From a virus, in the IMG/VR virus record IMGVR_UViG_3300001097_000003, positions 1 through 64,000 of that record: 64,000 nucleotides of DNA, one strand, 5' to 3'. The position numbers and the translations under genes were made by a program. This document shows positions 1 to 64,000 of this stretch, one piece after another; within the stretch, counting starts at the first letter, position 1; each line of letters begins with the position of its first letter. Below the pieces are notes generated by a model. That model was not told the origin of the DNA. It did not search any database and was given only the letters and a program-made list of their open reading frames with translations.

Positions 1-111
1 GTAGGTACTTCTAAAGTATTTGAAACTATTAAGAAGATATGGGAAGATTTACAGAAAGAAGAAGGAAGTGGTATTGCTAAAGGAGGATCAGTACCTTCAT
101 TGAACGATTAA
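1..111 (+). CDS. 3' end of an upstream ORF (partial, function unknown)
   Basis: Frame 1 is open from the window edge to TAA at 109-111 (...KKIWEDLQKEEGSGIAKGGSVPSLND*). It sits directly upstream of the large terminase gene. Confidence 0.4.
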   Translation, partial: VGTSKVFETIKKIWEDLQKEEGSGIAKGGSVPSLND

Positions 112-117
112 TAATAT

Positions 118-2343
118 ATGAGTTTCGACTATTTAGATTATAAAAATAAAATACCTTTACAGAAGTGTATAGTTAAATTAGAAAGAATAAATCCTCTTTC
201 AGTTAACTATGAACGTTTCTGGTTCCATACTATTAAAAGAAAACAGATTGAGGGTTATTGGGTAGATCATAATAATGAATACAAGTGGATACCAGGATCT
301 GTATTTCAATATGTTAATTTATGGAATATAGAGATGAAGAAGAAGAATACTTCTTCTAAAGGTAAAGTTATTGGTAAGCCTAGATTAAGAGACTTAGAGT
401 GGATTAAAGGATACGTCCACGCAGCTGCTAGAGGCTTTAGTGGATTTAAAGAAGATGAGGAATACTCCTGTCATAGAGTCTTATTAGATGAGAACAGAGA
501 TGATATAGTTCCTTATCTAGACGCTTACATAAGAGAAAATATATTAAGACGAGATGGTAGTTATAAATACTATATACCTGCTTTACAATACCTATATGAA
601 TATAAAACTAGGAATCTAGGTAAACCTTTATTCCATAACGAAGCGAAGAATGTTATTGAAATAGGTGCTCGTAACTATGGTAAAACTGTATGGTCAGGTA
701 ATATATCTGGACATAACTTCTTAACAGATGGTATAACAGATTATGATGAATGGTGGGTTAATAAGCAACTTCCTAAAGAAGATAGAATCATATATACTAC
801 TCAAACATTAATAGCAGCATCTGATTCTAAGTATGTTAATAATATAAATAAACATATCAAGATAGGATTAGAGAATCTTCCGGGTAAAATGGAAATAGGT
901 GGAGTATTATATCCTCCTCCATTATCTAAGAAGACTGCTGGTAGCTGGGTAGTAGGTAAAGATATTATAGCTAGATATGAAGAGAAGATTGGTGGTAACT
1001 GGGAATATAAAGGATCAGGTAGTGGATTCCTCCATAGATCATTTAAAGATAATCCTTTTGCAGCTAATGGATCTAGATATGGATTTGGACTAATAGATGA
1101 AGTAGGTTTTATGAATAACCTAGAAGAAGTTTTAGGACAACTCCATGAATGTACTACATCAGATGGTGAGAAGTATGGAACTATCTGGTTAACAGGTACA
1201 GGTGGGTCTATGACAAATGGTGCTACAGAACCTACTAAGAAAGTATTCTATGATCCTGATGCAGCAGATTGTATATCATTTGAAGACCAGTTTGAGAACA
1301 AAGGTAGAATAGGATTGTTTATACCTGCTTGGATGGCATTAGATAAGTTCAGAGATGAGTTTGGTAATGTAAATAAAGAATTATCATTAAGAGAACTGAT
1401 GAGAGAAAGAGAAATAGCTAAAGCAGCTAAATCAAAACAACCTTACTACTCTCTATTACAAATGAAACCTCTAGTACCTTCTGAAGCTTTCTTAGTAATG
1501 ACTGGTAATCTATTCCCAGTAGCAGAACTAAAAGACCATCTAGCCTATCTAGAATCAACAGATCATAAAAAGGATCTTGGTGACAGTGGTTGGATGGGTA
1601 GAGATACAGCAGGTAAAGCTGTATTTAAGATAGATCATAATTTAATACCAGCAGATTACCCAACTAGACAATCAATTGATCCTAAAGGAGCTATTGTAAT
1701 ATGGGAACATCCGACTGACAAAATAGGATATGGACAATATGTTGCGGGCATTGACCCTTATGACCAAGATAAAGCAGAATCATCCGTATCGTTTGGTTCT
1801 ATATTTATATATAAAAGATTTGTTAATGCAGATCAAACGTACCACTTACCAGTAGCAGAGTATACAGGTAGACCAGAATCAGCTAATGAGTTCTATGAGC
1901 AATGTAGAAGACTACTTGAATACTATCAATGTAGAGCTTTATTTGAGAATCAAAACACAGGTATTAAACAATACTTCCAGACCAAGTACTGCCTTAACTT
2001 GCTCCATACTCAACCTAATATCATTAAGTCTATCTCTCCCTCGACCAAAGTAGAAAGAGGATATGGTATTCACATGACTAAACCAATCAAAGATGATCTT
2101 CAGATTAAAGTAAGAGATTGGTTAAAAGCTGAATTAAGTCCAGGTATATTACAATTAACTAAGATATTATCTATTCCTTTAATCAAAGAGTTGATAGGAT
2201 ATAATGATGATGGTAACTTCGATAGATTCATATCATTTGCTCTGTGTATCTTACAAGATCTTGAAATGCATCAGATTCTGGTAGAAGAAACTATCGTTGA
2301 AGAAATGGAAGATAACTTCTTTGCTAGATCTCTTTTTAGATAA
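118..2343 (+). CDS. terL: terminase large subunit
   Basis: 741-aa ORF with Walker A-like GARNYGKT, Walker B-like GLIDEVGF and a nuclease-domain acidic motif AGIDPYDQD. It is the first gene of the head-morphogenesis block and is followed by a portal-sized ORF. Confidence 0.9.
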   Translation: MSFDYLDYKNKIPLQKCIVKLERINPLSVNYERFWFHTIKRKQIEGYWVDHNNEYKWIPGSVFQYVNLWNIEMKKKNTSSKGKVIGKPRLRDLEWIKGYVHAAARGFSGFKEDEEYSCHRVLLDENRDDIVPYLDAYIRENILRRDGSYKYYIPALQYLYEYKTRNLGKPLFHNEAKNVIEIGARNYGKTVWSGNISGHNFLTDGITDYDEWWVNKQLPKEDRIIYTTQTLIAASDSKYVNNINKHIKIGLENLPGKMEIGGVLYPPPLSKKTAGSWVVGKDIIARYEEKIGGNWEYKGSGSGFLHRSFKDNPFAANGSRYGFGLIDEVGFMNNLEEVLGQLHECTTSDGEKYGTIWLTGTGGSMTNGATEPTKKVFYDPDAADCISFEDQFENKGRIGLFIPAWMALDKFRDEFGNVNKELSLRELMREREIAKAAKSKQPYYSLLQMKPLVPSEAFLVMTGNLFPVAELKDHLAYLESTDHKKDLGDSGWMGRDTAGKAVFKIDHNLIPADYPTRQSIDPKGAIVIWEHPTDKIGYGQYVAGIDPYDQDKAESSVSFGSIFIYKRFVNADQTYHLPVAEYTGRPESANEFYEQCRRLLEYYQCRALFENQNTGIKQYFQTKYCLNLLHTQPNIIKSISPSTKVERGYGIHMTKPIKDDLQIKVRDWLKAELSPGILQLTKILSIPLIKELIGYNDDGNFDRFISFALCILQDLEMHQILVEETIVEEMEDNFFARSLFR

Positions 2344-2348
2344 TAAAT

Positions 2349-2379
2349 TTTGATATGTCAAATATAATCAGTAATTTTG
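2349..2379 (+). promoter_or_regulatory. Bacteroidota-type sigma-A promoter candidate (TTTG-N19-TAATTTTG)
   Basis: TTTG at 2349-2352, a 19-nt spacer, then TAATTTTG at 2372-2379. It lies 22 nt upstream of the portal ATG. Confidence 0.5.
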
Positions 2380-2400
2380 TAAATTATAGTAAATTTCTCA

Positions 2401-4785
2401 ATGAGTAACATAGCAGAAGAAATAAAGACTTCTTTAGAAAAAGATAAGTTAGGTAGTCCTAAACAAAAGTTACCTCGTTCTAAAAAAGGTAAATCTTGGG
2501 GTATTGCAAATGTAGATAATATAATTAAACTTAGTGGAGGAGCAAGTCCTTCTAGTAAAACTAAAGATAAAATTAATTATGATCTATATAACAATATCAT
2601 AGATCCATTAGATTTTACTTATGTAACTAATCCTTATGGAGCAGATCAAGAATTTCCAGCAAGACTATCTAATTATAATATAATTACTCCAAAGCTTAAA
2701 CTACTCGAAGGAGAAGAAATTAAAAGACCATTTAACTTTAGGGTGGCAGCAGTTAATTCAGATGCTGTATCTCAAATAGAACAAAAGCGTAAAGATTTAC
2801 TATTACAGTATTTAGAAAGTGAACTTGTAGCAGAATTACAAGCTCAAGGAGTAGAAGTACAAAATCCTGAAACTGGTGAAATTATGACTCCAGAACAGGT
2901 TGAAAAATATATGAGTTATTCTGAAGCTGATATAAGAGAATCAGTAGCTAATAAAATAGCAAGATATTTAATACCTCAGCAAAACTTAATATACAAATGG
3001 AATAAAGGATTTAAAGATGCTTTAATAGTAGCTAAAGAATTCTACTATATTGGTATACAAGGATCTGATCCTATATGTAATGTATTAAATCCTCTCCACG
3101 TAGCTTATGATAAAGACCCAGACTTAGACTTCATACAAGATGGTCAATGGGCTACTTATACAGACTATTGTACACCTTCATCTATTATAGACGCTTTCTA
3201 TGATGATCTAAAAGATTCAGATATAACTAAGATAGATGGGAATAACTTTGCAAGTAATAACCTAGGACTTGATCCTAGTGATGGTAAACTAAGCGTAACA
3301 TATAATGCTCCTGTTCCAACAGCAGATAATTCTTCTTCTTCTGGTAATTACATACCGGTAATAAGAGTTGAATGGAAATCTATGAGAAAGATAGGTTTCT
3401 TAAAATACTATGATGAAAGTTTACAAGAACAAGAGATTATAGTAGATGAAGATTATGATGCACAAGAAGACAAAGGAGAAGAAATAGAATGGATTTGGAT
3501 TAGTGAAGTATGGGAAGGTACTAAAATAGGTACTGATATATACTGTAGAATAAGACCAAAGTCAGTTCAATACAGATCAATGGATAACCCATCAGGTTGT
3601 AAATTAGGATTTGTAGGAGCTACATATAACAGCAGAAACTCAATTCCTACTTCTTTAGTAGACTTAGTTAAACATCACCAATACCTATATAACATTATTA
3701 TGTATAGGATGGAGTTTGAAATAGCTAAAGCTAAAGGTAAGAAGATGGTAATGGATTTAGCACAGATACCAAGATCACAAGGTATATCTCTTGAGAAATG
3801 GATGTATTATTTTGATTCAATGGGTATTGCCTTTATTAACTCTTTTGAAGAAGGTAAAGGTAAGTTTGCTGGACAGACTTCTGCCTTTAATCAGTTTACA
3901 GCTATTGATATGAGTTTATCTCAATCGGTAGGACAATACATTGGAATACTTAATCAGCTAGATAATATGGCTGGTGATCTTATGGGAGTATCCAAGCAAC
4001 GACAAGGTTCTATATCTTCTAGCGAAACAGTAGGTGGAGTAGAAAGATCAGTAGTACAGTCTTCTCACATAACAGAACCTTTGTTCTATATGCACAATGA
4101 GATAAAGAAACATGTCTTATCCCATCTAATAGAAACAGCTAAAGTAGCTTACCCAGAAGGTAAGAAGATTAACTATATATTAGATGATATGAGCAGAGTA
4201 TTCTTATCCTTAGAAGAAGGATTTAAAGATGCTGATTATGGAGTATTTGTAACTAATGGTGCTAAAGAAGTTAAGGCTTTAGAAGATCTTAGATCACTAT
4301 CACAACAAGCTGTTGCTTCTGGTATTATAACCTTAACAGAATTAGTATCTATATTTGATTCAGATTCTATTGCAGATATTAAAAACATTGTACTTAAAGG
4401 TGAACAAAGGAAACAAGGTCAGGTAGAACAAGAACAACAAGCTGCACAACAATTGCAACAACAAGCTTTAGAAGCTCAAGCACAAATTGAATCTGATAAA
4501 GCAGATAGACTAGATGCTAGAGAAGAGATTAAAGGAGAGATCCAGAAAGAAGTTGCTTATATTAAAACCTTTGGTGGGGTTAATAGCTCACCTACAGAGG
4601 ATGCCGATAGTGATGGTGTACCTGATGTAGTAGAATATTTACAAATGTCTCAAGATGCTAAGTTTCATGATGATCAAATGAATCTGGAAGATAAAAAACT
4701 TAAGCAGAAAGATAGAGAAATAGATATGAAAGAAAAGATTGAAAGGATAAAAGCTAAAGCACGTCCAAAACCTAGTAGTAAATAA
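2401..4785 (+). CDS. portal protein (by synteny and size)
   Basis: 794-aa ORF immediately downstream of terL. It has a C-terminal Q-rich coiled coil (QEQQAAQQLQQQALEAQAQ) and a DADSDGVPD motif. There is no catalytic motif, so the call rests on position and size. Confidence 0.7.
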   Translation: MSNIAEEIKTSLEKDKLGSPKQKLPRSKKGKSWGIANVDNIIKLSGGASPSSKTKDKINYDLYNNIIDPLDFTYVTNPYGADQEFPARLSNYNIITPKLKLLEGEEIKRPFNFRVAAVNSDAVSQIEQKRKDLLLQYLESELVAELQAQGVEVQNPETGEIMTPEQVEKYMSYSEADIRESVANKIARYLIPQQNLIYKWNKGFKDALIVAKEFYYIGIQGSDPICNVLNPLHVAYDKDPDLDFIQDGQWATYTDYCTPSSIIDAFYDDLKDSDITKIDGNNFASNNLGLDPSDGKLSVTYNAPVPTADNSSSSGNYIPVIRVEWKSMRKIGFLKYYDESLQEQEIIVDEDYDAQEDKGEEIEWIWISEVWEGTKIGTDIYCRIRPKSVQYRSMDNPSGCKLGFVGATYNSRNSIPTSLVDLVKHHQYLYNIIMYRMEFEIAKAKGKKMVMDLAQIPRSQGISLEKWMYYFDSMGIAFINSFEEGKGKFAGQTSAFNQFTAIDMSLSQSVGQYIGILNQLDNMAGDLMGVSKQRQGSISSSETVGGVERSVVQSSHITEPLFYMHNEIKKHVLSHLIETAKVAYPEGKKINYILDDMSRVFLSLEEGFKDADYGVFVTNGAKEVKALEDLRSLSQQAVASGIITLTELVSIFDSDSIADIKNIVLKGEQRKQGQVEQEQQAAQQLQQQALEAQAQIESDKADRLDAREEIKGEIQKEVAYIKTFGGVNSSPTEDADSDGVPDVVEYLQMSQDAKFHDDQMNLEDKKLKQKDREIDMKEKIERIKAKARPKPSSK

Positions 4786-4865
4786 ACGCTATAGAAACAA
4801 AGAGTAATATAAAGAAATAAGAAAATATATTTTTTAATTAAATAAATAAACATTAATTTTGTAAC

Positions 4866-5963
4866 ATGAGTTTAGAACAAACAATAAATCAAGATTCTGA
4901 TCTGTTTAAAAGCTTCGTAAATGAAGGAGATCCTGAGGCAGATTTAGAAATAACAAATGAAGTACCAGTAGTTACGGATGTAGTTGAATTACCTAGTGAT
5001 GAACTAGAGATAACAACACAAGTACCAGAAGATACAGAAGATACTACAGAAGAAGTTACTACAGAAGAAACAGAAGATACTGAACAAGAAGAGATACCTG
5101 AAGATACAGAGTCTTATTCTTATAAAGCTTTTGCAAAGTATTTAAGTGACGAAGGTATAGTAGAATTTGAAGATAACGAAGATTTACCAGATACACCAGA
5201 TGTATTATTTGAATCGGTAAAGAAAACAATAGCTAAAGAAATAGATAACTATAAAGCATCTATTCCTACAAAAGCAAAAGAGATTATAGAGTATCTAGAA
5301 AAAGGTGGAGATATTGATAAGTATTTAAATACACTTCAAAAACCTTTTAATATTAAAGAATTAGATCTTAGTTCAGAATCAGATCAAGAATCAATAGTAA
5401 GAGAGTTTCTTAAAAGTCAAGAATATAGTCAAGAAGAAATTAACGAGACTATAACAGATTATAAAGAATCTCTACTATTAGAAAAACAAGCAGCTATTGC
5501 TTCTAAGAATTTAGAAAAAGTATTTGCTAAGAGAGAACAAAATTTGTTATCTGAACAAGAGAACTTACAAGAAATACAAAAGCAACAATATGTAGAGTAT
5601 GTAACTGGTTTACAAAATACTATTGATAATGCAACAGAACTAGCAGGACTACCATTAACTGAAAAAGAAAAGAAAGACTTTAAAATCTATCTTTTAGCAG
5701 TTGATAAAGAAGGTAAAACACAATATGAAAAAGAGATTGCTGCTGAACCTAAAACTCCTATAGAATTAGCTTATCTTAAATTTACTAAATATGATTTTAG
5801 TAAAGCTAGAAAAGCAGGAGAAACAGCAGCTACTCAAAAGCTTAAGAATATCTTCAAAAAAAATGAAGTTGTTCCTAAATCAGCTAAAGCAATAACTGCT
5901 GATAATACAGATAGTGATTTAAGTGCCTTTGATGTATTTAGAAGATCTATAAAAACAGAATAA
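4866..5963 (+). CDS. scaffolding-like protein
   Basis: 365 aa with an extremely acidic E/T/D-rich N-terminus and long coiled-coil-like K/E-rich stretches. It lies between the portal and capsid genes. TAATTTTG at 4854-4861 sits just upstream. Confidence 0.5.
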   Translation: MSLEQTINQDSDLFKSFVNEGDPEADLEITNEVPVVTDVVELPSDELEITTQVPEDTEDTTEEVTTEETEDTEQEEIPEDTESYSYKAFAKYLSDEGIVEFEDNEDLPDTPDVLFESVKKTIAKEIDNYKASIPTKAKEIIEYLEKGGDIDKYLNTLQKPFNIKELDLSSESDQESIVREFLKSQEYSQEEINETITDYKESLLLEKQAAIASKNLEKVFAKREQNLLSEQENLQEIQKQQYVEYVTGLQNTIDNATELAGLPLTEKEKKDFKIYLLAVDKEGKTQYEKEIAAEPKTPIELAYLKFTKYDFSKARKAGETAATQKLKNIFKKNEVVPKSAKAITADNTDSDLSAFDVFRRSIKTE

Positions 5964-6008
5964 TCATTTGGTAAATAAATATAAATAAAACTTAAAATTA
6001 AATAATTA

Positions 6009-7442
6009 ATGAACGTAAACAGTTTACAACTTTATCAAGGTAAAAAGTTTGCCGGGCTAACAGATAGCAACAACTTGGCTACTGCATTTTTAACAGAACC
6101 AGAAACAGTCAATAATACACTGTCTTATGTATTCGGTTATAAATACAAGAATCCATTGTCTTTGTTTACAGGTGGTCTAGGCAAAACTAAAATGCTAGGC
6201 AACAGACAATACGACTGGAAATTAGCAGGAGATCTAGAAAGACCTATCTCTGTAGTAAGGAATTTGAATGATGGTAGTACAACCCCTGGATTAAATGGTC
6301 AAACATTTAGAGTAGTATTACAAGAGAAAGAATTTGTCTCTGGTGAAGTACTTATTCCAGATAACAGGGATTATCCTGTAATTGTTGTTGGAGATGCTAT
6401 ACAAGATGGAGATGGATTTATCTATACATTCCAACTTATTAATCCAGATCTAGCGGCTTTTATGCCTCCTGCATTAATAGCAGCTGGTAAAGAATTCTCG
6501 AAAGATTATTCAGCATTTGAAGAAGGATCTTCTAGATCAGGTATAACTACTTATGGTACTCCATTTGAACTTCGTAACCATTTGACTACCCAACGTAAGT
6601 CTCGTGAAATTACAGGTTCTGCTGCAACTGATGTAATGGCTATCATGATGAAAGATCAAGCATCTGGTAAAACTTCTTATCTTTGGACTACTGTTCAGGA
6701 ATGGACATTCCTAGCACAATGGTATCGTGAGTTAGATAGATCTTTGATGTATTCAACTTATAATGCTAAGTCTAACGGTACTGTAGCAATCAAAGGTGAA
6801 ACAGGTCGTCCAGTATATATTGGAGCAGGTCTTCGTCAACAAATCTCTCCTTCAAACAAACGTTACTATACTAATCTAACTGAAAACTCAATTAGAGAAT
6901 TCATGCTAGATTTGACATATAATGTTAAAGGTGATGGTGATGCAAAATTTGTTGCACTAGCAGGTTGGGGTTTTATGGATCTATTTGATAGAGCTATGAA
7001 AACTTCTATAGCAGCTTGGACTCTAGTAGATTCTAAGTTTGTTACAGGATCTGGTCAAGATCTAACGCTAGGTGGTCAATTTAAAACTTATAAAGGTATT
7101 AACGGTATTGAAATGACTGTTGTACATCAGCCTTTGTATGATGATCCAACCCACAACCGTCAATTACATCCTCTTACTGGTCGTCCAGTAGAATCATACA
7201 GGGCAACCTTTATTGATTACGGAATGTATAATGGTGAAAGTAATATTATGAAAGTTGCTAAGAATGATCGTGAATCAGTAATGTGGTACACAGGTGGTTC
7301 AATGGGACCTCAAGGACACTCTAATAGTGCGTCCAGAATGGGATCTAGTACTTTCGATGGTTTTGCAGTACATGTATTGTCTGAATCAGGAATAATGCTA
7401 CAGAATCCAATGAGTTGTGGTGAAATGATACTCTCAGTATAA
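6009..7442 (+). CDS. major capsid protein (by synteny)
   Basis: 477-aa ORF after the scaffold-like gene. Its Arg codons switch from the genome-typical AGA to CGT, a bias typical of highly expressed genes. It is followed by a hairpin at 7458-7475. Confidence 0.7.
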   Translation: MNVNSLQLYQGKKFAGLTDSNNLATAFLTEPETVNNTLSYVFGYKYKNPLSLFTGGLGKTKMLGNRQYDWKLAGDLERPISVVRNLNDGSTTPGLNGQTFRVVLQEKEFVSGEVLIPDNRDYPVIVVGDAIQDGDGFIYTFQLINPDLAAFMPPALIAAGKEFSKDYSAFEEGSSRSGITTYGTPFELRNHLTTQRKSREITGSAATDVMAIMMKDQASGKTSYLWTTVQEWTFLAQWYRELDRSLMYSTYNAKSNGTVAIKGETGRPVYIGAGLRQQISPSNKRYYTNLTENSIREFMLDLTYNVKGDGDAKFVALAGWGFMDLFDRAMKTSIAAWTLVDSKFVTGSGQDLTLGGQFKTYKGINGIEMTVVHQPLYDDPTHNRQLHPLTGRPVESYRATFIDYGMYNGESNIMKVAKNDRESVMWYTGGSMGPQGHSNSASRMGSSTFDGFAVHVLSESGIMLQNPMSCGEMILSV

Positions 7443-7457
7443 TAGTACTACTTATAT

Positions 7458-7475
7458 AGGGGAAGCAATTCCCCT
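7458..7475 (+). terminator. stem-loop after capsid gene (AGGGGAA-GCAA-TTCCCCT)
   Basis: Perfect 7-bp stem with a GCAA loop, 16 nt after the capsid stop. The downstream T-tract is weak, so it may attenuate or stabilise rather than terminate. Confidence 0.45.
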
Positions 7476-7518
7476 TAATAAAGCGAATTAAAATAAGTAG
7501 CAACAATAAACAAAATTT

Positions 7519-8295
7519 ATGAGTAAGACAGTAGTAATAAAACTAGTAGACAAAAAAGACAGTTGGGGTAAGTTCACAAGGTATGCAAATACTAAAGATT
7601 ATATAGTACCCTATTTTGATGAAAGTATAGGTGGTCAAAGATATACAGGACTATCTAAAGAAGATGAAGAGTATTTTCAAAGTAAGTTAGGTATAGCAGA
7701 TTTATCTCCTCTATCAGTTTACTGGGATGAATTCAGAGTCAAAACAAGTGAGAAACCAACAATATTATATCTAGCAAATCCAGAGGATGAACTTAAATAT
7801 AAATTCTTGATTAACCACAAAAGAGTAGCAGAATCAATTACAGATCCTTCTATAGGTATCAAAGACTACTACATAGTAGATGATAGTAAAGAAGCTGAAG
7901 TAATTATGAGAGGTGCTTCAGAGAAGATAAAAGCTAATAAGATATTCTCAGGATTATCTACAGAGAATAAAAAAGATATTCTTAGATTGTATCCAGGATA
8001 TACCAACTTAGGTTCAGTATCAGATGAAATTGTAGATTCAAAACTATATACAGAGTTAGAGAAAAAACCAGGTGTATTTATTCTCCATGCTGAAGATAAG
8101 AAAAGAGATAGTAAAGTATTCCTTAAAGATCTTGTATCAGCAGAAATACTTAGAAAAAATAAAAGTTCATATTACTATGGAGATGACTTTATAGGACACG
8201 ATGAAGAAACAGCAATTAATTACATAGAAGATCCTGCTAGACAATCTCTTAAGATTGATTTAATGAGTCAACTAAGTAAATTAAAAAAGAAATAA
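7519..8295 (+). CDS. hypothetical virion-module protein
   Basis: 258-aa ORF in the head gene block. It is tightly coupled to the next ORF by a TAATG overlap at 8292-8297. Confidence 0.6.
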   Translation: MSKTVVIKLVDKKDSWGKFTRYANTKDYIVPYFDESIGGQRYTGLSKEDEEYFQSKLGIADLSPLSVYWDEFRVKTSEKPTILYLANPEDELKYKFLINHKRVAESITDPSIGIKDYYIVDDSKEAEVIMRGASEKIKANKIFSGLSTENKKDILRLYPGYTNLGSVSDEIVDSKLYTELEKKPGVFILHAEDKKRDSKVFLKDLVSAEILRKNKSSYYYGDDFIGHDEETAINYIEDPARQSLKIDLMSQLSKLKKK

Positions 8296-8972
8296 TGACT
8301 ATACAAGAGTTTCATATTAATTTTGATATAGAATTAGATAAAACTCTTGACTTTGAATATCCTTATATACGTCCTGAACAAAAGGACTATTGGTTAAACA
8401 AAGCTCAGGATAGATTTATAAAAGATAGATTATATCCTAAAGATCCAAATAAAAAAGGATTTGAAGGAAATCAAAAGAGAATAGACGATTTAAAAGGTTT
8501 AGTAAAAAAGTCTGGAGCAGTTACACCTACTGTATCAGGAACTATTTACACTAGCTCATTACCAAATGATTATAAACATTTAATTCGTCATAGGTGTACA
8601 ACAAACACTACTGCTTGCGGTAGTAAAGAAGTGGGAGGACAAGAAGTACAACAAGACGATCTTAATGTTTTATTAAGAAGTCCTTTTTGGAAACCAACAG
8701 CAGATGAACCTTTATATTATTTAGATTCAACAGGTTTGGTTTATGAAACAGATGGTTCATTTACAATAACCTCTACAGTTTTTACTTATATAAAAGATCC
8801 TGTTCAAATGAAATATGGAACTATTTATACAAGTCCAACTACAGATGTACAATGTGAACTAGACCCAGCAGTACATGCAGAAATACTAGACATAGTTATT
8901 TCAATAGTATTAGAGAATATAGAATCACAAAGATATCAAACAAATTTAAACGAATTAAATAAATCAGAATAA
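8295..8972 (+). CDS. hypothetical virion-module protein
   Basis: 225-aa ORF in the head gene block. No recognisable motif. Confidence 0.6.
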   Translation: MTIQEFHINFDIELDKTLDFEYPYIRPEQKDYWLNKAQDRFIKDRLYPKDPNKKGFEGNQKRIDDLKGLVKKSGAVTPTVSGTIYTSSLPNDYKHLIRHRCTTNTTACGSKEVGGQEVQQDDLNVLLRSPFWKPTADEPLYYLDSTGLVYETDGSFTITSTVFTYIKDPVQMKYGTIYTSPTTDVQCELDPAVHAEILDIVISIVLENIESQRYQTNLNELNKSE

Positions 8973-8995
8973 TAAAATTAAATAAATAAAAAATA

Positions 8996-9925
8996 ATGAG
9001 TGTAACAAATAGAGTTTTTAAAGTTCTCGCTACGAATGGTACAGCAATGGCTGATTTAGCAGACACAGGAGCTGGTGAATATCTAGTAATTAAAGAAGAT
9101 GGTAGTGCTGTAACGGCAGCTACCGCACTTGATCGTGATGAAAAAGTACAAGTTGTTGTAAATTCTCCATCCGGTATTAAAGTGTTTTCTGATAAGATTA
9201 GAATAGGTGACATTACAGCTTATAATACACAAGCTTACGCTGCTTTAGCAGAACAAGTTATTACTTGGACTCCTCCAACTCCGGTTGCTGGTGTTGAGTA
9301 TAATCTATCTATTATAGATAAATCAGATAAAGAGATCTTGCAACAAAGACAATCTAAACGTAGCTATACAGTAGTTGCAGGTACTGGTGAAACTCCTACA
9401 ACTTTGGGTGATAAGTTTAGAGCAGCTATCGCAGCTGATTCTGCTAGTTCAGTAGTTGGTTCAGGAACAGCAACAGTAATTCTAACTGCTAAATCAATAG
9501 CTTCAGCAGCTAATATAATTGATGAAACTCCTGCACAAATAGTATTTGACATCTTTGTTAGTCAAATAGTATCTGGAGGATTTCCTACAGCAGCTGGAAC
9601 AGTAGCTTATACTACAGCAGTTGGTTTTGGATCTGGACAATACTTTCAAATTCATAAACTAGAGCAACGTGGTATAGGATATACTGGTGTAAGCAATAGG
9701 ACTAAATTTCCAGTTGAATCAGGTCAATTCTTAGCAGTAGCTGGAGTAAATTATGATGTAGCAGTAGTAGAATTTGACAATCGTCATGATACTAATGTAG
9801 TAGTAGAAGGTGAGAAAAGAGCCCCAGAGACTCTTATCTTAGCTGTAACTACTGGTGCGTCAGCAGGTTTATTTGCTATACTAGCTAGATTAGCTGGATC
9901 AGGAGATCAAGCGGTAGTAATATAA
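8996..9925 (+). CDS. abundant structural protein, role unresolved (auxiliary capsid or decoration-type candidate)
   Basis: 309 aa, rich in Ala, Thr, Val and Gly. Codon usage differs from its neighbours. It is followed by two hairpins, including a strong T-tract terminator. Confidence 0.55.
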   Translation: MSVTNRVFKVLATNGTAMADLADTGAGEYLVIKEDGSAVTAATALDRDEKVQVVVNSPSGIKVFSDKIRIGDITAYNTQAYAALAEQVITWTPPTPVAGVEYNLSIIDKSDKEILQQRQSKRSYTVVAGTGETPTTLGDKFRAAIAADSASSVVGSGTATVILTAKSIASAANIIDETPAQIVFDIFVSQIVSGGFPTAAGTVAYTTAVGFGSGQYFQIHKLEQRGIGYTGVSNRTKFPVESGQFLAVAGVNYDVAVVEFDNRHDTNVVVEGEKRAPETLILAVTTGASAGLFAILARLAGSGDQAVVI

Positions 9926-9940
9926 TTATTTTTCCAATTA

Positions 9941-9972
9941 TTTGGAAATAACAATAAAAAAGGGTAACTTTG
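9941..9972 (+). promoter_or_regulatory. Bacteroidota-type promoter candidate (TTTG-N20-TAACTTTG)
   Basis: TTTG at 9941-9944, a 20-nt spacer, then TAACTTTG at 9965-9972. Both elements lie inside the two hairpins that follow the 8996-9925 gene. It is about 50 nt upstream of the ATG at 10021. Confidence 0.5.
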
Positions 9973-9997
9973 TATTATACAGGGTTATCCTTTTTTT
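9956..9997 (+). terminator. rho-independent terminator
   Basis: AAAAAGGGTAAC pairs with GGTTATCCTTTTT (12 bp including one G.T pair) and runs into a T7 tract at 9991-9997. It is preceded by a smaller hairpin TTCCAA-TTAT-TTGGAA at 9933-9948. Confidence 0.7.
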
Positions 9998-10020
9998 CTT
10001 TATAAACTAATTAAAACTTA

Positions 10021-10554
10021 ATGGCAACATTTACACAAGGATTTATACCTTCTACATCAGATGATGGTAATGATTTAATAATTACAGATAGTTCTGTATA
10101 TACAGCAATATTACCTAAATCAGTATTTTCATCTAGATCTATCACTGTTGTTAAAACTAATGGTGTTAGTATAACTTATAATTTTCCATTTACAGGAACA
10201 TCAAATAATATTCAAGACGAATTAATTATTGCAAATTTCTTTGACAAAGATTATTATTTAATAATTACTCTTAATTGGATATTTAATAATGAAGGTACAG
10301 CTGACACATCTACTAAAACTTTAGATTATTTATCAAATTATTTTAGTTTAACACAATTTGTAGAAATAGTAGATCAAATAGAATCTTGTGATAAAGATAA
10401 TGAATATCAAGAAGATTACTTAACTAGAGCTACATCATTTAATAATTATATGGAAGATGCTATATTGTGGGCTAAGTTTGGTAATGCTGAAAAATCTCAA
10501 AAATTCTTAGATAAATGTAAAGATATATATGATGTATTTAACAATTCTAATTAA
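10021..10554 (+). CDS. hypothetical virion-module protein
   Basis: 177-aa ORF that starts a new transcription unit after the terminator and promoter. Confidence 0.55.
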   Translation: MATFTQGFIPSTSDDGNDLIITDSSVYTAILPKSVFSSRSITVVKTNGVSITYNFPFTGTSNNIQDELIIANFFDKDYYLIITLNWIFNNEGTADTSTKTLDYLSNYFSLTQFVEIVDQIESCDKDNEYQEDYLTRATSFNNYMEDAILWAKFGNAEKSQKFLDKCKDIYDVFNNSN

Positions 10555-10560
10555 TTATTA

Positions 10561-11193
10561 ATGAGTAATAGATTTTCCCAATTAGATTTATTAAATATAA
10601 TATACCAAACAGAATATTATATTATTACTGAAGATTATGAATATATCTTACAGAATGAATATGGTATAAATAATTATGATGATTATAAACAATCTTTACA
10701 AGCATTAAGATTATTTCTTAAAGCTTTTAAAATTCAATATAATTTAGATTATACAGCAGATACAATTCAAAGTTTGTATGTTAAAATTAAAGAATGTAGT
10801 GGAATTCAATTAGAAACAGTACCTAATGTTAACACTAATTTAATTGTATATTCAGCCTCTACTATTAATCCTCCTTTAATAGGAACTACAATATTAGCAA
10901 CATATACAGAACTATTAGGAAATCTTCCTATTAATTATGATAAAGTAGTTAGTGTAAAAGTATTTAATGATTATTTTTCTTACTTAGCTTTTTCTACTAA
11001 AATATATAAAGCAATTATTACTATATCAAACGGATTAGTAATTAATCATCAGTTATCAACTGAGTTTATTTCTGTACAATTTTATGATAATAATGGTCCT
11101 ATAATGACTAATTATACAATAGTAGATAATAATAATATTATATTATCTTCTTTAATAACAATAACAAATGTTCATATAGTAATACTAGGATAA
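10561..11193 (+). CDS. hypothetical virion-module protein
   Basis: 210-aa ORF immediately upstream of the tail fibre gene. Confidence 0.55.
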   Translation: MSNRFSQLDLLNIIYQTEYYIITEDYEYILQNEYGINNYDDYKQSLQALRLFLKAFKIQYNLDYTADTIQSLYVKIKECSGIQLETVPNVNTNLIVYSASTINPPLIGTTILATYTELLGNLPINYDKVVSVKVFNDYFSYLAFSTKIYKAIITISNGLVINHQLSTEFISVQFYDNNGPIMTNYTIVDNNNIILSSLITITNVHIVILG

Positions 11194-11196
11194 TAA

Positions 11197-14100
11197 ATGA
11201 GTAGTATTAGATTTACAGACGGAATAGAAGTAAATGGTGAAATAAATTTACCTCAATTTACAACTAATAAAGTATTAATTATTGATAGTTTTAAAAATAT
11301 TGATACAAGCAATGTTAATATTACAGAGCTAAGTTATGTATCAGGAGTTACTTCTAGTATTCAAACTCAAATAAATACTAAAGAACCTCTTCTAGGTTTC
11401 ACTCCTTACAACGTAACTAATCCATCAGGATATATTAGTTCTTTTACAGAAACAGACCCAACTGTACCAGCTTATTCTAAAACATTATCGGCTTTTTCTA
11501 TAATTAAAACATCAACTGATGCTTTATATGCATCCATAGGTTCGGGTGTATTATCGTTTAACAGTCGTACAGGAGTTGTTGTACCTGGAAGTTCAGATTA
11601 CAATACTTCTCAAATAGCAGAAGGAAGCAGACTTTATTATACAGACGTACGTAGTGATGCCAGAATAACACTTCAAAAAGGTGCCGCTTTAGGAATAACT
11701 CCATTAGATTCTGGTGCTAAAATAAATACAATATATCTTCCTGATAGTGTACTTGGAAATTTAAAGTATGGAGGAACATATAATGGAACTATTATTATAG
11801 CATCGAGTAGTTTTCCAGAACTACAAGGATTAAATCTCCCTACAACTGGTTATCTTGGAGTTTACTTTATAACTACAACAGCCTTTACTAGATCGTCTAT
11901 TGATTATTCAGTAGGTGATTGGGTAATTCATAATGGAAGTAATAGTTATTCTAAAGTAGATAATTCAGATGCAGTCTTTACAGTATTTGGAAGATTAGGA
12001 AATATATTAGCTATACAGGCAGATTATTCAGCTTTCTATCCTACGTTAGATGGAACTTACAATAATCCTTCTTGGATAAATCAACTTACTTGGAGTAAAA
12101 TAACTAATACTCCGACAACTTTATTAGGGTATGGTATTACGGACGCTCAACCAACTTTATCAGGAACGGGTTTAGTTAAATCTACAACAGGTACCATATC
12201 ATATATAACAGATAACTCTACTAATTGGAATACAGCATTTAGTCAAACAAGACAATGGGACGGTGGAAGTACTAGCTTGATTGCTGCAACTGGTAGAACT
12301 TCATTAGGAGGGAGTACAGTAGGACAGAACCTATTTACACTTACCAATCCATCAGCTATAACTTTTATTAGATTAAATGCTGACAATAGTGTATCTACTC
12401 TTGATGCAGCAGCTTTTAGAACAGCTATAGGAGCAGGTACAAGTTCTACAGTAGGCACTGTTACTTCTGTAGCTATGTCTGTACCGACTGGTCTTACTAT
12501 TTCAGGTTCTCCGATAACAACATCTGGTACATTAGCATTAACATTGACAGCAGGTTACAGCATTCCTACAACAGCTATTCAAGCAAACTGGAATACAGCT
12601 TTTGGTTGGGGAAACCATGCTGGATTATATCCAACTTATGTAGGAACAGGAGCAACTGGAACTTGGGGCATAAGTATTACAGGCAACGCTGCAACAGTTA
12701 CCACCAACGCAAACTTAACCGGCGAGGTTACTTCAGTAGGAAATGCAGCAACTGTTCCAAACGCAACGGTTATCGGGAAAGTATTGACCGGATATGTATC
12801 AGGAGCAGGTACGATTTCTGCAACAGATAATATCTTACAAGCTATTCAAAAGCTGAACGGAAATAATGCAACTAACGCTAATCTAACCGGCCCTATAACA
12901 AGTGCAGGCAATGTTACCAGTGTGGCATCTCAAACAGGAACAGGAAGTACCTTTGTAATGAATACTTCACCTACATTGGTTACTCCTAATATCGGAAATG
13001 CAACAGGTGGGACATTAGGGTTATCGGGAGCATTAACCGGAACAACAGGAGCGTTTAGTGGATCAGTAACTACATCATCCATAATTACATCAGGAGCAAC
13101 GCCATTGTTATTCAGACCAAATGGAGTAACTAGAATGACAATAGGTACAGATGGAGATCCTATTACTTTAGCTGCTCCCCTAACAGGAACATCTGCTACT
13201 TTTAGTGATGAAGTCCCATTAAATACCAATAACCCAAGTACTGCAAGAAAATATATCAGGATCGCTAATACTGGCAGCATCTCTTATTTCGGCGCAGAAA
13301 ATTCTACGGGAAGTAGCATAATTACAGGAGCCCCCGCTTACAGTACTATAATAGGGTCAGCCTCAAATACTCCTTTAATTTTGGCGACTAATGATGCTGT
13401 AAGATATTTAATATCAGGCGCAGGTAACCACGACTTCAAAACAGGCACAGTAACGTTTGGCGGTGCTTTATCAGGAACATCTGCTACGTTTAGTGGTAGA
13501 GTAACTATCAACGGAGCAACAGATAACGCTTCTTATCCACTTCAAGTAAAAGGGAATTTATCTTCAATAGATGCTAATAATCAAAACACTGTATTTTTGT
13601 CAGCAAGCCCTTCAGCTTCATACTTAGCAACATCATGGATAGGTGGTGGCAGTGCTGTTCCTTTGCATATTCAGAATAACGGTATCAATGCAATTACCAT
13701 AAGCACAGCAGGAGCGACAACACTTACAGGATCCCTAACAGGAACATCTGCTACGTTTAGTAATGTTAGAGCATCTAACACTAGTATAGGATCTGTTATG
13801 GGTAAAAATAGTATGTTTCTTGGGTCTAATGATGGATATACCGCTACAGCTTATTTTGGAATCCATGCAAGTCCTACTGGTTATGCTAATGATTTTGCTA
13901 TAACAGGATCAGCTGACTCTAGTACTCTACGATTTTTACATATAGGTTATAATTCAGGAGACAATCCTAGCAATACATTTTTCTCACACTTTTCTATTAA
14001 TACCTACAACGGATCATTTAAATCATCAAGTTTAGCAGGTACAGGTACAAGAATGGTGGTAGCTGACAGTGCAGGAGCTGTATCTACTCAAGCTATCCCA

Positions 14101-15420
14101 TCAGGAGGTGGTGGTGGAACAGTAGTATCGGTAGGAGTTGCTTCTGCTAATGGCTTTGCAGGTACAAGTTCAGGAGGTACAAATCCTGCACTGACTTTAA
14201 GTACTACTGTCACTGGAATACTATACGGAAATGGAACTTCTGTAGCTACTGCCGTAGCCGGTAACTTCCCTACGTTAAATCAAAGTACCACAGGTAATGC
14301 CGGAACAGCAACAAATGTGGCCTATTCAGGATTAACCGGAACGGTTCCTACCTGGAATCAGAATACTACAGGGACGGCGCAATGGGACAGCTATGACGGC
14401 AATTCGTTTACCGGAACGGGTCTTTATGTTCCGCTTTTTAATGGCACCAAATATCAGCCAGCAAGTTGGACACAAGTCGGTACCTTTTTAGGCTTAGGCT
14501 CCAATGCTTATACTTCAACAGCCTATTACCCAAATTCTAATCCGTCTGGATACATTACATCAGCTTCTCTTTCAAGTTATTTACTATTAACAGGTGGAAC
14601 GCTTAGCGGAGCCTTAACAGGAACATCTGCTACGTTTAGTGGAATTATAGTTAATAGCCATCCCACTTCTGCTGAATTTAAATCTTCAAACAATAACGCG
14701 GCAGCTTATTACGGCAATAATACAGGCGGTGCGTACCTTCAAATATATGGCAGTACCCATGCGAGCTCTAATAAAATAGATGTGGCCGCCGCAGGTGGTA
14801 TTAATCTTCTGAATACCCTAACAGGAACATCTATTAATTTAACAAATAGCCTTGCCTATACCAATACAAATGTTGTAGAAGCCGGTTTTCAAGCAAGCTA
14901 CACAGGAACAGGAGCCTTAAATGTTAAGTGGTCTGCGTATAATAACACATCTGATTGGTATGACCAAACAAATAGCCGAGCTATACTTAGGTACACCGCC
15001 TCTACAAATAACTTGTTTACAAATTCAAGTATAAACGGAACATCTGCTTCTTTCAGTGGTAATGTTTCATCAAGCGGCAGTATTACGAATTACGGATATA
15101 ATTCAGCCGGAAACCTTGCAGCCGCCTTCCAGAATGTCAGTTCTACGGGTTACGGAGTTGGAATACGTGGAGGTAATGCCAGTCTATATGCTTTGCAAGT
15201 AAGCAACTACGATGGGGGTACTGTCGCATTAAATGTACTAGGGAATGGAGATGTTACAGTTGGAAATGCTTTAATAACAAGTGCTCCGAGTGGAGGCTAT
15301 GCTAAGCCAATGAAATTCGGAGATGTGGTAGCTGGAGTTGGCTCAGGAACTAATAGTGTACAAAGGGTTTCAATAGATGGGGTTGTATATTACATGAATG
15401 TCTGGAGCAGTTATGTTTAA
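11197..15420 (+). CDS. tail fibre / receptor-binding protein with repeated modules
   Basis: 1407 aa, rich in Gly, Thr, Ser, Ala and Asn. It contains the fibre-type motif VLTGYVSGAGTISATDNILQAIQKLNGN and the motif (L/I)xGTSA(T/S)FSx repeated at least 5 times. Codon usage changes from about 12600 onward. Confidence 0.8.
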   Translation: MSSIRFTDGIEVNGEINLPQFTTNKVLIIDSFKNIDTSNVNITELSYVSGVTSSIQTQINTKEPLLGFTPYNVTNPSGYISSFTETDPTVPAYSKTLSAFSIIKTSTDALYASIGSGVLSFNSRTGVVVPGSSDYNTSQIAEGSRLYYTDVRSDARITLQKGAALGITPLDSGAKINTIYLPDSVLGNLKYGGTYNGTIIIASSSFPELQGLNLPTTGYLGVYFITTTAFTRSSIDYSVGDWVIHNGSNSYSKVDNSDAVFTVFGRLGNILAIQADYSAFYPTLDGTYNNPSWINQLTWSKITNTPTTLLGYGITDAQPTLSGTGLVKSTTGTISYITDNSTNWNTAFSQTRQWDGGSTSLIAATGRTSLGGSTVGQNLFTLTNPSAITFIRLNADNSVSTLDAAAFRTAIGAGTSSTVGTVTSVAMSVPTGLTISGSPITTSGTLALTLTAGYSIPTTAIQANWNTAFGWGNHAGLYPTYVGTGATGTWGISITGNAATVTTNANLTGEVTSVGNAATVPNATVIGKVLTGYVSGAGTISATDNILQAIQKLNGNNATNANLTGPITSAGNVTSVASQTGTGSTFVMNTSPTLVTPNIGNATGGTLGLSGALTGTTGAFSGSVTTSSIITSGATPLLFRPNGVTRMTIGTDGDPITLAAPLTGTSATFSDEVPLNTNNPSTARKYIRIANTGSISYFGAENSTGSSIITGAPAYSTIIGSASNTPLILATNDAVRYLISGAGNHDFKTGTVTFGGALSGTSATFSGRVTINGATDNASYPLQVKGNLSSIDANNQNTVFLSASPSASYLATSWIGGGSAVPLHIQNNGINAITISTAGATTLTGSLTGTSATFSNVRASNTSIGSVMGKNSMFLGSNDGYTATAYFGIHASPTGYANDFAITGSADSSTLRFLHIGYNSGDNPSNTFFSHFSINTYNGSFKSSSLAGTGTRMVVADSAGAVSTQAIPSGGGGGTVVSVGVASANGFAGTSSGGTNPALTLSTTVTGILYGNGTSVATAVAGNFPTLNQSTTGNAGTATNVAYSGLTGTVPTWNQNTTGTAQWDSYDGNSFTGTGLYVPLFNGTKYQPASWTQVGTFLGLGSNAYTSTAYYPNSNPSGYITSASLSSYLLLTGGTLSGALTGTSATFSGIIVNSHPTSAEFKSSNNNAAAYYGNNTGGAYLQIYGSTHASSNKIDVAAAGGINLLNTLTGTSINLTNSLAYTNTNVVEAGFQASYTGTGALNVKWSAYNNTSDWYDQTNSRAILRYTASTNNLFTNSSINGTSASFSGNVSSSGSITNYGYNSAGNLAAAFQNVSSTGYGVGIRGGNASLYALQVSNYDGGTVALNVLGNGDVTVGNALITSAPSGGYAKPMKFGDVVAGVGSGTNSVQRVSIDGVVYYMNVWSSYV

Positions 15421-15451
15421 TAAAAATCGAATATTATTTAAAATATAAATA

Positions 15452-16120
15452 ATGCAAAATTTAGATATATCAAAAATAAAATGGTATGGTGCTCAAGATA
15501 AAGAGTATTATAAAATAGAATATCCTAAAAATCAGATTGTATTACACCATACTGCTTCTGGTGGAAATAGTATGAGTGATATTAAATATCTTAATGATCA
15601 AGTAGGTAAAGTACATGTAGCTTTTTGGATTGATCGTGATGGAGTTATTTGGCAAGCTTTTAGTAGTAAATACTATGCTTGTCATCTAGGTACTCCTAGT
15701 TCTACATTTACTAAATTTAAAGTAAATAATAATGTAGACACTCTTCACAAAACATCTATTGCTATAGAACTAGATAGCTGGGGATATTTAACTATTAAAA
15801 ATAATAAATATTATTCTTATACAGGAGAAGAAGTTAAATCAGAAAATGTAGTAATATATCCTAATGGATTTCTAGGTCAAAAATATTATGAAAAATATTA
15901 TCATGAACAATTACATTCATTAGAAAAATTATTATTATATTTGTGTAATACTTATAATATATCAAAAGAATATCAATGTGATATGTGGTCAGTATCTGCG
16001 AATGCATTAAGTGGTAAAAATGGAATATATACCCACATAAGTTATAGAGAAAGTGGGAAATGGGATAATCATCCACAACCAGAACTAATAGAACTATTAG
16101 AAAATTTAGAAAATATATAA
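15452..16120 (+). CDS. N-acetylmuramoyl-L-alanine amidase-like endolysin (amidase_2/PGRP type)
   Basis: 222 aa with IVLHHTASGG, SIAIELDSWG and THISYRESGKWDNHP, which resemble the zinc and substrate motifs of T7-lysozyme-type amidases. It is followed by three small membrane proteins. Confidence 0.65.
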   Translation: MQNLDISKIKWYGAQDKEYYKIEYPKNQIVLHHTASGGNSMSDIKYLNDQVGKVHVAFWIDRDGVIWQAFSSKYYACHLGTPSSTFTKFKVNNNVDTLHKTSIAIELDSWGYLTIKNNKYYSYTGEEVKSENVVIYPNGFLGQKYYEKYYHEQLHSLEKLLLYLCNTYNISKEYQCDMWSVSANALSGKNGIYTHISYRESGKWDNHPQPELIELLENLENI

Positions 16121-16437
16121 TGATTAATATAGATAATCCAGAAGAAAAAGTAAATGCATTAACTAAATTAGCCGATTTAATAGGTAAGAAAACTTTAGTA
16201 ATGTGGTGTATATTAACTACATTTACCACAGGATATTTATTTGTAGATGTTAGAACTATAACACAAGATAGAATTAACGAAATAAAAGAATCTAACGAAA
16301 GATTGGTTGGTGAAATAAAAGGTATTAAAATTATGACAGAACAAAATAAAAAATCAATTAACTCTACTATACCAAAATTAGATACGACTATAAATAATGT
16401 AAATAAAACTTTAGAAAATATTAATAATAATAAATAA
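16120..16437 (+). CDS. membrane protein, holin or i-spanin candidate
   Basis: 105 aa with one hydrophobic helix (LVMWCILTTFTTGYLFV) followed by a charged coiled-coil-like tail. It shares an ATGA overlap with the amidase gene. Confidence 0.45.
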   Translation: MINIDNPEEKVNALTKLADLIGKKTLVMWCILTTFTTGYLFVDVRTITQDRINEIKESNERLVGEIKGIKIMTEQNKKSINSTIPKLDTTINNVNKTLENINNNK

Positions 16438-16676
16438 TGTTAAAACAATTATGTACAGTTCTAATTATTGTACTAGGACTTTCAGGAGCAACAAATAAAG
16501 CTAATCAAGATAATACTCTCAACAAAGAGGAATATATTAATGACAGTCTAACTGTTACATTAAATTCGATTAGTTACAGTAAGAATATTACTGAAATAAA
16601 TAATCAATTAGAAGAGTTAGATAGTTTATTAATAAAAATGGAAGATTATGAAAAATTTGAAAAACAAAATAAATAG
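16437..16676 (+). CDS. small signal-anchor or secreted protein of the lysis cassette
   Basis: 79 aa with an N-terminal hydrophobic segment (LCTVLIIVLGLSGA). Its 3' end overlaps the next ORF by 29 nt. Confidence 0.4.
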   Translation: MLKQLCTVLIIVLGLSGATNKANQDNTLNKEEYINDSLTVTLNSISYSKNITEINNQLEELDSLLIKMEDYEKFEKQNK

Positions 16677-17244
16677 TATATTATTAATTAATTTAATAAT
16701 GATTTTCAGTTTATCTGGATGTGGAGTATTTAATAAAGTATTCAAAAAATCTGATAAAAATAAAGAATCAATAGAAACTATTGTTAATAAAGAAAATAAT
16801 ATTAAAATAGAAGATAGTTCTGTTATTATTATAAAGGATAAAATAGATACTACAGTATATACAAAACCTAAAACTATAGAATCAAATGTTCCTAATATAA
16901 CAAATTTGATAGATATAAAAGACTTATTATTACTAGAAGATAATTTAGTAACAGTAAGACAAACTTATGATACATTAGGTAAAAGTTTGAAAACAATTGT
17001 TCTTTTAAAACCTCAAGAAGTTAAAGTTATTTTAGATAGGATTACAACTATTAAAAAGAATATTAAAACTATTGATAAGTCTAAATTAGATTCATCATAT
17101 AATAAAGATATAGTTAATAAGAGTACTATTAAAACTAAAGAACCAGTTAATATACTTTGGTATGTTTTAGGAGCTATAGGTGTATTAGGTGTAGGATATT
17201 ATATCTTTATTAAAATAAAAAGCTATAAAAATTTGATAAATTAA
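16648..17244 (+). CDS. lipoprotein with C-terminal transmembrane helix (unimolecular-spanin-like architecture)
   Basis: 198 aa with an N-terminal signal plus lipobox (IFSLSGC) and a C-terminal transmembrane segment (WYVLGAIGVLGVGYYIFI). It is the last gene of the lysis cassette. Confidence 0.5.
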   Translation: MKNLKNKINSILLINLIMIFSLSGCGVFNKVFKKSDKNKESIETIVNKENNIKIEDSSVIIIKDKIDTTVYTKPKTIESNVPNITNLIDIKDLLLLEDNLVTVRQTYDTLGKSLKTIVLLKPQEVKVILDRITTIKKNIKTIDKSKLDSSYNKDIVNKSTIKTKEPVNILWYVLGAIGVLGVGYYIFIKIKSYKNLIN

Positions 17245-17263
17245 AAAATAAATAGTAACTTTG
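17232..17263 (+). promoter_or_regulatory. Bacteroidota-type promoter candidate (TTTG-N20-TAACTTTG)
   Basis: TTTG at 17232-17235, a 20-nt spacer, then TAACTTTG at 17256-17263. It lies 33 nt upstream of the ATG at 17297. Confidence 0.5.
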
Positions 17264-17296
17264 TAATTATTAATTAAACAAATAAAAATAAATTTT

Positions 17297-17452
17297 ATGA
17301 AATCAGAAGAAGCATTTAATCTAATTGTAGGTATTGTATCACAATGTAAATTTACTCTACAAGAATCAGATAGTGTAAGACAAGCATTACAAATATTAAA
17401 AGAAGCTGTTGATAGTTCCGCAGTTAAAGAAGTAGCATCAGGTAAAAAATAA
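17297..17452 (+). CDS. small hypothetical protein (51 aa, shorter than any ORF listed in the supplied track)
   Basis: ATG at 17297 and TAA at 17450-17452 (MKSEEAFNLIVGIVSQCKFTLQESDSVRQALQILKEAVDSSAVKEVASGKK). It fills an otherwise non-coding gap, is preceded by a promoter-like site, and ends 2 nt before the next ATG. Confidence 0.45.
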   Translation: MKSEEAFNLIVGIVSQCKFTLQESDSVRQALQILKEAVDSSAVKEVASGKK

Positions 17453-17454
17453 GA

Positions 17455-18126
17455 ATGACTATAAATCAACTTGTATATAATGTAAGAGAACAAATGAAAG
17501 CAGTTTGGTCTGATGATACTAAAATATCAAATAGACAAATTGAATTCATGATTAACTATTTAAGAGAAAAACTTATTGTACAACAATTACAAAAAGGTAG
17601 ATCTATTAGTTCTAACATTAAACAAGATTTAGGTCAGGTATCTATACAAAGAATAGACAAGGCTGCAACAGGTACTATATTAGTAGGTAGAGATATTCTA
17701 AGAACTACTGTTATAGTACCTCAACCTATTGAATTAGATCAACAAGATTTGTTTACTTATATTGGAGGATTAGATAAACAATCTTCTATTCCTTATAAGA
17801 CTAAAGCTACCGCTAGATGGAATAAATATACTAAATATAGTTCTAAAGAATCATTAGCTTATTATAGTAATGGTTACATATATATTACTAATTGTAGTAA
17901 TCCAAGTCTTAGATACATCAATATAGAAGGAGTATTTTTAAATCCAAGAGATGTCCATAATTTTAAAAATCCTAATGGAACACCTTGTTATGATCCTGAT
18001 ATAGATAACTATCCTTTATCTGGACGTATGGTAGATACAATTATGGACTTAATTAAAAATAAAGAATATAATTTATATTTACAATTACCAACAGACGAGA
18101 CTAATAATGCAACAAGTCCGGAATAA
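17455..18126 (+). CDS. hypothetical virion-module protein
   Basis: 223-aa ORF in the tail gene block. Confidence 0.55.
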   Translation: MTINQLVYNVREQMKAVWSDDTKISNRQIEFMINYLREKLIVQQLQKGRSISSNIKQDLGQVSIQRIDKAATGTILVGRDILRTTVIVPQPIELDQQDLFTYIGGLDKQSSIPYKTKATARWNKYTKYSSKESLAYYSNGYIYITNCSNPSLRYINIEGVFLNPRDVHNFKNPNGTPCYDPDIDNYPLSGRMVDTIMDLIKNKEYNLYLQLPTDETNNATSPE

Positions 18127-18128
18127 TT

Positions 18129-18593
18129 ATGGGAGCAATAGGTACTAAGAATAAAATACAGAATGTATTAACATTAAAACATATTTACCAATTTTATATA
18201 AAAGACATTGATAGAAATTCAAAATATTATATCGACTATAGAACTTTCCGTACCGTATGTGAAGAATTTAATAAAGAACTTTCTAAAGAAATATTAGAAG
18301 GTTATTTTTTTACAATGCCTTATAGATTAGGTACGATAAGAATAAAAAAGCGTAAAATAGATATACAAAATTTAAAACCTGATTTTGGATTATATAATAA
18401 AACAGGTTTAAAGAATAAACATTTGAATGAACATTCTGATGGATATTACGGTAGGTTTTATTGGAATAAAAGGATAGCAACAATAGTTAAAAATAGATCC
18501 ATATATTCCTTTATACCTACAAGAGATAATAAGAGATCTATTTCTAGATTAACAAAAGCAGACTCTACCCATATAAATAAATACTTTGAATAA
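18129..18593 (+). CDS. hypothetical basic protein
   Basis: 154 aa, rich in Lys and Arg (GTIRIKKRKIDIQNLK). It shares an ATGA overlap with the next ORF. Confidence 0.5.
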   Translation: MGAIGTKNKIQNVLTLKHIYQFYIKDIDRNSKYYIDYRTFRTVCEEFNKELSKEILEGYFFTMPYRLGTIRIKKRKIDIQNLKPDFGLYNKTGLKNKHLNEHSDGYYGRFYWNKRIATIVKNRSIYSFIPTRDNKRSISRLTKADSTHINKYFE

Positions 18594-19339
18594 TGAGTAT
18601 ATCCGGTAATACAGTATCAGTAAAAAATATCATAGCTAAAGTTTATAGAGATTTATCTTTAAAAGATGAAGAAGATTTCATGTCTATGATTGAATGGTCT
18701 GCTGAAGCACTAGATTTTATCCACGTTTATCCTCAATATACTCACGAAACTATTTGTATTCCTATTAATTCTTATAAAACAGAACTTCCTTGTGATTTTA
18801 TTGATGTGGAGTATGTAGAATATAATGGTCATAATTTATTAGAAACTAATAATCCATTTGGTCCTCAAACTACTTTAGGTAATCAAGGAGTTTATTATAC
18901 TCCTTATTCATATAATCAAGCTAAAATACAAAACGCTGTGTTTGTACATCCTGATAATTTATCATATAATAAAAATGGATATTCTGTTAAAATAGAAAAT
19001 GGTTGGTTAAAGACTTCTTTTAAAGAAGGTAAAGTAAATATGATATATATTGCACAACCTATGGATGATGAGGGATACCCATTAGTACCAGACGAACCTT
19101 CTTTTAGAGAAGCTTTATACTGGTATATAACATATAAATATTTATACCCTAAAGTACTTCATGGAGAAATATCAAATCAATTTTATGAGGATGCTTATAA
19201 TAAATGGCAATGGTATTGTAATCAAGCTGGAGCAGAAGCTATTATGCCTAATGCTATGCAGCTTGAGAACTTAAAAAGATCTTTTATCTCTCTAAAACCA
19301 AGAGTAGATTTATTTAACAGTTTTTATAATAGTTTATAA
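18593..19339 (+). CDS. hypothetical virion-module protein
   Basis: 248-aa ORF in the tail gene block. Confidence 0.55.
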   Translation: MSISGNTVSVKNIIAKVYRDLSLKDEEDFMSMIEWSAEALDFIHVYPQYTHETICIPINSYKTELPCDFIDVEYVEYNGHNLLETNNPFGPQTTLGNQGVYYTPYSYNQAKIQNAVFVHPDNLSYNKNGYSVKIENGWLKTSFKEGKVNMIYIAQPMDDEGYPLVPDEPSFREALYWYITYKYLYPKVLHGEISNQFYEDAYNKWQWYCNQAGAEAIMPNAMQLENLKRSFISLKPRVDLFNSFYNSL

Positions 19340-19341
19340 TA

Positions 19342-22300
19342 ATGGCTCAAGAGAAATCTGTTAATAACTTTTCTAAAGGATTAAGTTTATCGGCTGATAA
19401 TGTAAATCACACTAAAGATACTTATTCTTATGCTCTTAATGCTATTAAAGAAGATAGTGTTAATGCCCCTTCCATTTTAACTAATGAGAAGGGTTTTACT
19501 GTACATAAGGATTTAGGTTATGATTATATATTAGTAGGTTCTGTTTACTTAGGAAAAGAAGATAGAGTATTATTTGTAAAAAATATTGAAGGAGCTGTTA
19601 CAAAATTTAATAAGATAGTACTTATTAGAGAAGGTGTAATTTCTACTATACTAGATAACATAGCTTTAAACTTTCAAGACTCTTTTCCAATAAGAGGAAC
19701 TTTTAGAATTAATTATAAAAATGAAATAATTATCTATTGGGTAGATGGACTTAATGAAGATAGATTTCTTAATATAGATAATGGTATTGTTATTAGTGAT
19801 TTAGATAATTTGTCTATTGATATTAAATATGTACCTGCTATATTATCTTCTAAAACTATTAAAGATAATGATGGTAATTTAAGAACAGGTGCTTATGAAT
19901 TCTTTGGTTCTTATATATCTGAAGATAACGCAACAACTCCTTGGTTTCTACTATCTGCTACACCTTCTTACATAATTGATGAGAGTACACAAAATTTATC
20001 TGTATTACAATATATTACAGTAGATGGTACAGATAGTAATGTAGTAACTACTAAATCAATTGATTTAAATATCGTTAACTTAGATAGTAATTTTAAAAAA
20101 ATTAGATTAGGTATCATTAAAACTATTAATGGTGTATCTACAGGATATTATGTTGATAATATTGGTTATCTTAAAAGTACTAAAACTATATCTTATACAG
20201 GTTTTGCAGAAGAAATAGAAATAGGAGATACTTCTCAATTTGTAGTAGATCAAGTTAGATATTATGCGTCTAATGCAATTACACAATCAACTAATAGATT
20301 ACTTAGAGCAAATACTAAATCTGTTAAATTAGATGTAGATTATCAAAGTTTTGCTAATAATATAGAAGTTAACTATTATATAGATGAAGAACTTGTTATG
20401 AGTGTTCCTAACACTAAGGATTATAATACAAGATCTGATTGGTGGAAATATGCTAATAGTAAATATAGCGATAAAAAGTCTCTTATGCGAGACGAAGTAT
20501 ATAACGTAGGAATTGCTTTTGGTTTAATAGCCGAAGGTGTAGAAACTCCTGTATATCATATTCCAGGTAGATCATTAAATACAATACCAACAAGTGTATA
20601 TACAGAACAATATAGTAATAATACTAATCCTTCATTAGCTACGTGGGATAGTAATCCTATTACAGAAAATGGTGAAACTATACCAAGATGGAAAGTAGAA
20701 AATACAGCAGCTTTGTCTACAGATGGTTCTGTAAAGAAGATGGGATATTGGGAATCTGAAGAAACATATCCAGATGACTTTAATTTCCCTATTACAGGCT
20801 CTACAACGAACGGAATAGGTGTCACTAATATAAGACACCATAAAGCACCTTCGACAGCTCTGGAGCCTTTATATAGGCTTACAGAGAATAACAGTAATTA
20901 TGACTTCTATAAAAGAAATATAGGAATTAGTTTTAGTAATATTAAAATACCAGACGCATTAAAAAATAATGTATCTTATATTCGTATATATATTGCACCT
21001 AGGACTAGTGAAAGTAATAAATCTATTATTGCAAAAGGGATATTTACTAATACTTCATTAACTAAAATATCTATTAACGATAATAACGACTCTAGTAGTA
21101 ATTATTGGGTTATGCCTATTGCACCTTATAACGATCAGGATGATATATTTAATGATGCTCGAAGAGATAACTCAAGGGGAAGTAATACGTGGGATACTAT
21201 TACTAATAAATATCATAGCTTTTATTCTCCTGATACTACTTTAAAAAATCCTATTATTAATATTGATAGAATTACAATAGAACGAGAAATTAAAGGTATA
21301 GTACATTATTATAATACGGTAGCTACTAAGATAAATGTAGATCCTTTATATACACGTAAAGATTCTAAAGGAAATGGTCATAAAGATTCTTCTTCTAATG
21401 GAGGATATAAAAGAGATTTATTCTTTAACGATGATAACAAAGGTAGATTAATAAATGCTGATGGAGAAGAACGACCTGATCTTATATATAATTTAGCAGA
21501 AGAATTTAAAACTACTTATAAATCTATTGCTATTTTTAATGGAGAAAATAAAGTTTTATCTAGTAAAGGTAGAAGAAAAGTAAAACAAGCAGTATACGTA
21601 CCTTTTAATGGTAGACTATCTACAGATCAGTTAGGTGGTATGGATAATCCATATTATTCTCCTTATGGATCTGCAAATGTATTAGTAGAATTAGATCCTA
21701 CTTATAATGCATTAGGTGCTACACAAACTGAAGATACTTCTTTTAATTTTAAAGATAATGATGCTGGTAAGAATTTTACTAATGTAACTTATTCACTATT
21801 ATCAGGATCTAAAAAAGGTACTTATCATTTTCATACAATAGATAATCCAGTTGCTGTATATAGATATGGTGCTCTTAAAAGAACTAATAATACTCAATAC
21901 GGTACTATAGAAGGTACTGAATATTTACCAACAGATTTAGTTGCTGTTACTCCTATTTTTAATGTAGATAATACTTTAACTACAGAATTAAAAGGATTAA
22001 TAGGTGATGCTTACGTAGATCCATTTTCTGTTAAAAGAACCAGATGGTTTTCAAAAAAGAACCATACTTATTTAGCGTTACCAGAAATTCACGTAGGTGT
22101 ATCAACATTTTTTACTGAATCTAATGTTAATCATAGACTTCGTTATGCTGAAGGTACTGAAGGTAAAAATTATTATCCTAAAGCAATATTAACTACTCCT
22201 ATTAAAGAATGGTTAGATGATTATGATAATATAGTATTAAAAGATAATTATTATAAATATAATAGTGATTTTAATAAAGATTCTTCTAAAAGAAATTATG

Positions 22301-24639
22301 GATTAGATATAATAGATTTAGATTTAGAAACTATATTATCTTATCCTACTAGAATTTTATATTCAGAAAAACTTTTAGATGAAGAAAGAAGTGATAGTTA
22401 TAGAGTTTATTTAGCTAATAATTATAGGGACTTACCTAAAAATAAAGGATCTATTACCCATCTATTTACTAAAAATCAAGAGTTAATAGCTATTACTAGA
22501 GATAGTATATGGAAGATATTTGCTTCTAATCAGACTATTAAAACTACATCAGAAGATAATATAACGGTGGGTACTGGTGAATTCTTTTCATTAGATCCTG
22601 TAGAATTTATGTCTATTGAAGGAGGATATGCTGGTTCATCATCTAAAATGGGACTTGTAGAAACACCTTATGGATATTTTTATTGTGATAGATATAAAGG
22701 TAGATTTATATTATTTGATGAACAACAGAAAGATTTATCTTTAGTTGGTGTTACAGATTATATTAAAGAGAATTATCAACTTGAAATTACTAAACAAATT
22801 ACTACATTAGAAAAGGAGTTTGATAATCCTTTATCTAATTATGGATATACTGTAGGATTTGAACCTATTACTAATAGAATACTAGTTACTAAACTTGATT
22901 ATAAGTTTACAACAACTACTTTCTTAAAATATAAAGGTCGATATAATCCAGCTACTACTTATACAATAGGTGATATATATTTAAAAGATGATGGATTATT
23001 TTATACTTATCAACAAATTAATTCAGATGTGGTTACTATATATGAATCAAGCAATTTAAGTAATTTTACCCCATCTACAGTTAATCCTATATCTTATACA
23101 TTTACTAATCCTGTTACAGGTACAGCAGCTAAAGATCCATTAGATAGTACAAAATTAATATATACACCAGTTGCTGCGTTTGTAGGAACAGATACTTTTT
23201 CTATTACATCAAGTTGTTTAATAGAACCTATTACTGTAACAGTACAAAATAGTCCTACTGTACCAGATTATAATCCTTCTATACCAGAAAATTCTCCTGT
23301 TGCTACAACAGTAACTACAATAACAGGTACGTATACAGATACTTTAACTTATGAAATAGTAGAAAGTGATGATGTATCAAATGTATTTAGTATAAATTCT
23401 ACTACAGGAGTAATAACCGTTATTGATCCTTCAACATTAAATTTTAATATAAAAGATCAATACTTATTACAAGTAGGTGTAACAGGTGCTGATAGTAAAT
23501 ATACAGAAAGTACTGTAACAATAGATATTACACCAGTATCTTCTGTATTAACAGGAATAAATAGTACCGTAACTATATTAGATACTACTTTATCTGGAAC
23601 AATAATTAAAATACTTCCTCCTGCTACTTATGTAGGAGAACAATTTCCTTCTTTATTATATACATTAAATAGTGAATCTACACCAGATATATTTGATTAT
23701 GATTTAGATGAAGAAAATAATTTAACAGTTGCTTTAATTGATAATGCGTCATTAAATCCTGCTACGTTAAATACTTATACAATAACTTTTAAAGTAGAAG
23801 ATAATAATAATTCTGCTATATTTGATTTATTTACATTAATAATAACTGTATTATATGATCCTGATACTTTAACTAATGAACCGGGTGATTATACTTGTAG
23901 TACTTCTGTTGAATATTATAATGTAAAAAAATCAGGTTCTTTTCAAAAAGTATGTAGTACTGGTTCAACTGGTAGTTATGTAACTTATATAGTTCCTGCT
24001 AATACATATAGTTCTAGTAGTTCTCAAGCTGCTGCTGATAATTTAGCACAATCTGCTGTAGATGCTAATGGACAAACATATGCTAATGCTAATGGTACTT
24101 GTTTAGTAAATAGTATTATATCTACTTTAGTAGTTGACATGTATTATGATAATGAATTTGATGTTGGTGCATATATAGATACTATAGGGGTTGCTGAATC
24201 TAATAATATAGCAGATATAAATAATAATTTTTATCCTATAGGAAGCTCTGCTTCAGATAGTTTAATATTAGCTTCGGATAAAGTATTAACAAGTTCTTTA
24301 AGAAAAAGATTCCAATTTAATATAGGAAAATTAATATCAATGTATCCAAATGCTACTATTATACCAGAATTTACTTTTAAAATAAGAGGTAGAAGTAATT
24401 CAGTAGGATTGAGATATGGTGTATATTCACTTAAATATCCTTTTCAAACAATGATTATGACTGGTTCTGATGGAAGTTATATACCTACTATTACACCGGG
24501 GGGTGGTCCAACACCAATTAATTATAGTACTCATATAGTAACAGGTGGTGATGGTACAATAGGATTAGGAATAGGTGATGTAATATTATCATTTAAATAT
24601 AACAGAGCTTTAAATACAGTTTCAATAACAACATATTAA
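19342..24639 (+). CDS. large tail / adhesin-type structural protein
   Basis: 1765 aa. It has cadherin-like repeats (IPENSPVATTVTTITGT...FSINSTTGVITVIDP) at about 23250-23800. It also has a Bacteroidota-type motif YYNVKKSGSFQKVCSTGSTGSYVTYIVPANTYSSSSSQAAADNLAQSAVDANGQTYANANGTC at about 23910-24100. Confidence 0.65.
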   Translation: MAQEKSVNNFSKGLSLSADNVNHTKDTYSYALNAIKEDSVNAPSILTNEKGFTVHKDLGYDYILVGSVYLGKEDRVLFVKNIEGAVTKFNKIVLIREGVISTILDNIALNFQDSFPIRGTFRINYKNEIIIYWVDGLNEDRFLNIDNGIVISDLDNLSIDIKYVPAILSSKTIKDNDGNLRTGAYEFFGSYISEDNATTPWFLLSATPSYIIDESTQNLSVLQYITVDGTDSNVVTTKSIDLNIVNLDSNFKKIRLGIIKTINGVSTGYYVDNIGYLKSTKTISYTGFAEEIEIGDTSQFVVDQVRYYASNAITQSTNRLLRANTKSVKLDVDYQSFANNIEVNYYIDEELVMSVPNTKDYNTRSDWWKYANSKYSDKKSLMRDEVYNVGIAFGLIAEGVETPVYHIPGRSLNTIPTSVYTEQYSNNTNPSLATWDSNPITENGETIPRWKVENTAALSTDGSVKKMGYWESEETYPDDFNFPITGSTTNGIGVTNIRHHKAPSTALEPLYRLTENNSNYDFYKRNIGISFSNIKIPDALKNNVSYIRIYIAPRTSESNKSIIAKGIFTNTSLTKISINDNNDSSSNYWVMPIAPYNDQDDIFNDARRDNSRGSNTWDTITNKYHSFYSPDTTLKNPIINIDRITIEREIKGIVHYYNTVATKINVDPLYTRKDSKGNGHKDSSSNGGYKRDLFFNDDNKGRLINADGEERPDLIYNLAEEFKTTYKSIAIFNGENKVLSSKGRRKVKQAVYVPFNGRLSTDQLGGMDNPYYSPYGSANVLVELDPTYNALGATQTEDTSFNFKDNDAGKNFTNVTYSLLSGSKKGTYHFHTIDNPVAVYRYGALKRTNNTQYGTIEGTEYLPTDLVAVTPIFNVDNTLTTELKGLIGDAYVDPFSVKRTRWFSKKNHTYLALPEIHVGVSTFFTESNVNHRLRYAEGTEGKNYYPKAILTTPIKEWLDDYDNIVLKDNYYKYNSDFNKDSSKRNYGLDIIDLDLETILSYPTRILYSEKLLDEERSDSYRVYLANNYRDLPKNKGSITHLFTKNQELIAITRDSIWKIFASNQTIKTTSEDNITVGTGEFFSLDPVEFMSIEGGYAGSSSKMGLVETPYGYFYCDRYKGRFILFDEQQKDLSLVGVTDYIKENYQLEITKQITTLEKEFDNPLSNYGYTVGFEPITNRILVTKLDYKFTTTTFLKYKGRYNPATTYTIGDIYLKDDGLFYTYQQINSDVVTIYESSNLSNFTPSTVNPISYTFTNPVTGTAAKDPLDSTKLIYTPVAAFVGTDTFSITSSCLIEPITVTVQNSPTVPDYNPSIPENSPVATTVTTITGTYTDTLTYEIVESDDVSNVFSINSTTGVITVIDPSTLNFNIKDQYLLQVGVTGADSKYTESTVTIDITPVSSVLTGINSTVTILDTTLSGTIIKILPPATYVGEQFPSLLYTLNSESTPDIFDYDLDEENNLTVALIDNASLNPATLNTYTITFKVEDNNNSAIFDLFTLIITVLYDPDTLTNEPGDYTCSTSVEYYNVKKSGSFQKVCSTGSTGSYVTYIVPANTYSSSSSQAAADNLAQSAVDANGQTYANANGTCLVNSIISTLVVDMYYDNEFDVGAYIDTIGVAESNNIADINNNFYPIGSSASDSLILASDKVLTSSLRKRFQFNIGKLISMYPNATIIPEFTFKIRGRSNSVGLRYGVYSLKYPFQTMIMTGSDGSYIPTITPGGGPTPINYSTHIVTGGDGTIGLGIGDVILSFKYNRALNTVSITTY

Positions 24640-25829
24640 TGGCTAGAGGAACTAAAACATATACAACAGGAAAAATTAGATCAAGTAGAACTAATAGTAT
24701 TATTAATACTTATAGTAATGTAAATCCTGCTTTAATTTTTCAAGCGGGTACAGATTATGAGTTTCAAAAACAATATTATGCACCAGAATTAAATTCTATA
24801 GATTGTATAGATCCTGATGTTAGTCCTAATCCATATACATTTACAGATGTAACAGGAAGTAATATTAGTACTGTAAATACTTCTAATACAATAACTATTT
24901 CAGGATTGGGAAGTGGTAACATTATTGCTGTATCAATAATTGGTGGAGGAGAATATAGTAAGAATGGTGGAGCTTATACATCATCAGCAGGAACTGCTAC
25001 AAATGCAGATACTTTTGCTGTAAGAGCAACATCTTCTTCTTTATACATAACTGCTGTAAATGTTACATTAACCACAGGAGATTATTCAGATACATATACA
25101 ATCACTACTAAAGTAGCTCCTGCTGTAACGGTAAATTATTCATTATCTAAAGGAGCTAATCCATATGTAGATATATTATTTGTACCTACAGTAAACGGAA
25201 CCAATATTGGAAATATCTATCCTACTTCTACAGGAACTTTTGGAGGAATCGTAGCTGGTAATAGTGTTTATATCGGACTTGTCCATGCAATTGCAAGTAC
25301 TCCTTGGCCTGATAATAGTAAAGCATCTTTAGTAATAACTGCTGATGGTACAACAATATTTAATAGTGGTGATATAACCGATCCTACTATTCTTGGTTTA
25401 ACAAATTATACATTTACTGCTTTAGAAGGAGTTGTATATCAAGTTAACGGAGTTTCATCTAGTACATCCACAGCATATACAAATAGAGTATTTAATATGG
25501 ATAATCAATCTACAGCTCCTTTATCGACTAATTCAGAAATTATATCATTTGATTTTGTAGATAATACTGATTTATTGTTTAAATTACATACAGCACAATA
25601 TATTCAACCTCATAATAATATATCATTTAACTGGTTAACAGATGCTAATACTGGTAAATTAACAATAGTTAATAATTCATTAGTTAATTTAGATTTTGCA
25701 TTATCAAATATTCCTCACGGAGGAGCATACAATACTACTATTACTATTTTAGCAGGAGCAACTGGAATATTTAATAACATACCTAAAACAAGTTATACAA
25801 TTACTTACGTTAATACACCTGCTTTATAA
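24639..25829 (+). CDS. hypothetical tail protein with Ig-like-looking segment
   Basis: 396 aa, rich in Thr, Ser and Asn. It shares an ATGA-type overlap with the preceding gene. Confidence 0.5.
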   Translation: MARGTKTYTTGKIRSSRTNSIINTYSNVNPALIFQAGTDYEFQKQYYAPELNSIDCIDPDVSPNPYTFTDVTGSNISTVNTSNTITISGLGSGNIIAVSIIGGGEYSKNGGAYTSSAGTATNADTFAVRATSSSLYITAVNVTLTTGDYSDTYTITTKVAPAVTVNYSLSKGANPYVDILFVPTVNGTNIGNIYPTSTGTFGGIVAGNSVYIGLVHAIASTPWPDNSKASLVITADGTTIFNSGDITDPTILGLTNYTFTALEGVVYQVNGVSSSTSTAYTNRVFNMDNQSTAPLSTNSEIISFDFVDNTDLLFKLHTAQYIQPHNNISFNWLTDANTGKLTIVNNSLVNLDFALSNIPHGGAYNTTITILAGATGIFNNIPKTSYTITYVNTPAL

Positions 25830-25838
25830 TATTAAACA

Positions 25839-26885
25839 ATGGCTACCATAACAGTAAATAATAATGAACCCTCTACTATTGATGTTAACGCATTAATTAA
25901 TAGTAGTTCTGATGGTAATTGGATAATTTCTGGTTCAACAATAGTACATAATAATGTAAGACCATCTTATATGGATAGAGCTATTGATGCTCTTAAGGTA
26001 GGTAATACTTATGAAGTTACTTATACAGTATCTGCAATACCTTCTTGTACTGTTAGAGTATATTTAGGAGATACAGCAGGTACTATTAGATCAACTACGG
26101 GTACATTTGTTGAAACTCTTAGTTTAGTAGGATTAAAAAAAGTACGTTTTTGGGCTAATGGTAATGTAACAATTACTTATGTTAAGATAACCGAAGTGGT
26201 TCAAACTGTAATAGAAACTCCTGTTAATTTACAAGATACTACAATAATAGAAAATAAGTCTTGGACTTTTTCGTATTATCCTATATTACAACAATGGGTA
26301 TCTTCCCATAGTTATATACCTAATAATTATTTAATACATCCAACTAAATTCTTAGCTAAAAGAAATGATACTCAATTAAAAATAAGTACTTCAGGTACTT
26401 ATGGATCTTTCTTTGATGTAAGTATTAAACCATTTATTGTTGAAAGTGTATTTAATGATTCTCCTTTATCTAGTAAAGTATTTGATAATATAACAGTTAA
26501 TCTTATATCAGAAGATAATAAGATTTCTACTAACAAATTCTTTGATAAACTTATACTAAGTACAGAATATCAATGTAGTGGTGAAATAATATTAGATACT
26601 ACTAATCTTACTAAGAAAGAACGTAATTGGATGATTAATAAATTCTCTGATTTAACTAATAGTAGTAGTGAGAAATTATTTTCAACAGATTGGGATGATA
26701 CTAAAACTCAATATCCTATTGATAAAGTAGTTAATACAGATAAAATAGATGTTGCTAAACCTTGGTATCAACAAGCTAGATTTAGAGATAAATTTCTAGC
26801 AGTAAGATTTATTGAGAATAACTTGCAAAATCAAAAGATAATCGTTAAATTTGTAAGTTCTATATTTAGACAGTCACAACGCTAA
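25839..26885 (+). CDS. hypothetical tail protein
   Basis: 348-aa ORF in the tail gene block. Confidence 0.5.
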   Translation: MATITVNNNEPSTIDVNALINSSSDGNWIISGSTIVHNNVRPSYMDRAIDALKVGNTYEVTYTVSAIPSCTVRVYLGDTAGTIRSTTGTFVETLSLVGLKKVRFWANGNVTITYVKITEVVQTVIETPVNLQDTTIIENKSWTFSYYPILQQWVSSHSYIPNNYLIHPTKFLAKRNDTQLKISTSGTYGSFFDVSIKPFIVESVFNDSPLSSKVFDNITVNLISEDNKISTNKFFDKLILSTEYQCSGEIILDTTNLTKKERNWMINKFSDLTNSSSEKLFSTDWDDTKTQYPIDKVVNTDKIDVAKPWYQQARFRDKFLAVRFIENNLQNQKIIVKFVSSIFRQSQR

Positions 26886-28801
26886 TGAAAGTAAATAAAA
26901 AATCTAAAAAAAATAAATATGACTTAGGATCATTTGTTAAGCAAAATCAACAAGGTATTGGTATTGGTGGACAACTATTGTCTGGTGGTTTAGATATGTT
27001 AAAGAATCCTAATAAAGCGAATGTAGGCTTATCTACAGGTCAAGGTATATTATCTGGTGCTTCAGCAGGTGCTGCTCTAGGTCCTTGGGGTATGGCAGGA
27101 GGTGCTTTAATTGGTGGAGCAGGGGCCTTACTAGGTGCTTCAAAACAGAAGAGATTATTAGAAGATCAATATCAAGATACATTAGGTCAGGCATATGATA
27201 GTAATTATACTAATATGAATACTTCTTCTGTTAATCCTTATGGTACTCAAATATATCAAGATGGTGGAAAGGTAGCTAAAAATATTAAAAAGCAATCTAA
27301 TCCTTCATTACCTAATTGGGATGGTATGGTACAAAAAGCAGACGGTACAGTAGGTATGTGGGGTAATCCTTTAAACAATTCTACTTATAATCCTCAAGTA
27401 GGATTATATCCTAAAGGAAATGTACCTAAAAATCAAGTAGATAGTCTTATGAACTTGTATCCTAATCTAGGACTTAATTATATTAACCCTAATGGACAAT
27501 CTCCTATGCTTGGAGCTAATCAATCAGATATGGTTAAGAAGATGTTATCAAGTAATAAATTTGCTAATGGTGGAGATATAGATCAAAATATTATTAATAT
27601 AGAAAAAGGTGAGTTACAAATAGATCCTAATAGTGGTAAAGTACTAAGAGAATATAATGGAATAAATCCTGAAACAGCTGGATTATACTCCCCCCATTCC
27701 AAAGGTAAAGACAGTAAGAATAACTTTGTAACAGCAGAACCTAATACATTTATCATTACTAAAGCTAAGGCTAGTAAGTATAAAACTGCTATTGACAATA
27801 ATGATAAATTAGCTCAACAGACTATATTACAAAATATACGTAATTATAAATCAGAAGTTAAGAATGGTAAACTAGAGTTTGCTTTAGGTGGAGGAGTACC
27901 TAATAATACTAATCCTTATATGCCTAATAAATACTTAGGTACATCAGGTCCTTATGGAGTACAACCGGCTCCTTTTACTTGGGGTGATCCTAATGCAGCT
28001 CCTCCTAGTAATCCTATGTTAAACTTTAAAGGAATTCCTACTATGGCTCAAGTAGCAGGTAGTACAGGAGGTTTTATAGGTGGTAATCCAGGTTTGGCAA
28101 CAAATTATAAATCGGTTCCTCAATCTTTTCCTAATGGTCAATCAAATCAAGCAGGAGGATCACAATTATCTAAAGGTTTAGATTTTGCTTCTAAATATGG
28201 ATCTGCTTTAGTAAATGTAGGTAGAGGAATATTTGGTAATGTTGAAACTCAAGCTAGAGGACAAGCTATTACGAATCCTTATCAAAATCAAGTATTAGAT
28301 AATATGCCTCAAGATGTTAATATGCAACCAGCATATAATAGCGTATTAGGACAACAGAGACTAGCAGTTAATGATATTAGAAATCAATCTAATAACTCCG
28401 CTGTATATAGAGCTAATAGACAAAATATAGGATCTAATACTCAACGTAACTTAGGAAGTCTTAGATTACAAGAGCAACAGATAAATAATCAAGCAAGAGG
28501 TCAACGTGCTGGTATATATAATAGTCTAGGACAACAGTCTATGCGAGAACAAGAAAGAATGCAGTCACTTAATTTTCAAGCAGATCAAATTAACTCTCAG
28601 AACAGAGCAGCTAAATCTGGTCTATTAGGAACTGGGTTGTCTCAAATGCAACAAGTTTATCAGAACGATCAATATAATAATCAATTACAAAATATGGATA
28701 AATTTAAAGCTAATCTATTACCACAAATATATAGTAATTTAAAATACTATCAAGATACTTTTGGTAAAGACGCTATTGATAAATTATTAAAAGGAAACTA
28801 A
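26885..28801 (+). CDS. glycine-zipper / Q-N-rich internal virion (ejection) protein candidate
   Basis: 638 aa. The N-terminus has Gly-rich hydrophobic segments (GILSGASAGAALGPWGMAGGALIGGAGALLGA). The C-terminal roughly 180 aa are strongly Q/N-rich. Confidence 0.45.
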   Translation: MKVNKKSKKNKYDLGSFVKQNQQGIGIGGQLLSGGLDMLKNPNKANVGLSTGQGILSGASAGAALGPWGMAGGALIGGAGALLGASKQKRLLEDQYQDTLGQAYDSNYTNMNTSSVNPYGTQIYQDGGKVAKNIKKQSNPSLPNWDGMVQKADGTVGMWGNPLNNSTYNPQVGLYPKGNVPKNQVDSLMNLYPNLGLNYINPNGQSPMLGANQSDMVKKMLSSNKFANGGDIDQNIINIEKGELQIDPNSGKVLREYNGINPETAGLYSPHSKGKDSKNNFVTAEPNTFIITKAKASKYKTAIDNNDKLAQQTILQNIRNYKSEVKNGKLEFALGGGVPNNTNPYMPNKYLGTSGPYGVQPAPFTWGDPNAAPPSNPMLNFKGIPTMAQVAGSTGGFIGGNPGLATNYKSVPQSFPNGQSNQAGGSQLSKGLDFASKYGSALVNVGRGIFGNVETQARGQAITNPYQNQVLDNMPQDVNMQPAYNSVLGQQRLAVNDIRNQSNNSAVYRANRQNIGSNTQRNLGSLRLQEQQINNQARGQRAGIYNSLGQQSMREQERMQSLNFQADQINSQNRAAKSGLLGTGLSQMQQVYQNDQYNNQLQNMDKFKANLLPQIYSNLKYYQDTFGKDAIDKLLKGN

Positions 28802-28803
28802 TT

Positions 28804-30495
28804 ATGGCAATAAATCGTTATTCCAAAGCTATAGATCAAAGTTTAGAGAAATATGTTCCTTTACCATTTCAAGAAATGATGATGGCTGGAGCTGCTATTC
28901 AACAAAGAGGTGATCTAGCACAACAACAAGTTGATCAGGTTGAAACAGGTTTAGGTTCTATTGAAGCCTATGCTCCTGCTCAAAAAGAATTTATTAGTAA
29001 TTATGTTAATGATTTTAGATCTAAAACAACTAGTCTTTTAGATAAATATCAAGGTAATACATCTGATCCTGAATTTATCAGAGAGTCTAAGAAAATAAAT
29101 ATGCAATTTGCTAGTGATCCTAGACTTAAAATAATTAAAGAAGCGAATGATAAGATTAAATTTAATGAACAAATATCTGGTAAACTTCAAGCAGAAGGTA
29201 AATTATTTATCAAACCTGAATTTAGTGGTGTAGATGAAAGAGGTAATCTTAGTGCCAATGTTGGTAATGTTCAAGCAGTTAATACTCTTGATGATTGGAC
29301 TAGATCTGGTGCAATAGCCCATGCTTCTACAGAAGAAATTGGTTCTACTATAACTAATAAGAATAATTTAAATAGATGGAGACAAACTATTGCTAGTGAT
29401 ATACAAGGTCAACAAAAACTTACTAAAGCATTTATGCAACAAGGTATGACTCAAGAAGAAGCAGCTAATGCTGTTAACTCTAGTGTACAAGGACTTGTTA
29501 ATCAATATGGTATAGAAAGTAAGGTTAATACAGGTTTATTATCTCTAGGATTACAAGAAAAAAATATGAAACAAAGTGCTTATCAATTTGAGCAAAGTAG
29601 AACAGATAGACAAGCTGAACTAGCCGCGGCTAGAGCAAATGCTTTAGAAATAGCAAAAATAAAAAGTAATAAAGGAGCGGGTTCTGTATTAACACCTTCT
29701 TTTAATGGTTTTGCAAATAGAATAGGATCTGTGGGAACAGTAACTGTTGGAGAAGAAGATGATGTAAAAATAAAACATGTATTTGGTTCAGGAACATCTT
29801 CTAATGGTATTCAAAATAGGACTATGAAAAATGAGACTGTCTCTGGTAAGATATACGATCTATCTAGTGGGTCTTACAGACCTGTAAATAAATCAATAAA
29901 TGTTATTGAGGGTACAGAAATAGGTAGTAAAAATGTGTGGGTTAGAGAAGATAATGGTGAATTAATTATGATGAATACTAATGCCACACCTAAAATTAAT
30001 TATATTAATGGTAACCCTCATATTTCCGTAAAAAGAGGTGATAAACAAGTTAATGTTCCTATAGCTGAGAGAACTGTAAAAGAATATAGTTATAATGTTA
30101 ATGCTGGACAAAAAGGTTCTGCTGCCGAAGAAGGTAAATTAAAATCGTTTTTTAAATTAGCAAGTCCAGAAGAAGCAATTGATCAGATGGGGTATTCAAA
30201 TGCGGCTTATGAAAATATGGGACAAACTAGACCTAGAAGTGTAGTTAATAGTAAAGGATCTTTAGATATAGATCTTGATTTTGTTAAGAAAAATTTAGGT
30301 GATTCTGCTTATAAATATTTTAAAGATTTAAATAATTTATCATTAACAGAACGTGATTATACTGAAGAAGAAATGGACAATATAGAGATGCTTCAAAATT
30401 ATGATACAAGAAAATCATTATGGGACAGTAAAGTATATCCTAAATATTTGAATCAAGGTAAATTAAAAAATATAGCAATAACAGACGAAGATTAA
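28804..30495 (+). CDS. hypothetical internal virion protein candidate
   Basis: 563-aa ORF between the Gly/Q/N-rich protein and the giant ORF. No motif recognised. Confidence 0.45.
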   Translation: MAINRYSKAIDQSLEKYVPLPFQEMMMAGAAIQQRGDLAQQQVDQVETGLGSIEAYAPAQKEFISNYVNDFRSKTTSLLDKYQGNTSDPEFIRESKKINMQFASDPRLKIIKEANDKIKFNEQISGKLQAEGKLFIKPEFSGVDERGNLSANVGNVQAVNTLDDWTRSGAIAHASTEEIGSTITNKNNLNRWRQTIASDIQGQQKLTKAFMQQGMTQEEAANAVNSSVQGLVNQYGIESKVNTGLLSLGLQEKNMKQSAYQFEQSRTDRQAELAAARANALEIAKIKSNKGAGSVLTPSFNGFANRIGSVGTVTVGEEDDVKIKHVFGSGTSSNGIQNRTMKNETVSGKIYDLSSGSYRPVNKSINVIEGTEIGSKNVWVREDNGELIMMNTNATPKINYINGNPHISVKRGDKQVNVPIAERTVKEYSYNVNAGQKGSAAEEGKLKSFFKLASPEEAIDQMGYSNAAYENMGQTRPRSVVNSKGSLDIDLDFVKKNLGDSAYKYFKDLNNLSLTERDYTEEEMDNIEMLQNYDTRKSLWDSKVYPKYLNQGKLKNIAITDED

Positions 30496-30496
30496 T

Positions 30497-33400
30497 ATGT
30501 CAGATAATATAAACGATTGGAAATCAAAACTTCGTTCAGGAAGCGTAGGAACAGCAGGTAGTGTGGCAGTTGATTATGATGCTCAAACTAATATAGGTAG
30601 CAGAGCTTATCAAAGTATATCTACTTCTGAAGTTGTTGATTATGATAAACTACAGAAAGAAGAAGCTAAGAAAGAAGTTATAAAGCTTAATAAAGAGTTA
30701 AAAGAAGCCAATTATACTCCTGATGATATTGTGGAAATTAAGAAATCAGAAGATTTTTGGCATCAAGTTTTTGAAACAACTAAAAAGACAATTAAAAATT
30801 CTCCTTTTGGAGGACTTCTTAATGCTGTTGAATTAGGTACTTCAGCAGGTGCTGCTATATCCGGTACTGATGTTAATGCAGCTTCTCCCCAGACCAGATC
30901 GGTCAAAGAAATCTCACAAGAATATATTGATGCTTCTAATAGAAAGAAACTATTTGATAGGGTAAAACAAAACGGAATTGTTATTCAAACAGATGGTTCT
31001 AAAACTAGATTAGAAGATGAACTTCCTTATATGGAAGATATAAGTATATTTGACAGAATATTTAATTCTGTTTCTATTAATGAAAATAAACTTGGCAATA
31101 AGAAGTTTAGCATTAATTGGACTCCTACTTCATTTGAAGATTTTGCAGAAGCTGCTAAAGAAGGTAAAACAGATGCTAGTAAAGCAGGTGTTTATCAATA
31201 CTATTTTACAAAAGATGAAGATGGTAATGATGTATTAGGTAAAGCTAGATTTAATAATGTTGATCAACTTAGAAAAGCTGGTAACATATTTCTTAATAAT
31301 TTTGGTCCAGTACCTGTTAAGTCTGGATTTTCAAGAGAATTTAGTGCTGGTTTAGGTAATGCTGGAAGAGGACTTGTAAGAAGTTTATTAAACATTGGTG
31401 AAGGTGCTTATACTTTAGCTAATGAAGCTATTACTAAAGGTGGTCTTAATACAAAACAAGACGATATAAATATAAAAAGAGTAAATAAATTTGCTGATGA
31501 TTATAGGGCAAATGATGATCTAGATAATTACGATCCTGGAAAAGGTGGTACTGCGGCTTGGTTGGGTGGAGGAATAGGACAAGGTGCGGCTTCTCTAGCT
31601 CAATTTGCAGTTACCGGTGCTGCTGCTAAAGGTATTGGTGCATTAGTTAGTCGATCATTATCTGTTGCTGGTAAATTAGATAACTTAACTACTTTTGGTG
31701 CAGGAGCTGTTATGAACTTTGGCGAAGCTTATGAATCTGCTTTAAATGCTGGTTTATCTAAACAAGATGCTTCTAAAGTTGGTATGTTAACTGGTGCTAT
31801 TAATGGTATTATAGAATCTGCTGTAGGTACAAATAAGCTTACTAACTGGTTATCTGGTGGAGGTAATAGAGTACTTGCTCAAAGAGTACTAGCTGATCTC
31901 GGAGGAGATGCATCAGAAACTTCTTTAAAAAGAGTATTAAATACTTGGCAGAAACAAGCTTCTGGTAGAATTAATCAATTATTTAACACACCAATATTAG
32001 GTAGTGCTTTAGAAGAAGGTATTGAGGAATTTTCTCAAACTATGACTCAAAAGACTGTTGAAAATTTATATGATGCTTTTATATCAGATAGTAAAGAAGT
32101 TGGTAAAGATAAATTTGGTACTCAAGCTATATCTAAACATAGTATTATGGAGGCTCTTGAAGCAGGTTTCTTTGGTGCTATATTAGGTGGTGGTATGGGA
32201 GGTATAAAACATACTAAAGAACAATATGATAAATATGTAAATAAGAAAACATCTCATGATGAACCTATATTAAAATATTTAGCTGATGGTAATAAATCTC
32301 AGGTATTAGCTATGGTAGATACTTTATTTAGTACTGGAGTTATTAATGATAATCAAAAAACTTTTTATACACAAAAGATAAATAATCTTGCTGAATTAGT
32401 AGATAAAAATCAAGGAAAATTTGCTGCGTTAGATCAATATGGTCCAGAAGTAGCTACTAAAGTAAAAGCACAAGCATTAAATGTAATTAATGGAATTGCT
32501 AGTTTAGATCAAGAATTAGAAGTATTAGCTAAGAAAGAGCAAACTCCTGAAATAATAAAAGAAATTAAAACCAAAGCGGCTGAAAGAACTTTTTATTCTA
32601 ATTATTTAGAAACAGAATTTCTACCTAGAGAAGATGGTAAAGTAAATGCTGTTGAGTTTACTAATTATTTAAATCAAGAAGAAGTATTAAATAATAAATT
32701 TAATAGATTTCAAATAGATAATGATATTACTTCTACAGAAAGTAGTATATCTAATTATGAATCTAAAGCACAACAAAATCAAGAAGATTTAGATAATATT
32801 AGAGCTAAAAAAGGTAAAGCTGCTAAAGAGATTAAAAAAGAGTTAGACCTTAATAAACTTATAAAATCAGTTTATGAAAATAAATTAAAGCAATTACAAG
32901 AATTATCTCAAAAGAAAGTAGATGAATTTAATGAAATAACTTCTGATACTTATCAAGCTGATTTAAAAGATAAAGCAGATAAAACAGAAACTGAAGATAC
33001 AGCTCCTAAAGGTCCAACCGAAACATCAGCTCCTGTTGATATACAAGAAGGTATTGAAGATAATAGTGATGTTCAATTAGATAATGAAGAAAAACTTACT
33101 TATATAGGTGATCAATTATTATCTGAAAGAGATGAAATATTAAACGAATTAGAAAATCCTGATTTAGATTCTGAAACAAAAGCAGAACTAGAATTACTAT
33201 TACAAGAAATAGATAATGAAGTAGCTACAGTAGATAATAAGTTACAAATAGCTACTCAAGATTATAAGAATCAAGTAAGTGAAATAGTTGAAAAATTAGA
33301 TGCTTTTAATGACCTAGAAGACGTTGAATTAAATCAGGCTTACTCAGCTATTAAAAAAGAAATTGAGCAGCTTATACCTGCTTATAGAGATCAAGGATTA

Positions 33401-36400
33401 GATGTATCTGAATTACAATCACTCCATACTACAGTAACTAAAATTGTATTGGAAACAAGAGACAAACTTGAATCTCAAGCTAATGATGTTATAGCTCAAG
33501 AAGAGTTTGATAATAATGCTGCTGATAGAGATAATGAACCTTTAGTAAAAGGTATTAATTTCTTTGATAGAGTAGAAAGACTTAGATTTATGAATAATCA
33601 TAAAGATTATTGGTCTGATGAAGAATTTGATAAAATATTTTTAAATACTCCCATTGAAGAAATATTATCTCAGCTTGAGATGGTTTACTATACAGCAAAT
33701 GATCTAGGAATAGTTGCAGGAGCTGTTGTTGGTAAATGGAATAATGGTACTAATATTGTTAATCCTAAAATAGTTATATCATTAAGTTATCAAGGTAAAA
33801 ACTTAGGTAATTTAAATCAGTTAGATAGTTTTACTGTTACAGATCCATCACAAGTTAATCTTAGTGAACAAGGTTTATTAAATACACAAACTAGAAATAT
33901 TAAATTAATTGCTTTATTAAAAGAAAAAGGTAGATTAGATGCTGAAACTTTAAAATCTATTGGATTTAATTTATCTTGGAATGGAGATTTCTTTGTAGAT
34001 ACTAATATAGGTAGAACTCTTATTAAAGATTTTCCAGCAGCTAAACTAGTTGGTAAGTCAGGTAAATCTTTTTACTATATATATGATAGTGTTAACAGTC
34101 TTGAAATTACTAATTTATTTAGTGACCCTAATAATGAGTTAGATAATATTCCTGCTATTCCAGAAGGATTAAAAGAAAGATATGTAGTATTGGTTAGAGC
34201 TAATAATGGGAAACTATACTGGGTTGGTTCTCAAAATCAAGTAAATACAGATATTCAAGATACTTTATATAGTTATTTATTTGAACAAGTAGAGAAACTA
34301 AAAACTATTGAAGATCCTGCTCAATTTAAAAAACTTGTAGGAGATATAAATAGATACTTAGAAAATAATATCTTTGTAGCTACTAATGATCCTACTAAAC
34401 AAAATTCTCAATTACAATTAACTACACCTACACAAACAAGTAAATCTACACAAACAAGTAAATTTTATGGACTTAGACTTAAAGGAAGTAGAAAAAAAGT
34501 TCATTTAGATAATGTTAAATATTCTAATCTAAATGATTTATTAGCTGGATTAGAACTTACAGGAATTAACTTAAGAACTCCTTTAGTTAATAACGCATCA
34601 GTAGAAACAACAATAAATACTTTATCTATTAATTTAAAACCTACTGTACTTAAAAATCCTAGTGTAAGTATTAAGATTGATGAAGATAAATTAGATTCTT
34701 TATTAGTTAATAATCCTGTAGAAGAAACCGAAATAGTTGAATTTGCAGATGCTGTGGTAACTGAAGAAGTAACTACTCCTGATATTATAAACAATACTAT
34801 ATCTGATTTATCATCATTTGATTCTGAGTTTAATAATTTAAGTAAAGAAATTAAATTAGAAATTACTAATAAAGCTCAACCTTTATTAGATCAATTGACA
34901 ACAGCTTCTAAAATTAAGAAAGCTGGTATAGCTGTTAAAATAAGAGCTATTATTAATGAATATAAAGGTCCTTCTTCAGATCCTGTATTTTCTATAGGAA
35001 CCTCTGAAGAAATTATGGACTATAATGAGGCTGTTAATTGGATTAATAAAAATCTACCAGATACTATTTCTATAGATGACATTAACAAGTTATTAGGAGA
35101 TATAAAAAATAATGGTATAACATTTGGAGCTTTTGCTAATAGTGTTATATACTTATCTACAAAAGCTGCTAAAGGTACTGAATATCATGAGGCTTTCCAC
35201 GCTATATTCAGATTATTTTCTACAGATAAACAAATACAAGCAGCTTATAATATTATATCCAGAACTAATAAACCTACTAAAAAAGATTTAGAAGATTTAA
35301 GAAATAGTTCTTCTGTATATATTAATTATAATGATACTCAACTTCGTGAATTATTTTTAGAAGAAAAATTAGCAGATAACTTTAAAGAATATAGTAAAGA
35401 CTTTAATACAAATAATCCTCTTAAATCTATTTGGAATAAAATAATTAATTGGATTAACTTTATTACTGGTAATATGGATGAAGTACAAGCTTTATTCTAT
35501 AACATTAATAGAGGTAAATTTAAAAATGCTTTAATTACTAATAATAAATTTACTAATAATATAAATGAATCAGTATTCCAAATTTATAAAAAAGGTATAG
35601 ACGAAATTAATAAAACTACTATTGTTACTTCACAACTTGAAGGTCAGGCTGTATTAGCTAATTTAACTAGAAAGTTGTTACAACTTAAAATTAATAAAGC
35701 TTATCCTAATTTAACAGATGATAAAATTATAGATATATTATTAGCTGAAAAAGCTGCTTTTTATAGTTTAGACGATAATGCTTATTATGAACTTTTCTTA
35801 GATGAAAAAGGATTGTCAGATAATGATGAGTATATTGAGGTTATGACTAGAAATTTAGAACAGAAAAGAAATATATATACATTACCTGAAAACATAGCTG
35901 CTTTAAAGAAAGATATTAAATCTAAAATATCAATATTTGATATAGACACTGATATAGATAACGAAAATAGACAAAAAGAAATAGATGATGTTGGTGAAAA
36001 CTTTGATACAGATCCTTGGTCTATTGGTGGTGAAACATCATTTAGTAAAGTACTAAGAGAATACATATCATTAGTTGTTATTAAAACTAAAGATGAATAT
36101 GGTCAAGATATTGATGAAGCTGTAGATTTTAGTAAAGTATATAGAGGATTAGTTAGAGCATTAGCTGGTATAGAAGAAGATAAAGTACTTCCTAGATTTA
36201 AAGCACTAGCTGAATTTGATGAAGATATTAATGCTGTATTTAATCAGCTTATTCTTGATCTGGGTTTAACTAATGATAGTTTATTAGATGGTCAAAACAT
36301 AACTAAAAATTATGATTTATGGAGAAAATTTGTAACAGCATTTAATAATGAAAATGTTTCCTGGTATACTATATTACAATCTAATGAACAATCTAGATTA

Positions 36401-39400
36401 TTAGAAACAAATAATAATTCTGCAAAAGATATACAGTTTAATAGCTGGTTACAAAACTATAATATTAGTTTTGAAGATGGTAAATTTGATGAAGATGTAA
36501 AAAAATCAATTAACGCAGCTGCTGATGCTGTTAACAGAAGTGAAAATGCTATTGTTAATAGTTTAGCAGAAGCTAAAAAACTATCTTCTGAAATAAGAGA
36601 ACACTTTAAAAAACTATCTATAATTTTATCAGATGGTTACATAACTTATTCTTTACTTAAAAAATCTCCTTATCTAGGATTAGATCAAGAGGCTAAAGAT
36701 TTAATTAACGCTTTCTCAGGTGTTGAAGGATTATATGATGGTGGTAATATACCTTTTATAGTTACTGAATTTAAATCCGAATACAATCCATTTATAACTA
36801 CTAAAGATGATAAAAATAAAGAAAGAGGTGCTGTATCACGTTTAAAAAATATAGCTCAACAAAACGCTTTATTTGATCCCACAATAGGTGAAAGTAGTTT
36901 TCAAAATGCTGATGGTAAAAGTGTATACTCTATTATAAGACCTTCTTTTGGTTTAGTTAAACTCAGATGGTTAAGAAACACTATTACCAGAAACAAATTA
37001 TTACGTGATGAAAAAAATAAGAAGGATGATTTTATAGATCCTTTAGAAAATGTTGTGCTTAATCATTTATTAGGACATGAAAATTTAGATATTATTATGT
37101 CTAATCTTACTCCTTCTATGATTGATGGTTATAGAATTACTAGTATTGAAGGAGATATAGGTCAAACAGAAGAAGGCGAAGGTATTACATTTGGTAAGTT
37201 TAATTCCCAAGAATATTTACTTGCTGATATGCTTATGTTTTTATCTAACAGAAAAGTATTAAGTACTATAGATGAACAAACAGGTAAGACTATAAAGCTT
37301 GGTGAAAGTGCTATGATTAATATAGATCAGATGGAAGCTTCCAATACTGGTTACGCTGTATTTTTACCTGTAGAAGAATATAATGATGTTAATGATAATG
37401 TAACAGATATTTTATTTAATTACTTAGCTCAAGAAGTTATTAGAATTAATAAAGTTAAAAAACAATTTGGTAAAGAAGGTACTACTATATGGAATGGTTA
37501 TAATGATAAATTAGGAGCTAGAGGTTTCAAACTTATGGAATTTGCTGGTTATGATTTAGATGGATACATAGATGATATTACTTCTAAAGATAATGTTATT
37601 ACTCCAGAAGATGTATATAGTGAATTATTATATGAAAAAGATAAAATAGTACAATTAATAAAAATTAAATTAGAAAAAGATATACAAGATTATACTGATA
37701 TATTAAACGCTAATAATGTATTATCTTTATTACCTAATGTTGAGTTATTAAAAAGAAATTATTTAACAGAAGGTAAGTCAGAAATGACTCCTGCTCAAAT
37801 ATCTAAATTAGTAAATAACCAATATTTAAATGCGTATATTAATACTTTAGGTATCAATAACTTATTACTAGATAACTATTCTAAGAAAGTTAAAAATACT
37901 GTTGATTGGTTTAAACGTGCTAAGGGTATTATTGGCTCTGGAGCAGATATGGGTACAGGTACTACTAGAGTTGGTGTATATAAAGAACCTTTAAAATATA
38001 TTGATGTTAAAAATTTATCAGAACTTGAAAGAGATAAATTAATAGAAGAAGAAAGATTAAGATTAGAAGATGGTTCTTTAAATGATAAAGCTAAGGCTAA
38101 ATCTTTAAATACATTTATTAAACAAATAGATAAAGGTAAGATACAAATAGCTGATGCTCAATCTTATGTTACATTAGATCATAAAATATTACAACTACAG
38201 AGATGGGGAAGATTTCCTAAGCAAGTTTCTGATATATATGATAAATTAAAACTTGGTGAAGAAATTACATGGGATGAGAAAAATACATTAGAAGATAATA
38301 ATGCAGCTTTAAATTCAACAAAGACTGTATCGTATAATGGTGATTTTTATTTTAAATTATCTGAAATAGCTTTATCTCCAAGATTGGTAGGTAAAACTGA
38401 TGAATCAGAAAATGTAATACTTGATGATCAAGGAAGACCTGCTGAAGCAAAAGAAGGATTTGAATACTTATTTAATAAGTATATTAGTATGTTAGATCAA
38501 GGTGTAGATCAGGCTTTACCTGAATCTGCTTCTAAAATGGCTACAATAAGTCCTGCTGAATATGCACAAGATGGTAAATTTGATTTTACTGGTTCTGTTA
38601 TGGAATTAGAAAATAAATTTAAGAGATTGCAAGTTGAAACTCCTTCTGGTAAAAGATCTATTATCCACGGTACACAATTAATTCAATTAGTACATAGTGA
38701 ACAATCAGATAATTTAGAAATAGATTTTAAATATAACTCTGATATAAAAACTGTAGGTCAACTTAGGGAACTATATAGAGGGTTACTAGCAGATAATCGC
38801 TTAGAGGGCTTTAAAACAGCTCTGGCATATATGAGAGATCCTATATCTGGAGAAGTTAATTCAAAAGAGTTAACTAAAAAGTTTTATCAAACAATAACTG
38901 AGTCTGGTTCAGATGAAGTATTATCTAATTTCTTTAGTCCTGATCCCATTACTGGTGAAAGACAATTCAATTGGAATTTAGGGCCTATAGTTAATAAAGC
39001 TGAACAATTATTTTTATCTCATTTTAGTAAAGGAGTATTATCTCAAAAAGTTCCAGGACTTAAAGTATCTTTAGTATCTGATGCAGGTATATTAGTTAAA
39101 GATGCTAAAACTGGTAAAATGAGATCATTAGCTCATATGCAATTAGATGATGATGGAAATTATTATTCTGAATGTTTATTACCTCCTTTTGCAGAAGAAT
39201 TACTCGGTAAAAATCCTAGTGATGCTGATGTACAAAAGGTTTTAAAAATGTTTGGAGTACGTATTCCTACTCAGGATAAACACTCTATGATTAGTTTAAA
39301 AGTAGTAGGATTTCTTCCTATGGAATATGGTTCTGTTGGTATATTTCCTAAAGAAATTGTATATCTATCAGGAGCAGATTTTGATATTGACTCTGAATTT

Positions 39401-42301
39401 ATCCATACTCCAGATTTTTATGTGGAAGATAATGGAAGAATTAGATTATATGGTGAAGCTTCTACTGATGAAAATAAATATCAAGAGTATATAACTTGGA
39501 ATTTAAAGAATAATAAATTATTAAAAAATAGAATAAATACTTTAGGTTCGTTAGAAGCTGCTTTGTCTTCATTAAATATGCCTACTACCGCATTAGAATT
39601 TATAGTAAACAATACTATTAATGTAGGATTAAATAATAATCTTATGTTAGAAGCTCAAATTAAATTTTTAACTAATGATTATGTAAGAGAAAGAGCAGCT
39701 ATTATTCCGTCATCATTATCTTCTATTAAAGATGTGGCAGATATTGTTATGGAAGCTTTAAATATAGATCAAAATCAATCAATATCTCCTAATACTCCTT
39801 TAGCTAGATATAATGCTAATAGAAATAATATGGAAGGTAAAGATGGTATTGGTCCAGTTGCATTATCTAATGTAACCCATGCTTTATTATCTACTTATGA
39901 TCAGAAGTTATTTTCTGAGGTATCTTTACCTACTATTAATGGTAAATTAGCTAATGGATTTGGAGGTATTTATACTATAGATTCTGATAGTAATAGAAAG
40001 AATGATAATATATCTACTCTATTATCAGCTATGACCGATAATGCTAAGGAACAATTAGCTAAGTTATTAACTTTAACATTTAATTCTAGAACAGCTGATG
40101 CTAATACTTTGCCAGTAGCAGCTTATATGTTGTCTGTAGGATATAGTATGGAAGAAACAGTATTGTTTATAAACCAACCTACTATCAGAGCATTTATTAC
40201 TAACGATCAAAATATATATAAAAAATTAGAAGAATTACAAACAGAACTAGAAGTACACTTAGGTGTTTCTAAAAATAAAAAAGATGCTTATAAATTAGCC
40301 TATCAAAAATTTAGTGCTCAAAACATTAAACCTTTTACTTCTGAAAATTTAATTTCTTCATTAAATGAAAATGATTTAGATATATATGATCTTCCTCATA
40401 TAAGATTAGCGGAATCAATATTTAATCAGATGCAATTACAAGCTGGTTATAATTCTAATGTATCTGCATTAATGTCTTTGAATAAAGGTGTTAAATCAAC
40501 ATTTGATGATAATTTAAGATTAGAAACTGTATTAGATTCTTTACAATTAAATTTTTTATATACATTTATTAATGATGATGTACTTACCTATGATGATTTA
40601 ATAACTAAATTATTAGAAGAAAATTATATTAGAGTTGTAGGTAATAAAATATATAAAGATATTAATATGCCTGTATTCGAAACAGATGATAATATTAATA
40701 AGACACCATTTGATGCTAGAGAAACTTTATTAAACGATCCTAATACAATACAAAATATTATAATCTATAAAAAGATTATGGATACTTCTAAGGAATTCTT
40801 CCTTATGAATACTCCTGTATTTAAAAAACTAAGAGGACTAGTTAATACTAATTCTAAAAATTTAATTCCTTATTTTATGAATAAGGCTAATGAAGCTTAC
40901 TTAGAAACTAATTTTCCTGAAAAATATCAAGAGCTTATAACTGCTAAAGATAACGCAGCTTATATGATTCATAAATCTGGAAATAATTCTATAGGTAGAG
41001 ATTTATTTAAATTAAAAAAAGATCCTGACTTTAGAAACAATCTTTTAATCAAGATGTTGTCATTAAAACAACCTAGTAGTTCAAGTAAGGTTATTAGTAT
41101 TGAATTTCCAACTAGAATAAAAGCACAAGGAGATTTCTATACAAATGTAAATAATGCTTTCAAAGAGTTATTTATGAATCCTAAAACTACTGATTTTGCT
41201 AGGAAATTATATTATTATTCTTATTATAAAGACGGATTACAATTTAAAAACAAATCGTTTATTAATACTATTCCATCATGGGTATTTAGAGATGTATCTA
41301 AATCTTTAGATAATTTAAATAATGATTTTAAAGATACAAATTATGAAAGTTATACTTCTTTAAGTAGTAATTTAACTAATAATATTATAGATATGTTAAC
41401 TTCATTAGCTGTATTAGAAAATCATCATGATAAATTACAATATATAGGAATTCATCCTGATATTAAAGCTAATTTAAAAATTACAGATAATGAAAAACAT
41501 ATTAATTATGTTATTAAATTTGATATATTAAAACAAATAGATATTACTAGTGCTGCATCATTTGAAGCATCATTAAAAGAGTTACATAAAATTACAGGCG
41601 ATAATAAATTAGTAGCTTTATCTAAGAAGGGTATACCTTATAACTTAGCAGTATATGAAGGTGCTACTAACCCAGTTACTCAAGAAACTGTTACAAGAGG
41701 TAGATTAATAGAATCTGTTAAAGCTTTTATTGGTAATGGAGAACTTAAAACATTAACATTAGAAGAACTTGTTGATTTCTATATGGATAAAGGATTCTTA
41801 CCTAAAGCAATAGAAGTTAATTATAGTAAAGTAAGAGTTATTGAAGATACAGCTTTTGATTCAACTATTACAGATGTACAGTTTATAAATTCTTATTCAA
41901 GAGTAGTTAAAAATATAGATAAAGAAAAACAAATATATAATGATAATGAACCAAAGGTAAGTATTGTACCAGATACTAATGAAAATTTGGATAATACAGA
42001 AAATGATGTAAATTATCAAAAAAATCAAACTAGTTCAGACGCTGGTATTTTAGCTTCTGAACAAACAGTTAGAGATTTAGCTGCTACAATATCTGATAGA
42101 ATAGGTTTTGATGTTGATGAACTGCCTTTTCAAAAAGTACAAAATCTTTTGGAAAATTCAGAAAATAATAGTATCTTTGATGATATATATATATCAATGC
42201 AAAAAGCAATAGATGATTCTTTTGATAAAGAAGATAAATTAAATAAACTAGATTCAGATGTAGATAATTTTACAGATGATTCTAATAACCCATTATGTTA
42301 A
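30497..42301 (+). CDS. giant multidomain protein: candidate virion-packaged RNA polymerase (double-psi beta-barrel, ADFDID) fused to a zincin-like HExxH module
   Basis: Uninterrupted 3934-codon ORF in an AT-rich genome. Domain order: Gly-rich hydrophobic N-terminal region, long acidic coiled coil, HEAFH at residue 1564, then a beta-prime-like RIPTQDKHS...(33 aa)...GADFDIDSEF segment with the first Asp at residue 2961. Confidence 0.75.
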   Translation: MSDNINDWKSKLRSGSVGTAGSVAVDYDAQTNIGSRAYQSISTSEVVDYDKLQKEEAKKEVIKLNKELKEANYTPDDIVEIKKSEDFWHQVFETTKKTIKNSPFGGLLNAVELGTSAGAAISGTDVNAASPQTRSVKEISQEYIDASNRKKLFDRVKQNGIVIQTDGSKTRLEDELPYMEDISIFDRIFNSVSINENKLGNKKFSINWTPTSFEDFAEAAKEGKTDASKAGVYQYYFTKDEDGNDVLGKARFNNVDQLRKAGNIFLNNFGPVPVKSGFSREFSAGLGNAGRGLVRSLLNIGEGAYTLANEAITKGGLNTKQDDINIKRVNKFADDYRANDDLDNYDPGKGGTAAWLGGGIGQGAASLAQFAVTGAAAKGIGALVSRSLSVAGKLDNLTTFGAGAVMNFGEAYESALNAGLSKQDASKVGMLTGAINGIIESAVGTNKLTNWLSGGGNRVLAQRVLADLGGDASETSLKRVLNTWQKQASGRINQLFNTPILGSALEEGIEEFSQTMTQKTVENLYDAFISDSKEVGKDKFGTQAISKHSIMEALEAGFFGAILGGGMGGIKHTKEQYDKYVNKKTSHDEPILKYLADGNKSQVLAMVDTLFSTGVINDNQKTFYTQKINNLAELVDKNQGKFAALDQYGPEVATKVKAQALNVINGIASLDQELEVLAKKEQTPEIIKEIKTKAAERTFYSNYLETEFLPREDGKVNAVEFTNYLNQEEVLNNKFNRFQIDNDITSTESSISNYESKAQQNQEDLDNIRAKKGKAAKEIKKELDLNKLIKSVYENKLKQLQELSQKKVDEFNEITSDTYQADLKDKADKTETEDTAPKGPTETSAPVDIQEGIEDNSDVQLDNEEKLTYIGDQLLSERDEILNELENPDLDSETKAELELLLQEIDNEVATVDNKLQIATQDYKNQVSEIVEKLDAFNDLEDVELNQAYSAIKKEIEQLIPAYRDQGLDVSELQSLHTTVTKIVLETRDKLESQANDVIAQEEFDNNAADRDNEPLVKGINFFDRVERLRFMNNHKDYWSDEEFDKIFLNTPIEEILSQLEMVYYTANDLGIVAGAVVGKWNNGTNIVNPKIVISLSYQGKNLGNLNQLDSFTVTDPSQVNLSEQGLLNTQTRNIKLIALLKEKGRLDAETLKSIGFNLSWNGDFFVDTNIGRTLIKDFPAAKLVGKSGKSFYYIYDSVNSLEITNLFSDPNNELDNIPAIPEGLKERYVVLVRANNGKLYWVGSQNQVNTDIQDTLYSYLFEQVEKLKTIEDPAQFKKLVGDINRYLENNIFVATNDPTKQNSQLQLTTPTQTSKSTQTSKFYGLRLKGSRKKVHLDNVKYSNLNDLLAGLELTGINLRTPLVNNASVETTINTLSINLKPTVLKNPSVSIKIDEDKLDSLLVNNPVEETEIVEFADAVVTEEVTTPDIINNTISDLSSFDSEFNNLSKEIKLEITNKAQPLLDQLTTASKIKKAGIAVKIRAIINEYKGPSSDPVFSIGTSEEIMDYNEAVNWINKNLPDTISIDDINKLLGDIKNNGITFGAFANSVIYLSTKAAKGTEYHEAFHAIFRLFSTDKQIQAAYNIISRTNKPTKKDLEDLRNSSSVYINYNDTQLRELFLEEKLADNFKEYSKDFNTNNPLKSIWNKIINWINFITGNMDEVQALFYNINRGKFKNALITNNKFTNNINESVFQIYKKGIDEINKTTIVTSQLEGQAVLANLTRKLLQLKINKAYPNLTDDKIIDILLAEKAAFYSLDDNAYYELFLDEKGLSDNDEYIEVMTRNLEQKRNIYTLPENIAALKKDIKSKISIFDIDTDIDNENRQKEIDDVGENFDTDPWSIGGETSFSKVLREYISLVVIKTKDEYGQDIDEAVDFSKVYRGLVRALAGIEEDKVLPRFKALAEFDEDINAVFNQLILDLGLTNDSLLDGQNITKNYDLWRKFVTAFNNENVSWYTILQSNEQSRLLETNNNSAKDIQFNSWLQNYNISFEDGKFDEDVKKSINAAADAVNRSENAIVNSLAEAKKLSSEIREHFKKLSIILSDGYITYSLLKKSPYLGLDQEAKDLINAFSGVEGLYDGGNIPFIVTEFKSEYNPFITTKDDKNKERGAVSRLKNIAQQNALFDPTIGESSFQNADGKSVYSIIRPSFGLVKLRWLRNTITRNKLLRDEKNKKDDFIDPLENVVLNHLLGHENLDIIMSNLTPSMIDGYRITSIEGDIGQTEEGEGITFGKFNSQEYLLADMLMFLSNRKVLSTIDEQTGKTIKLGESAMINIDQMEASNTGYAVFLPVEEYNDVNDNVTDILFNYLAQEVIRINKVKKQFGKEGTTIWNGYNDKLGARGFKLMEFAGYDLDGYIDDITSKDNVITPEDVYSELLYEKDKIVQLIKIKLEKDIQDYTDILNANNVLSLLPNVELLKRNYLTEGKSEMTPAQISKLVNNQYLNAYINTLGINNLLLDNYSKKVKNTVDWFKRAKGIIGSGADMGTGTTRVGVYKEPLKYIDVKNLSELERDKLIEEERLRLEDGSLNDKAKAKSLNTFIKQIDKGKIQIADAQSYVTLDHKILQLQRWGRFPKQVSDIYDKLKLGEEITWDEKNTLEDNNAALNSTKTVSYNGDFYFKLSEIALSPRLVGKTDESENVILDDQGRPAEAKEGFEYLFNKYISMLDQGVDQALPESASKMATISPAEYAQDGKFDFTGSVMELENKFKRLQVETPSGKRSIIHGTQLIQLVHSEQSDNLEIDFKYNSDIKTVGQLRELYRGLLADNRLEGFKTALAYMRDPISGEVNSKELTKKFYQTITESGSDEVLSNFFSPDPITGERQFNWNLGPIVNKAEQLFLSHFSKGVLSQKVPGLKVSLVSDAGILVKDAKTGKMRSLAHMQLDDDGNYYSECLLPPFAEELLGKNPSDADVQKVLKMFGVRIPTQDKHSMISLKVVGFLPMEYGSVGIFPKEIVYLSGADFDIDSEFIHTPDFYVEDNGRIRLYGEASTDENKYQEYITWNLKNNKLLKNRINTLGSLEAALSSLNMPTTALEFIVNNTINVGLNNNLMLEAQIKFLTNDYVRERAAIIPSSLSSIKDVADIVMEALNIDQNQSISPNTPLARYNANRNNMEGKDGIGPVALSNVTHALLSTYDQKLFSEVSLPTINGKLANGFGGIYTIDSDSNRKNDNISTLLSAMTDNAKEQLAKLLTLTFNSRTADANTLPVAAYMLSVGYSMEETVLFINQPTIRAFITNDQNIYKKLEELQTELEVHLGVSKNKKDAYKLAYQKFSAQNIKPFTSENLISSLNENDLDIYDLPHIRLAESIFNQMQLQAGYNSNVSALMSLNKGVKSTFDDNLRLETVLDSLQLNFLYTFINDDVLTYDDLITKLLEENYIRVVGNKIYKDINMPVFETDDNINKTPFDARETLLNDPNTIQNIIIYKKIMDTSKEFFLMNTPVFKKLRGLVNTNSKNLIPYFMNKANEAYLETNFPEKYQELITAKDNAAYMIHKSGNNSIGRDLFKLKKDPDFRNNLLIKMLSLKQPSSSSKVISIEFPTRIKAQGDFYTNVNNAFKELFMNPKTTDFARKLYYYSYYKDGLQFKNKSFINTIPSWVFRDVSKSLDNLNNDFKDTNYESYTSLSSNLTNNIIDMLTSLAVLENHHDKLQYIGIHPDIKANLKITDNEKHINYVIKFDILKQIDITSAASFEASLKELHKITGDNKLVALSKKGIPYNLAVYEGATNPVTQETVTRGRLIESVKAFIGNGELKTLTLEELVDFYMDKGFLPKAIEVNYSKVRVIEDTAFDSTITDVQFINSYSRVVKNIDKEKQIYNDNEPKVSIVPDTNENLDNTENDVNYQKNQTSSDAGILASEQTVRDLAATISDRIGFDVDELPFQKVQNLLENSENNSIFDDIYISMQKAIDDSFDKEDKLNKLDSDVDNFTDDSNNPLC
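34428..34463 (+). repeat. perfect 18-nt tandem duplication inside the giant ORF
   Basis: CTACACAAACAAGTAAAT occurs twice in tandem (34428-34445 and 34446-34463), encoding STQTSK twice. Confidence 0.9.
35186..35200 (+). other. HExxH (HEAFH) zincin-like metal-binding motif in the giant ORF
   Basis: In-frame CAT GAG GCT TTC CAC, in the context AAKGTEYHEAFHAIFRLF. Confidence 0.5.
39248..39391 (+). other. RNAP beta-prime-like double-psi beta-barrel catalytic segment
   Basis: MFGVRIPTQDKHSMISLKVVGFLPMEYGSVGIFPKEIVYLSGADFDID, compared with bacterial beta-prime NRAPTLHRLGIQAFEP...NADFDGD. The DFDID codons are at 39377-39391. Confidence 0.7.
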
Positions 42302-42302
42302 T

Positions 42303-45300
42303 ATGGCAAGTAATAGTTGTAGTATAATTCCAGTAGTAAGTAATAGTGAAGGTATATCTGTAGACAGCATATTGTTTACAGATTTGTTGTCTTATACAAA
42401 TAATAATAGAACAGAAGCTAAGAGAATTTATTTAGCTTCTAAATCTGTTGATCCTAATGATTATGAATTAGATGATAATAGTGAATTGAATGTTAAAGAT
42501 GCTGTTAAGGTATTTAATAATGTATTAAATCCAGATCCTGTAAGAGACTTCATTACCAAAAATAAAATAAAAACTCATGGAAGGGATCTTTTTAAATCAT
42601 ACGCAGAATTAAGAAAGTTACGTGCTCAATTTCCTGATTATACTTTTACTGTTATACAAAATAGTGGTGGATATAGTATTGATTATTATAAAAATATTTT
42701 TAATAATATAAATAAAGAAACAGTAGAAAATAATTTAACCGAGCTTTCTAGATTTAATAATTTAAATGCTAAAGAAGTATTAGAAATTCTTTTGAATGAA
42801 AATAATAATAAATCTACTAGTAAAGTTATTAAATTATTATTAGATAATGTAGATAAGATTAATTTTGTTAAATTTGATGTTAATAGATTAAACGAAAATG
42901 TATTAGGTAATTATAATTCAGCTACTGGTAATATCACACTAAATAAGCGTTTAGAATATGTAGATAAAAAGAAATGGCATGAAACTATATTACATGAATT
43001 AATCCACGCATATACAGTTAACGCGTTAGGTGCACCTAAGTCGGAAGCTGAGATAAACTTTGATAATCAGATTACTAAATTATATGAGTCTGTTAAGAAT
43101 TCGAGTATGACCAATGATTATGGACTTACTAACAAATTTGAATTTGTAACTGAAATATTAACTAACCCTGAATTTATTAATGAACTAGGTATTAAAAAAC
43201 CAACATTATTAAATAAATTAATTGATGCTTTTAGACAATTATTAGGATTATCTCCATTGGTTGAAAAAGTAGATATAACAACTGTTCAAAAATACTTATT
43301 TGATTTTATTAACATAAGTACTCCTGAGTTAGTAAATTTTGATAATGTAGATTTTAATAGTAAAATAAGTAAAAAGACTGTAATAGGAGAAATAGATAGT
43401 TATTTAAAACAAGCTAATAAAGATAGAAATTACGTATCAGAACTTGAGAAAGCTATTCTAACTATACATAAGCGTATAAAATATGCAGTTGGTAAAACTA
43501 ATTTAGAAATTAAAAAAATACAACAGAACATTAGATCTATTGAACGTGATTATAATAAATTAGCAAGAGAACTTGTAGATGATTATATTGCTTCAAGAGG
43601 TGGTGTATATGACAAAGGATATGAAAAAAGTAAAGTTTGGAAAGATTTAATAAATGATTTAGAAAATACTTTAAAACCTTTACAAGATGAAATAGAAGAT
43701 TTAGAAAATTACAACATAATGTTAAATCAAGATCTTGTAGATATAAATGATACATCTGATTTAAGATTATTTGAAATAGAGTATGCTAACGCAGCTTTAC
43801 AACAAATGAATGAAATTGAAAATAAAGATTACGATCTTAATAATCCTTCTGATATAGAAGATTTATCTAATGATTATAATTTTTTACATCTATTCTCTAA
43901 GTTTAATGGTATGTATCATGTAAAAGGGAAATCAGATATATTAATTAATAAGTTAATTAATCAGTTTATATCTCCTTTTATTAGTCAAACAGCAACAAAT
44001 AATCTTAATTTATCAGGATTAGATGAAAAAACTCTAGATATATCTGACCTACTTAAAAATAATCCAGATGTATCTATTTTAGAAAAATATTTTAGAGGAT
44101 TAGGAGACTATCCAAGATTAGAATCACAATTAATCCATTCTTTAACTGTAGAAGGTTCTAAGAAGGCTAGATCAGACTCTGAGAAAACAGGTGAAGAAAT
44201 ATTAGAACATAAAAGAAAGTTGATTAAATGGGCTAAAAAAAATAAATTAGCTAATATGTTTGGTATAGTAGATTTAACTAAAGTTTATAATTTATTATCT
44301 GATGTAAATCATTTAGATAGATTAGATTTAGTTAAGTCTTATAATAATGAGTATTATAATACTGTTAATAAATATATTAAACAAAGATATTCAAGTACAG
44401 CAACACCCGCAGAAATAGGAAATGCTAAGTCTTGGCTTAAAAAGAATTATTATACACCCACTAAAGATAGTAAATATAATAATCCTAAGTTTGAGTATAT
44501 AAAATCTGTTGGTAATGAAGAATTATATGATTTTTATAAATATTTTCAAGAAAAAGTAGCTGAAACATATGATAAATTACCCGAATTTGTTGGATTAAAA
44601 AATAAAGAAAAAATACCTACTTTAATTAAAGATGTAGTATTTCAATGGTATGGATTAAGTCCTTTAAATATTATGAAATCTATTAAATTAGGAGTAAAAA
44701 CTATGTTATTTGGTTCAGGAAGTCCTGTATTTTATAATGAAGATGGAGAACTAGAAAATAATTTTACTATTAAAGAACTTACTCAAGATCAAGTTAGATT
44801 AAAAATGATTGGTGAGATTGAAGCTAATAAAAAATCTAATGATCTAGGTGAAGTTTTATTTCAATTCTATTCCTTTGGTAATGAGTATGAACAAATGACT
44901 AAGGTATTACCTATAGCTAGACTTGTTCAAAATATTATTGCTAAAAAGAATTATGGAGAAAAAGGTATATCAGGAGAACAATCTCGAATAAATGCTGCAT
45001 TTGAATTATATATAGATAAAACCATTACTAAAACAGATACACAAGATCAAATAGAATTTAAATTACTTACTACTAAAATATATGATAATGATGGAAAAGA
45101 AGTAGGTGAAAATAAATTTTATTGGTCTACTCTAGTACAACATTTATTAACTTATACTCGTGTATTACAATTAGGATTTAATGTTTTATCAGCAATAGGT
45201 AACTTAGCAGCAGGTATAACATCCAATATAACAGAAGCTTTTGGTGGAAGATATTATGGTAAACGACAATATTTAACAGGACTAGGTATATATTTAGGAG

Positions 45301-46502
45301 ATGCTTTTAGTCAACGAACTAAATGGTTACAACCAGACGTTAATATGACTAAGGTTGAATTATTATCTAATCTTATACAACCATTAGATGAAATTGCCGA
45401 GTATGATATTAAAAAAGAGGTTAAAGTAAAAAGCAGTAACATAGCTGTTAAAGGATTTAATTATATATATGATCAAACATTTATATTACAACAATTAGGT
45501 GAAGATACTATTCATAAATCATCTATGGTTGCTTATTTAATTTCTCAAAAGATAACAGGTACGGATGGTAAACAACATAGTTTGTGGAGCTTGTTTTCTG
45601 TAGAAAATGATAGATTGGTATTTAATTCAGCATTGACTGGTACTACAGATGTAAATAATTTTATTAAAAATCATAAAAATACTATCATAAATATTAACTC
45701 TAAAAATCAAGGAGATTATTCTAAAGATAATTCATCTGTACACAGTAATGAAATTACATATAAAGTAGCTATATTATTTAGAAAATGGTTACCAGCTATG
45801 ATCGCCGATAGATTCGAAGGTAAAAGATATAATTATAAAACAGGAAATTATGATGAAGGATTTTTTATAACTGGTAATAGAGTAATATCTAAAACTTTTA
45901 CAAATAGTTATTTAGGTGTTATGAGTTTGATTACACAAAATCAAAATATGTTACTTAATAAAAAAGATATAACTAAAGATGAGATGATAGCTGCTAGAAA
46001 AATAATAGGAGATTTAATTCAAATCATAACTTTTACTTTTTTACCATTATTAATTATGCCTCCTCCAGAAGACGATGATGATTATGCTTGGTGGTTACCT
46101 AATGCTTTACAGGATTGGTTTTATAATATTATTAATTTAGGAATATATAAAAATAAATCTTCGTTTAATAAGAGTAAATCACCATTAACTATGTTTGTTA
46201 AATATATGTCAGATCATTCTAATAGAATAGCTACAGATAGATTACAATTTTATAATGTATTTAAATATCCAGATATTATATCTAGGATGGCTTTAATACA
46301 GACATTAAATGAATTAGGTCAAGCTTTTTATTCTTTAGGTGAAGTAGCTTTTGGATCAGAAAAGAATAAAGTCATTACTAAAGGAATTAATAAAGGAAAT
46401 CCTAAAGTTCTTAAAGAAGTTAGAGATATAGTTCCTTATTGGAAACAATATGATAAAGTATATAAACAAACTAAGAAGAAAGCAGAAGATCTTCAAAAAT
46501 AA
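42303..46502 (+). CDS. giant HExxH-motif protein with C-terminal transmembrane helices (ejected cargo candidate)
   Basis: About 1399 aa if translation starts at ATG 42303 (MASNSCS...). The track ORF starts at 42276, inside the preceding gene. HELIH lies at 42993-43007 (WHETILHELIHAYTVNALG). Hydrophobic helices include LQLGFNVLSAIGNLAAGITSNI and IQIITFTFLPLLIMPPP. Confidence 0.65.
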   Translation: MASNSCSIIPVVSNSEGISVDSILFTDLLSYTNNNRTEAKRIYLASKSVDPNDYELDDNSELNVKDAVKVFNNVLNPDPVRDFITKNKIKTHGRDLFKSYAELRKLRAQFPDYTFTVIQNSGGYSIDYYKNIFNNINKETVENNLTELSRFNNLNAKEVLEILLNENNNKSTSKVIKLLLDNVDKINFVKFDVNRLNENVLGNYNSATGNITLNKRLEYVDKKKWHETILHELIHAYTVNALGAPKSEAEINFDNQITKLYESVKNSSMTNDYGLTNKFEFVTEILTNPEFINELGIKKPTLLNKLIDAFRQLLGLSPLVEKVDITTVQKYLFDFINISTPELVNFDNVDFNSKISKKTVIGEIDSYLKQANKDRNYVSELEKAILTIHKRIKYAVGKTNLEIKKIQQNIRSIERDYNKLARELVDDYIASRGGVYDKGYEKSKVWKDLINDLENTLKPLQDEIEDLENYNIMLNQDLVDINDTSDLRLFEIEYANAALQQMNEIENKDYDLNNPSDIEDLSNDYNFLHLFSKFNGMYHVKGKSDILINKLINQFISPFISQTATNNLNLSGLDEKTLDISDLLKNNPDVSILEKYFRGLGDYPRLESQLIHSLTVEGSKKARSDSEKTGEEILEHKRKLIKWAKKNKLANMFGIVDLTKVYNLLSDVNHLDRLDLVKSYNNEYYNTVNKYIKQRYSSTATPAEIGNAKSWLKKNYYTPTKDSKYNNPKFEYIKSVGNEELYDFYKYFQEKVAETYDKLPEFVGLKNKEKIPTLIKDVVFQWYGLSPLNIMKSIKLGVKTMLFGSGSPVFYNEDGELENNFTIKELTQDQVRLKMIGEIEANKKSNDLGEVLFQFYSFGNEYEQMTKVLPIARLVQNIIAKKNYGEKGISGEQSRINAAFELYIDKTITKTDTQDQIEFKLLTTKIYDNDGKEVGENKFYWSTLVQHLLTYTRVLQLGFNVLSAIGNLAAGITSNITEAFGGRYYGKRQYLTGLGIYLGDAFSQRTKWLQPDVNMTKVELLSNLIQPLDEIAEYDIKKEVKVKSSNIAVKGFNYIYDQTFILQQLGEDTIHKSSMVAYLISQKITGTDGKQHSLWSLFSVENDRLVFNSALTGTTDVNNFIKNHKNTIININSKNQGDYSKDNSSVHSNEITYKVAILFRKWLPAMIADRFEGKRYNYKTGNYDEGFFITGNRVISKTFTNSYLGVMSLITQNQNMLLNKKDITKDEMIAARKIIGDLIQIITFTFLPLLIMPPPEDDDDYAWWLPNALQDWFYNIINLGIYKNKSSFNKSKSPLTMFVKYMSDHSNRIATDRLQFYNVFKYPDIISRMALIQTLNELGQAFYSLGEVAFGSEKNKVITKGINKGNPKVLKEVRDIVPYWKQYDKVYKQTKKKAEDLQK

Positions 46503-46521
46503 AAACTCCAGAAGGGAAATT

Positions 46522-46548
46522 AAAGAGATAGCTATTAACTATCTCTTT
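46522..46548. terminator. hairpin terminator at the convergence point of the two gene arms
   Basis: AAAGAGATAG-CTATTAA-CTATCTCTTT, a 10-bp stem, with its 3' arm running into a T-run that ends at 46550 on the plus strand. It lies between the stops of the plus-strand 46502 gene and the minus-strand 46553 gene. Confidence 0.7.
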
Positions 46549-46552
46549 TTTA

Positions 46553-47362
46553 TTATAGTTTAGATTTTACTAATTTTTCTAAATCTCGATCTCCTATAAG
46601 ATATGATATTCTATTACCAAATACTACAATACGATAATTATTAGTTGATATTTTTAATATTTCATTAATAGATAAACAAGGTTTATTCATTACTATATAT
46701 TCTTCTGCTTTTTCTTTACTAAAAAATGTTAAAGTATCATCATCGGGTGTTCCTGTAAATTTACGATTAGACATTCTATCTAATAAATAATTATTATCTT
46801 TTTTTATAAAATAATATAAATCTCCTTCAAATATATCTACACCATCTTCTGTTGTAAATAATGGTTGTTTAAAATGTTCAATATCATTTATATATTGAGT
46901 ATAATATCTAGCATAAACTGATAATCCTCTATCTTTTATTGAAAAGTTTTTTATTTTATCAGAAGGTTCGTTACGTCCTTTAATAACACAATCATCACCA
47001 ATAGTAAATATTTCTCCATCAGATAATCTTTTTATTGAGTGGATTGTAATTACAAGATTGTTTAATAATTCTTTTTCATTAAAAAAAGGTACTTTACCAT
47101 TATTTTCACAATACTGATTTATTTGTGAATCTTTTTTATAAATAATACCTCTAGTATTTATAAAAGATAATATTTCATATTCTTTTTCTATAATTTCTTC
47201 CCAAAAATCTGGATACATAGTATAATTAATAGGAAAAGTAATATACCAAAAATCTTCAGGATTATGAGATTTAACTGATGTCATATTACCTTCTAACCAA
47301 CTAATAGTTCCTAATTTATGAGAACCCGGATACTCACGAATAAGTTTATATTTTTTTGTCAT
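46553..47362 (-). CDS. hypothetical protein
   Basis: 269-aa ORF, the last gene of the minus-strand arm. No motif recognised. Confidence 0.5.
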   Translation of the reverse strand: MTKKYKLIREYPGSHKLGTISWLEGNMTSVKSHNPEDFWYITFPINYTMYPDFWEEIIEKEYEILSFINTRGIIYKKDSQINQYCENNGKVPFFNEKELLNNLVITIHSIKRLSDGEIFTIGDDCVIKGRNEPSDKIKNFSIKDRGLSVYARYYTQYINDIEHFKQPLFTTEDGVDIFEGDLYYFIKKDNNYLLDRMSNRKFTGTPDDDTLTFFSKEKAEEYIVMNKPCLSINEILKISTNNYRIVVFGNRISYLIGDRDLEKLVKSKL

Positions 47363-47729
47363 ATTTTATTTGTTTTAATTTCCAAATATACTTTGGATCA
47401 GCTGCATATTTAATTCGCTTTAAAAAAGAGTAGAAATTTTCATCTACTCTAAGTCTTGATTCAACTCTACGTTTATACGCTAGTATAGCTTCATCATAAG
47501 ATTCAAATATATGTTTACCAACTAAGAAACCAAATATATTATTATCTTGGACAGCTCTTCTAGATCTAAACCAATTACTTTCATGGATAGCTACTCTTAT
47601 AGCCCCATCTTTATTCTTTATCTCGTACTTATCTAATAGTTCATAGACTTCTTTAGTACTTATTTGTGCATTAACAGTATTTAATAAAACTATTAATAAT
47701 ACAAATAATATTTTCAGAAATTTTATCAA
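47346..47729 (-). CDS. secreted glucosaminidase/FlgJ-like peptidoglycan hydrolase candidate
   Basis: 127 aa. It has an N-terminal signal peptide (MIKFLKILFVLLIVLLNTVNA-Q). AIHESNWFRSRRAVQDNNIFGF resembles the E-S-G-W...NN-L-F-G core of LytD/FlgJ-type glucosaminidases. Confidence 0.5.
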   Translation of the reverse strand: MIKFLKILFVLLIVLLNTVNAQISTKEVYELLDKYEIKNKDGAIRVAIHESNWFRSRRAVQDNNIFGFLVGKHIFESYDEAILAYKRRVESRLRVDENFYSFLKRIKYAADPKYIWKLKQIKYDKKI

Positions 47730-47748
47730 TATTATTTCTCCTTATATT

Positions 47749-48132
47749 TTAATACTCATCTTCGTTTACAAAAAAACTATTATCATTAACTTCAATTACA
47801 ATACCTAATGATAAATTTTCAGATAATATTTTTTTTTGCTTTTTTACTCGATTTAAACATTGATCAAGTTTATATTTAATTCTTTTGTCTACTTGATTTT
47901 CTACATCTAACTTAATAGCTAATCCTTGGACATTTAATAATACATCACCCATTTCTTCAATAAGGTGATTAATTCTTTCATCAGAATTAGCTCCTTTAGG
48001 TTTAGTTATCTGTTTCATAACTAATTCACCTAATTCAAATAATTCTTCTGCTAATTTTTGATAACAGTATTCTAAAGTACTATTATCTACTACTTCTTTT
48101 ATTAATACTTTTTGCACTCTATCTTCTACCAT
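47749..48132 (-). CDS. MazG-like nucleotide pyrophosphohydrolase
   Basis: 127 aa with EELFELGE and LIEEMGDVLLNV, the E-x2-E...E-x2-D metal-binding helices typical of all-alpha NTP pyrophosphatases. Confidence 0.6.
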   Translation of the reverse strand: MVEDRVQKVLIKEVVDNSTLEYCYQKLAEELFELGELVMKQITKPKGANSDERINHLIEEMGDVLLNVQGLAIKLDVENQVDKRIKYKLDQCLNRVKKQKKILSENLSLGIVIEVNDNSFFVNEDEY

Positions 48133-48305
48133 TATTTTTCTTTATGTTTTTTAATAGCTTCTTCTAATATAGATAAATGGAGTTGTATTGGTCCATATTC
48201 ATCATCAGAACAATCAAATTGAATAAAATCACCTATTATTATTAAATGATATGATCTACCATAATTTGCTTCTCCTTCAACTACTATTGTTTTTTTCTTA
48301 CTCAT
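48132..48305 (-). CDS. small hypothetical protein (57 aa, shorter than any ORF listed in the supplied track)
   Basis: Its ATG at 48305-48303 overlaps the upstream stop (ATGA). Its TAA at 48134-48132 overlaps the MazG-like ATG (TAATG). Sequence: MSKKKTIVVEGEANYGRSYHLIIIGDFIQFDCSDDEYGPIQLHLSILEEAIKKHKEK. Confidence 0.5.
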   Translation of the reverse strand: MSKKKTIVVEGEANYGRSYHLIIIGDFIQFDCSDDEYGPIQLHLSILEEAIKKHKEK

Positions 48306-48988
48306 AATTCAAATACATTTCCACTATTGTTTATTTGTCCAAATCTACCATCAGTAACTATTGATCCATTAGAATATATAGTTTGATGATCAGATAATTT
48401 TGTATAACCTTGATTAGTAATATTATCACAGTTATGTATATGACCAAAACATACTAATTTTGGTTGTATAATTTTTAATCTCTTTTTAAGAGCTAAATCT
48501 CCACAAAATTCTAATGCGTTATCTCTATTATAAGAAAGATCTAGTATTCCTTTAGGAGGACCATGTGTAACGACTATATCTGCATTGTCTGGTATATTAT
48601 TCCAAACTTTATAAATATTTCCTCTGTCCTTATTAAAAGCCCATCCAGTGCCAAACGTAGGAGTGTAAGGACTACCATATATTTTAATACCTTCTATAAC
48701 AGCTTGTTGATCCCATAAATGGATTATATTATTATCTATAAAATCCCATTGAGTTATGATTTTTCTTTCTATAGAAGTATCATGATTACCAGCTACAAAT
48801 ATTTTATATTCTATATCTAAACTACCAAACCATTTTAAGAATTTTAATACCTCAATAGAATTTGGTAAACTTTCTCTAGGATTAGAACAATCACCAGAAA
48901 ATATGGCTATATCTGCTTTAGGTACTTTCATCATATCGTGAAATGTATGGGTATCAGAAAAATGCCATATAGTTTTATTTTTTTTCAT
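48302..48988 (-). CDS. calcineurin-like metallophosphoesterase (1 of 3)
   Basis: 228 aa with SDTHTFH, FSGDCSNP, AGNHDTS, VTHGPP and FGHIHN, the full D-x-H / G-D / G-N-H-D / H / G-H-x-H motif set. Confidence 0.8.
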   Translation of the reverse strand: MKKNKTIWHFSDTHTFHDMMKVPKADIAIFSGDCSNPRESLPNSIEVLKFLKWFGSLDIEYKIFVAGNHDTSIERKIITQWDFIDNNIIHLWDQQAVIEGIKIYGSPYTPTFGTGWAFNKDRGNIYKVWNNIPDNADIVVTHGPPKGILDLSYNRDNALEFCGDLALKKRLKIIQPKLVCFGHIHNCDNITNQGYTKLSDHQTIYSNGSIVTDGRFGQINNSGNVFEL

Positions 48989-49526
48989 AATTATAATGAT
49001 GATCTACATTTTGTATTTCTCGATTATTTAGTATTTTAAGTATATCATTTAATTCATAAGGATAGTAATCATTATTTCCTATAAATACATCCATTGATTT
49101 TCCATTAGGAGAATTTTCCAGACTATTATGAGAATGACCATATAGATGAATTGCTCCATGATGATGTTTATCCCATACTCTCATAGAGAAATGATTTAAT
49201 ATTATATCTTGACCATTAATGTGAATACGTTTTTGTTCACCAAGATATTCTCCATATTTTTCAAATATTTTTATGTGTTTATCTTTATCATGATTACCTT
49301 TTATAAAGAATTTCTTTCCATTTAATCTAGATAGATATTCTTCTAATTTACTAATATTGAAACAAAAGTCTCCTAGATAATAAAAATGATCTTCCTTAGA
49401 TACAATACAATTATGTTTTTGTATAATAACTTCTCCCATATGATAAACATCTTTAAAAGGTCTGTTATCATATCTGATTACATTATTATGCATAAAATGA
49501 TAATCTGTTGTGAAAAAATTCTTCAT
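48975..49526 (-). CDS. calcineurin-like metallophosphoesterase (2 of 3)
   Basis: 183 aa with TTDYHFMH, YLGDFCF, KGNHDKD and YGHSHN. Confidence 0.8.
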   Translation of the reverse strand: MKNFFTTDYHFMHNNVIRYDNRPFKDVYHMGEVIIQKHNCIVSKEDHFYYLGDFCFNISKLEEYLSRLNGKKFFIKGNHDKDKHIKIFEKYGEYLGEQKRIHINGQDIILNHFSMRVWDKHHHGAIHLYGHSHNSLENSPNGKSMDVFIGNNDYYPYELNDILKILNNREIQNVDHHYNYEKK

Positions 49527-49534
49527 ATTAATTA

Positions 49535-49786
49535 TTATTTTATATATTTTATTTTATAAGTAGAATATAGTGTTCTAAATTTTCCATTACCTAATATCAT
49601 AGTAACAGGTGATGTTCTAAAGTAATTACCAACCCAATAAGCTTCTCCTATTGTAGGAGGTACTAATTCAAATCCTTCTCTAACAGTTCCTTCTATTATA
49701 CCATTAGGATGGGAACCCTTAAAAGCATTATCGGCAGTTTTAGTTAATCTTACATTTTTTAATTTTATATTCTTTTTTTGTTTCAT
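49535..49786 (-). CDS. hypothetical protein
   Basis: 83-aa ORF. No motif recognised. Confidence 0.45.
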   Translation of the reverse strand: MKQKKNIKLKNVRLTKTADNAFKGSHPNGIIEGTVREGFELVPPTIGEAYWVGNYFRTSPVTMILGNGKFRTLYSTYKIKYIK

Positions 49787-49799
49787 AACGTTTATGTAA

Positions 49800-49822
49800 A
49801 AGGAGAGCTATTAACTCTCCTT
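49800..49822 (-). terminator. intergenic hairpin (AAGGAGAG-loop-CTCTCCTT)
   Basis: 8-bp perfect stem with a 7-nt loop, between the AP2-like gene and the next ORF. It shares the central AGCTATTAACT with the 46522 hairpin. Confidence 0.45.
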
Positions 49823-49832
49823 AATTTTATTA

Positions 49833-50093
49833 TTATTTTAAACTATCTATAAATTTAATCCTAGCTATATAAGCTTCTTCTGGAGTATTATAACTACCTA
49901 ATGAAATATTTAACATTCTATTATTATATGTTATATGGAATTGTGATTTATATGGTTTTCTACCCGGTCTATTATCACTATTTACTCCTTTATAACCTGT
50001 TTTAGAAGGTACTCCTCCATTTTGTACTCTACTAATTATTAATTCTTCTACTCTACTGTATTTGTTATCTTTTGTATTTCTCTTCTTCATCAT
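49833..50093 (-). CDS. stand-alone AP2-type DNA-binding domain protein
   Basis: 86 aa. GYKGVNSDNRPGRKPYKSQFHITYNNRMLNISLGSYNTPEEAYIARIKF follows the AP2 pattern (Y-x-G-V...LG-x-F/Y-x-T-x-EEA-x-x-A). Confidence 0.55.
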   Translation of the reverse strand: MMKKRNTKDNKYSRVEELIISRVQNGGVPSKTGYKGVNSDNRPGRKPYKSQFHITYNNRMLNISLGSYNTPEEAYIARIKFIDSLK

Positions 50094-50109
50094 CTGATCT
50101 TTCTTTTAA

Positions 50110-51000
50110 TTATAATTTCATTAATCTTAATATAGGTAATTCTCCGTTGTTTAATACAACACCAGCACTTATTACTGGTTTCTTAGGCATAGGTTTAGCA
50201 TAATCAAATGCATAAGCCTCTCTATCTACTCCACATCCTATCTGTAATCCAAATATAGCATCTTTTTCAGATACTGAATATTGTAGAAATGATTGACTAT
50301 GAAGATGACCTTGTACAGTACTCATACGAGATTCTTTAGCTCTTGTAAAAGCATTACCTACGCTACCGTGGATATATCTTACATTATCGTATATAAATTC
50401 ATGTCTAAATATCCATGATTTAGGTGCTTCTATAATCTCTCCAAAGTCTTTAATAAATCTTTGTGACAAACCTGCTGCTCGAGCTTTTCTAGCAACTAGT
50501 AAATCATGATTACCTAAAGTTACATCTGCTGTTGGAAATAACTCATAAGCTAGTTTTAATTGCTTAATAGAAGCTGTTAACTCATCTCCAACACTCATCC
50601 CATCAACATCATGTTCATGGAAACTCCATGCTCCAGAATCAATCACATCACCTATAAATACAACTTTATTACAGTTATATTCTTTTTCTAATTCTTTACA
50701 CCATTCTAAATATCCTTCTAATATCCAAGGTGCATGAAGATCACCAATAATTAACATATTGGTTTTACTCTTATTAATAACATTAACTGTCTTAATATCT
50801 TCAACATTAACAGGCTCGTACTTAAACTGTTGTCTAAGTTCCTGTACTATTTCTTTTATAAGAACTTGAGTACAATCAAACTTACTAGCAATAAAAGCAT
50901 ATCCTTTTTTAAGTACACCTGTACTAGATAAATAACCTTTATTGTTTAATAATTGATTCTTAATAAATTCTTTTTGTATATTTTCCTTACTCACTTTCAC
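50110..51000 (-). CDS. calcineurin-like metallophosphoesterase with N-terminal extension (3 of 3)
   Basis: 296 aa. An extension of about 90 aa is followed by IGDLHAPW, FIGDVIDS, LGNHDLL and QGHLHS. Confidence 0.75.
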   Translation of the reverse strand: MKVSKENIQKEFIKNQLLNNKGYLSSTGVLKKGYAFIASKFDCTQVLIKEIVQELRQQFKYEPVNVEDIKTVNVINKSKTNMLIIGDLHAPWILEGYLEWCKELEKEYNCNKVVFIGDVIDSGAWSFHEHDVDGMSVGDELTASIKQLKLAYELFPTADVTLGNHDLLVARKARAAGLSQRFIKDFGEIIEAPKSWIFRHEFIYDNVRYIHGSVGNAFTRAKESRMSTVQGHLHSQSFLQYSVSEKDAIFGLQIGCGVDREAYAFDYAKPMPKKPVISAGVVLNNGELPILRLMKL

Positions 51001-51364
51001 TAATTTCCCTTTCCTTTTCTATTATTTTCTGTTTAATCGAAGCCTCTTGCAATATAAGATAATTGATCATATCACCCATCTTTTCGTCTACATAAGACTT
51101 TTTTGGTAATTTATCATTTTTAATATCTTCTAACATATCAAGATAACTTATATAATGTTTTAGAAAAAAACTATGAAGTACTTCTTCTCTAGTTTTGTTT
51201 TCTAATTCTGCGCCTACATTAAAATTATGTAGTCTATCATTATTTCTTACATATTCTAATGCTTTCTTAGATAATATATCAACAGTGTGTTCAACTCTGA
51301 TGTTTATTACATTATCCATAAATTCATTAGTCATTACGAGTCTTTTTATTCTGCTGTTGCTCAT
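50987..51364 (-). CDS. hypothetical protein
   Basis: 125-aa ORF that overlaps both neighbours by a few codons. Confidence 0.45.
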   Translation of the reverse strand: MSNSRIKRLVMTNEFMDNVINIRVEHTVDILSKKALEYVRNNDRLHNFNVGAELENKTREEVLHSFFLKHYISYLDMLEDIKNDKLPKKSYVDEKMGDMINYLILQEASIKQKIIEKEREISESE

Positions 51365-51933
51365 ATATCCCTTTCCTCTGTTGATCTAATTTCTCTACTT
51401 AGATTTGTAATACTACAAACTTCAGCATCCATTGGTAGATCTTCACCAATCATATCTTCTATTATTTTCTTTAAATCTAAAGTTTTATATAATACTTTAT
51501 AAGTTGGACTATTTTGTATAGGTCTTGTTCTTATAAGTGATAATATTTGGTCTTTATATCTTTTAGAAAATCTAGAATAAGCTCCATCACAAAATAATTT
51601 ATAATCTAAATTAAAATGATCTGGTATATCAAATATATAAATATAACTTATATTACCGTCTATATCTTGGTCTCTATAGAATGAATTATAATAAGGTCTA
51701 TTTATTATGTTTTTGTCGTCTCTATACTTTAGATGGACAAATATTTTTTCATAATTGTATTCTGGTTTATTAACTATATCTCCTAAATAAGAATTAATTA
51801 AATTAGGATAATTACTATTAAGTCCAATCATAGGTAATATAAAATAAACTGATTTATTCCATTTACTTCTATCTACCTTATGAGGTATAATTACTTCTTC
51901 TTTTGTATTTCCAAGTGCGTTTTCATCAATCAT
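51361..51933 (-). CDS. hypothetical protein
   Basis: 190-aa ORF. No motif recognised. Confidence 0.45.
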   Translation of the reverse strand: MIDENALGNTKEEVIIPHKVDRSKWNKSVYFILPMIGLNSNYPNLINSYLGDIVNKPEYNYEKIFVHLKYRDDKNIINRPYYNSFYRDQDIDGNISYIYIFDIPDHFNLDYKLFCDGAYSRFSKRYKDQILSLIRTRPIQNSPTYKVLYKTLDLKKIIEDMIGEDLPMDAEVCSITNLSREIRSTEERDI

Positions 51934-52742
51934 TCAACACTTTGTTCCTTTCTGCTACTATTAAATATACTGTACTGTCTTACTTCTGGTATTATTAAAT
52001 TATCATCATGATCTAATATTTTAAGTAAATCATATTGTAAATCAAAATGTATACGACCTTCTTCTTCACCAAGTTTATTACAATAAGCTTTATATACTAT
52101 ATGTTCATATGTATCTTTATTATGCCTTGAAATTTCTAACATTTTTTTAAAGAAAGCTTTACCACAACCAGGTAATCCTTTAATATTATCTGCTGTGTCA
52201 CCTATTATCATGCTTTCCCAGAAATTATTATATGCTACATTTTTACTAGTATAATATACATTCAAATCTTTTGGATTAATATAAGTACCTTCAATACATT
52301 TTATTAAATCTTTATCACTAGTTACAATAATAGAATTATAGTTTTCTAATATGTTTCGTGTTATATTAACAGCATCGTCTGCCTCTATAAAATCACATAT
52401 ATTAAATCCCCATGTATTAATAAGATAATCTTTACATTCTTGCCAAAACTTAGGTTTAATAAGATTCTTTCTATTAGCTTTGTAATCAGGATATATATCG
52501 TATCTAAAACATCTTTTACCTCCAAGAAAACCTATATAGTTATATACATTAGCTTTGTTAAATATATTAACAATTATATCATCACAAGCTGTATAAACTT
52601 CTTCTAGTGTTTTTTCTGTATAGACAAATTTGTTATCTTCTCTTAGTGGATTACCCTCTAAGTCAAATACTTTATTACCTATAGTAGCATAATACAACAT
52701 GAAATCAGCATCAAATATCAGTAACGATTCCTTTGTTAGCAT
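51930..52742 (-). CDS. 5'-3' exonuclease / flap endonuclease (T4 RNase H-like)
   Basis: 270 aa with LLIFDADFMLY (PIN-like N-terminus), YPDYKANRK, IEADDAV, VTSDKDL and IIGDTADNIKGLPGCGKAFFKKM (H3TH motif). Confidence 0.85.
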   Translation of the reverse strand: MLTKESLLIFDADFMLYYATIGNKVFDLEGNPLREDNKFVYTEKTLEEVYTACDDIIVNIFNKANVYNYIGFLGGKRCFRYDIYPDYKANRKNLIKPKFWQECKDYLINTWGFNICDFIEADDAVNITRNILENYNSIIVTSDKDLIKCIEGTYINPKDLNVYYTSKNVAYNNFWESMIIGDTADNIKGLPGCGKAFFKKMLEISRHNKDTYEHIVYKAYCNKLGEEEGRIHFDLQYDLLKILDHDDNLIIPEVRQYSIFNSSRKEQSVE

Positions 52743-53337
52743 ATTTTCTTCCGTATATATTTATAATTAACTTCTGTTCTTCATCATCAGGTATTAAGAT
52801 AGTTTCTTCCTCATTTCTATTAATGACATAAGGATTATCATCTGTTAGTTTACCTAATTGTACAAAAGTGTCTTGTATTCCTTTTCTCCAAATCCACTTA
52901 TTATCATTATCTATATTATTCTTACCTTTGTCATGTACATAATATAATATTTCTAATGTTAATGGGAATTGATCTATATCCACTAATGGTGGTATATTTT
53001 TAATATAAGGTATGAAATAGTTATGTATAGCTTTAACCAGAGTAGCTCTAGCTTGTCTAGTTACATTACCATTATATATATCTTGTCCATTACCTTTCTT
53101 TAATCTAGGAGTTCCTGCTGATTTAGAATTAGCAACAAGTATTTCTCCACTATCTAAGTGAGCTAGAACATAATTTCTACCTTTTAATATCCATCCATAT
53201 CCTTCTCCAGAATACTTTATGGGTACTCTACATCTATCTTTTATATAAGGCTTACTTCTTCTAGCTTTAGATAGTTGTACATACTCACTAAAGTTATCTA
53301 TTGTAATACTTATTAATTTATCTTTTTCTTGACTCAT
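52711..53337 (-). CDS. RusA-like Holliday junction resolvase candidate
   Basis: 208 aa. LEILYYVHDKGKNNIDNDNKWIWRKGIQDTFVQLGKLTDDNPYV resembles the RusA core D-x-D-N...K...D-x-L...DD. Confidence 0.5.
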   Translation of the reverse strand: MSQEKDKLISITIDNFSEYVQLSKARRSKPYIKDRCRVPIKYSGEGYGWILKGRNYVLAHLDSGEILVANSKSAGTPRLKKGNGQDIYNGNVTRQARATLVKAIHNYFIPYIKNIPPLVDIDQFPLTLEILYYVHDKGKNNIDNDNKWIWRKGIQDTFVQLGKLTDDNPYVINRNEEETILIPDDEEQKLIINIYGRKYANKGIVTDI

Positions 53338-53341
53338 TCGT

Positions 53342-54292
53342 CTATATTAATTTATTCATTAATTCTTTACCTTCTTCAAGATTATAGCTCTTAACAAAAT
53401 CACTAATATCTTTTTCTTTATGTTCTAAAGGTATGTGTATATACGGTATATCTCTTTTATATGATAGTTTTTTAGCATAATTAATACCTGGTTCATCATT
53501 ATCATAAAATATATAACATATATCTTCTAAATTTGTATGTTGTGCTTCACTACTTAAAGCAATAGCATTATATCCTAATAATTTTAATACTATAACATCT
53601 TTTAATGAGGATGTAAGTATTAAATTCTCGGTACTTTTAAGCTGTTTTAAGCCTTGTATATCATCTGATTTTGTATTGCTAATCCATTTACCTTCCTTAT
53701 TAGGATTAAGTGGTCTATAGCCTTTAAAATGATCATCAATTATGTAACAATACATAGGGTTGAATTTGTAATATTGACCCCATAACATATATTGGTTATC
53801 TTTATTTATAATTTCTATTTTACTACAACTTCTAATTCCATAATCATAAGCTAAATCTAATGATATATAATATTGATTCCAATAATTATAATCTAATTTA
53901 TTAAAACTTTGATAAGAAGGAATAATTTGAGTTTCTACAAGTTCCTTTACTGGTATGGATTTCTTTTCTGTTAGAATAACGTTTGGACTGTTATCTAAAT
54001 TAAAATCTTTTGCTACTAATCGTAGCGTTTCACCAAACGATAAGTTATATAAGTCTTGTACAAAGTTAAATATTCCTCCTTGTTTACCACAACCAAAGCA
54101 TTTAAAATTTAGATTATTAAATCTTGATCTATAAAATCTTAAACTAGGACTTCTATCTTGATGAAAACAACAAGTAGTTGCTTTATTTTCATTAATAGAT
54201 CTTTCTAAATAAAATTCATATATATCTTTATCATTTACTCTATCTAATATCTCTTGTGCTGATAATGGTTTTTTATCAAAGTCTATTATCAT
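53342..54292 (-). CDS. DnaG-type DNA primase (CHC2 zinc finger plus TOPRIM)
   Basis: 316 aa with CCFHQDRSPSLRFY...FKCFGCGKQG (CHC2 finger) and a TOPRIM-like LILTSSLKDVIVL...YDNDEPG. Confidence 0.8.
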   Translation of the reverse strand: MIIDFDKKPLSAQEILDRVNDKDIYEFYLERSINENKATTCCFHQDRSPSLRFYRSRFNNLNFKCFGCGKQGGIFNFVQDLYNLSFGETLRLVAKDFNLDNSPNVILTEKKSIPVKELVETQIIPSYQSFNKLDYNYWNQYYISLDLAYDYGIRSCSKIEIINKDNQYMLWGQYYKFNPMYCYIIDDHFKGYRPLNPNKEGKWISNTKSDDIQGLKQLKSTENLILTSSLKDVIVLKLLGYNAIALSSEAQHTNLEDICYIFYDNDEPGINYAKKLSYKRDIPYIHIPLEHKEKDISDFVKSYNLEEGKELMNKLI

Positions 54293-54303
54293 AAGTTATA
54301 TTA

Positions 54304-54328
54304 AAAGTAGGAGAATTAATCTCCTACT
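54304..54328 (-). terminator. hairpin after the SSB-like gene
   Basis: AAGTAGGAGA-ATTAA-TCTCCTACTT, a 10-bp perfect stem. It lies 13 nt after the SSB-like stop and 11 nt before the primase ATG. Confidence 0.55.
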
Positions 54329-54341
54329 TATGTTTTATATA

Positions 54342-54890
54342 TTAAAACGGTAAATCATCATCCTGATCCTTAGAATTGCTATTTAAAGCATTAGACTGAG
54401 TATCTGTTTTATCTGTAATCCTAGGTTCTACATCTTTTCCTACCGGATTAACAAATCCAGCAAACCTCAACATAGGTCTAGTATTTACATATGTTTTACC
54501 ATCTTTTTCTTTTGTATAAGTCTCACCATCTACAATAACTGTTTGAGTTTTACCTACTAATTTAGCAGATAAGGCTGTTGCTACTTGAGTAGCTAGTTCC
54601 ATCCCGTCTCCGGTAAATCCTCCAGTCATTTTAGCTCCTGTAAATTTCTCTACAAGGTATTGTACTCTGGGTAGAGCACCAGCAGATAACCAGAATCTTT
54701 CGTTAAAAGAAGCATCTGCCTCTTTAGATTCAAACGTTACTGCTACTCCAGCATTTCCTGTACCTGCAACTATTGGTTCTACACCACTAATCATCAAAGT
54801 ATTAAGTCCTGGTTTTACTATTTTAAATGTTGATTCCTTAACTTCACTTGTTGCACTATCTACACTATCAAAATTTAAATTTGTTGTCAT
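54342..54890 (-). CDS. single-stranded DNA-binding protein candidate with bacterial SSB-type acidic tip
   Basis: 182 aa ending in ...SKDQDDDLPF (compare bacterial SSB DDDIPF). It lies between the recombinase and primase genes and is followed by a strong hairpin. The body is not recognisably a canonical OB-fold SSB by eye. Confidence 0.55.
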   Translation of the reverse strand: MTTNLNFDSVDSATSEVKESTFKIVKPGLNTLMISGVEPIVAGTGNAGVAVTFESKEADASFNERFWLSAGALPRVQYLVEKFTGAKMTGGFTGDGMELATQVATALSAKLVGKTQTVIVDGETYTKEKDGKTYVNTRPMLRFAGFVNPVGKDVEPRITDKTDTQSNALNSNSKDQDDDLPF

Positions 54891-54912
54891 ATTTTTCTCT
54901 TTCTTTTAATTA

Positions 54913-55041
54913 TTAATTATTATTTATTTTTCTAAATATACTTTTTATATATCCTGTTCTAACAGAAGTTAACTTAGCTATTAACCAAGGTTTGTTTTCT
55001 AAATGTTTATATTTAAAAACTTTTTTTTGTACTTCTGTCAT
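54913..55041 (-). CDS. small hypothetical protein (42 aa)
   Basis: ATG at 55041-55039 comes 3 nt after the exon-2 stop. Sequence: MTEVQKKVFKYKHLENKPWLIAKLTSVRTGYIKSIFRKINNN. Weak support. Confidence 0.3.
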   Translation of the reverse strand: MTEVQKKVFKYKHLENKPWLIAKLTSVRTGYIKSIFRKINNN

Positions 55042-55044
55042 TTA

Positions 55045-55181
55045 TTATACTACTACTATTGAATCACCATCTTCAGTTAATTGTACAACTGGAGCGTTGT
55101 GAGTAAATGATGAAAGTTCTTCCGTTGTATATAAACCTCCAATTAAATCAGGACACACCCGATTAGCACCTTTACTAAAAC
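55045..55181 (-). CDS. RecT/Redbeta-like single-strand annealing protein, exon 2
   Basis: Open frame with no start codon, encoding (C)FSKGANRVCPDLIGGLYTTEELSSFTHNAPVVQLTEDGDSIVVV*. It is in frame with exon 1 only after removal of 55182-56072. Confidence 0.65.
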
Positions 55182-56072
55182 CGCTTGATCTTTTATATTT
55201 CTATAAAAGGCAGACTATATCTTAATTATTCTTTTTCTATTTCTTACTATAATTTTTAAATCAATTTTATCATTTAATTTATATCTCCATACATATCCTT
55301 TAGCAGTAATGTTAATTTCATTACATGAATATTGTATGGTTCTATGATTACAATGCATATTAGTAGCAGCTTCTCTAATTCCTTTAAATTCTCTTATAAA
55401 AATACCTTCTTTATTATACTGTAAAATTGGTTTTCTAAGTTTGTTTTTAAAATCTTCAGATTTAGGTAAGTTTTTCCTAGCTGCTGACATTTGTAATCTA
55501 AATTCTTTACTAAATAAATAACCAGCTGAACCAGATACTTTATTATCTTTATTATATAACATATTTTTATAATGTTTATAACAAAAACTCAAATATAATT
55601 GTTCAGTATCTTTAATATTTTCTGATATTTCTATAATATCAAAATCAAAAGAATGTTCTAAATATTTATTAAAAGAAGTTTGTAAATGATTATTACTATG
55701 TTTATTATTTCTTAATTTTGAGAAATGATATAGTAATCTTTTTCTAATATTGGAAGATGATCCAATATAGAATTTATTATTTAGTTTATTAATTATAATA
55801 TAAATACCTTTGGTATTTTGTAAAATAGTAGAATAATTCCTACCTTTTCCTAGGCTACTAAGCCAAGTACTCCCTTGCGGGATAGTCGTTGAACCTTCCT
55901 CATGTACTAATATATTTAGAGGCTTGGCTGCTGATTGTCTATTTTTTGTTATAGCCATATAACAAATATACAAAATATTTTCAAACTTTCATAATCTACT
56001 TTCGTGATTATTGTAGTTATTTTGTCTTTAAGAGTTTCCAGCAATTAAATAGGTTACGAGGCATTTATGTTT
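55182..56072 (-). mobile_element. group I intron (subgroup IA-like) carrying a GIY-YIG homing endonuclease ORF
   Basis: Core elements: P AAUUGCUGGAAAC (56046-56034), Q AAUCAGCAGCC (55936-55926), R GGUUCAACGACUAUCC (55895-55880), S AAGAUAUAGUCUGCC (55223-55209). P1 pairs exon GAGGU with intron GCCUC, with a U.G pair at the 5' splice site. P10 pairs exon-2 GUUU with intron AAAU. The terminal intron nucleotide is G. GC-rich hairpins CCC-GCAA-GGG and GGCU-UAGU-AGCC follow R. Confidence 0.75.
55215..55973 (-). CDS. GIY-YIG homing endonuclease (I-TevI-like), intron-encoded
   Basis: KGIYIIINKLNNKFYIGSSSNIRKRLLYHFSKLRNNKHSNNHLQTSFNKY closely parallels I-TevI SGIYQIKNTLNNKVYVGSAKDFEKRWKRHF...LQRSFNKH. 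It has a C-terminal HTH-like AATNMHCNHRTIQYS. The first roughly 50 codons of the open frame overlap the intron core, so the true start is uncertain. Confidence 0.85.
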   Translation of the reverse strand: MYICYMAITKNRQSAAKPLNILVHEEGSTTIPQGSTWLSSLGKGRNYSTILQNTKGIYIIINKLNNKFYIGSSSNIRKRLLYHFSKLRNNKHSNNHLQTSFNKYLEHSFDFDIIEISENIKDTEQLYLSFCYKHYKNMLYNKDNKVSGSAGYLFSKEFRLQMSAARKNLPKSEDFKNKLRKPILQYNKEGIFIREFKGIREAATNMHCNHRTIQYSCNEINITAKGYVWRYKLNDKIDLKIIVRNRKRIIKI

Positions 56073-56556
56073 ACCTCCAGTACATCATAACCCCCGGTTG
56101 TTTTTTCCAATTATCTTTTGATGTCAAACCTAAAGATTGAGCATCACTATATTTGTAACTTACATCTTCTTCAATTCCATCCCTGTAAAATCTAATTACA
56201 GTTTCAGCATCTTTTTTACCATCTAAACCTTCAAAAACTTCAAAGTCTTTAATTGTTTTAGTTCTAACACCACCTTTAAAACAAAGTGATGCCATACCTT
56301 TTGGCTTAAGGGCAGGTTTACCCATGATAACATCAATCATTTCAAATGATGCCATTGTTTGTAAATTCAATTCTTTTCCTTTTAATGCAATTACTACAGC
56401 CATTTCTGGTGTTTTAATTGACGTAGGTAAAAGACCACTTTTAATCCAAGTTTCAGCTTGTTCCAACATCTGATTTTGTATATCAGTTTGTCTAGTTAAA
56501 CTTGTATTAACACTATTTGCTACTTCTAGTACTTGTAATTCTTCTTCTTTCTTCAT
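56073..56556 (-). CDS. RecT/Redbeta-like single-strand annealing protein, exon 1
   Basis: 161 codons ending ...DNWKKQPGVMMYWR, then an in-frame TAA created by the first intron nucleotides. The internal segment LNLQTMASFEMIDVIMGKPALKPKGMASL resembles the SSAP core. Confidence 0.6.
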
Positions 56557-56566
56557 CTATATCTGT

Positions 56567-57700
56567 CTATCTTATTTTAAACTCTTCTTCTATTTGTTTA
56601 TAATCACCTTCTGTCATTTTGTTTGGTAACTCCCTAAAGTAATTAACTGCTCCATGAAATAATAAATGGTCTGAACATGATCCTGATCCATCTCTATTAA
56701 ATATTACTATTAACTCTCTATAATGATCTACCAATCTTTTTATATTGTAACCTTCATAACTTTCAATCTTAAATCTAGCGGGTCCAAATAGACCTAACAT
56801 TAAATTACAATCTCTACCTACTAATTTACAATCTCCTAATCCATCAGGTGAAGGTTTTAACTTATCTATAATTGTATTACCACTAAAAGTATACTGTTGT
56901 TGCTCTTGTCCAGCAGCTTGCTGTTGAACACCTACTACACAAGTTTTATATTTATCTCTTAGTTTTAATGCATGGCGAGAACTAAAATCATGTATAGCAT
57001 CAAATAATGTTTGACCTTTTTCAGGTAACATAACATTATAATTATCTACAATTACAATTACTAGTTCATTTGGGTTATTTGCTACATATCTACTCTTTAT
57101 CCTCCTTTTCGTTACTGTTTTACCATCTTCTTCTAGCCAATCTAGATCTTTATATTCCCAAGTACCGTTTTGTTCATAGTAATCACTTACATACTTATAA
57201 ATACCATAAGGATTTCTTATGTTGTCTATAATCTCTACAGTTTCTTCAAATTCTGTAAAATAAGTATCATACTCTTCTAACAAACTTTCTGTTTTATCAT
57301 CTAGTATTCTATTTTCAAATACAGATAATAAATCATCAGGAGAAACAATTATACCTTTATCTTTAAATATTTTATAAGATAATATAGACATAATCTTTCT
57401 TTCTCTACTCATTTCTAAGGAGAAATATATTATTTTTAAATCTATATTTTTAGGTTTATATTTCTTTACGAATTCGTAAGGTTCGTATACAAAAAGATAA
57501 TCACATATTTGTGTTTTACCAACTTTTGAGTTTGCTGTAACAATAATATATTTTTCTTTTTGTATTCCCGGTACTACTGAAGATAATCCGGGTAGATTTT
57601 TCCAAGGTATACAATTGTATCCTCCGTCTAATCTTATTTGTTTATTCTCTTTTATTCTATTTCTTACTCTATTAAATAGACTTATTCTTTTCTCTCTCAA
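56567..57700 (-). CDS. DnaB/gp4-family replicative helicase (RecA-like ATPase)
   Basis: 377 aa with Walker A ANSKVGKT, Walker B LVIVIVDNYN and VVGVQQQAAG. It sits in the replication block next to the loader-like and recombinase genes. Confidence 0.7.
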   Translation of the reverse strand: MREKRISLFNRVRNRIKENKQIRLDGGYNCIPWKNLPGLSSVVPGIQKEKYIIVTANSKVGKTQICDYLFVYEPYEFVKKYKPKNIDLKIIYFSLEMSRERKIMSILSYKIFKDKGIIVSPDDLLSVFENRILDDKTESLLEEYDTYFTEFEETVEIIDNIRNPYGIYKYVSDYYEQNGTWEYKDLDWLEEDGKTVTKRRIKSRYVANNPNELVIVIVDNYNVMLPEKGQTLFDAIHDFSSRHALKLRDKYKTCVVGVQQQAAGQEQQQYTFSGNTIIDKLKPSPDGLGDCKLVGRDCNLMLGLFGPARFKIESYEGYNIKRLVDHYRELIVIFNRDGSGSCSDHLLFHGAVNYFRELPNKMTEGDYKQIEEEFKIR

Positions 57701-57723
57701 CTATCTTTCCTTTCTATTTAATA

Positions 57724-58368
57724 TTAATTCAGAGACTTAGTAAAAATATCTCTTGAATAATCATCTTCTATTTTTAAATCAATTATATCTTCTCTTTCTA
57801 ATCTACATTTTACATCTTCACAAGATGATCCTAGATTAGAAATTCCATTTTTATCTATGAAATAATGAGCCAATTGCATAAAATTGTATTGTTTCATTCT
57901 CATAAAATTAACATAATCTTTCGTAGCCCTTATAATAACGTCTTTTGTATATTCAGGATATTTCTTGATGAATTTCCCCATCTTTGTAATACATCCTTGT
58001 TTATCGGATTTTACTAAATATCCTCCAGACTTTATTCCTCTAGGCCATAGATCAAACCATTCATCAAACCAATCTTCTAATTTTTCTGATATTAATTTAG
58101 AGGGTATAGATTTTTCAATAAAGTCTTCTACAAATAAATCTGTAACAAACATATTTGCAAATCTATACCTCTCTGATTCTTTTTTTAAATCTAGATAACC
58201 TATTGATCTAATAAACTCCATACTACTTTCGTCTATGAGTGTACCAAACATTTCGATATATACTAGTAATTCAGGTTTTGATTGTTGATAGATAAAGCTA
58301 CAAAATAAGTACTGATTAATATCTAATCTGTATTTTATTAATTTTTCTATATCTACGTTAACTATCAT
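57724..58368 (-). CDS. replication initiation / helicase-loader-like protein candidate
   Basis: 214 aa. WFDEWFDLWPRGIKSGGYLVKSDKQGCITKMGKFIKKY resembles the F-x-x-F-W-x-x-Y-P-x-K motif of phage DnaD/'conserved phage C-terminus' proteins. It lies immediately upstream of the helicase. Confidence 0.4.
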   Translation of the reverse strand: MIVNVDIEKLIKYRLDINQYLFCSFIYQQSKPELLVYIEMFGTLIDESSMEFIRSIGYLDLKKESERYRFANMFVTDLFVEDFIEKSIPSKLISEKLEDWFDEWFDLWPRGIKSGGYLVKSDKQGCITKMGKFIKKYPEYTKDVIIRATKDYVNFMRMKQYNFMQLAHYFIDKNGISNLGSSCEDVKCRLEREDIIDLKIEDDYSRDIFTKSLN

Positions 58369-58377
58369 TTATTATTT

Positions 58378-58536
58378 TTATTCCTCCTCTTCATTTAATC
58401 TTATTATTACAGTCATTATATCATTACGTAAAGTACCTTTATCTATTTCGGTTCCTTCATATTCAAAATCTTTACAATTAGCTTCAATTAAATAATTAAT
58501 TTCTTTTTCAATTTCATATATGTTTAATTTTTTCAT
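58378..58536 (-). CDS. small hypothetical acidic protein (52 aa, shorter than any ORF listed in the supplied track)
   Basis: ATG at 58536-58534 and TAA at 58380-58378. Sequence: MKKLNIYEIEKEINYLIEANCKDFEYEGTEIDKGTLRNDIMTVIIRLNEEEE. It fills the gap between two annotated ORFs. Confidence 0.45.
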   Translation of the reverse strand: MKKLNIYEIEKEINYLIEANCKDFEYEGTEIDKGTLRNDIMTVIIRLNEEEE

Positions 58537-58537
58537 A

Positions 58538-58768
58538 TTATTTAAATTTTTGTATTAATGAATCATATGTAATTAATACTTCATCATTAAATCCATTTGA
58601 CACATAAGTTAAACCATCATATACATGTCTTATTGTTTGTTCATTATTAACTCCAGTACTTCTAGAAACCAGTTCTCCTTTATTATCATATAATGATAAA
58701 TAAACCCAAGTTTCTTCTATACCATTTACAGGTAATGTAAAAGATTCTCTTTTTATATCAAATCTCAT
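58538..58768 (-). CDS. small hypothetical protein
   Basis: 76-aa ORF in a run of overlapping small genes. Confidence 0.5.
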   Translation of the reverse strand: MRFDIKRESFTLPVNGIEETWVYLSLYDNKGELVSRSTGVNNEQTIRHVYDGLTYVSNGFNDEVLITYDSLIQKFK

Positions 58769-58979
58769 AATCTTCTTCTTCTAAATCAATAAACTTTTCT
58801 TGATCTTTAAATACTTTATCTCCTGTTAATTCAACAGCATCATTATATTCTTCTTCTTTTGCAGAAAATAATTGAATTCCACTACCTTCACATATAGGAC
58901 AAGCTGTATGACTATCCATTTTAATAGGAAATCTACCTGTACCTTTACATTTCTTACATTTTTTTGTATAATTACTCAT
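58758..58979 (-). CDS. small DnaJ-type zinc-finger protein
   Basis: 73 aa with two C-x-x-C-x-G-x-G repeats (CKKCKGTG and CPICEGSG) and an acidic C-terminus. Confidence 0.55.
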   Translation of the reverse strand: MSNYTKKCKKCKGTGRFPIKMDSHTACPICEGSGIQLFSAKEEEYNDAVELTGDKVFKDQEKFIDLEEEDYEI

Positions 58980-59215
58980 AATCCTATTATTTCTTTATAA
59001 AATATTTCATTGTCTTCTAGTAATTGTTCTAATGTAGGATCATATAACAAGTTGACAGTTTGTTCATCACATTCTACTCCGAATTCTTTTTCAATTAATC
59101 TAGCAATTTCTAAATAAGTTTTAGTATTAAGTTTTTCTTTATAATCATTCTCTAACATATTTAGATATAATTCTATTTCATCTAATTCAACTTTCTTTAG
59201 CTTATTACCTTTCAT
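58976..59215 (-). CDS. small hypothetical acidic protein
   Basis: 79-aa ORF with 4-nt overlaps on both sides. Confidence 0.5.
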   Translation of the reverse strand: MKGNKLKKVELDEIELYLNMLENDYKEKLNTKTYLEIARLIEKEFGVECDEQTVNLLYDPTLEQLLEDNEIFYKEIIGL

Positions 59216-59439
59216 AATATTTCTTTAATTGACAATAGTTCTTTTATATCGTTTTTATAACCTTCTATCCTAGTTTCAAGTTGATCAAGATAATCACTAA
59301 TATTACTATCAATAATATCGTTATCTTCTTGAAACATTGATAATTCTGTTTCTAATTCATATAAATTACGAAATAAACCTTTTAACTTTCTATATAATAT
59401 ATTACTATTGTTTATATCTCTTAAACTAGTTCTTTCCAT
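59212..59439 (-). CDS. small hypothetical acidic protein
   Basis: 75-aa ORF, coiled-coil-like. Confidence 0.5.
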   Translation of the reverse strand: MERTSLRDINNSNILYRKLKGLFRNLYELETELSMFQEDNDIIDSNISDYLDQLETRIEGYKNDIKELLSIKEIL

Positions 59440-59639
59440 GATAAATTTATGTTAGATTCTTCTTGTTCTTCATAATCTTGTTCGTACGAGCAACAAGGAC
59501 TTAATACTCTATGATAATAACGTTTTGTGTTATCATCTAGTTCCAGAAATTCATAATAACTAATGGTTTGCTTAAGAGTTATGTAATTACTTCTATATTG
59601 TAAATTATCTTTTAATTTATATTTTAAATCTTCTGACAT
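59421..59639 (-). CDS. small hypothetical protein
   Basis: 72-aa ORF. Confidence 0.5.
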   Translation of the reverse strand: MSEDLKYKLKDNLQYRSNYITLKQTISYYEFLELDDNTKRYYHRVLSPCCSYEQDYEEQEESNINLSWKELV

Positions 59640-59640
59640 A

Positions 59641-59991
59641 TTATTTAAATTTTACAAATCCTAATGATAATTTAGTACAAGGACTATCTATTATAAGACT
59701 GTGTTCATATAAATCAGGTCTAAAAAATATAATTTTTTTACCCACACAAAAAAGTAAATCTTTCTTTTTTATATAAAACCATGATTTACCTTTTAATTTG
59801 ATATTTAATCTATAATGATTTCCATTTTCTATAGGATCTTTATGCCAATTTAATTGTGTATTTGGTTTATATTTTAATATATAACCATCAAAACCCCATT
59901 TCCATATTTTAAAATACCAAAGAAGAAATTTTTGATAGTCGGTATTTTGTTGTCTACCAGACTGCCATTTCCATAATTTAATACTCGTCAT
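59641..59991 (-). CDS. small protein with H-x-D...H motif (cupin/dioxygenase-like, speculative)
   Basis: The probable start is MTSIKLWKW (ATG at 59991). The track's MIMIMMMM extension is the antisense reading of the upstream gene's poly-Asp codons. NWHKDP...RPDLYEHSL gives an H-x-D...H spacing. Confidence 0.45.
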   Translation of the reverse strand: MTSIKLWKWQSGRQQNTDYQKFLLWYFKIWKWGFDGYILKYKPNTQLNWHKDPIENGNHYRLNIKLKGKSWFYIKKKDLLFCVGKKIIFFRPDLYEHSLIIDSPCTKLSLGFVKFK

Positions 59992-60400
59992 CATCATCAT
60001 TATCATTATCATATTGCTCTTGAATATCTCGTAATCTTAACAAATACATTATCATTTCTGAATTATTAGTACTGGTATATCGATTTCTAAATACTTTATC
60101 AAATTTAAGATTATCTATTTGGTCTCTATATCTAGGTGTATCATATACATCAACTAATAATTGATGAGTTATATATCCACTATCATGAAGTGATTCAATT
60201 ATGTTTTCGAATGTTTCTAAAAACATAATATTTTCACAAGATCCTATAGAAGATATTTGACAATTATTTGTAGGGCAGTTGTGTAAATAAAAATTCCCAC
60301 CACTAGAGATTGATACACAAGTATAAATACTACCTAAATTTGTTAATTCAGCTTTTATTATTTTTACATATTTGTTTTCAAAAACTATTTTATTAGTCAT
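59978..60400 (-). CDS. hypothetical protein with poly-acidic C-terminus
   Basis: 140 aa ending in DNDNDDDDEY. Confidence 0.5.
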   Translation of the reverse strand: MTNKIVFENKYVKIIKAELTNLGSIYTCVSISSGGNFYLHNCPTNNCQISSIGSCENIMFLETFENIIESLHDSGYITHQLLVDVYDTPRYRDQIDNLKFDKVFRNRYTSTNNSEMIMYLLRLRDIQEQYDNDNDDDDEY

Positions 60401-60409
60401 AATATTATT

Positions 60410-62263
60410 TTATATAGAACAATTAGCACCAGCACAAGCTAGTTCCTGACTATGTTCAGTATTATCATCTATTTCAATTACTTTTGTAAGATCAATATTT
60501 GATAATGTTTTAATCCTTTTGTTATATTCTTCTTCTGTTATATCTTCGAAAGGGGCTTGTACATAACTTCCATTGTCATATGGTAAAACACTTAATCCAT
60601 TAAATGTTTTTTTATTTTTCCACATCCAATCTCCTACAGCTTCCCAATCTTCTGGTTTTAAAGATATAGTAGCAGATACATTATTTGTATTAGTACCAGA
60701 TCTATGACCTTTTTTAACCCATTCTAAGTTAAATTTCTTTACTCTTTCAAGTAACTCTAAAGCAGATTCAGTTCTAAGAATAGAACCTTCTGGTGCTTTT
60801 TGAGGAATTCTAACTATTGCTTGAGTATCAGGTCTGAAGAAATCATCTTCTAATAGCTCTGGTGCATACATAGTTAAATAAGTATATAAATTCTCATTTT
60901 TATTTAATCTTATTGATCTTAAATAGTAGTCATTATGCCACGCATGTATCCCAGAACTGGTTCCCAATACACAACTAGAAGTGCCACTAGGTTTAATAGT
61001 AGTAACTCTCGCAGCAGGACTAATTCCGATTTCTTTAGCAATTGTTTCATTCGTTATTCTTGCTACTTCAGCAGCTTCTTCTAAATTATATTTTAATATT
61101 TTACCAGATCCTATACCAGTCATTCCTACACCGATCAGAGCTTCTTTCTCTGTTGTCTTCTTCCATATATCACGAAGATAATGAAAGTCTGTTATACCGG
61201 CTTGTAATGTTCCAAAATAGGTTGCTGCTAATACTCTACTTTCCAAATCATATTGTGATTCGACATCAGATACATTTACTTCGCAAAGATTGCAAAACTG
61301 ATAAGGACGAAGAGCAATTTCGCAACAAGGGTTAGTACCCCAATTACTATCATTAGTAAAATAAACACCAGGCTCTCCAGAACCAGATATTTCAATTTTC
61401 TTCCAAAGGTTATTCCACTCATCTATATTTATTCTATTTCTTACAATTACAGCAGAGTTATTAGCTCTACCTCTTTGCTCATTTAATTCCCACCAACTTC
61501 CTGATTTAGAGGCTAACATTTCTTCATCATCTACTGAAAATAAAGCAATCATTGCGGCTCTTCTAATTCCACCAGCCAGTACAGCATTAGCTATATGACA
61601 CATAATATCATGAGCTTCAATAGGAGTAAGTTTACTACCGTTTTCTTTTCTTTCCAGAATAGTTTCGATATGAAATAAACATACTTTTAATGGCTCTGAT
61701 CCTGGTGCTTTACCACCTGCTGTTTTTAATCTAGTTCCTTTAGCTCTTATGTCTCTAAAATCAAAATTAGGTTTAGCAGAGCTTTTACCAAGATATGATT
61801 TCATTAACATTTTTACACTATCTGCCCAACCTTCTATACTATCACCTATTAAGAATCTTTTAGATTTAGTAGGTTTAATAATTTCAGGTAATTTATCTAT
61901 GTGAGCAAATTGTACACTATATCCAACTCCAGTTCCCCCTAATAAAAGAAACATAGCTTCACTAAACGATCTATAATCATCTAAAGGAAGATATGCGCAA
62001 TTATATACTCTACTAGGATTTCTTTCAATTGGTAATCCTGCAAACTGTAAGGCCCTCATTGAGGGTAGTATCTTTTTATCAATTATAAATGATGACAGAT
62101 TTTTTATCTTTTCTTTTTGGTCTGGATACTTATCTATCATCATTTTACAATATCTTTGGACTATTTCGTTCCAAGATTCTCTTCTTTCTTCTCTCTCTAG
62201 GTATTTACTATATTTTGAAAACACCGTTATTTCACTCATGATCTTGGTACTATTATCCTGCAT
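60410..62263 (-). CDS. class II (B12-dependent, monomeric RTPR-like) ribonucleotide reductase candidate
   Basis: 617 aa with FSKYSKY, ILPSMRALQFAG, GTGVGYS and the catalytic-loop-like TNPCCEIALRPYQFCNLCEV (compare NPCGEI...CNL). It has a C-terminal Cys pair (CAGANC). There is no glycyl-radical motif. Confidence 0.65.
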   Translation of the reverse strand: MQDNSTKIMSEITVFSKYSKYLEREERRESWNEIVQRYCKMMIDKYPDQKEKIKNLSSFIIDKKILPSMRALQFAGLPIERNPSRVYNCAYLPLDDYRSFSEAMFLLLGGTGVGYSVQFAHIDKLPEIIKPTKSKRFLIGDSIEGWADSVKMLMKSYLGKSSAKPNFDFRDIRAKGTRLKTAGGKAPGSEPLKVCLFHIETILERKENGSKLTPIEAHDIMCHIANAVLAGGIRRAAMIALFSVDDEEMLASKSGSWWELNEQRGRANNSAVIVRNRINIDEWNNLWKKIEISGSGEPGVYFTNDSNWGTNPCCEIALRPYQFCNLCEVNVSDVESQYDLESRVLAATYFGTLQAGITDFHYLRDIWKKTTEKEALIGVGMTGIGSGKILKYNLEEAAEVARITNETIAKEIGISPAARVTTIKPSGTSSCVLGTSSGIHAWHNDYYLRSIRLNKNENLYTYLTMYAPELLEDDFFRPDTQAIVRIPQKAPEGSILRTESALELLERVKKFNLEWVKKGHRSGTNTNNVSATISLKPEDWEAVGDWMWKNKKTFNGLSVLPYDNGSYVQAPFEDITEEEYNKRIKTLSNIDLTKVIEIDDNTEHSQELACAGANCSI

Positions 62264-62266
62264 TAA

Positions 62267-62572
62267 TTATTCTCCTTTTACTTCTTTTTTTACAACTGGT
62301 TTCCTAACTCTTTTAGGTTTAACCTCTAATTGCTGTTTTTCTGCAACTTCTCTGGCTAATCTAGCTTTATTTATTGCACCAGCTTTTTCTTTTCCTAAAG
62401 TAGCTTCAACATATTCACTAGTATAGGCTTTAGGTTCTATACTAATTTTATTAGGTACTAAAACAGGATTTTCTTCCTTCTTAGTACCTAATTTAACAAA
62501 CTTTGTTAGTAGAGCTATTACTGCTATTACTATTAATACGAAAAGTCCTGCGATTACTAAATTTTCTAACAT
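62267..62572 (-). CDS. small membrane-anchored lysine-rich protein
   Basis: 101 aa with an N-terminal transmembrane segment (LVIAGLFVLIVIAVIALL) and a K/E-rich tail. It is preceded by a promoter-like site. Confidence 0.5.
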   Translation of the reverse strand: MLENLVIAGLFVLIVIAVIALLTKFVKLGTKKEENPVLVPNKISIEPKAYTSEYVEATLGKEKAGAINKARLAREVAEKQQLEVKPKRVRKPVVKKEVKGE

Positions 62573-62578
62573 AACTTA

Positions 62579-62610
62579 CAAATTTACGGTTTTTAACCCT
62601 TTAAAACAAA
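62579..62610 (-). promoter_or_regulatory. Bacteroidota-type promoter candidate (TTTG-N20-TAAATTTG)
   Basis: On the minus strand, TTTG is at 62610-62607, followed by a 20-nt spacer and TAAATTTG at 62586-62579. It ends 6 nt upstream of the ATG at 62572. Confidence 0.55.
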
Positions 62611-62627
62611 TTTAATTTATTATTTTA

Positions 62628-63800
62628 CTAAAGATAATCAATCCATTCCACATTAGGAATATTATAACATCTTGATTTTAACCATTTCTCTTCTTGTGTA
62701 TTCTTAACATATAAATTAAAATAATATGCTATAGTACCATTAACATTAATTCTAACAGATCTACCTAATCGTTGTATACTCTGAAGCGATTTAGAAGACC
62801 CAGCAGCACATATTCCTAGGTTTACACCCGATATATCTACCCCAGCATCTAAAGCTCTTACAGAGGTTAAAACGTTACATTTAAACGTATTATCTTTAAA
62901 GTTATTAATAGCTTCCTTCTTTTGTTTAACAGTCATCTTGCTATGATATATAACAGACTGTTTATCTAATAAGGTATCAATCTTTTCTGCAAATAATATA
63001 CTTTCACAAAATATAATACTTTTCCTATCTGGATATTTATCTAGAATAGTTTTAGTTAATTCTATTTTATTAATAGCATTATGTAGAATAGATTTTCTTT
63101 TATTAATAGCACGAAGAAATCCCATAGCCTCTTTTTTCTGATCTTGGTTATATTCAGAATCTTTTTTTAATCTATTAGCTGATTCTTGCCAAGCACTAAA
63201 TTTACCCCCAAGTATATGCTCATAATATAAATAACTATTTTGTGTCTTTTTATATATAGCAATTTCTTTTGGTGTTAATTCAACTGGAATATTATATATC
63301 ATATAATTAGATATATAACCTTCTCGTAAAGCCTCTTCTAATGTAATTTCATCTATTATAGGAGCTTTCTCTAAGATTAATCTGTGCCTACCATCAGATC
63401 TCTCTAATGTTGCTGTTAATCCGAGTATAGCTTTATATTCTATAATATTAAATACATTAAACCAATAATCTGCTCCTGCTGTATGAACTTCATCAATTAT
63501 TAATAAATCACAAGATACTACAGTTTTAGAAGCTGTGTTTATAACTAAAACTTTTACTTTAAGATTAAAAGATAATAATACTTCTTCCCATTGTTGTTTT
63601 AAATATATTGTAGGTACAACAACTAAAATATTAGCTTCTGGTTTTTTATTTAATACTCTTTTAATAGCTAATATTCCTATAAAAGTCTTACCAGAGCCTG
63701 TTACAGCTTTAACAATACCTTTATAGGAACTTTTAGCCCATTTATCAACAATTTCTTGTTGTCTTTTTAATCTTTTTTCATCTAATTTAATTTTAATTAT
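62628..63800 (-). CDS. SF2 DEAD/DEAH-box (DEVH) helicase; coordinates are the stop-to-stop open frame and the true start is unresolved
   Basis: The track lists only the C-terminal half, from the ATG at 63302. The same frame is open up to 63800 and encodes motif I AVTGSGKTFIG, motif II LLIIDEVHT and motif III LGLTATLERSDG. The C-terminal half has motif VI QRLGRSVR. There is no in-frame ATG, GTG or TTG upstream of motif I. Confidence 0.75.
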   Translation of the reverse strand: MIKIKLDEKRLKRQQEIVDKWAKSSYKGIVKAVTGSGKTFIGILAIKRVLNKKPEANILVVVPTIYLKQQWEEVLLSFNLKVKVLVINTASKTVVSCDLLIIDEVHTAGADYWFNVFNIIEYKAILGLTATLERSDGRHRLILEKAPIIDEITLEEALREGYISNYMIYNIPVELTPKEIAIYKKTQNSYLYYEHILGGKFSAWQESANRLKKDSEYNQDQKKEAMGFLRAINKRKSILHNAINKIELTKTILDKYPDRKSIIFCESILFAEKIDTLLDKQSVIYHSKMTVKQKKEAINNFKDNTFKCNVLTSVRALDAGVDISGVNLGICAAGSSKSLQSIQRLGRSVRINVNGTIAYYFNLYVKNTQEEKWLKSRCYNIPNVEWIDYL

Positions 63801-63825
63801 TTATACCTCTTACTCTTTCTATTGT

Positions 63826-64000
63826 TTAGAGTATGTACATCCTATTTAATATTTTTTCAGTATTGTTTGGAAAAAATTCTTCTACTAAATTATATTTAAA
63901 CAGATCCATACTTGCTCTAGATACATTACCTACGATTCCGTATGCAAATTTTGTAGTCGCTTTACTATAAGCTTCGGAACGTCTCATAAAATCTTTAAGT
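63826..64000 (-). CDS. 3' end of an ORF entering from the right edge (partial, unknown)
   Basis: The minus-strand frame is open from the window edge to TAA at 63828-63826 (...MRRSEAYSKATTKFAYGIVGNVSRASMDLFKYNLVEEFFPNNTEKILNRMYIL*). Confidence 0.4.
   Translation of the reverse strand, partial: LKDFMRRSEAYSKATTKFAYGIVGNVSRASMDLFKYNLVEEFFPNNTEKILNRMYIL

Follow-up and report, generated by a model that had tools for sequence, protein, structure and literature searches.

Introduction

The closest described systems are the virion RNA polymerases (vRNAPs) of crAss-like phages. In Cellulophaga phage phi14:2, gp66 (2,180 aa; PDB 6VR4) transcribes early genes, and its self-inhibited structure has raised the question of how crAss vRNAPs are activated. 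Orthologues of the proteins considered here have been found in virions by mass spectrometry: three proteins in phi14:2, and gp47, gp49 and gp50 in crAss001, where gp50 is the RNAP and gp47 is a 2,341-aa virion cargo protein described as an 'RNAP subunit'. RNAP genes of up to ~6000 aa are a crAss hallmark in the literature, and the fusion of gp65/66/67 orthologues into giant polyproteins has already been reported. An 'RNAP associated protein fused to zincin protease' encoded directly upstream of the RNAP gene has also been described. In p-crAssphage-type phages (Intestiviridae; for example cr11_1, cr110_1, cr107_1 and jaberico) this protein has ~2,000 aa and is followed by an RNAP gene of 4,100-4,400 aa.

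Here we analysed a viral DNA stretch of 64,000 nucleotides (the window) that contains an exceptionally long open reading frame (ORF). We conclude that this ORF very probably encodes the virion-packaged, host-injected DNA-dependent RNAP of a divergent crAss-like phage, in one chain with the preceding cargo protein.

The giant ORF contains a homologue of the crAss virion RNA polymerase

TerL, the portal, the major capsid protein (MCP), the muzzle protein and the virion proteins of the window all match crAss families, with the MCP sharing 43-49% identity with Crassvirales MCPs, and the window is the structural operon of a crAss-like phage. The giant ORF is preceded by the TerL, portal, MCP and muzzle genes and followed by a gp65 homologue (Table 1). 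L017-L019 have a layout identical to that of the window, with a structural/'transcription' block and gp65-/gp67-type cargo genes. An earlier note on this DNA had pointed to an 11.8-kb frame free of stop codons, and this holds: given the base composition of the window, the probability of a stop is 0.084 per codon (mean random ORF, ~12 codons), which puts log10 P for 3,934 codons without a stop at about -151.

Table 1. Features of the giant ORF and its downstream neighbour (positions in the window).
Feature	Position	Strand	Residues or remark
Giant ORF: cargo protein, zincin-like domain and candidate virion RNAP in one chain	30497..42301	+	3,934 aa plus stop; ATG start, TAA stop
N-terminal extension, clade-specific, predicted all-alpha	30497..34978	+	aa 1-1494
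Gly/Ala/Ser-rich conserved segment	31544..31906	+	aa ~350-470
Acidic region, long helices	32444..33496	+	aa ~650-1000
Zincin-like (gluzincin-type) module	34979..35596	+	aa ~1495-1700
HEAFH	35186-35200	+	aa 1564-1568
E1622-E1623-x-x-A-D	35360-35377	+	54 aa downstream of HEAFH
RNAP body, phi14:2 gp66 / crAss001 gp50 homologue	35597..41341	+	aa ~1701-3615
R-I-P-T upstream of ADFDID	39260-39271	+	aa 2922-2925
Catalytic ADFDID of the predicted second double-psi beta-barrel (DPBB)	39374..39391	+	aa 2960-2965
Variable C-terminal tail	41342..42298	+	aa 3616-3934; terminal Cys3934 at nt 42296-42298
gp65 homologue ('RNAP-associated protein'), partner gene outside the giant ORF	42303..46502	+	BLASTP phi14:2 gp65, E 4e-22

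The string that the earlier note had singled out as a polymerase active site, MFGVRIPTQDKH...ADFDIDSEF, occupies residues 2918-2968 (nt 39248-39400). That note had also suggested a profile comparison of this region with phi14:2 gp66. When a profile built from this clade alone was searched against the PDB, the sole match was 6VR4_A (phi14:2 gp66, crAss virion RNA polymerase; E 2.5e-24), in agreement with the proposed RNAP identity. The match consists of a single alignment over gp66 residues 859-1818, collinear from DPBB1 through the Connector, DPBB2 and the bridge helix to the trigger loop (gp66 landmarks: 1095-1238, 1361-1365, 1529-1559 and 1598-1636). Both in this alignment and by BLASTP, the ADFDID of the ORF falls on gp66 1361-DFDID-1365 (GSDFDID). 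The published definition of the DFDxD motif allows Ile or Val at position 4, and Ile, shared by the two proteins, has been reported as typical for crAss RNAPs. The BLASTP match to gp66 (E 8e-11) comprises two collinear blocks, in which ORF residues 2429-2634 and 2894-3231 pair with gp66 residues 850-1041 and 1295-1655. The ORF also matched crAss001 gp50 (BLASTP, E 8e-22) and, by tblastn, crAss 'RNA polymerase' genes (E ~1e-16). The G and the three D residues of the catalytic motif are invariant in our alignment A1, as is RIPT.

Identity to the characterised orthologues is only 24-30% (~24% for gp66), and the C-terminal tail is variable among relatives (18-49% identity). Pfam and PHROGs searches with the whole protein and with ten 500-aa segments returned nothing meaningful, and megablast of the 3' part against phage records gave no match. 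One homologue search recovered only four relatives with the RNAP region as query; with aa 1381-2400 it recovered none. The lone phmmer match of the whole protein in the PDB, BstEII, was spurious. As judged from these alignments, the ORF is a crAss-like virion RNAP homologue of the gp66 family, and we infer its two DPBB folds from homology to the solved gp66 structure.

The polymerase is fused to an upstream cargo protein

Compared with phi14:2 gp66, the ORF chain has ~1,700 additional N-terminal residues, made up of the extension and the zincin-like domain, whereas gp66 is a separate protein without the HExxH module. In both phages the structural operon has the polymerase gene near its end, before the gp65 homologue, and both polymerases have a Cys at the extreme C-terminus. 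The earlier note had described the ORF as an enzyme of the gp66 type, but much larger. The kinship with gp66 stands, but the size reflects an in-frame fusion to the upstream cargo gene and not an enlarged polymerase: the ORF joins the vRNAP to an upstream cargo protein with its zincin domain, and the gp65 homologue follows.

Comparison with crAss001 is informative in this respect. There, gp47 ends in the same YHEAFH...EE module, its gene likewise follows those for muzzle and cargo at the end of the structural operon, and gp50 corresponds to the RNAP body. Unlike in the window, gp47 and gp50 are separate proteins encoded on opposite strands, each with terminal cysteines (Cys 2339/2341 in gp47, Cys 5 in gp50), and the N-terminal ~2,000 aa of gp47 have no detectable similarity to ORF aa 1-1494. 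In phi14:2, gp67 is without the C-terminal YHEAFH zincin-like domain. The p-crAssphage-type pair also has a cargo protein with a C-terminal zincin immediately before the RNAP, and RNAP ORFs of >4,000 aa. It differs in that the zincin is of the gp65-type subtype, in that the RNAP is fused to the downstream protein whereas in our ORF the upstream protein is fused to the RNAP, and in that a Cys...Cys pair is retained at the junction upstream of the RNAP.

An exhaustive HMMER search uncovered a large family with the architecture of the ORF, comprising ~386 metagenomic clusters (at 50% identity) with a median length of ~4,200 aa. The fused ORF is present in 121 of 150 family representatives. The core conserved across the family corresponds to aa ~1495-3615 and has a sharp onset at the zincin module. 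The cluster-mates of short proteins consisting of 'zincin + RNAP only' have 4,400-5,000 aa, which makes truncated gene calls more probable than a true split state. The earlier suggestion that the architecture is uncharacterised does not survive, given these clusters and the published fused polyproteins, giant RNAP genes and zincin-bearing RNAP-associated protein. The giant ORF is an ordinary member of the recognised class of giant crAss RNAP genes, and its architecture is not new.

What the zincin-like domain does in such a chain can be read in two ways. Its location coincides exactly with the point at which the chain is divided in other lineages, and therefore its most plausible role would be to cut the chain or to remove an inhibitory segment, either after delivery or during maturation. 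The main competing reading, to which we give somewhat less than an even chance, is that the fused chain is never cleaved and works as one multidomain ejection protein, with the zincin-like domain acting on peptidoglycan, host defence proteins or other cargo, or serving encapsidation or regulation. The precedent for an uncleaved chain is coliphage N4 gp50, a 3,500-aa vRNAP. Like the ORF product it is a giant RNAP, injected in the case of N4, whose chain also includes a zincin-like HExxH domain and, at its N-terminus, a part linked to ejection. The N4 vRNAP always carries the zincin metallopeptidase (MPTase) domain and is packaged full-length, and the zincin region is needed for encapsidation; a protease-like domain that is present in an unprocessed packaged protein means that such a domain does not imply self-cleavage. 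Drobysheva et al. also weigh peptidoglycan digestion for the crAss zincin. Moreover, fusion is the dominant state of the family, hence a single chain is viable, and no conserved cleavage site was identified. Against this reading, both crAss001 gp47 and a Dulem virus 41 protein end in the module at the very place where the ORF continues into the polymerase, and its active-site residues are invariant in fused and split proteins alike, which fits a junction-related role.

The resemblance to N4 gp50 is an analogy of design and not polymerase homology: the N4 polymerase is T7-like (single-subunit, right-hand fold) instead of two-barrel, and the RNAP precedes the zincin in the N4 chain. Another giant ejected protein with metallopeptidase and transmembrane domains, the 5,002-aa tape-measure protein gp96 of Thermus phage P23-45, does contain a two-barrel vRNAP. 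It differs from the ORF in its siphovirus tape-measure context and its N-terminal RNAP, and it is likened here by description, not by sequence.

The HEAFH motif belongs to a conserved zincin-like module

The HEAFH motif was found where the earlier note had placed it, at aa 1564. His accounts for only 0.7% of ORF residues, and 0.014 HExxH motifs would be expected by chance. H1564, E1565 and H1568 are invariant in all 145 aligned relatives, and the downstream glutamates are almost equally constrained (E1622 in 147/147 and E1623 in 146/147). An AF2 model of the module (pLDDT 85.5) has the topology helix, three strands, HExxH helix, Glu helix, with HEAFH in model helix 108-121 (pLDDT ~96) and EExxAD in model helix 160-183.

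A hidden Markov model of the module scored 80 bits on residues 2069-2334 of crAss001 gp47 and 89 bits on the Dulem virus 41 protein, upstream of the RNAP. With deep profiles, hhalign linked the module to the second zincin of fused relatives at 94.6% and to the gp65-type zincin at 83% (E 9e-6), while the fused-type and gp65-type zincins were linked to each other at 98.7%. A first comparison of the module with the gp65-type zincin, made with shallow profiles, had given 4% and was superseded by the deeper ones. On the strength of the sequence conservation and these profile matches, the HEAFH module is a strongly conserved zincin-like domain homologous to the C-terminal domain of gp47, and it appears to be a distant relative of the annotated crAss 'zincin protease' domain. 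A search of gp66 and gp50 with the module HMM, every filter disabled, had no match, which led us to reject a degenerate N-terminal copy in these proteins.

The gp65 homologue downstream of the ORF carries the canonical crAss zincin, with HELIH, which the earlier note had overlooked. Its likely start is the ATG at 42303, within a TAA-T-ATG junction identical to that at 30493-30499; the ORF listing puts the start at 42276. The Pfam matches of the gp65-type zincin domain are SprT-like (25.5 bits, with a cut-off of 25.6), M85, MPTase-PolyVal and M76.

The proposal of a metalloprotease-like module is supported in part: HExxH and EExxAD are conserved and the homology to gp47 is clear, but Foldseek gave no confirmation of the fold, as the module model matched no zincin in the PDB (best E 1.7). 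We consider it unlikely that the module is a non-peptidase, that is, a structural metal site or another HExxH enzyme, such as one of the alpha-KG-HExxH type or another hydrolase. In line with this alternative, no Pfam zincin family was above threshold on the module (the sub-threshold matches were Tox-MPTase4 in 3 of 41 members, with best E 2e-4, M41 and DUF5700), and the N4 paper records HExxH in non-protease enzymes too. However, the invariant combination of HExxH with a Glu-bearing helix 54 residues downstream argues for a peptidase, as does the agreement of the AF2 topology with the MPTase core described in the literature. The profile-profile links lead to the gp65-type domain, itself matching metallopeptidase families, and metallopeptidases are the sole recurrent theme among the weak Pfam matches. 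A fold search against BFVD gave weak neighbours, namely LPD proteins of the 'polyvalent protein' class (E ~5e-3), an N4-like vRNAP (0.48) and an M48 peptidase (1.0).

The N-terminal extension is clade-specific and fast-evolving

The region upstream of the module is Cys-free and evolves fast, with only 21-57% identity to close relatives, and it is present in only 3-5% of family representatives. A jackhmmer search with the extension converged at nine sequences, and neither this search nor an HMM of the clade retrieved gp67 or gp47. BLASTP against gp67 gave E 0.94, which reflects a weak collinear similarity between the Gly-rich segment and the Gly-rich region of gp67. Homology of the extension to gp67/gp47 could therefore not be shown, in contrast to the detectable relationship of crAss001 gp47 and phi14:2 gp67 to each other (E 2e-8). 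In the gene orders that we compared (the window, phi14:2, crAss001, jaberico, cr11_1 and Dulem), the cargo part comes directly before the RNAP, after the muzzle and small cargo genes. The extension is the positional counterpart of gp67 and gp47, position being the basis of this assignment. In L001, residues 200-920 have their homologue (E 5e-50) in a separate protein of 1,423 aa, encoded upstream of the RNAP gene. An AF2 model of aa 201-920 consisted entirely of helices and, at a pLDDT of 50, was too poor for a fold search.

Two segments of the extension had drawn attention before. The first had been read as Gly-rich, hydrophobic and membrane-active. It is indeed Gly-rich, with G+A+S at 50% in aa 351-400 and 40% in aa 401-450, and many of its Gly, Asn and Glu residues are invariant in the clade. 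The most hydrophobic 19-aa window, however, has a mean Kyte-Doolittle value of only 1.26, below transmembrane grade, and we rejected a transmembrane or membrane-active region on this basis. The second, described as a long acidic coiled coil, was borne out as an acidic stretch: D+E reaches 36% (aa 851-900) and the net charge -15 per 50 aa. AF2 predicts very long helices at aa ~620-920, with a pLDDT of 60-88 in places, that is, moderate confidence there and low confidence overall. This region is the least conserved part of the protein.

Cysteines mark the junctions between cargo proteins

Cys3934, the last residue of the ORF product, is one of only two cysteines in the entire protein. A Cys within the final 10 residues occurs in 128 of 142 long relatives, where 0.6 would be expected. 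The cargo proteins are almost Cys-free, yet they carry complementary terminal cysteines at the gene junctions, and these junction cysteines disappear where the cargo genes are fused. The gp65 homologue of the window has a single Cys, close to its N-terminus.

As a tentative explanation, for which the odds seem to us a little below even, disulfide bonds may join the injected cargo proteins in series, from the C-terminal Cys of one to the N-terminal Cys of the next. Cys3934 would then pair with Cys6 of the downstream protein, and gene fusion, as seen here, would replace the disulfide link by its peptide-bond counterpart. The linked cargo train would thread through the tail in fixed order, and its release would come from the reducing conditions of the cytoplasm, from cuts by the zincin domains flanking the two junctions, or from both. 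A terminal-Cys disulfide link between injected proteins may be undescribed.

Discussion

Our analysis shows homology, the order of the domains, conservation of the motifs, synteny and the distribution of the fusion across the family. From orthologues that are only 24-30% identical, we infer packaging, injection, polymerase activity and any cleavage of the ORF product. In the model that we propose, the capsid would carry the protein as cargo, and the partly unfolded chain would leave by way of the tail, together with the DNA or before it. In the cytoplasm it would refold and transcribe early genes without the host RNAP. The N-terminal extension would most plausibly serve ejection or tethering and not catalysis.

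A polymerase expressed after infection for middle or late genes, and absent from the virion, is very improbable. Some phages, such as P23-45, do carry both virion and non-virion two-barrel RNAPs, and the sequence by itself does not prove packaging. Nevertheless, the position of the gene, at the end of the late structural operon with the cargo/muzzle genes on one side and the gp65 homologue on the other, is shared with phi14:2 and crAss001, in which the orthologues were detected in virions. In addition, the polymerase is fused to a cargo-type protein and has the terminal-Cys and Cys-depletion signature in common with the cargo set.

An assembly or frameshift artefact that fuses two genuine genes can be set aside, since, although gene calls in related contigs are easily distorted (runs of N break the ORFs in L003 and L005), the same uninterrupted fused ORF, of 3,946-3,951 aa, is present in two independent IMG/VR contigs (L006 and L007; 62-64% identity), fused ORFs occur in >100 cluster representatives from many samples, and conservation runs unbroken through the junction.

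Taken individually, the ORF is another divergent giant crAss RNAP gene and adds little. In the family, the gp47-type HEAFH domain and the RNAP form one conserved unit in ~386 clusters, which makes its HEAFH and EE residues a target for the question of crAss vRNAP activation. The three cargo genes occur in nature as fused, split and lost versions, and these states map domain boundaries, which should help in the design of expression constructs. Finally, the terminal-cysteine rule, if true, would offer a simple account of how giant proteins are ordered and held together during ejection.

The RNA polymerase region of the giant ORF

The ORF at 30497-42301 on the plus strand runs for 3,934 codons from an ATG start to a TAA stop. 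The long open frame described in the earlier note was borne out as stated. At the window's A+T content of 71%, a random frame would close on average after about 12 codons, and the probability of 3,934 stop-free codons is ~1e-151. Its beta-prime-like ADFDID/RIPT peptide and HEAFH motif were also found at the residues claimed. The protein is poor in histidine (0.7%), so that only 0.014 HExxH motifs would be expected in it by chance. The acidic region proposed upstream was confirmed (D+E up to 36% near aa 850-900). Of the proposed Gly-rich hydrophobic region, the richness in Gly/Ala/Ser was found (aa ~350-450), but not a membrane-grade hydrophobicity, since the top 19-residue Kyte-Doolittle window in the ORF scores only 1.26 and nothing resembles a transmembrane helix.

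Coordinates of motifs in the giant ORF and of cysteines in the cargo proteins (upstream protein, RNAP, downstream gp65-type protein)
Feature	Position	Strand
Beta-prime-like peptide	aa 2918-2968	+
RIPT	aa 2922-2925	+
ADFDID	aa 2960-2965	+
HEAFH	aa 1564-1568	+
Cys3934 codon	42296-42298	+
Downstream-protein Cys codon	42318-42320	+
phi14:2 cargo Cys	gp67: sole Cys is the last residue; gp66: only 3 and 2179 of 2,180; gp65: only 3	
crAss001 cargo Cys	gp47: 2339 of 2,341; gp50: 5 and 2404 of 2,412; gp49: 5	

A tblastn search with the C-terminal 1,734 aa retrieved "putative RNA polymerase" genes in 75 crAss-like records (E down to 1e-16). When the ORF was compared by BLASTP with gp66, the virion RNAP of Cellulophaga phage phi14:2, aa 2894-3231 aligned with gp66 1295-1655 (E 8e-11), placing GADFDID on GSDFDID of gp66, and a second collinear block paired aa 2429-2634 with gp66 850-1041. 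We also searched all PDB sequences with a clade-only profile built from the window, two IMG/VR relatives and four database matches. The single significant entry was chain A of 6VR4, the gp66 "DNA-dependent RNA polymerase" (E 2.5e-24), in one alignment spanning chain residues 859-1818. Its published Connector (1095-1238), DFDID (1361-1365), bridge helix (1529-1559) and trigger loop (1598-1636) all lie inside this span. Since the profile comparison reaches the region where a double-psi beta-barrel was predicted, the earlier assignment to a crAss RNAP stands, and the giant ORF almost certainly holds a two-barrel RNAP homologous to gp66.

Fusion of the upstream cargo gene

The gene order in phi14:2 is gp67 (1,797 aa), gp66 (2,180 aa, RNAP) and gp65 (1,421 aa). 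The gene downstream of the giant ORF is a gp65 homologue (E 4e-22, HExxH site included), and the offset of the gp66 alignment maps the gp66 N-terminus near residue ~1,580-1,600, so that the extra ~1,600 residues occupy the place of the upstream cargo gene. An artefactual fusion was ruled out, since this ORF recurs, at 3,946-3,951 aa, on two IMG/VR contigs with 62-64% identity. With aa 1441-2440 as the query, an exhaustive HMMER search returned 386 cluster representatives (143 at E ≤ 1e-30), all unnamed or "hypothetical" metagenomic entries on contigs of 27-129 kb. Most are 3,500-5,700 aa long (median 4,210), and the query segment aligns 1,300-2,900 residues in. Among the best 150 of the 386, the order extension-zincin-RNAP was seen in 105, and in 16 of the 150 this order is joined by a second HExxH module, 750-1,500 aa past DFDxD, which is the gp65-type protein fused on too. 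Three such contigs were inspected and share one neighbourhood: two or three genes of medium size stand between a muzzle gene and the giant ORF, and a ~1,450-1,570-aa gene comes next, except under full fusion, where there is no large gene after the giant ORF. Database lengths of some relatives understate the true ORFs because runs of N at scaffold gaps (~1300-1460 on related contig L003, ~400-480 on L005) split giant ORFs into shorter calls (P0001, P0002). Some short "zincin + RNAP only" representatives have cluster-mates of 4,400-5,000 aa.

Across the 150 representatives, the conserved core spans aa ~1495-3615 with sharp bounds and is about the size of gp66; its start coincides exactly with that of the HEAFH module. 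Outside the core, the first 1,490 aa and the final ~320 aa recur in only a few percent of these members, and the same step in conservation was seen among the three closest sequences. The giant ORF represents the fused state, "protein A + zincin + RNAP". The N-terminal extension is clade-specific: its clade HMM and jackhmmer retrieved only nine sequences, which did not include gp67 or its crAss001 counterpart gp47, and its link to these proteins is positional only. One of the nine is encoded by a 1,423-aa gene that stands alone ahead of the RNAP gene on the related contig L001 (E 5e-50). AF2 modelled the extension as all-helical with low confidence (pLDDT 50). In P0021, a distant giant ORF (L018 7001-19396), the extension has AAA_33/Zeta-toxin-like Pfam matches, which fit a variable "polyvalent" N-terminal region; enzymatic domains of other kinds can thus occur in the extensions.

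The window is a crAss-like phage's late structural operon. The large terminase, portal and major head protein belong to crAss PHROG families, and a crassvirus muzzle protein (Pfam crAss_MUZ) and other virion proteins are present. The virion genes are followed by two Cys-free genes of medium size, the giant ORF and the 1,400-aa gene, after which the coding strand switches at ~46.5 kb. GC and AT skew reverse at ~46500; plus-strand genes stop at 46502 and minus-strand genes take over from 46553, so that the late operon closes here. Over its full length, the major head protein shares 43-49% identity with Crassvirales head proteins, and a DNA-level search of deposited phage genomes gave no close match to the window. 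No tRNA genes were found in the whole 64 kb. A 1,407-aa Cys-free ORF at 11197-15420, without a PHROG or Pfam match, lies in a stretch of clearly raised G+C (0.37-0.40 versus about 0.24-0.35 elsewhere); it may encode a tail fibre or receptor-binding protein and have been acquired by horizontal exchange. On the related contig L019, a reverse transcriptase (RVT_1, 22280-23230) lies near the operon end.

Zincin-like domains at the cargo junctions

In an alignment not selected on the motif, H1564, E1565 and H1568 are present in 145/145 sequences where aligned, E1622 in 147/147, E1623 in 146/147 and A1626 in 145/147, and D1627 is Asp or Glu in 142/147. The combination of HExxH with a subsequent helix that bears a Glu is what Iyer et al. 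describe as the gluzincin/MPTase signature. An AF2 model of the module (41-sequence alignment; pLDDT 85.5, pTM 0.67) contains, in order, a backing helix, three short strands, the HExxH helix and a long helix with two Glu. Foldseek matched this model to large proteins of many crAss-like phages in BFVD (E 4e-7 to 4e-4) and, weakly, to polyvalent-protein, N4-like vRNAP and M48 entries. Pfam matches were sub-threshold only, and thematically consistent (Tox-MPTase4, M41, DUF5700). By profile-profile comparison, a match of 94.6% (E 7e-8; reversed-sequence control, 1.6%) was obtained between the HEAFH module and the second HExxH module in fully fused relatives, and the latter module in turn matched the gp65-type domain at 98.7%; the direct comparison of the HEAFH module with an extended gp65-type profile gave 83% (E 9e-6, register correct). 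The window's own gp65-type domain scored 25.5 bits for SprT-like (cut-off 25.6) and also matched Peptidase_M85, MPTase-PolyVal and M76. The zincin-like nature proposed for the module is thus supported by its conservation and by the profile-profile bridge to the gp65-type domain, whereas Foldseek gave no fold match in the PDB (best E 1.7). Judged from conservation and remote homology, the HEAFH domain is probably an active zincin-like metalloenzyme.

The HEAFH-module HMM found nothing in gp66, crAss001 gp50 or the RNAPs of IAS, cr112 and jaberico. In crAss001 gp47 it matched the C-terminal end (YHEAFHVVF at 2157 of 2,341 aa) with 80 bits, and in Dulem virus 41 the end of a 2,474-aa protein encoded ahead of the RNAP gene, with 89 bits. 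The N-terminus of gp47 is homologous to that of gp67 (E 2e-8), and crAss001 virions contain gp47, gp49 and gp50. In Intestiviridae (cr11_1, cr110_1, cr107_1, jaberico), an RNAP gene of 4,100-4,400 aa is immediately preceded by the gene for a ~2,000-aa protein. This protein carries the annotation "RNAP associated protein fused to zincin protease" or "peptidase", and its C-terminal end is a zincin of the gp65-type subtype. The general crAss design apparent from these genes is a cargo protein with a zincin at its C-terminal end, then the RNAP, then a third cargo protein; lineages split this chain into genes at different points and retain different zincin copies. The junction zincin is absent from L001 and phi14:2. 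At L001 5429-13564, from a more distant lineage, the N-terminal module is a separate 1,423-aa gene and there is no HExxH module, an exception to the zincin-at-junction pattern. Near its N-terminus, the gp65 homologue at 42303-46502 carries a second zincin, which belongs to another subtype (HELIH at aa ~240, counted from 42276), so that zincin-like domains flank both cargo junctions, one just before the extension/RNAP boundary and the other just after the RNAP/gp65 boundary. No explicit account that treats the gp47-type HEAFH domain as a paralogous zincin, in a conserved unit with the RNAP, turned up in our literature search.

Probable packaging and possible processing of the chain

By analogy with its orthologues and from its operon position, the RNAP would very likely travel in the virion as cargo and, once injected, transcribe early genes. 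Drobysheva et al. described the gp65, gp66 and gp67 orthologues as virion proteins that in some phages are fused into one huge, probably cleaved polyprotein, one of them with a zincin-like protease that might activate the RNAP, and a Crassvirales review treats RNAP genes of up to ~6,000 aa as a hallmark of the group. N4 gp50 and P23-45 gp96 are analogous giant chains of vRNAP plus metallopeptidase. Given these precedents, the giant ORF is a divergent example of a known design, and not the uncharacterised architecture suggested in the earlier note. Cleavage of the chain by the zincin domain at or near the junction is conceivable, if somewhat doubtful. Its main rival, an uncleaved N4-like protein whose zincin acts on another target, is a realistic possibility.

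Complementary terminal cysteines

The crAss cargo proteins are nearly devoid of cysteine, and the giant chains contain 0.045% Cys, with a median of one per ~4,200 aa; the window's protein has two, C2893 and the last residue, C3934. A Cys falls within the last 10 residues of 128/142 long relatives (0.6 expected) and within the last three of 108 (0.2 expected). The partner proteins are complementary: a Cys lies at the C-terminus of the upstream protein, at both ends of the RNAP and at the N-terminus of the gp65-type protein. This pattern, seen in the phi14:2 and crAss001 cargo proteins, holds too in jaberico, cr11_1, cr107_1 and Dulem virus 41. In the window and on the related contigs L003-L007, L017 and L018, the RNAP-chain Cys lies 0-5 residues from the end, and the large protein that follows contains a single Cys, at residues 3-6 counted from its likely N-terminus. 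The terminal-Cys pattern was also observed in L002, L003-L007, L008/L012, L011 and L013-L019. The start listed for the downstream gene, 42276, gives a 26-nt overlap with the giant ORF. ATG 42303 sits in a TAA-T-ATG junction, as at the giant ORF's own start (30493-30499), and yields MASNSC..., like relatives (MASNIC..., MSNFC...); 42303 is probably the true start.

Fused junctions are without Cys: there is none in the window's aa 1-2892, none between DFDxD and the second zincin in 16/16 fully fused proteins, and none at all in the fully fused P0024 (4,553 aa). One exception to the terminal-Cys pattern was seen, the upstream junction of L001, which has no Cys pair. The other Cys of the giant protein, C2893 (39173-39175, in YYSEC), lies 68 aa upstream of DFDID and is lineage-variable, since about 40/131 family members have a Cys 60-79 aa upstream of DFDID (S-E-C versus S-E-V/I).

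Structural disulfides have been reported in crAss001 virions; the cargo-protein cysteines go unmentioned in that paper and in the gp66 preprint, and a literature search found nothing on them. The simplest reading of the comparative data would be that an intermolecular disulfide or a shared metal site joins consecutive cargo proteins, gene fusion being the covalent equivalent. C3934 might, tentatively, bond to the N-terminal Cys of the gp65-type protein. More generally, the complementary terminal cysteines suggest that cargo proteins may travel as disulfide-linked "trains".

Follow-up and report, generated by a model that had tools for sequence, protein, structure and literature searches.

A predicted mobile group I intron of the phage IA type in the RecT/Redβ-like annealing-protein gene of a crAss-like phage

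Among described systems, the closest to the locus reported here is the IA2 group I intron of the T4 td gene, which interrupts a phage DNA-metabolism gene, that for thymidylate synthase, and which carries the P7.1 and P7.2 hairpins between P7 and P3'. Translation of the first td exon stops at the start of the intron, and the endonuclease encoded by the intron, I-TevI, is modular, with an N-terminal GIY-YIG domain and a C-terminal DNA-binding module. I-TevI lies in P6a of the td intron. The wider phage IA family has members in Staphylococcus Twort-like, Bacillus SPO1-like, T-even, Flavobacterium FPSV and Enterocloster phages; most of them have no ORF in P8, and some carry an endonuclease in the P5 loop instead. 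Group I introns with endonuclease ORFs have been described from core replication and structural genes of crAss-like phages, the same phage order as the one analyzed here; they were detected through the protein domains of the endonucleases, the RNA was not modeled, and RecT was not named as an intron host gene (Yutin et al. 2021, PMC7886860). An overlap of endonuclease ORFs with the core of their introns has also been documented (Hausner et al. 2014, PMC3984707, Fig. 2b).

The DNA analyzed here is a 64-kb stretch from a virus, referred to as the window. Its minus strand from 56072 to 55182, 891 nt, is very probably a mobile group I intron that belongs to the classic IA type of phages and splits a RecT/Redβ-like annealing-protein gene, part of the replication module of a crAss-like phage. 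The assignment draws on matches to the Rfam group I family, on covariation, and on a junction defined by intron-less alleles. Like the td intron, it lies in a phage DNA-metabolism gene and is predicted to be self-splicing; unlike it, the interrupted gene encodes an annealing protein and the phage is a crAss-like phage of Bacteroidota. An earlier note, made from the sequence alone, had regarded the phage group as unusual for such introns. This view is outdated, as many group I introns are already known in crAss-like phages (Yutin et al., PMC7886860) and the group is therefore not unusual; the RecT-gene intron is an element of an ordinary type. The crAss-like identity of the phage, which that note had also proposed, agrees with the large terminase subunit, 30-39% identical to those of Cellulophaga phi14:2 and of the uncultured crAss-like phages cr118_1 and cr55_1. 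The window also contains a 3934-aa ORF at 30497-42301, a tRNA search of the window found none, and one contig of the same phage is 92 kb long. Megablast of the locus against INPHARED returned no near-identical phage genome, the sole match being 32 identical nt in the intron core, shared with Enterocloster phages.

The spliced host protein would be 206 aa long. It matches PHROG 561, "RecT-like ssDNA annealing protein," at 2e-7, and tblastn aligns it, unbroken over the junction, with RecT-like genes from phages of Propionibacterium, Gordonia and Arthrobacter, down to 6e-13, as well as with crAssphage gp18, a "putative RecT." The Pfam RecT profile (PF03837) aligns with residues 124-189, spanning the junction, at 12.7 bits (E=0.09) with a cut-off of 24, and we therefore name the protein RecT/Redβ-like rather than a Pfam RecT member. 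A profile search of PDB sequences with the host protein returned no RecT or Redβ. The top PDB match to an AlphaFold model of an intron-less homologue (P0001, 78% identical, pLDDT 86.9) is the N-terminal domain of λ Redβ (7UJL), a match of moderate strength (prob 1.00, TM 0.48/0.60, 152 columns, E=0.012). The RecT/Redβ-like identity, as first suggested in the earlier note, is weak at the sequence level, and the modeled fold may agree with it.

Exon 1 (56073-56556, minus strand) was delimited from the ORF list and by alignment to intron-less homologues, and comprises codons 1-161 and the first base of Cys162. The ORF to which it belongs, 56556-56071, ends abruptly at ...KQPGVMMYWR. As in td, the exon-1 stop in unspliced RNA lies at the start of the intron, the TAA being formed by exon T56073 and intron AA and straddling the 5' splice site 56073|56072. 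Exon 2 (55045-55181, minus strand) is a 137-nt frame that opens with the remaining two bases of Cys162, ends with the stop at 55047-55045 and encodes (C)FSKGANRVCPDLIGGLYTTEEL...; it has no start codon upstream of its conserved ...FSKGANRV. Intron-less homologues of 200-211 aa form about 57 clusters, 57-83% identical to the predicted product and dozens of them 70-83% identical; in these the protein runs on past MMYWR and the junction reads MMYWRCFSKGANRVCPDLIGGLY. The predicted spliced protein, ...YWRCFSKGANRV..., is identical to these homologues over the junction. At the DNA level, intron-less alleles read TGGAG(G/A)T|GTT uninterrupted, with TGGAGGT|GTTAT in the L001 allele, and the predicted spliced junction is ...TGGAGGT-GTTTTAGT..., ...GTACTGGAGGT-GTTTTAGTAAAGG.... 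The earlier note had described both frames and their in-frame joining and had proposed an alignment with intron-less homologues; the homologues carry the junction that it foresaw.

Gene callers list a truncated 161-aa protein and a separate endonuclease gene at this locus, and GIY-YIG genes of the free-standing type are common in phages. Both facts would suit a locus without any intron, in which a free-standing homing-endonuclease gene had split the annealing-protein gene into two independently expressed pieces or had destroyed it. However, with exactly 56072-55182 deleted, the homologous protein is recovered residue by residue, exon 2 offers no start codon before the conserved FSKGANRV, and a complete group I core flanks the ORF on both sides. 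We regard such an insertion as extremely improbable.

Both halves of the intron match the RNA family RF00028 (Intron_gpI). The 5' half, 56053-55839, matches model positions 50-157 (P3 to P3') at 45 bits (E=7e-10) and the 3' half, 55225-55193, matches model positions 219-251 (P7', P9) at 24.2 bits (E=1.2e-3), the two matches being collinear on one strand. A comparison of 55182-56072 with this model, as the earlier note had proposed, therefore gives two matches that are significant by E-value, but neither half alone reaches the curated gathering cut-off of 50 bits, because about 590 nt inserted in the P8 loop break the match in two. An Rfam scan of the whole 64-kb window at the gathering threshold gave no matches, and neither did E-value-mode scans over 64 kb and 18 kb, because the filters discard the split match; the large scans therefore say nothing against further introns. 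Within the 64-kb window the exact R 13-mer is found a single time, as is the exact S 11-mer, and motif scans for R and S found no second intron there besides 56072-55182. The RecT gene of a relative (L085) is interrupted at an upstream site by another group I intron, which scores 57 bits with RF00028; this shows only that a group I intron split by an endonuclease is able to pass the 50-bit cut-off.

All strings and coordinates given in the earlier note are present on the minus strand, to which all intron features below belong, and the group I core elements P, Q, R and S that it had recognized are backed by the RF00028 matches to both halves. P1 (56058-56077) pairs exon GAGGU (56077-56073) with the internal guide GCCUC (56062-56058) and sets U56073.G56062 at the 5' splice site, exactly at 56073|56072 as the note had it; P1 with this U.G pair is also recovered by minimum-free-energy folding (z = -3.2). 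In P10, the guide AAAU (56066-56063) pairs with exon-2 GUUU (55181-55178), and guide and exon 2 co-vary, with AAUAAU facing GUUAUU in L004. The 5' strand of P3, CCUAUUU (56053-56047), placed by the Rfam alignment and pair counts, is followed by the P element AATTGCTGGAAAC (56046-56034), which includes the P4 5' strand UGCUGG (56043-56038). P5 and its extension (55938-56033) consist of P5 itself (UCU 56033-56031 with AGA 55940-55938), P5a (ACAAAAUA 56025-56018 with UAUUUUGU 55977-55970) and an extension hairpin (55966-55945) whose loop has the endonuclease AUG (55958-55956) at its edge. The Q element AATCAGCAGCC (55936-55926) includes the P4 3' strand UCAGCA (55934-55929) and precedes P6 (CCUC 55922-55919 with GAGG 55901-55898). 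The R element GGTTCAACGACTATCC (55895-55880), with the P7 5' strand GACUAU (55887-55882), is followed by the P7.1 hairpin CCC-GCAA-GGG (55881-55872), the P7.2 hairpin (55867-55850) and the P3 3' strand AGGUAGG (55845-55839). P8 (55224-55838) has a stem of AAUUAUUCU (55838-55830) and AGAAUAAUU (55232-55224) and a loop of 597 nt (55829-55233) that contains the body of the endonuclease gene. The S element AAGATATAGTCTGCC (55223-55209), with the P7 3' strand AUAGUC (55218-55213), leads into the P9 hairpin CUUUUAUA-GAAA-UAUAAAAG (55209-55190), and the intron terminates in the G at 55182 that the note had named.

The P7.1 and P7.2 hairpins between P7 and P3' place the intron in subgroup IA (phage type), a feature that it has in common with td; the absence of P2 from its modeled fold is a difference from td. 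With the wider phage IA family it has in common P5a and the P5 extension, P6, P7.1, P7.2 and P9, whereas the distance from R to S is 65-84 nt in most of that family and 672 nt here. A 28-mer over R and P7.1 is found exactly in 76 IMG/VR stretches and is also identical in Enterocloster phages, and blastn with the 5' half of the ribozyme finds matches in 163 phage records.

Covariation was assessed in 16 related introns, with the P8 loop trimmed, at 61 proposed pairs, using slid-partner controls and 500 shuffles. The proposed pairs are formed in 80.3% of cells, compared with 40-44% when the partners are slid, and two-sided changes occur at 40 of the 61 pairs. The covariation score is 0.338, versus 0.07-0.13 in the controls, and none of the 500 shuffles reached the observed values. 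P5 shows compensatory changes from C-G to U-A, P6 is 97% paired with two-sided changes at all four pairs, and P9 is 85% paired with two-sided changes at all eight. The two hairpins behind R, which the earlier note had taken for P7.1 and P7.2, likewise display compensatory changes: P7.1 is 100% paired with two compensated pairs, and P7.2 is 73% paired, six of its pairs showing two-sided changes. P7 is invariant across the 16 introns and therefore uninformative for covariation. The P8 helix is kept in relatives with a different sequence.

The same evidence bears on whether the intron, although real, might have decayed, so that it splices poorly and the annealing-protein gene is a pseudogene or makes a truncated 161-aa product. 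The absence of P2, an Rfam score under the gathering cut-off and a large ORF over the core that could disturb folding would be in keeping with decay, yet the core helices are all intact and co-varying, and P1 and P10 fit the flanking exons, P10 with the covariation in L004. Compared with five alleles, the intron-bearing L004 among them, exon 2 has a pN/pS of 0.22-0.49 at a pS of 0.5-0.74; judged by these ratios it evolves under purifying selection at nearly saturated synonymous sites, and this extends to the comparison in which both alleles carry the intron. At the splice site, intron-bearing alleles retain the Arg codon AGG that P1 requires, whereas three of four intron-less alleles have AGA. 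Exon 1 of the same phage is also present on three contigs from several sources. Decay of the intron is, in our estimation, very unlikely.

The intron ORF (55215-55958, minus strand) encodes 247 aa from ATG 55958 to TAG 55217-55215, as defined by the ORF list, domain matches and start-codon analysis. Residues 50-117 (55811-55608) match the Pfam GIY-YIG domain (PF01541) at 6e-10, above the cut-off, and residues 176-209 (55433-55332) match NUMOD1 (PF07453) at 8e-8; the ORF also matches the I-TevI catalytic domain structures 1MK0/1LN0 at 8e-9. Y53, Y64, R74, H78, E119 and N136 are invariant columns in the endonuclease alignment. The product is thus predicted to be an I-TevI-like GIY-YIG homing endonuclease, as the earlier note had also concluded, with a C-terminal NUMOD1 DNA-binding module, the modular organization of I-TevI itself.

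That note had placed the ORF between R and S, in the P8 position, with its UAG stop inside S. The domain does lie in the P8 loop and the stop does fall within S, but the frame and its only ATG begin upstream of Q. Since the only canonical start, ATG 55958, is in the P5 loop, the ORF runs through P5', P4', P6, P7, P7.1, P7.2, P3' and P8, and residues 1-49 are encoded by the ribozyme core. This differs from td in that the body of the ORF is in the P8 loop, and its frame would start in the P5 loop and cross the catalytic core. The ORFs of Hausner et al. 2014 (PMC3984707) likewise extend into ribozyme elements at both ends and stop within P7'; here, the overlap covers the elements from P5' to P3' and both P8 strands, ~150 of roughly 300 ribozyme nt, and the arrangement is conserved over introns of two different host genes.

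Comparison of related introns indicates that the endonuclease ORF most likely starts at AUG 55958. The upstream-start arrangement is common to the window intron and five related introns. In all six introns with a P8-loop endonuclease an ATG is found 14-22 codons upstream of R, and none of the six has an in-frame ATG, GTG or TTG between R and the GIY motif. One of them, L090, uses another frame across Q and regains the original frame at R. The six introns with the upstream ATG share one ancestor and are therefore not independent. It is possible, if rather doubtful, that translation begins instead at a non-canonical codon in the P8 loop, for example, ATT 55826-55824, giving an endonuclease of ~203 aa that starts just before the GIY motif, as in I-TevI, with the upstream frame a by-product of RNA conservation; this alternative concerns expression only. 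The family profiles and I-TevI do match only from residue 50 of the 247-aa ORF, homologues that are free-standing or encoded in a loop start with MxSGIY, the codon position of ATT in the window is taken by ATC in L004, and the purine-rich AAGGTAGG of P3' lies 12 nt upstream. Furthermore, about 9 of 40 ORF-less relatives also happen to have an ATG in an open frame upstream of R. In most ORF-less relatives, however, there are in-frame stops upstream of R, and the ATG and the unbroken frame are kept in all six introns with endonucleases that are only 32-39% identical outside the closest pair. The kept frame crosses the variable P6 loop, P7.2, P3' and P8, which differ in length and sequence, the frame shift of L090 across Q is reversed before R, and ORFs overlapping intron cores have a documented precedent (PMC3984707, Fig. 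2b).

We therefore lean, cautiously, toward translation from AUG 55958 through the core, an arrangement that would be conserved in a lineage of crAss-like-phage introns that has entered two different recombination genes, the RecT-like and the AAA_24 ATPase gene. Roughly half of the ribozyme would then also be coding, and folding and translation would be mutually exclusive on any one RNA molecule. Peptides such as AITKNRQSAAKPLNILVHEEGSTTIPQGSTWLSSLGK are predicted only with this upstream start. An internal promoter was considered and rejected: a Bacteroidota-type -7 box, TATATTTG, is located at 55970-55963, 12 nt before ATG 55958, but TAnnTTTG occurs ~56 times per strand in the AT-rich window and is not enriched upstream of genes. 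The -7 box before the endonuclease ATG recurs in L088, L089 and L091.

The distribution of the intron is patchy: many alleles of the gene are intron-less, and some have a different intron at an upstream site. Its patchiness among closely related alleles lends indirect support to the predicted cleavage and homing. The same intron and ORF are found at the same site in L004-L006, with host proteins 71% identical and endonucleases 64% identical to those of the window. The RecT-like gene of relatives is interrupted by introns at two or more sites, and these introns carry endonucleases of two different families. A candidate third insertion site, P0067/L086, was discarded, the contig being a chimera that switches to unrelated GC-rich DNA after ...DNWK. 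Related introns are present in AAA_24 ATPase genes (L088-L091) and may be the "ATP_43b" introns of Yutin et al. 2021. The RecT-like and AAA_24 ATPase intron hosts occupy the same genomic position, just downstream of a DnaB-like helicase.

We propose a model for the behavior of the intron by analogy with T4 td and I-TevI. The RecT-like gene would be transcribed with the intron in place, and ribosomes on exon 1 would halt at the UAA spanning the 5' splice site. The RNA would fold into P1-P9, and an external guanosine would attack after U56073, at the U.G pair of P1. P10 would align exon 2, and ligation of the exons after the terminal G 55182 would produce the 206-aa protein ...YWR-C-FSKGANRV.... 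The intron would also yield the 247-aa GIY-YIG and NUMOD1 endonuclease, which in a mixed infection would cleave copies of the gene that lack the intron, close to the insertion site; for an enzyme of the I-TevI type the cut is expected some 20-25 bp upstream of it. Repair by recombination, with the intron-bearing allele as template, would then copy the intron in, which is homing.

General understanding of group I introns is unchanged by the finding of an intron in a RecT-like gene. As gene callers split the RecT-like gene and genome-scale Rfam scans miss the intron, it is likely that recombination genes of crAss-like phages are systematically mis-annotated. The RecT/Redβ-like annealing protein joins the list of phage genes hit by mobile introns, and the invaded gene is predicted to be part of the recombination machinery that is needed for homing itself. 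If the overlap of the endonuclease frame with the ribozyme is truly translated, it would offer a compact natural example of RNA folding competing with translation, and would constitute a built-in switch between splicing and mobility.

The intron-less homologues of the RecT/Redβ-like annealing protein place the splice junction exactly. On the minus strand, the exon-1 ORF (56556-56071) ends with ...KQPGVMMYWR at a TAA stop built from exon T56073 and intron A56072 and A56071; the terminal intron base is G (55182), and exon 2 (55181-55045) lacks any start codon upstream of its conserved FSKGANRV segment. The predicted spliced protein is 206 aa long. Dozens of intron-less homologues (200-211 aa, 57-83% identity) continue past MMYWR and, in the alignment, cross the junction uninterrupted as ...MMYWRC(F/Y)SKGANRVCPDLIGGLYTTEEL..., reproducing the junction that an earlier note had proposed. 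Intron-less DNA is continuous at the site, with TGGAG(G/A)T followed directly by GTT(A/T)T, and the proposed junction is the sole one that preserves both the frame and the conserved Cys. Selection on exon 2 is purifying (pN/pS 0.22-0.49 at a synonymous divergence of 0.5-0.74, the pair of intron-bearing alleles included). Although it lacks a start codon of its own, this exon is therefore still translated, and its translation depends on splicing. The exon-1 ORF of this phage is present on three contigs from several sources, and the interruption is therefore not an assembly artefact.

The splice-site Arg codon (56076-56074) is AGG in both intron-bearing alleles, that of the window and that of L004, a relative with the same insertion site, and AGA in three of the four intron-less alleles compared (L001, L002, L083 and L085). 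P1, which pairs GAGGU with GCCUC, requires AGG at this codon; either co-conversion or selection for P1 pairing fits this pattern.

That the interrupting RNA is a group I intron, as had been claimed, is backed by RNA family matches, fold and covariation. Reading the minus strand of 54800-56900 confirmed all of the strings and coordinates reported earlier, including those of the P (56046-56034), Q (55936-55926), R (55895-55880) and S (55223-55209) elements; in the 64 kb window, R (as an exact 13-mer) and S (as an exact 11-mer) are both unique. At the gathering threshold, Rfam gave no matches in the whole window. In E-value mode, a scan of 54900-56300 gave two collinear minus-strand matches to RF00028, one at 56053-55839 (45 bits, E=7e-10, model positions 50-157) running from P3 through P7 to P3', and one at 55225-55193 (24.2 bits, E=1.2e-3, model positions 219-251) covering P7' and P9. 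The model segment without a match is P8, and approximately 590 nt are inserted at exactly that place. E-value-mode scans of 18 kb or 64 kb drop even the 45-bit match of the 1.4-kb scan because of speed filters. As a practical caution for genome-scale annotation, endonuclease-split introns are easily overlooked.

With the P8 loop deleted, the intron fold has z = -3.2 and recovers P1, P5a, P6, P7.1, P8 and P9; in the recovered P1, GAGGUA is paired with UGCCUC, and the splice-site pair is U.G. For covariation, the helices of the window intron were projected onto an alignment of 16 related introns trimmed of the P8 loop: the window intron, that of L004, four from AAA_24 genes of other phages and ten ORF-less IMG/VR relatives. 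Standard pairs fill 80.3% of the cells, compared with 40-44% in controls whose partners are shifted by 1-3 columns; two-sided changes occur in 40 of 61 pairs, and the covariation score is 0.338 versus 0.07-0.13. None of 500 shuffles reached the observed values. The cleanest helices are P5, P6, P7.1 and P9; P7 is invariant, and P3, P7.2 and P8 are noisier because their register differs among subfamilies. The P10 guide and exon 2 co-vary, with AAAU/GUUU in the window and AAUAAU/GUUAUU in L004.

The host protein is RecT/Redβ-like, in line with the original assignment, on evidence that is real but not strong. Pfam RecT scores 12.7 bits against it, under the cut-off of 24 bits, and a profile search of PDB sequences found nothing. 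The PHROG RecT-like match is at 2e-7, and tblastn matches to annotated RecT-like phage genes go down to 6e-13 and continue unbroken across the junction. For an intron-less homologue, the AlphaFold model (pLDDT 86.9) has the λ Redβ N-terminal domain as its top PDB match (probability 1.0, TM 0.48/0.60, E=0.012). The DNA is that of a crAss-like phage, as previously assigned: its large terminase subunit is 30-39% identical to those of Cellulophaga phi14:2 and uncultured crAss-like phages. The window also holds a 3934-aa ORF and a replication module of DnaB-like helicase, primase and exonuclease; the INPHARED phage collection yielded no near relative or near-identical genome.

The intron-encoded protein is an I-TevI-like GIY-YIG endonuclease, as first thought. 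Its ORF contains a GIY-YIG domain (6e-10) and NUMOD1 (8e-8), matches homing-endonuclease PHROGs, and aligns with the I-TevI catalytic domain 1MK0 (8e-9; ORF residue 50 to I-TevI residue 3), with the conserved GIY-YIG positions intact. Its TAG stop (55217-55215) is within S. The P8 position given by the earlier note holds for the ORF body, which lies in the loop of the minus-strand P8 stem (AAUUAUUCU at 55838-55830 with AGAAUAAUU at 55232-55224), but not for the first ATG: this lies at 55958, upstream of Q and within the P5 loop. No in-frame ATG, GTG or TTG occurs in the window ORF from R to the GIY motif. This pattern is common to all six related introns with this endonuclease in P8 (window, L004 and the AAA_24-gene introns L088-L091), although endonuclease identity among them is only 32-39% outside the window/L004 pair. 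In each, an ATG lies 14-22 codons upstream of R and the frame is unbroken across regions of variable sequence and length; in L090, Q is read in a different frame and the common frame is regained before R. An open frame with an ATG upstream of R occurs in only about 9 of approximately 40 ORF-less relatives. A non-canonical start inside the P8 loop is possible, for which ATT at 55826-55824, with ATC at the same codon in L004, is a candidate. Because canonical starts are missing between R and the GIY motif, and the ATG and open frame are kept in six introns and rare in ORF-less relatives, we consider it moderately probable that translation starts in the P5 loop and runs across the ribozyme core. 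Overlap of an endonuclease ORF with an intron core is in itself documented (PMC3984707, Fig. 2b). About half of the ribozyme core may be conserved as dual-coding sequence.

In the folded RNA, positions 55966-55945 form a 9-bp hairpin (UUUGUUAUA-UGGC-UAUAACAAA) with the endonuclease AUG at the loop edge. ORF-less relatives keep a conserved ...AUGGC... at the equivalent spot of the P5 extension, so the start codon may have been recruited from a structural motif. The sequence TATATTTG at 55970-55963, 12 nt upstream of the ATG, resembles the Bacteroidota -7 box TAnnTTTG; it is found again in L088, L089 and L091, a hint of an internal promoter. The motif shows no enrichment upstream of genes, with about 56 copies per strand in the AT-rich window.

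The distribution of the intron is patchy. L004-L006 (host protein 71%, endonuclease 64% identical) and L003 share with the window the intron, its endonuclease and its insertion site. In other relatives of the RecT-like gene, a different group I intron (L083:2485-3923 and L085:666-2050; Rfam 34.4 and 57 bits) with an HNH/EndoVII-like ORF of 176-180 aa (phrog_3322, about 1e-32) is inserted further upstream, before ...GMA.L.RKGGV. Introns have thus entered the RecT-like gene at two or more sites and with two endonuclease families, which makes it an intron hotspot; the literature found does not name it as an intron host. A candidate third site, L086:2230-2532, was rejected as a chimeric assembly, in which the AT-rich RecT-like gene gives way abruptly, after ...DNWK, to unrelated, GC-rich DNA. 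In other phages, closely related ribozymes interrupt AAA_24 (PF13479) ATPase genes (L088:1945-3524, L089:1951-3777, L090 and L091), and their GIY-YIG ORFs are 33-39% identical to that of the window. In L089, the AAA_24 gene directly follows a DnaB-like helicase, the position that the RecT-like gene has in the window; L088 has no such Pfam match, and L090 and L091 do not extend far enough to show this. Counterparts of these introns in Yutin et al. 2021 may be the 'ATP_43b' introns.

The 28-mer GGTTCAACGACTATCCCGCAAGGGAGTA (R and P7.1, 55895-55868) is exact in 76 IMG/VR contig stretches (L007-L082), which come from widely differing environments and vary greatly in GC content. Most lack an ORF in P8; some have a P5-loop ORF running through Q and R in the same frame to a stop in P7.1 or P7.2. 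The ribozyme 5' half matches 163 phage records, including Staphylococcus, Bacillus, Escherichia, Pseudomonas, Flavobacterium and Enterocloster phages. The window intron therefore belongs to the classic phage IA-type family. In L087 (Enterocloster phage CB457P2, OP172754.1, 7670-10285), a 32-nt identity to the window intron core sits between two 'hypothetical protein' CDSs, beside a CDS annotated 'intron-associated endonuclease 1'; the arrangement suggests an unannotated group I intron that splits a gene of a Firmicutes phage.

The observation of the earlier note is confirmed and its interpretation as a self-splicing mobile intron is supported. By analogy with T4 td/I-TevI, exon-1 translation would halt at the UAA on the splice site, guanosine would attack after U56073, and exon 2, which P10 aligns, would be ligated to exon 1 after G55182. 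The endonuclease would cleave intron-less alleles of co-infecting relatives, and repair templated by the intron-bearing allele would copy the intron in. If translation of the endonuclease ORF begins in the P5 loop, ribosomes have to unfold the ribozyme, and translation and splicing would therefore be mutually exclusive on one molecule.
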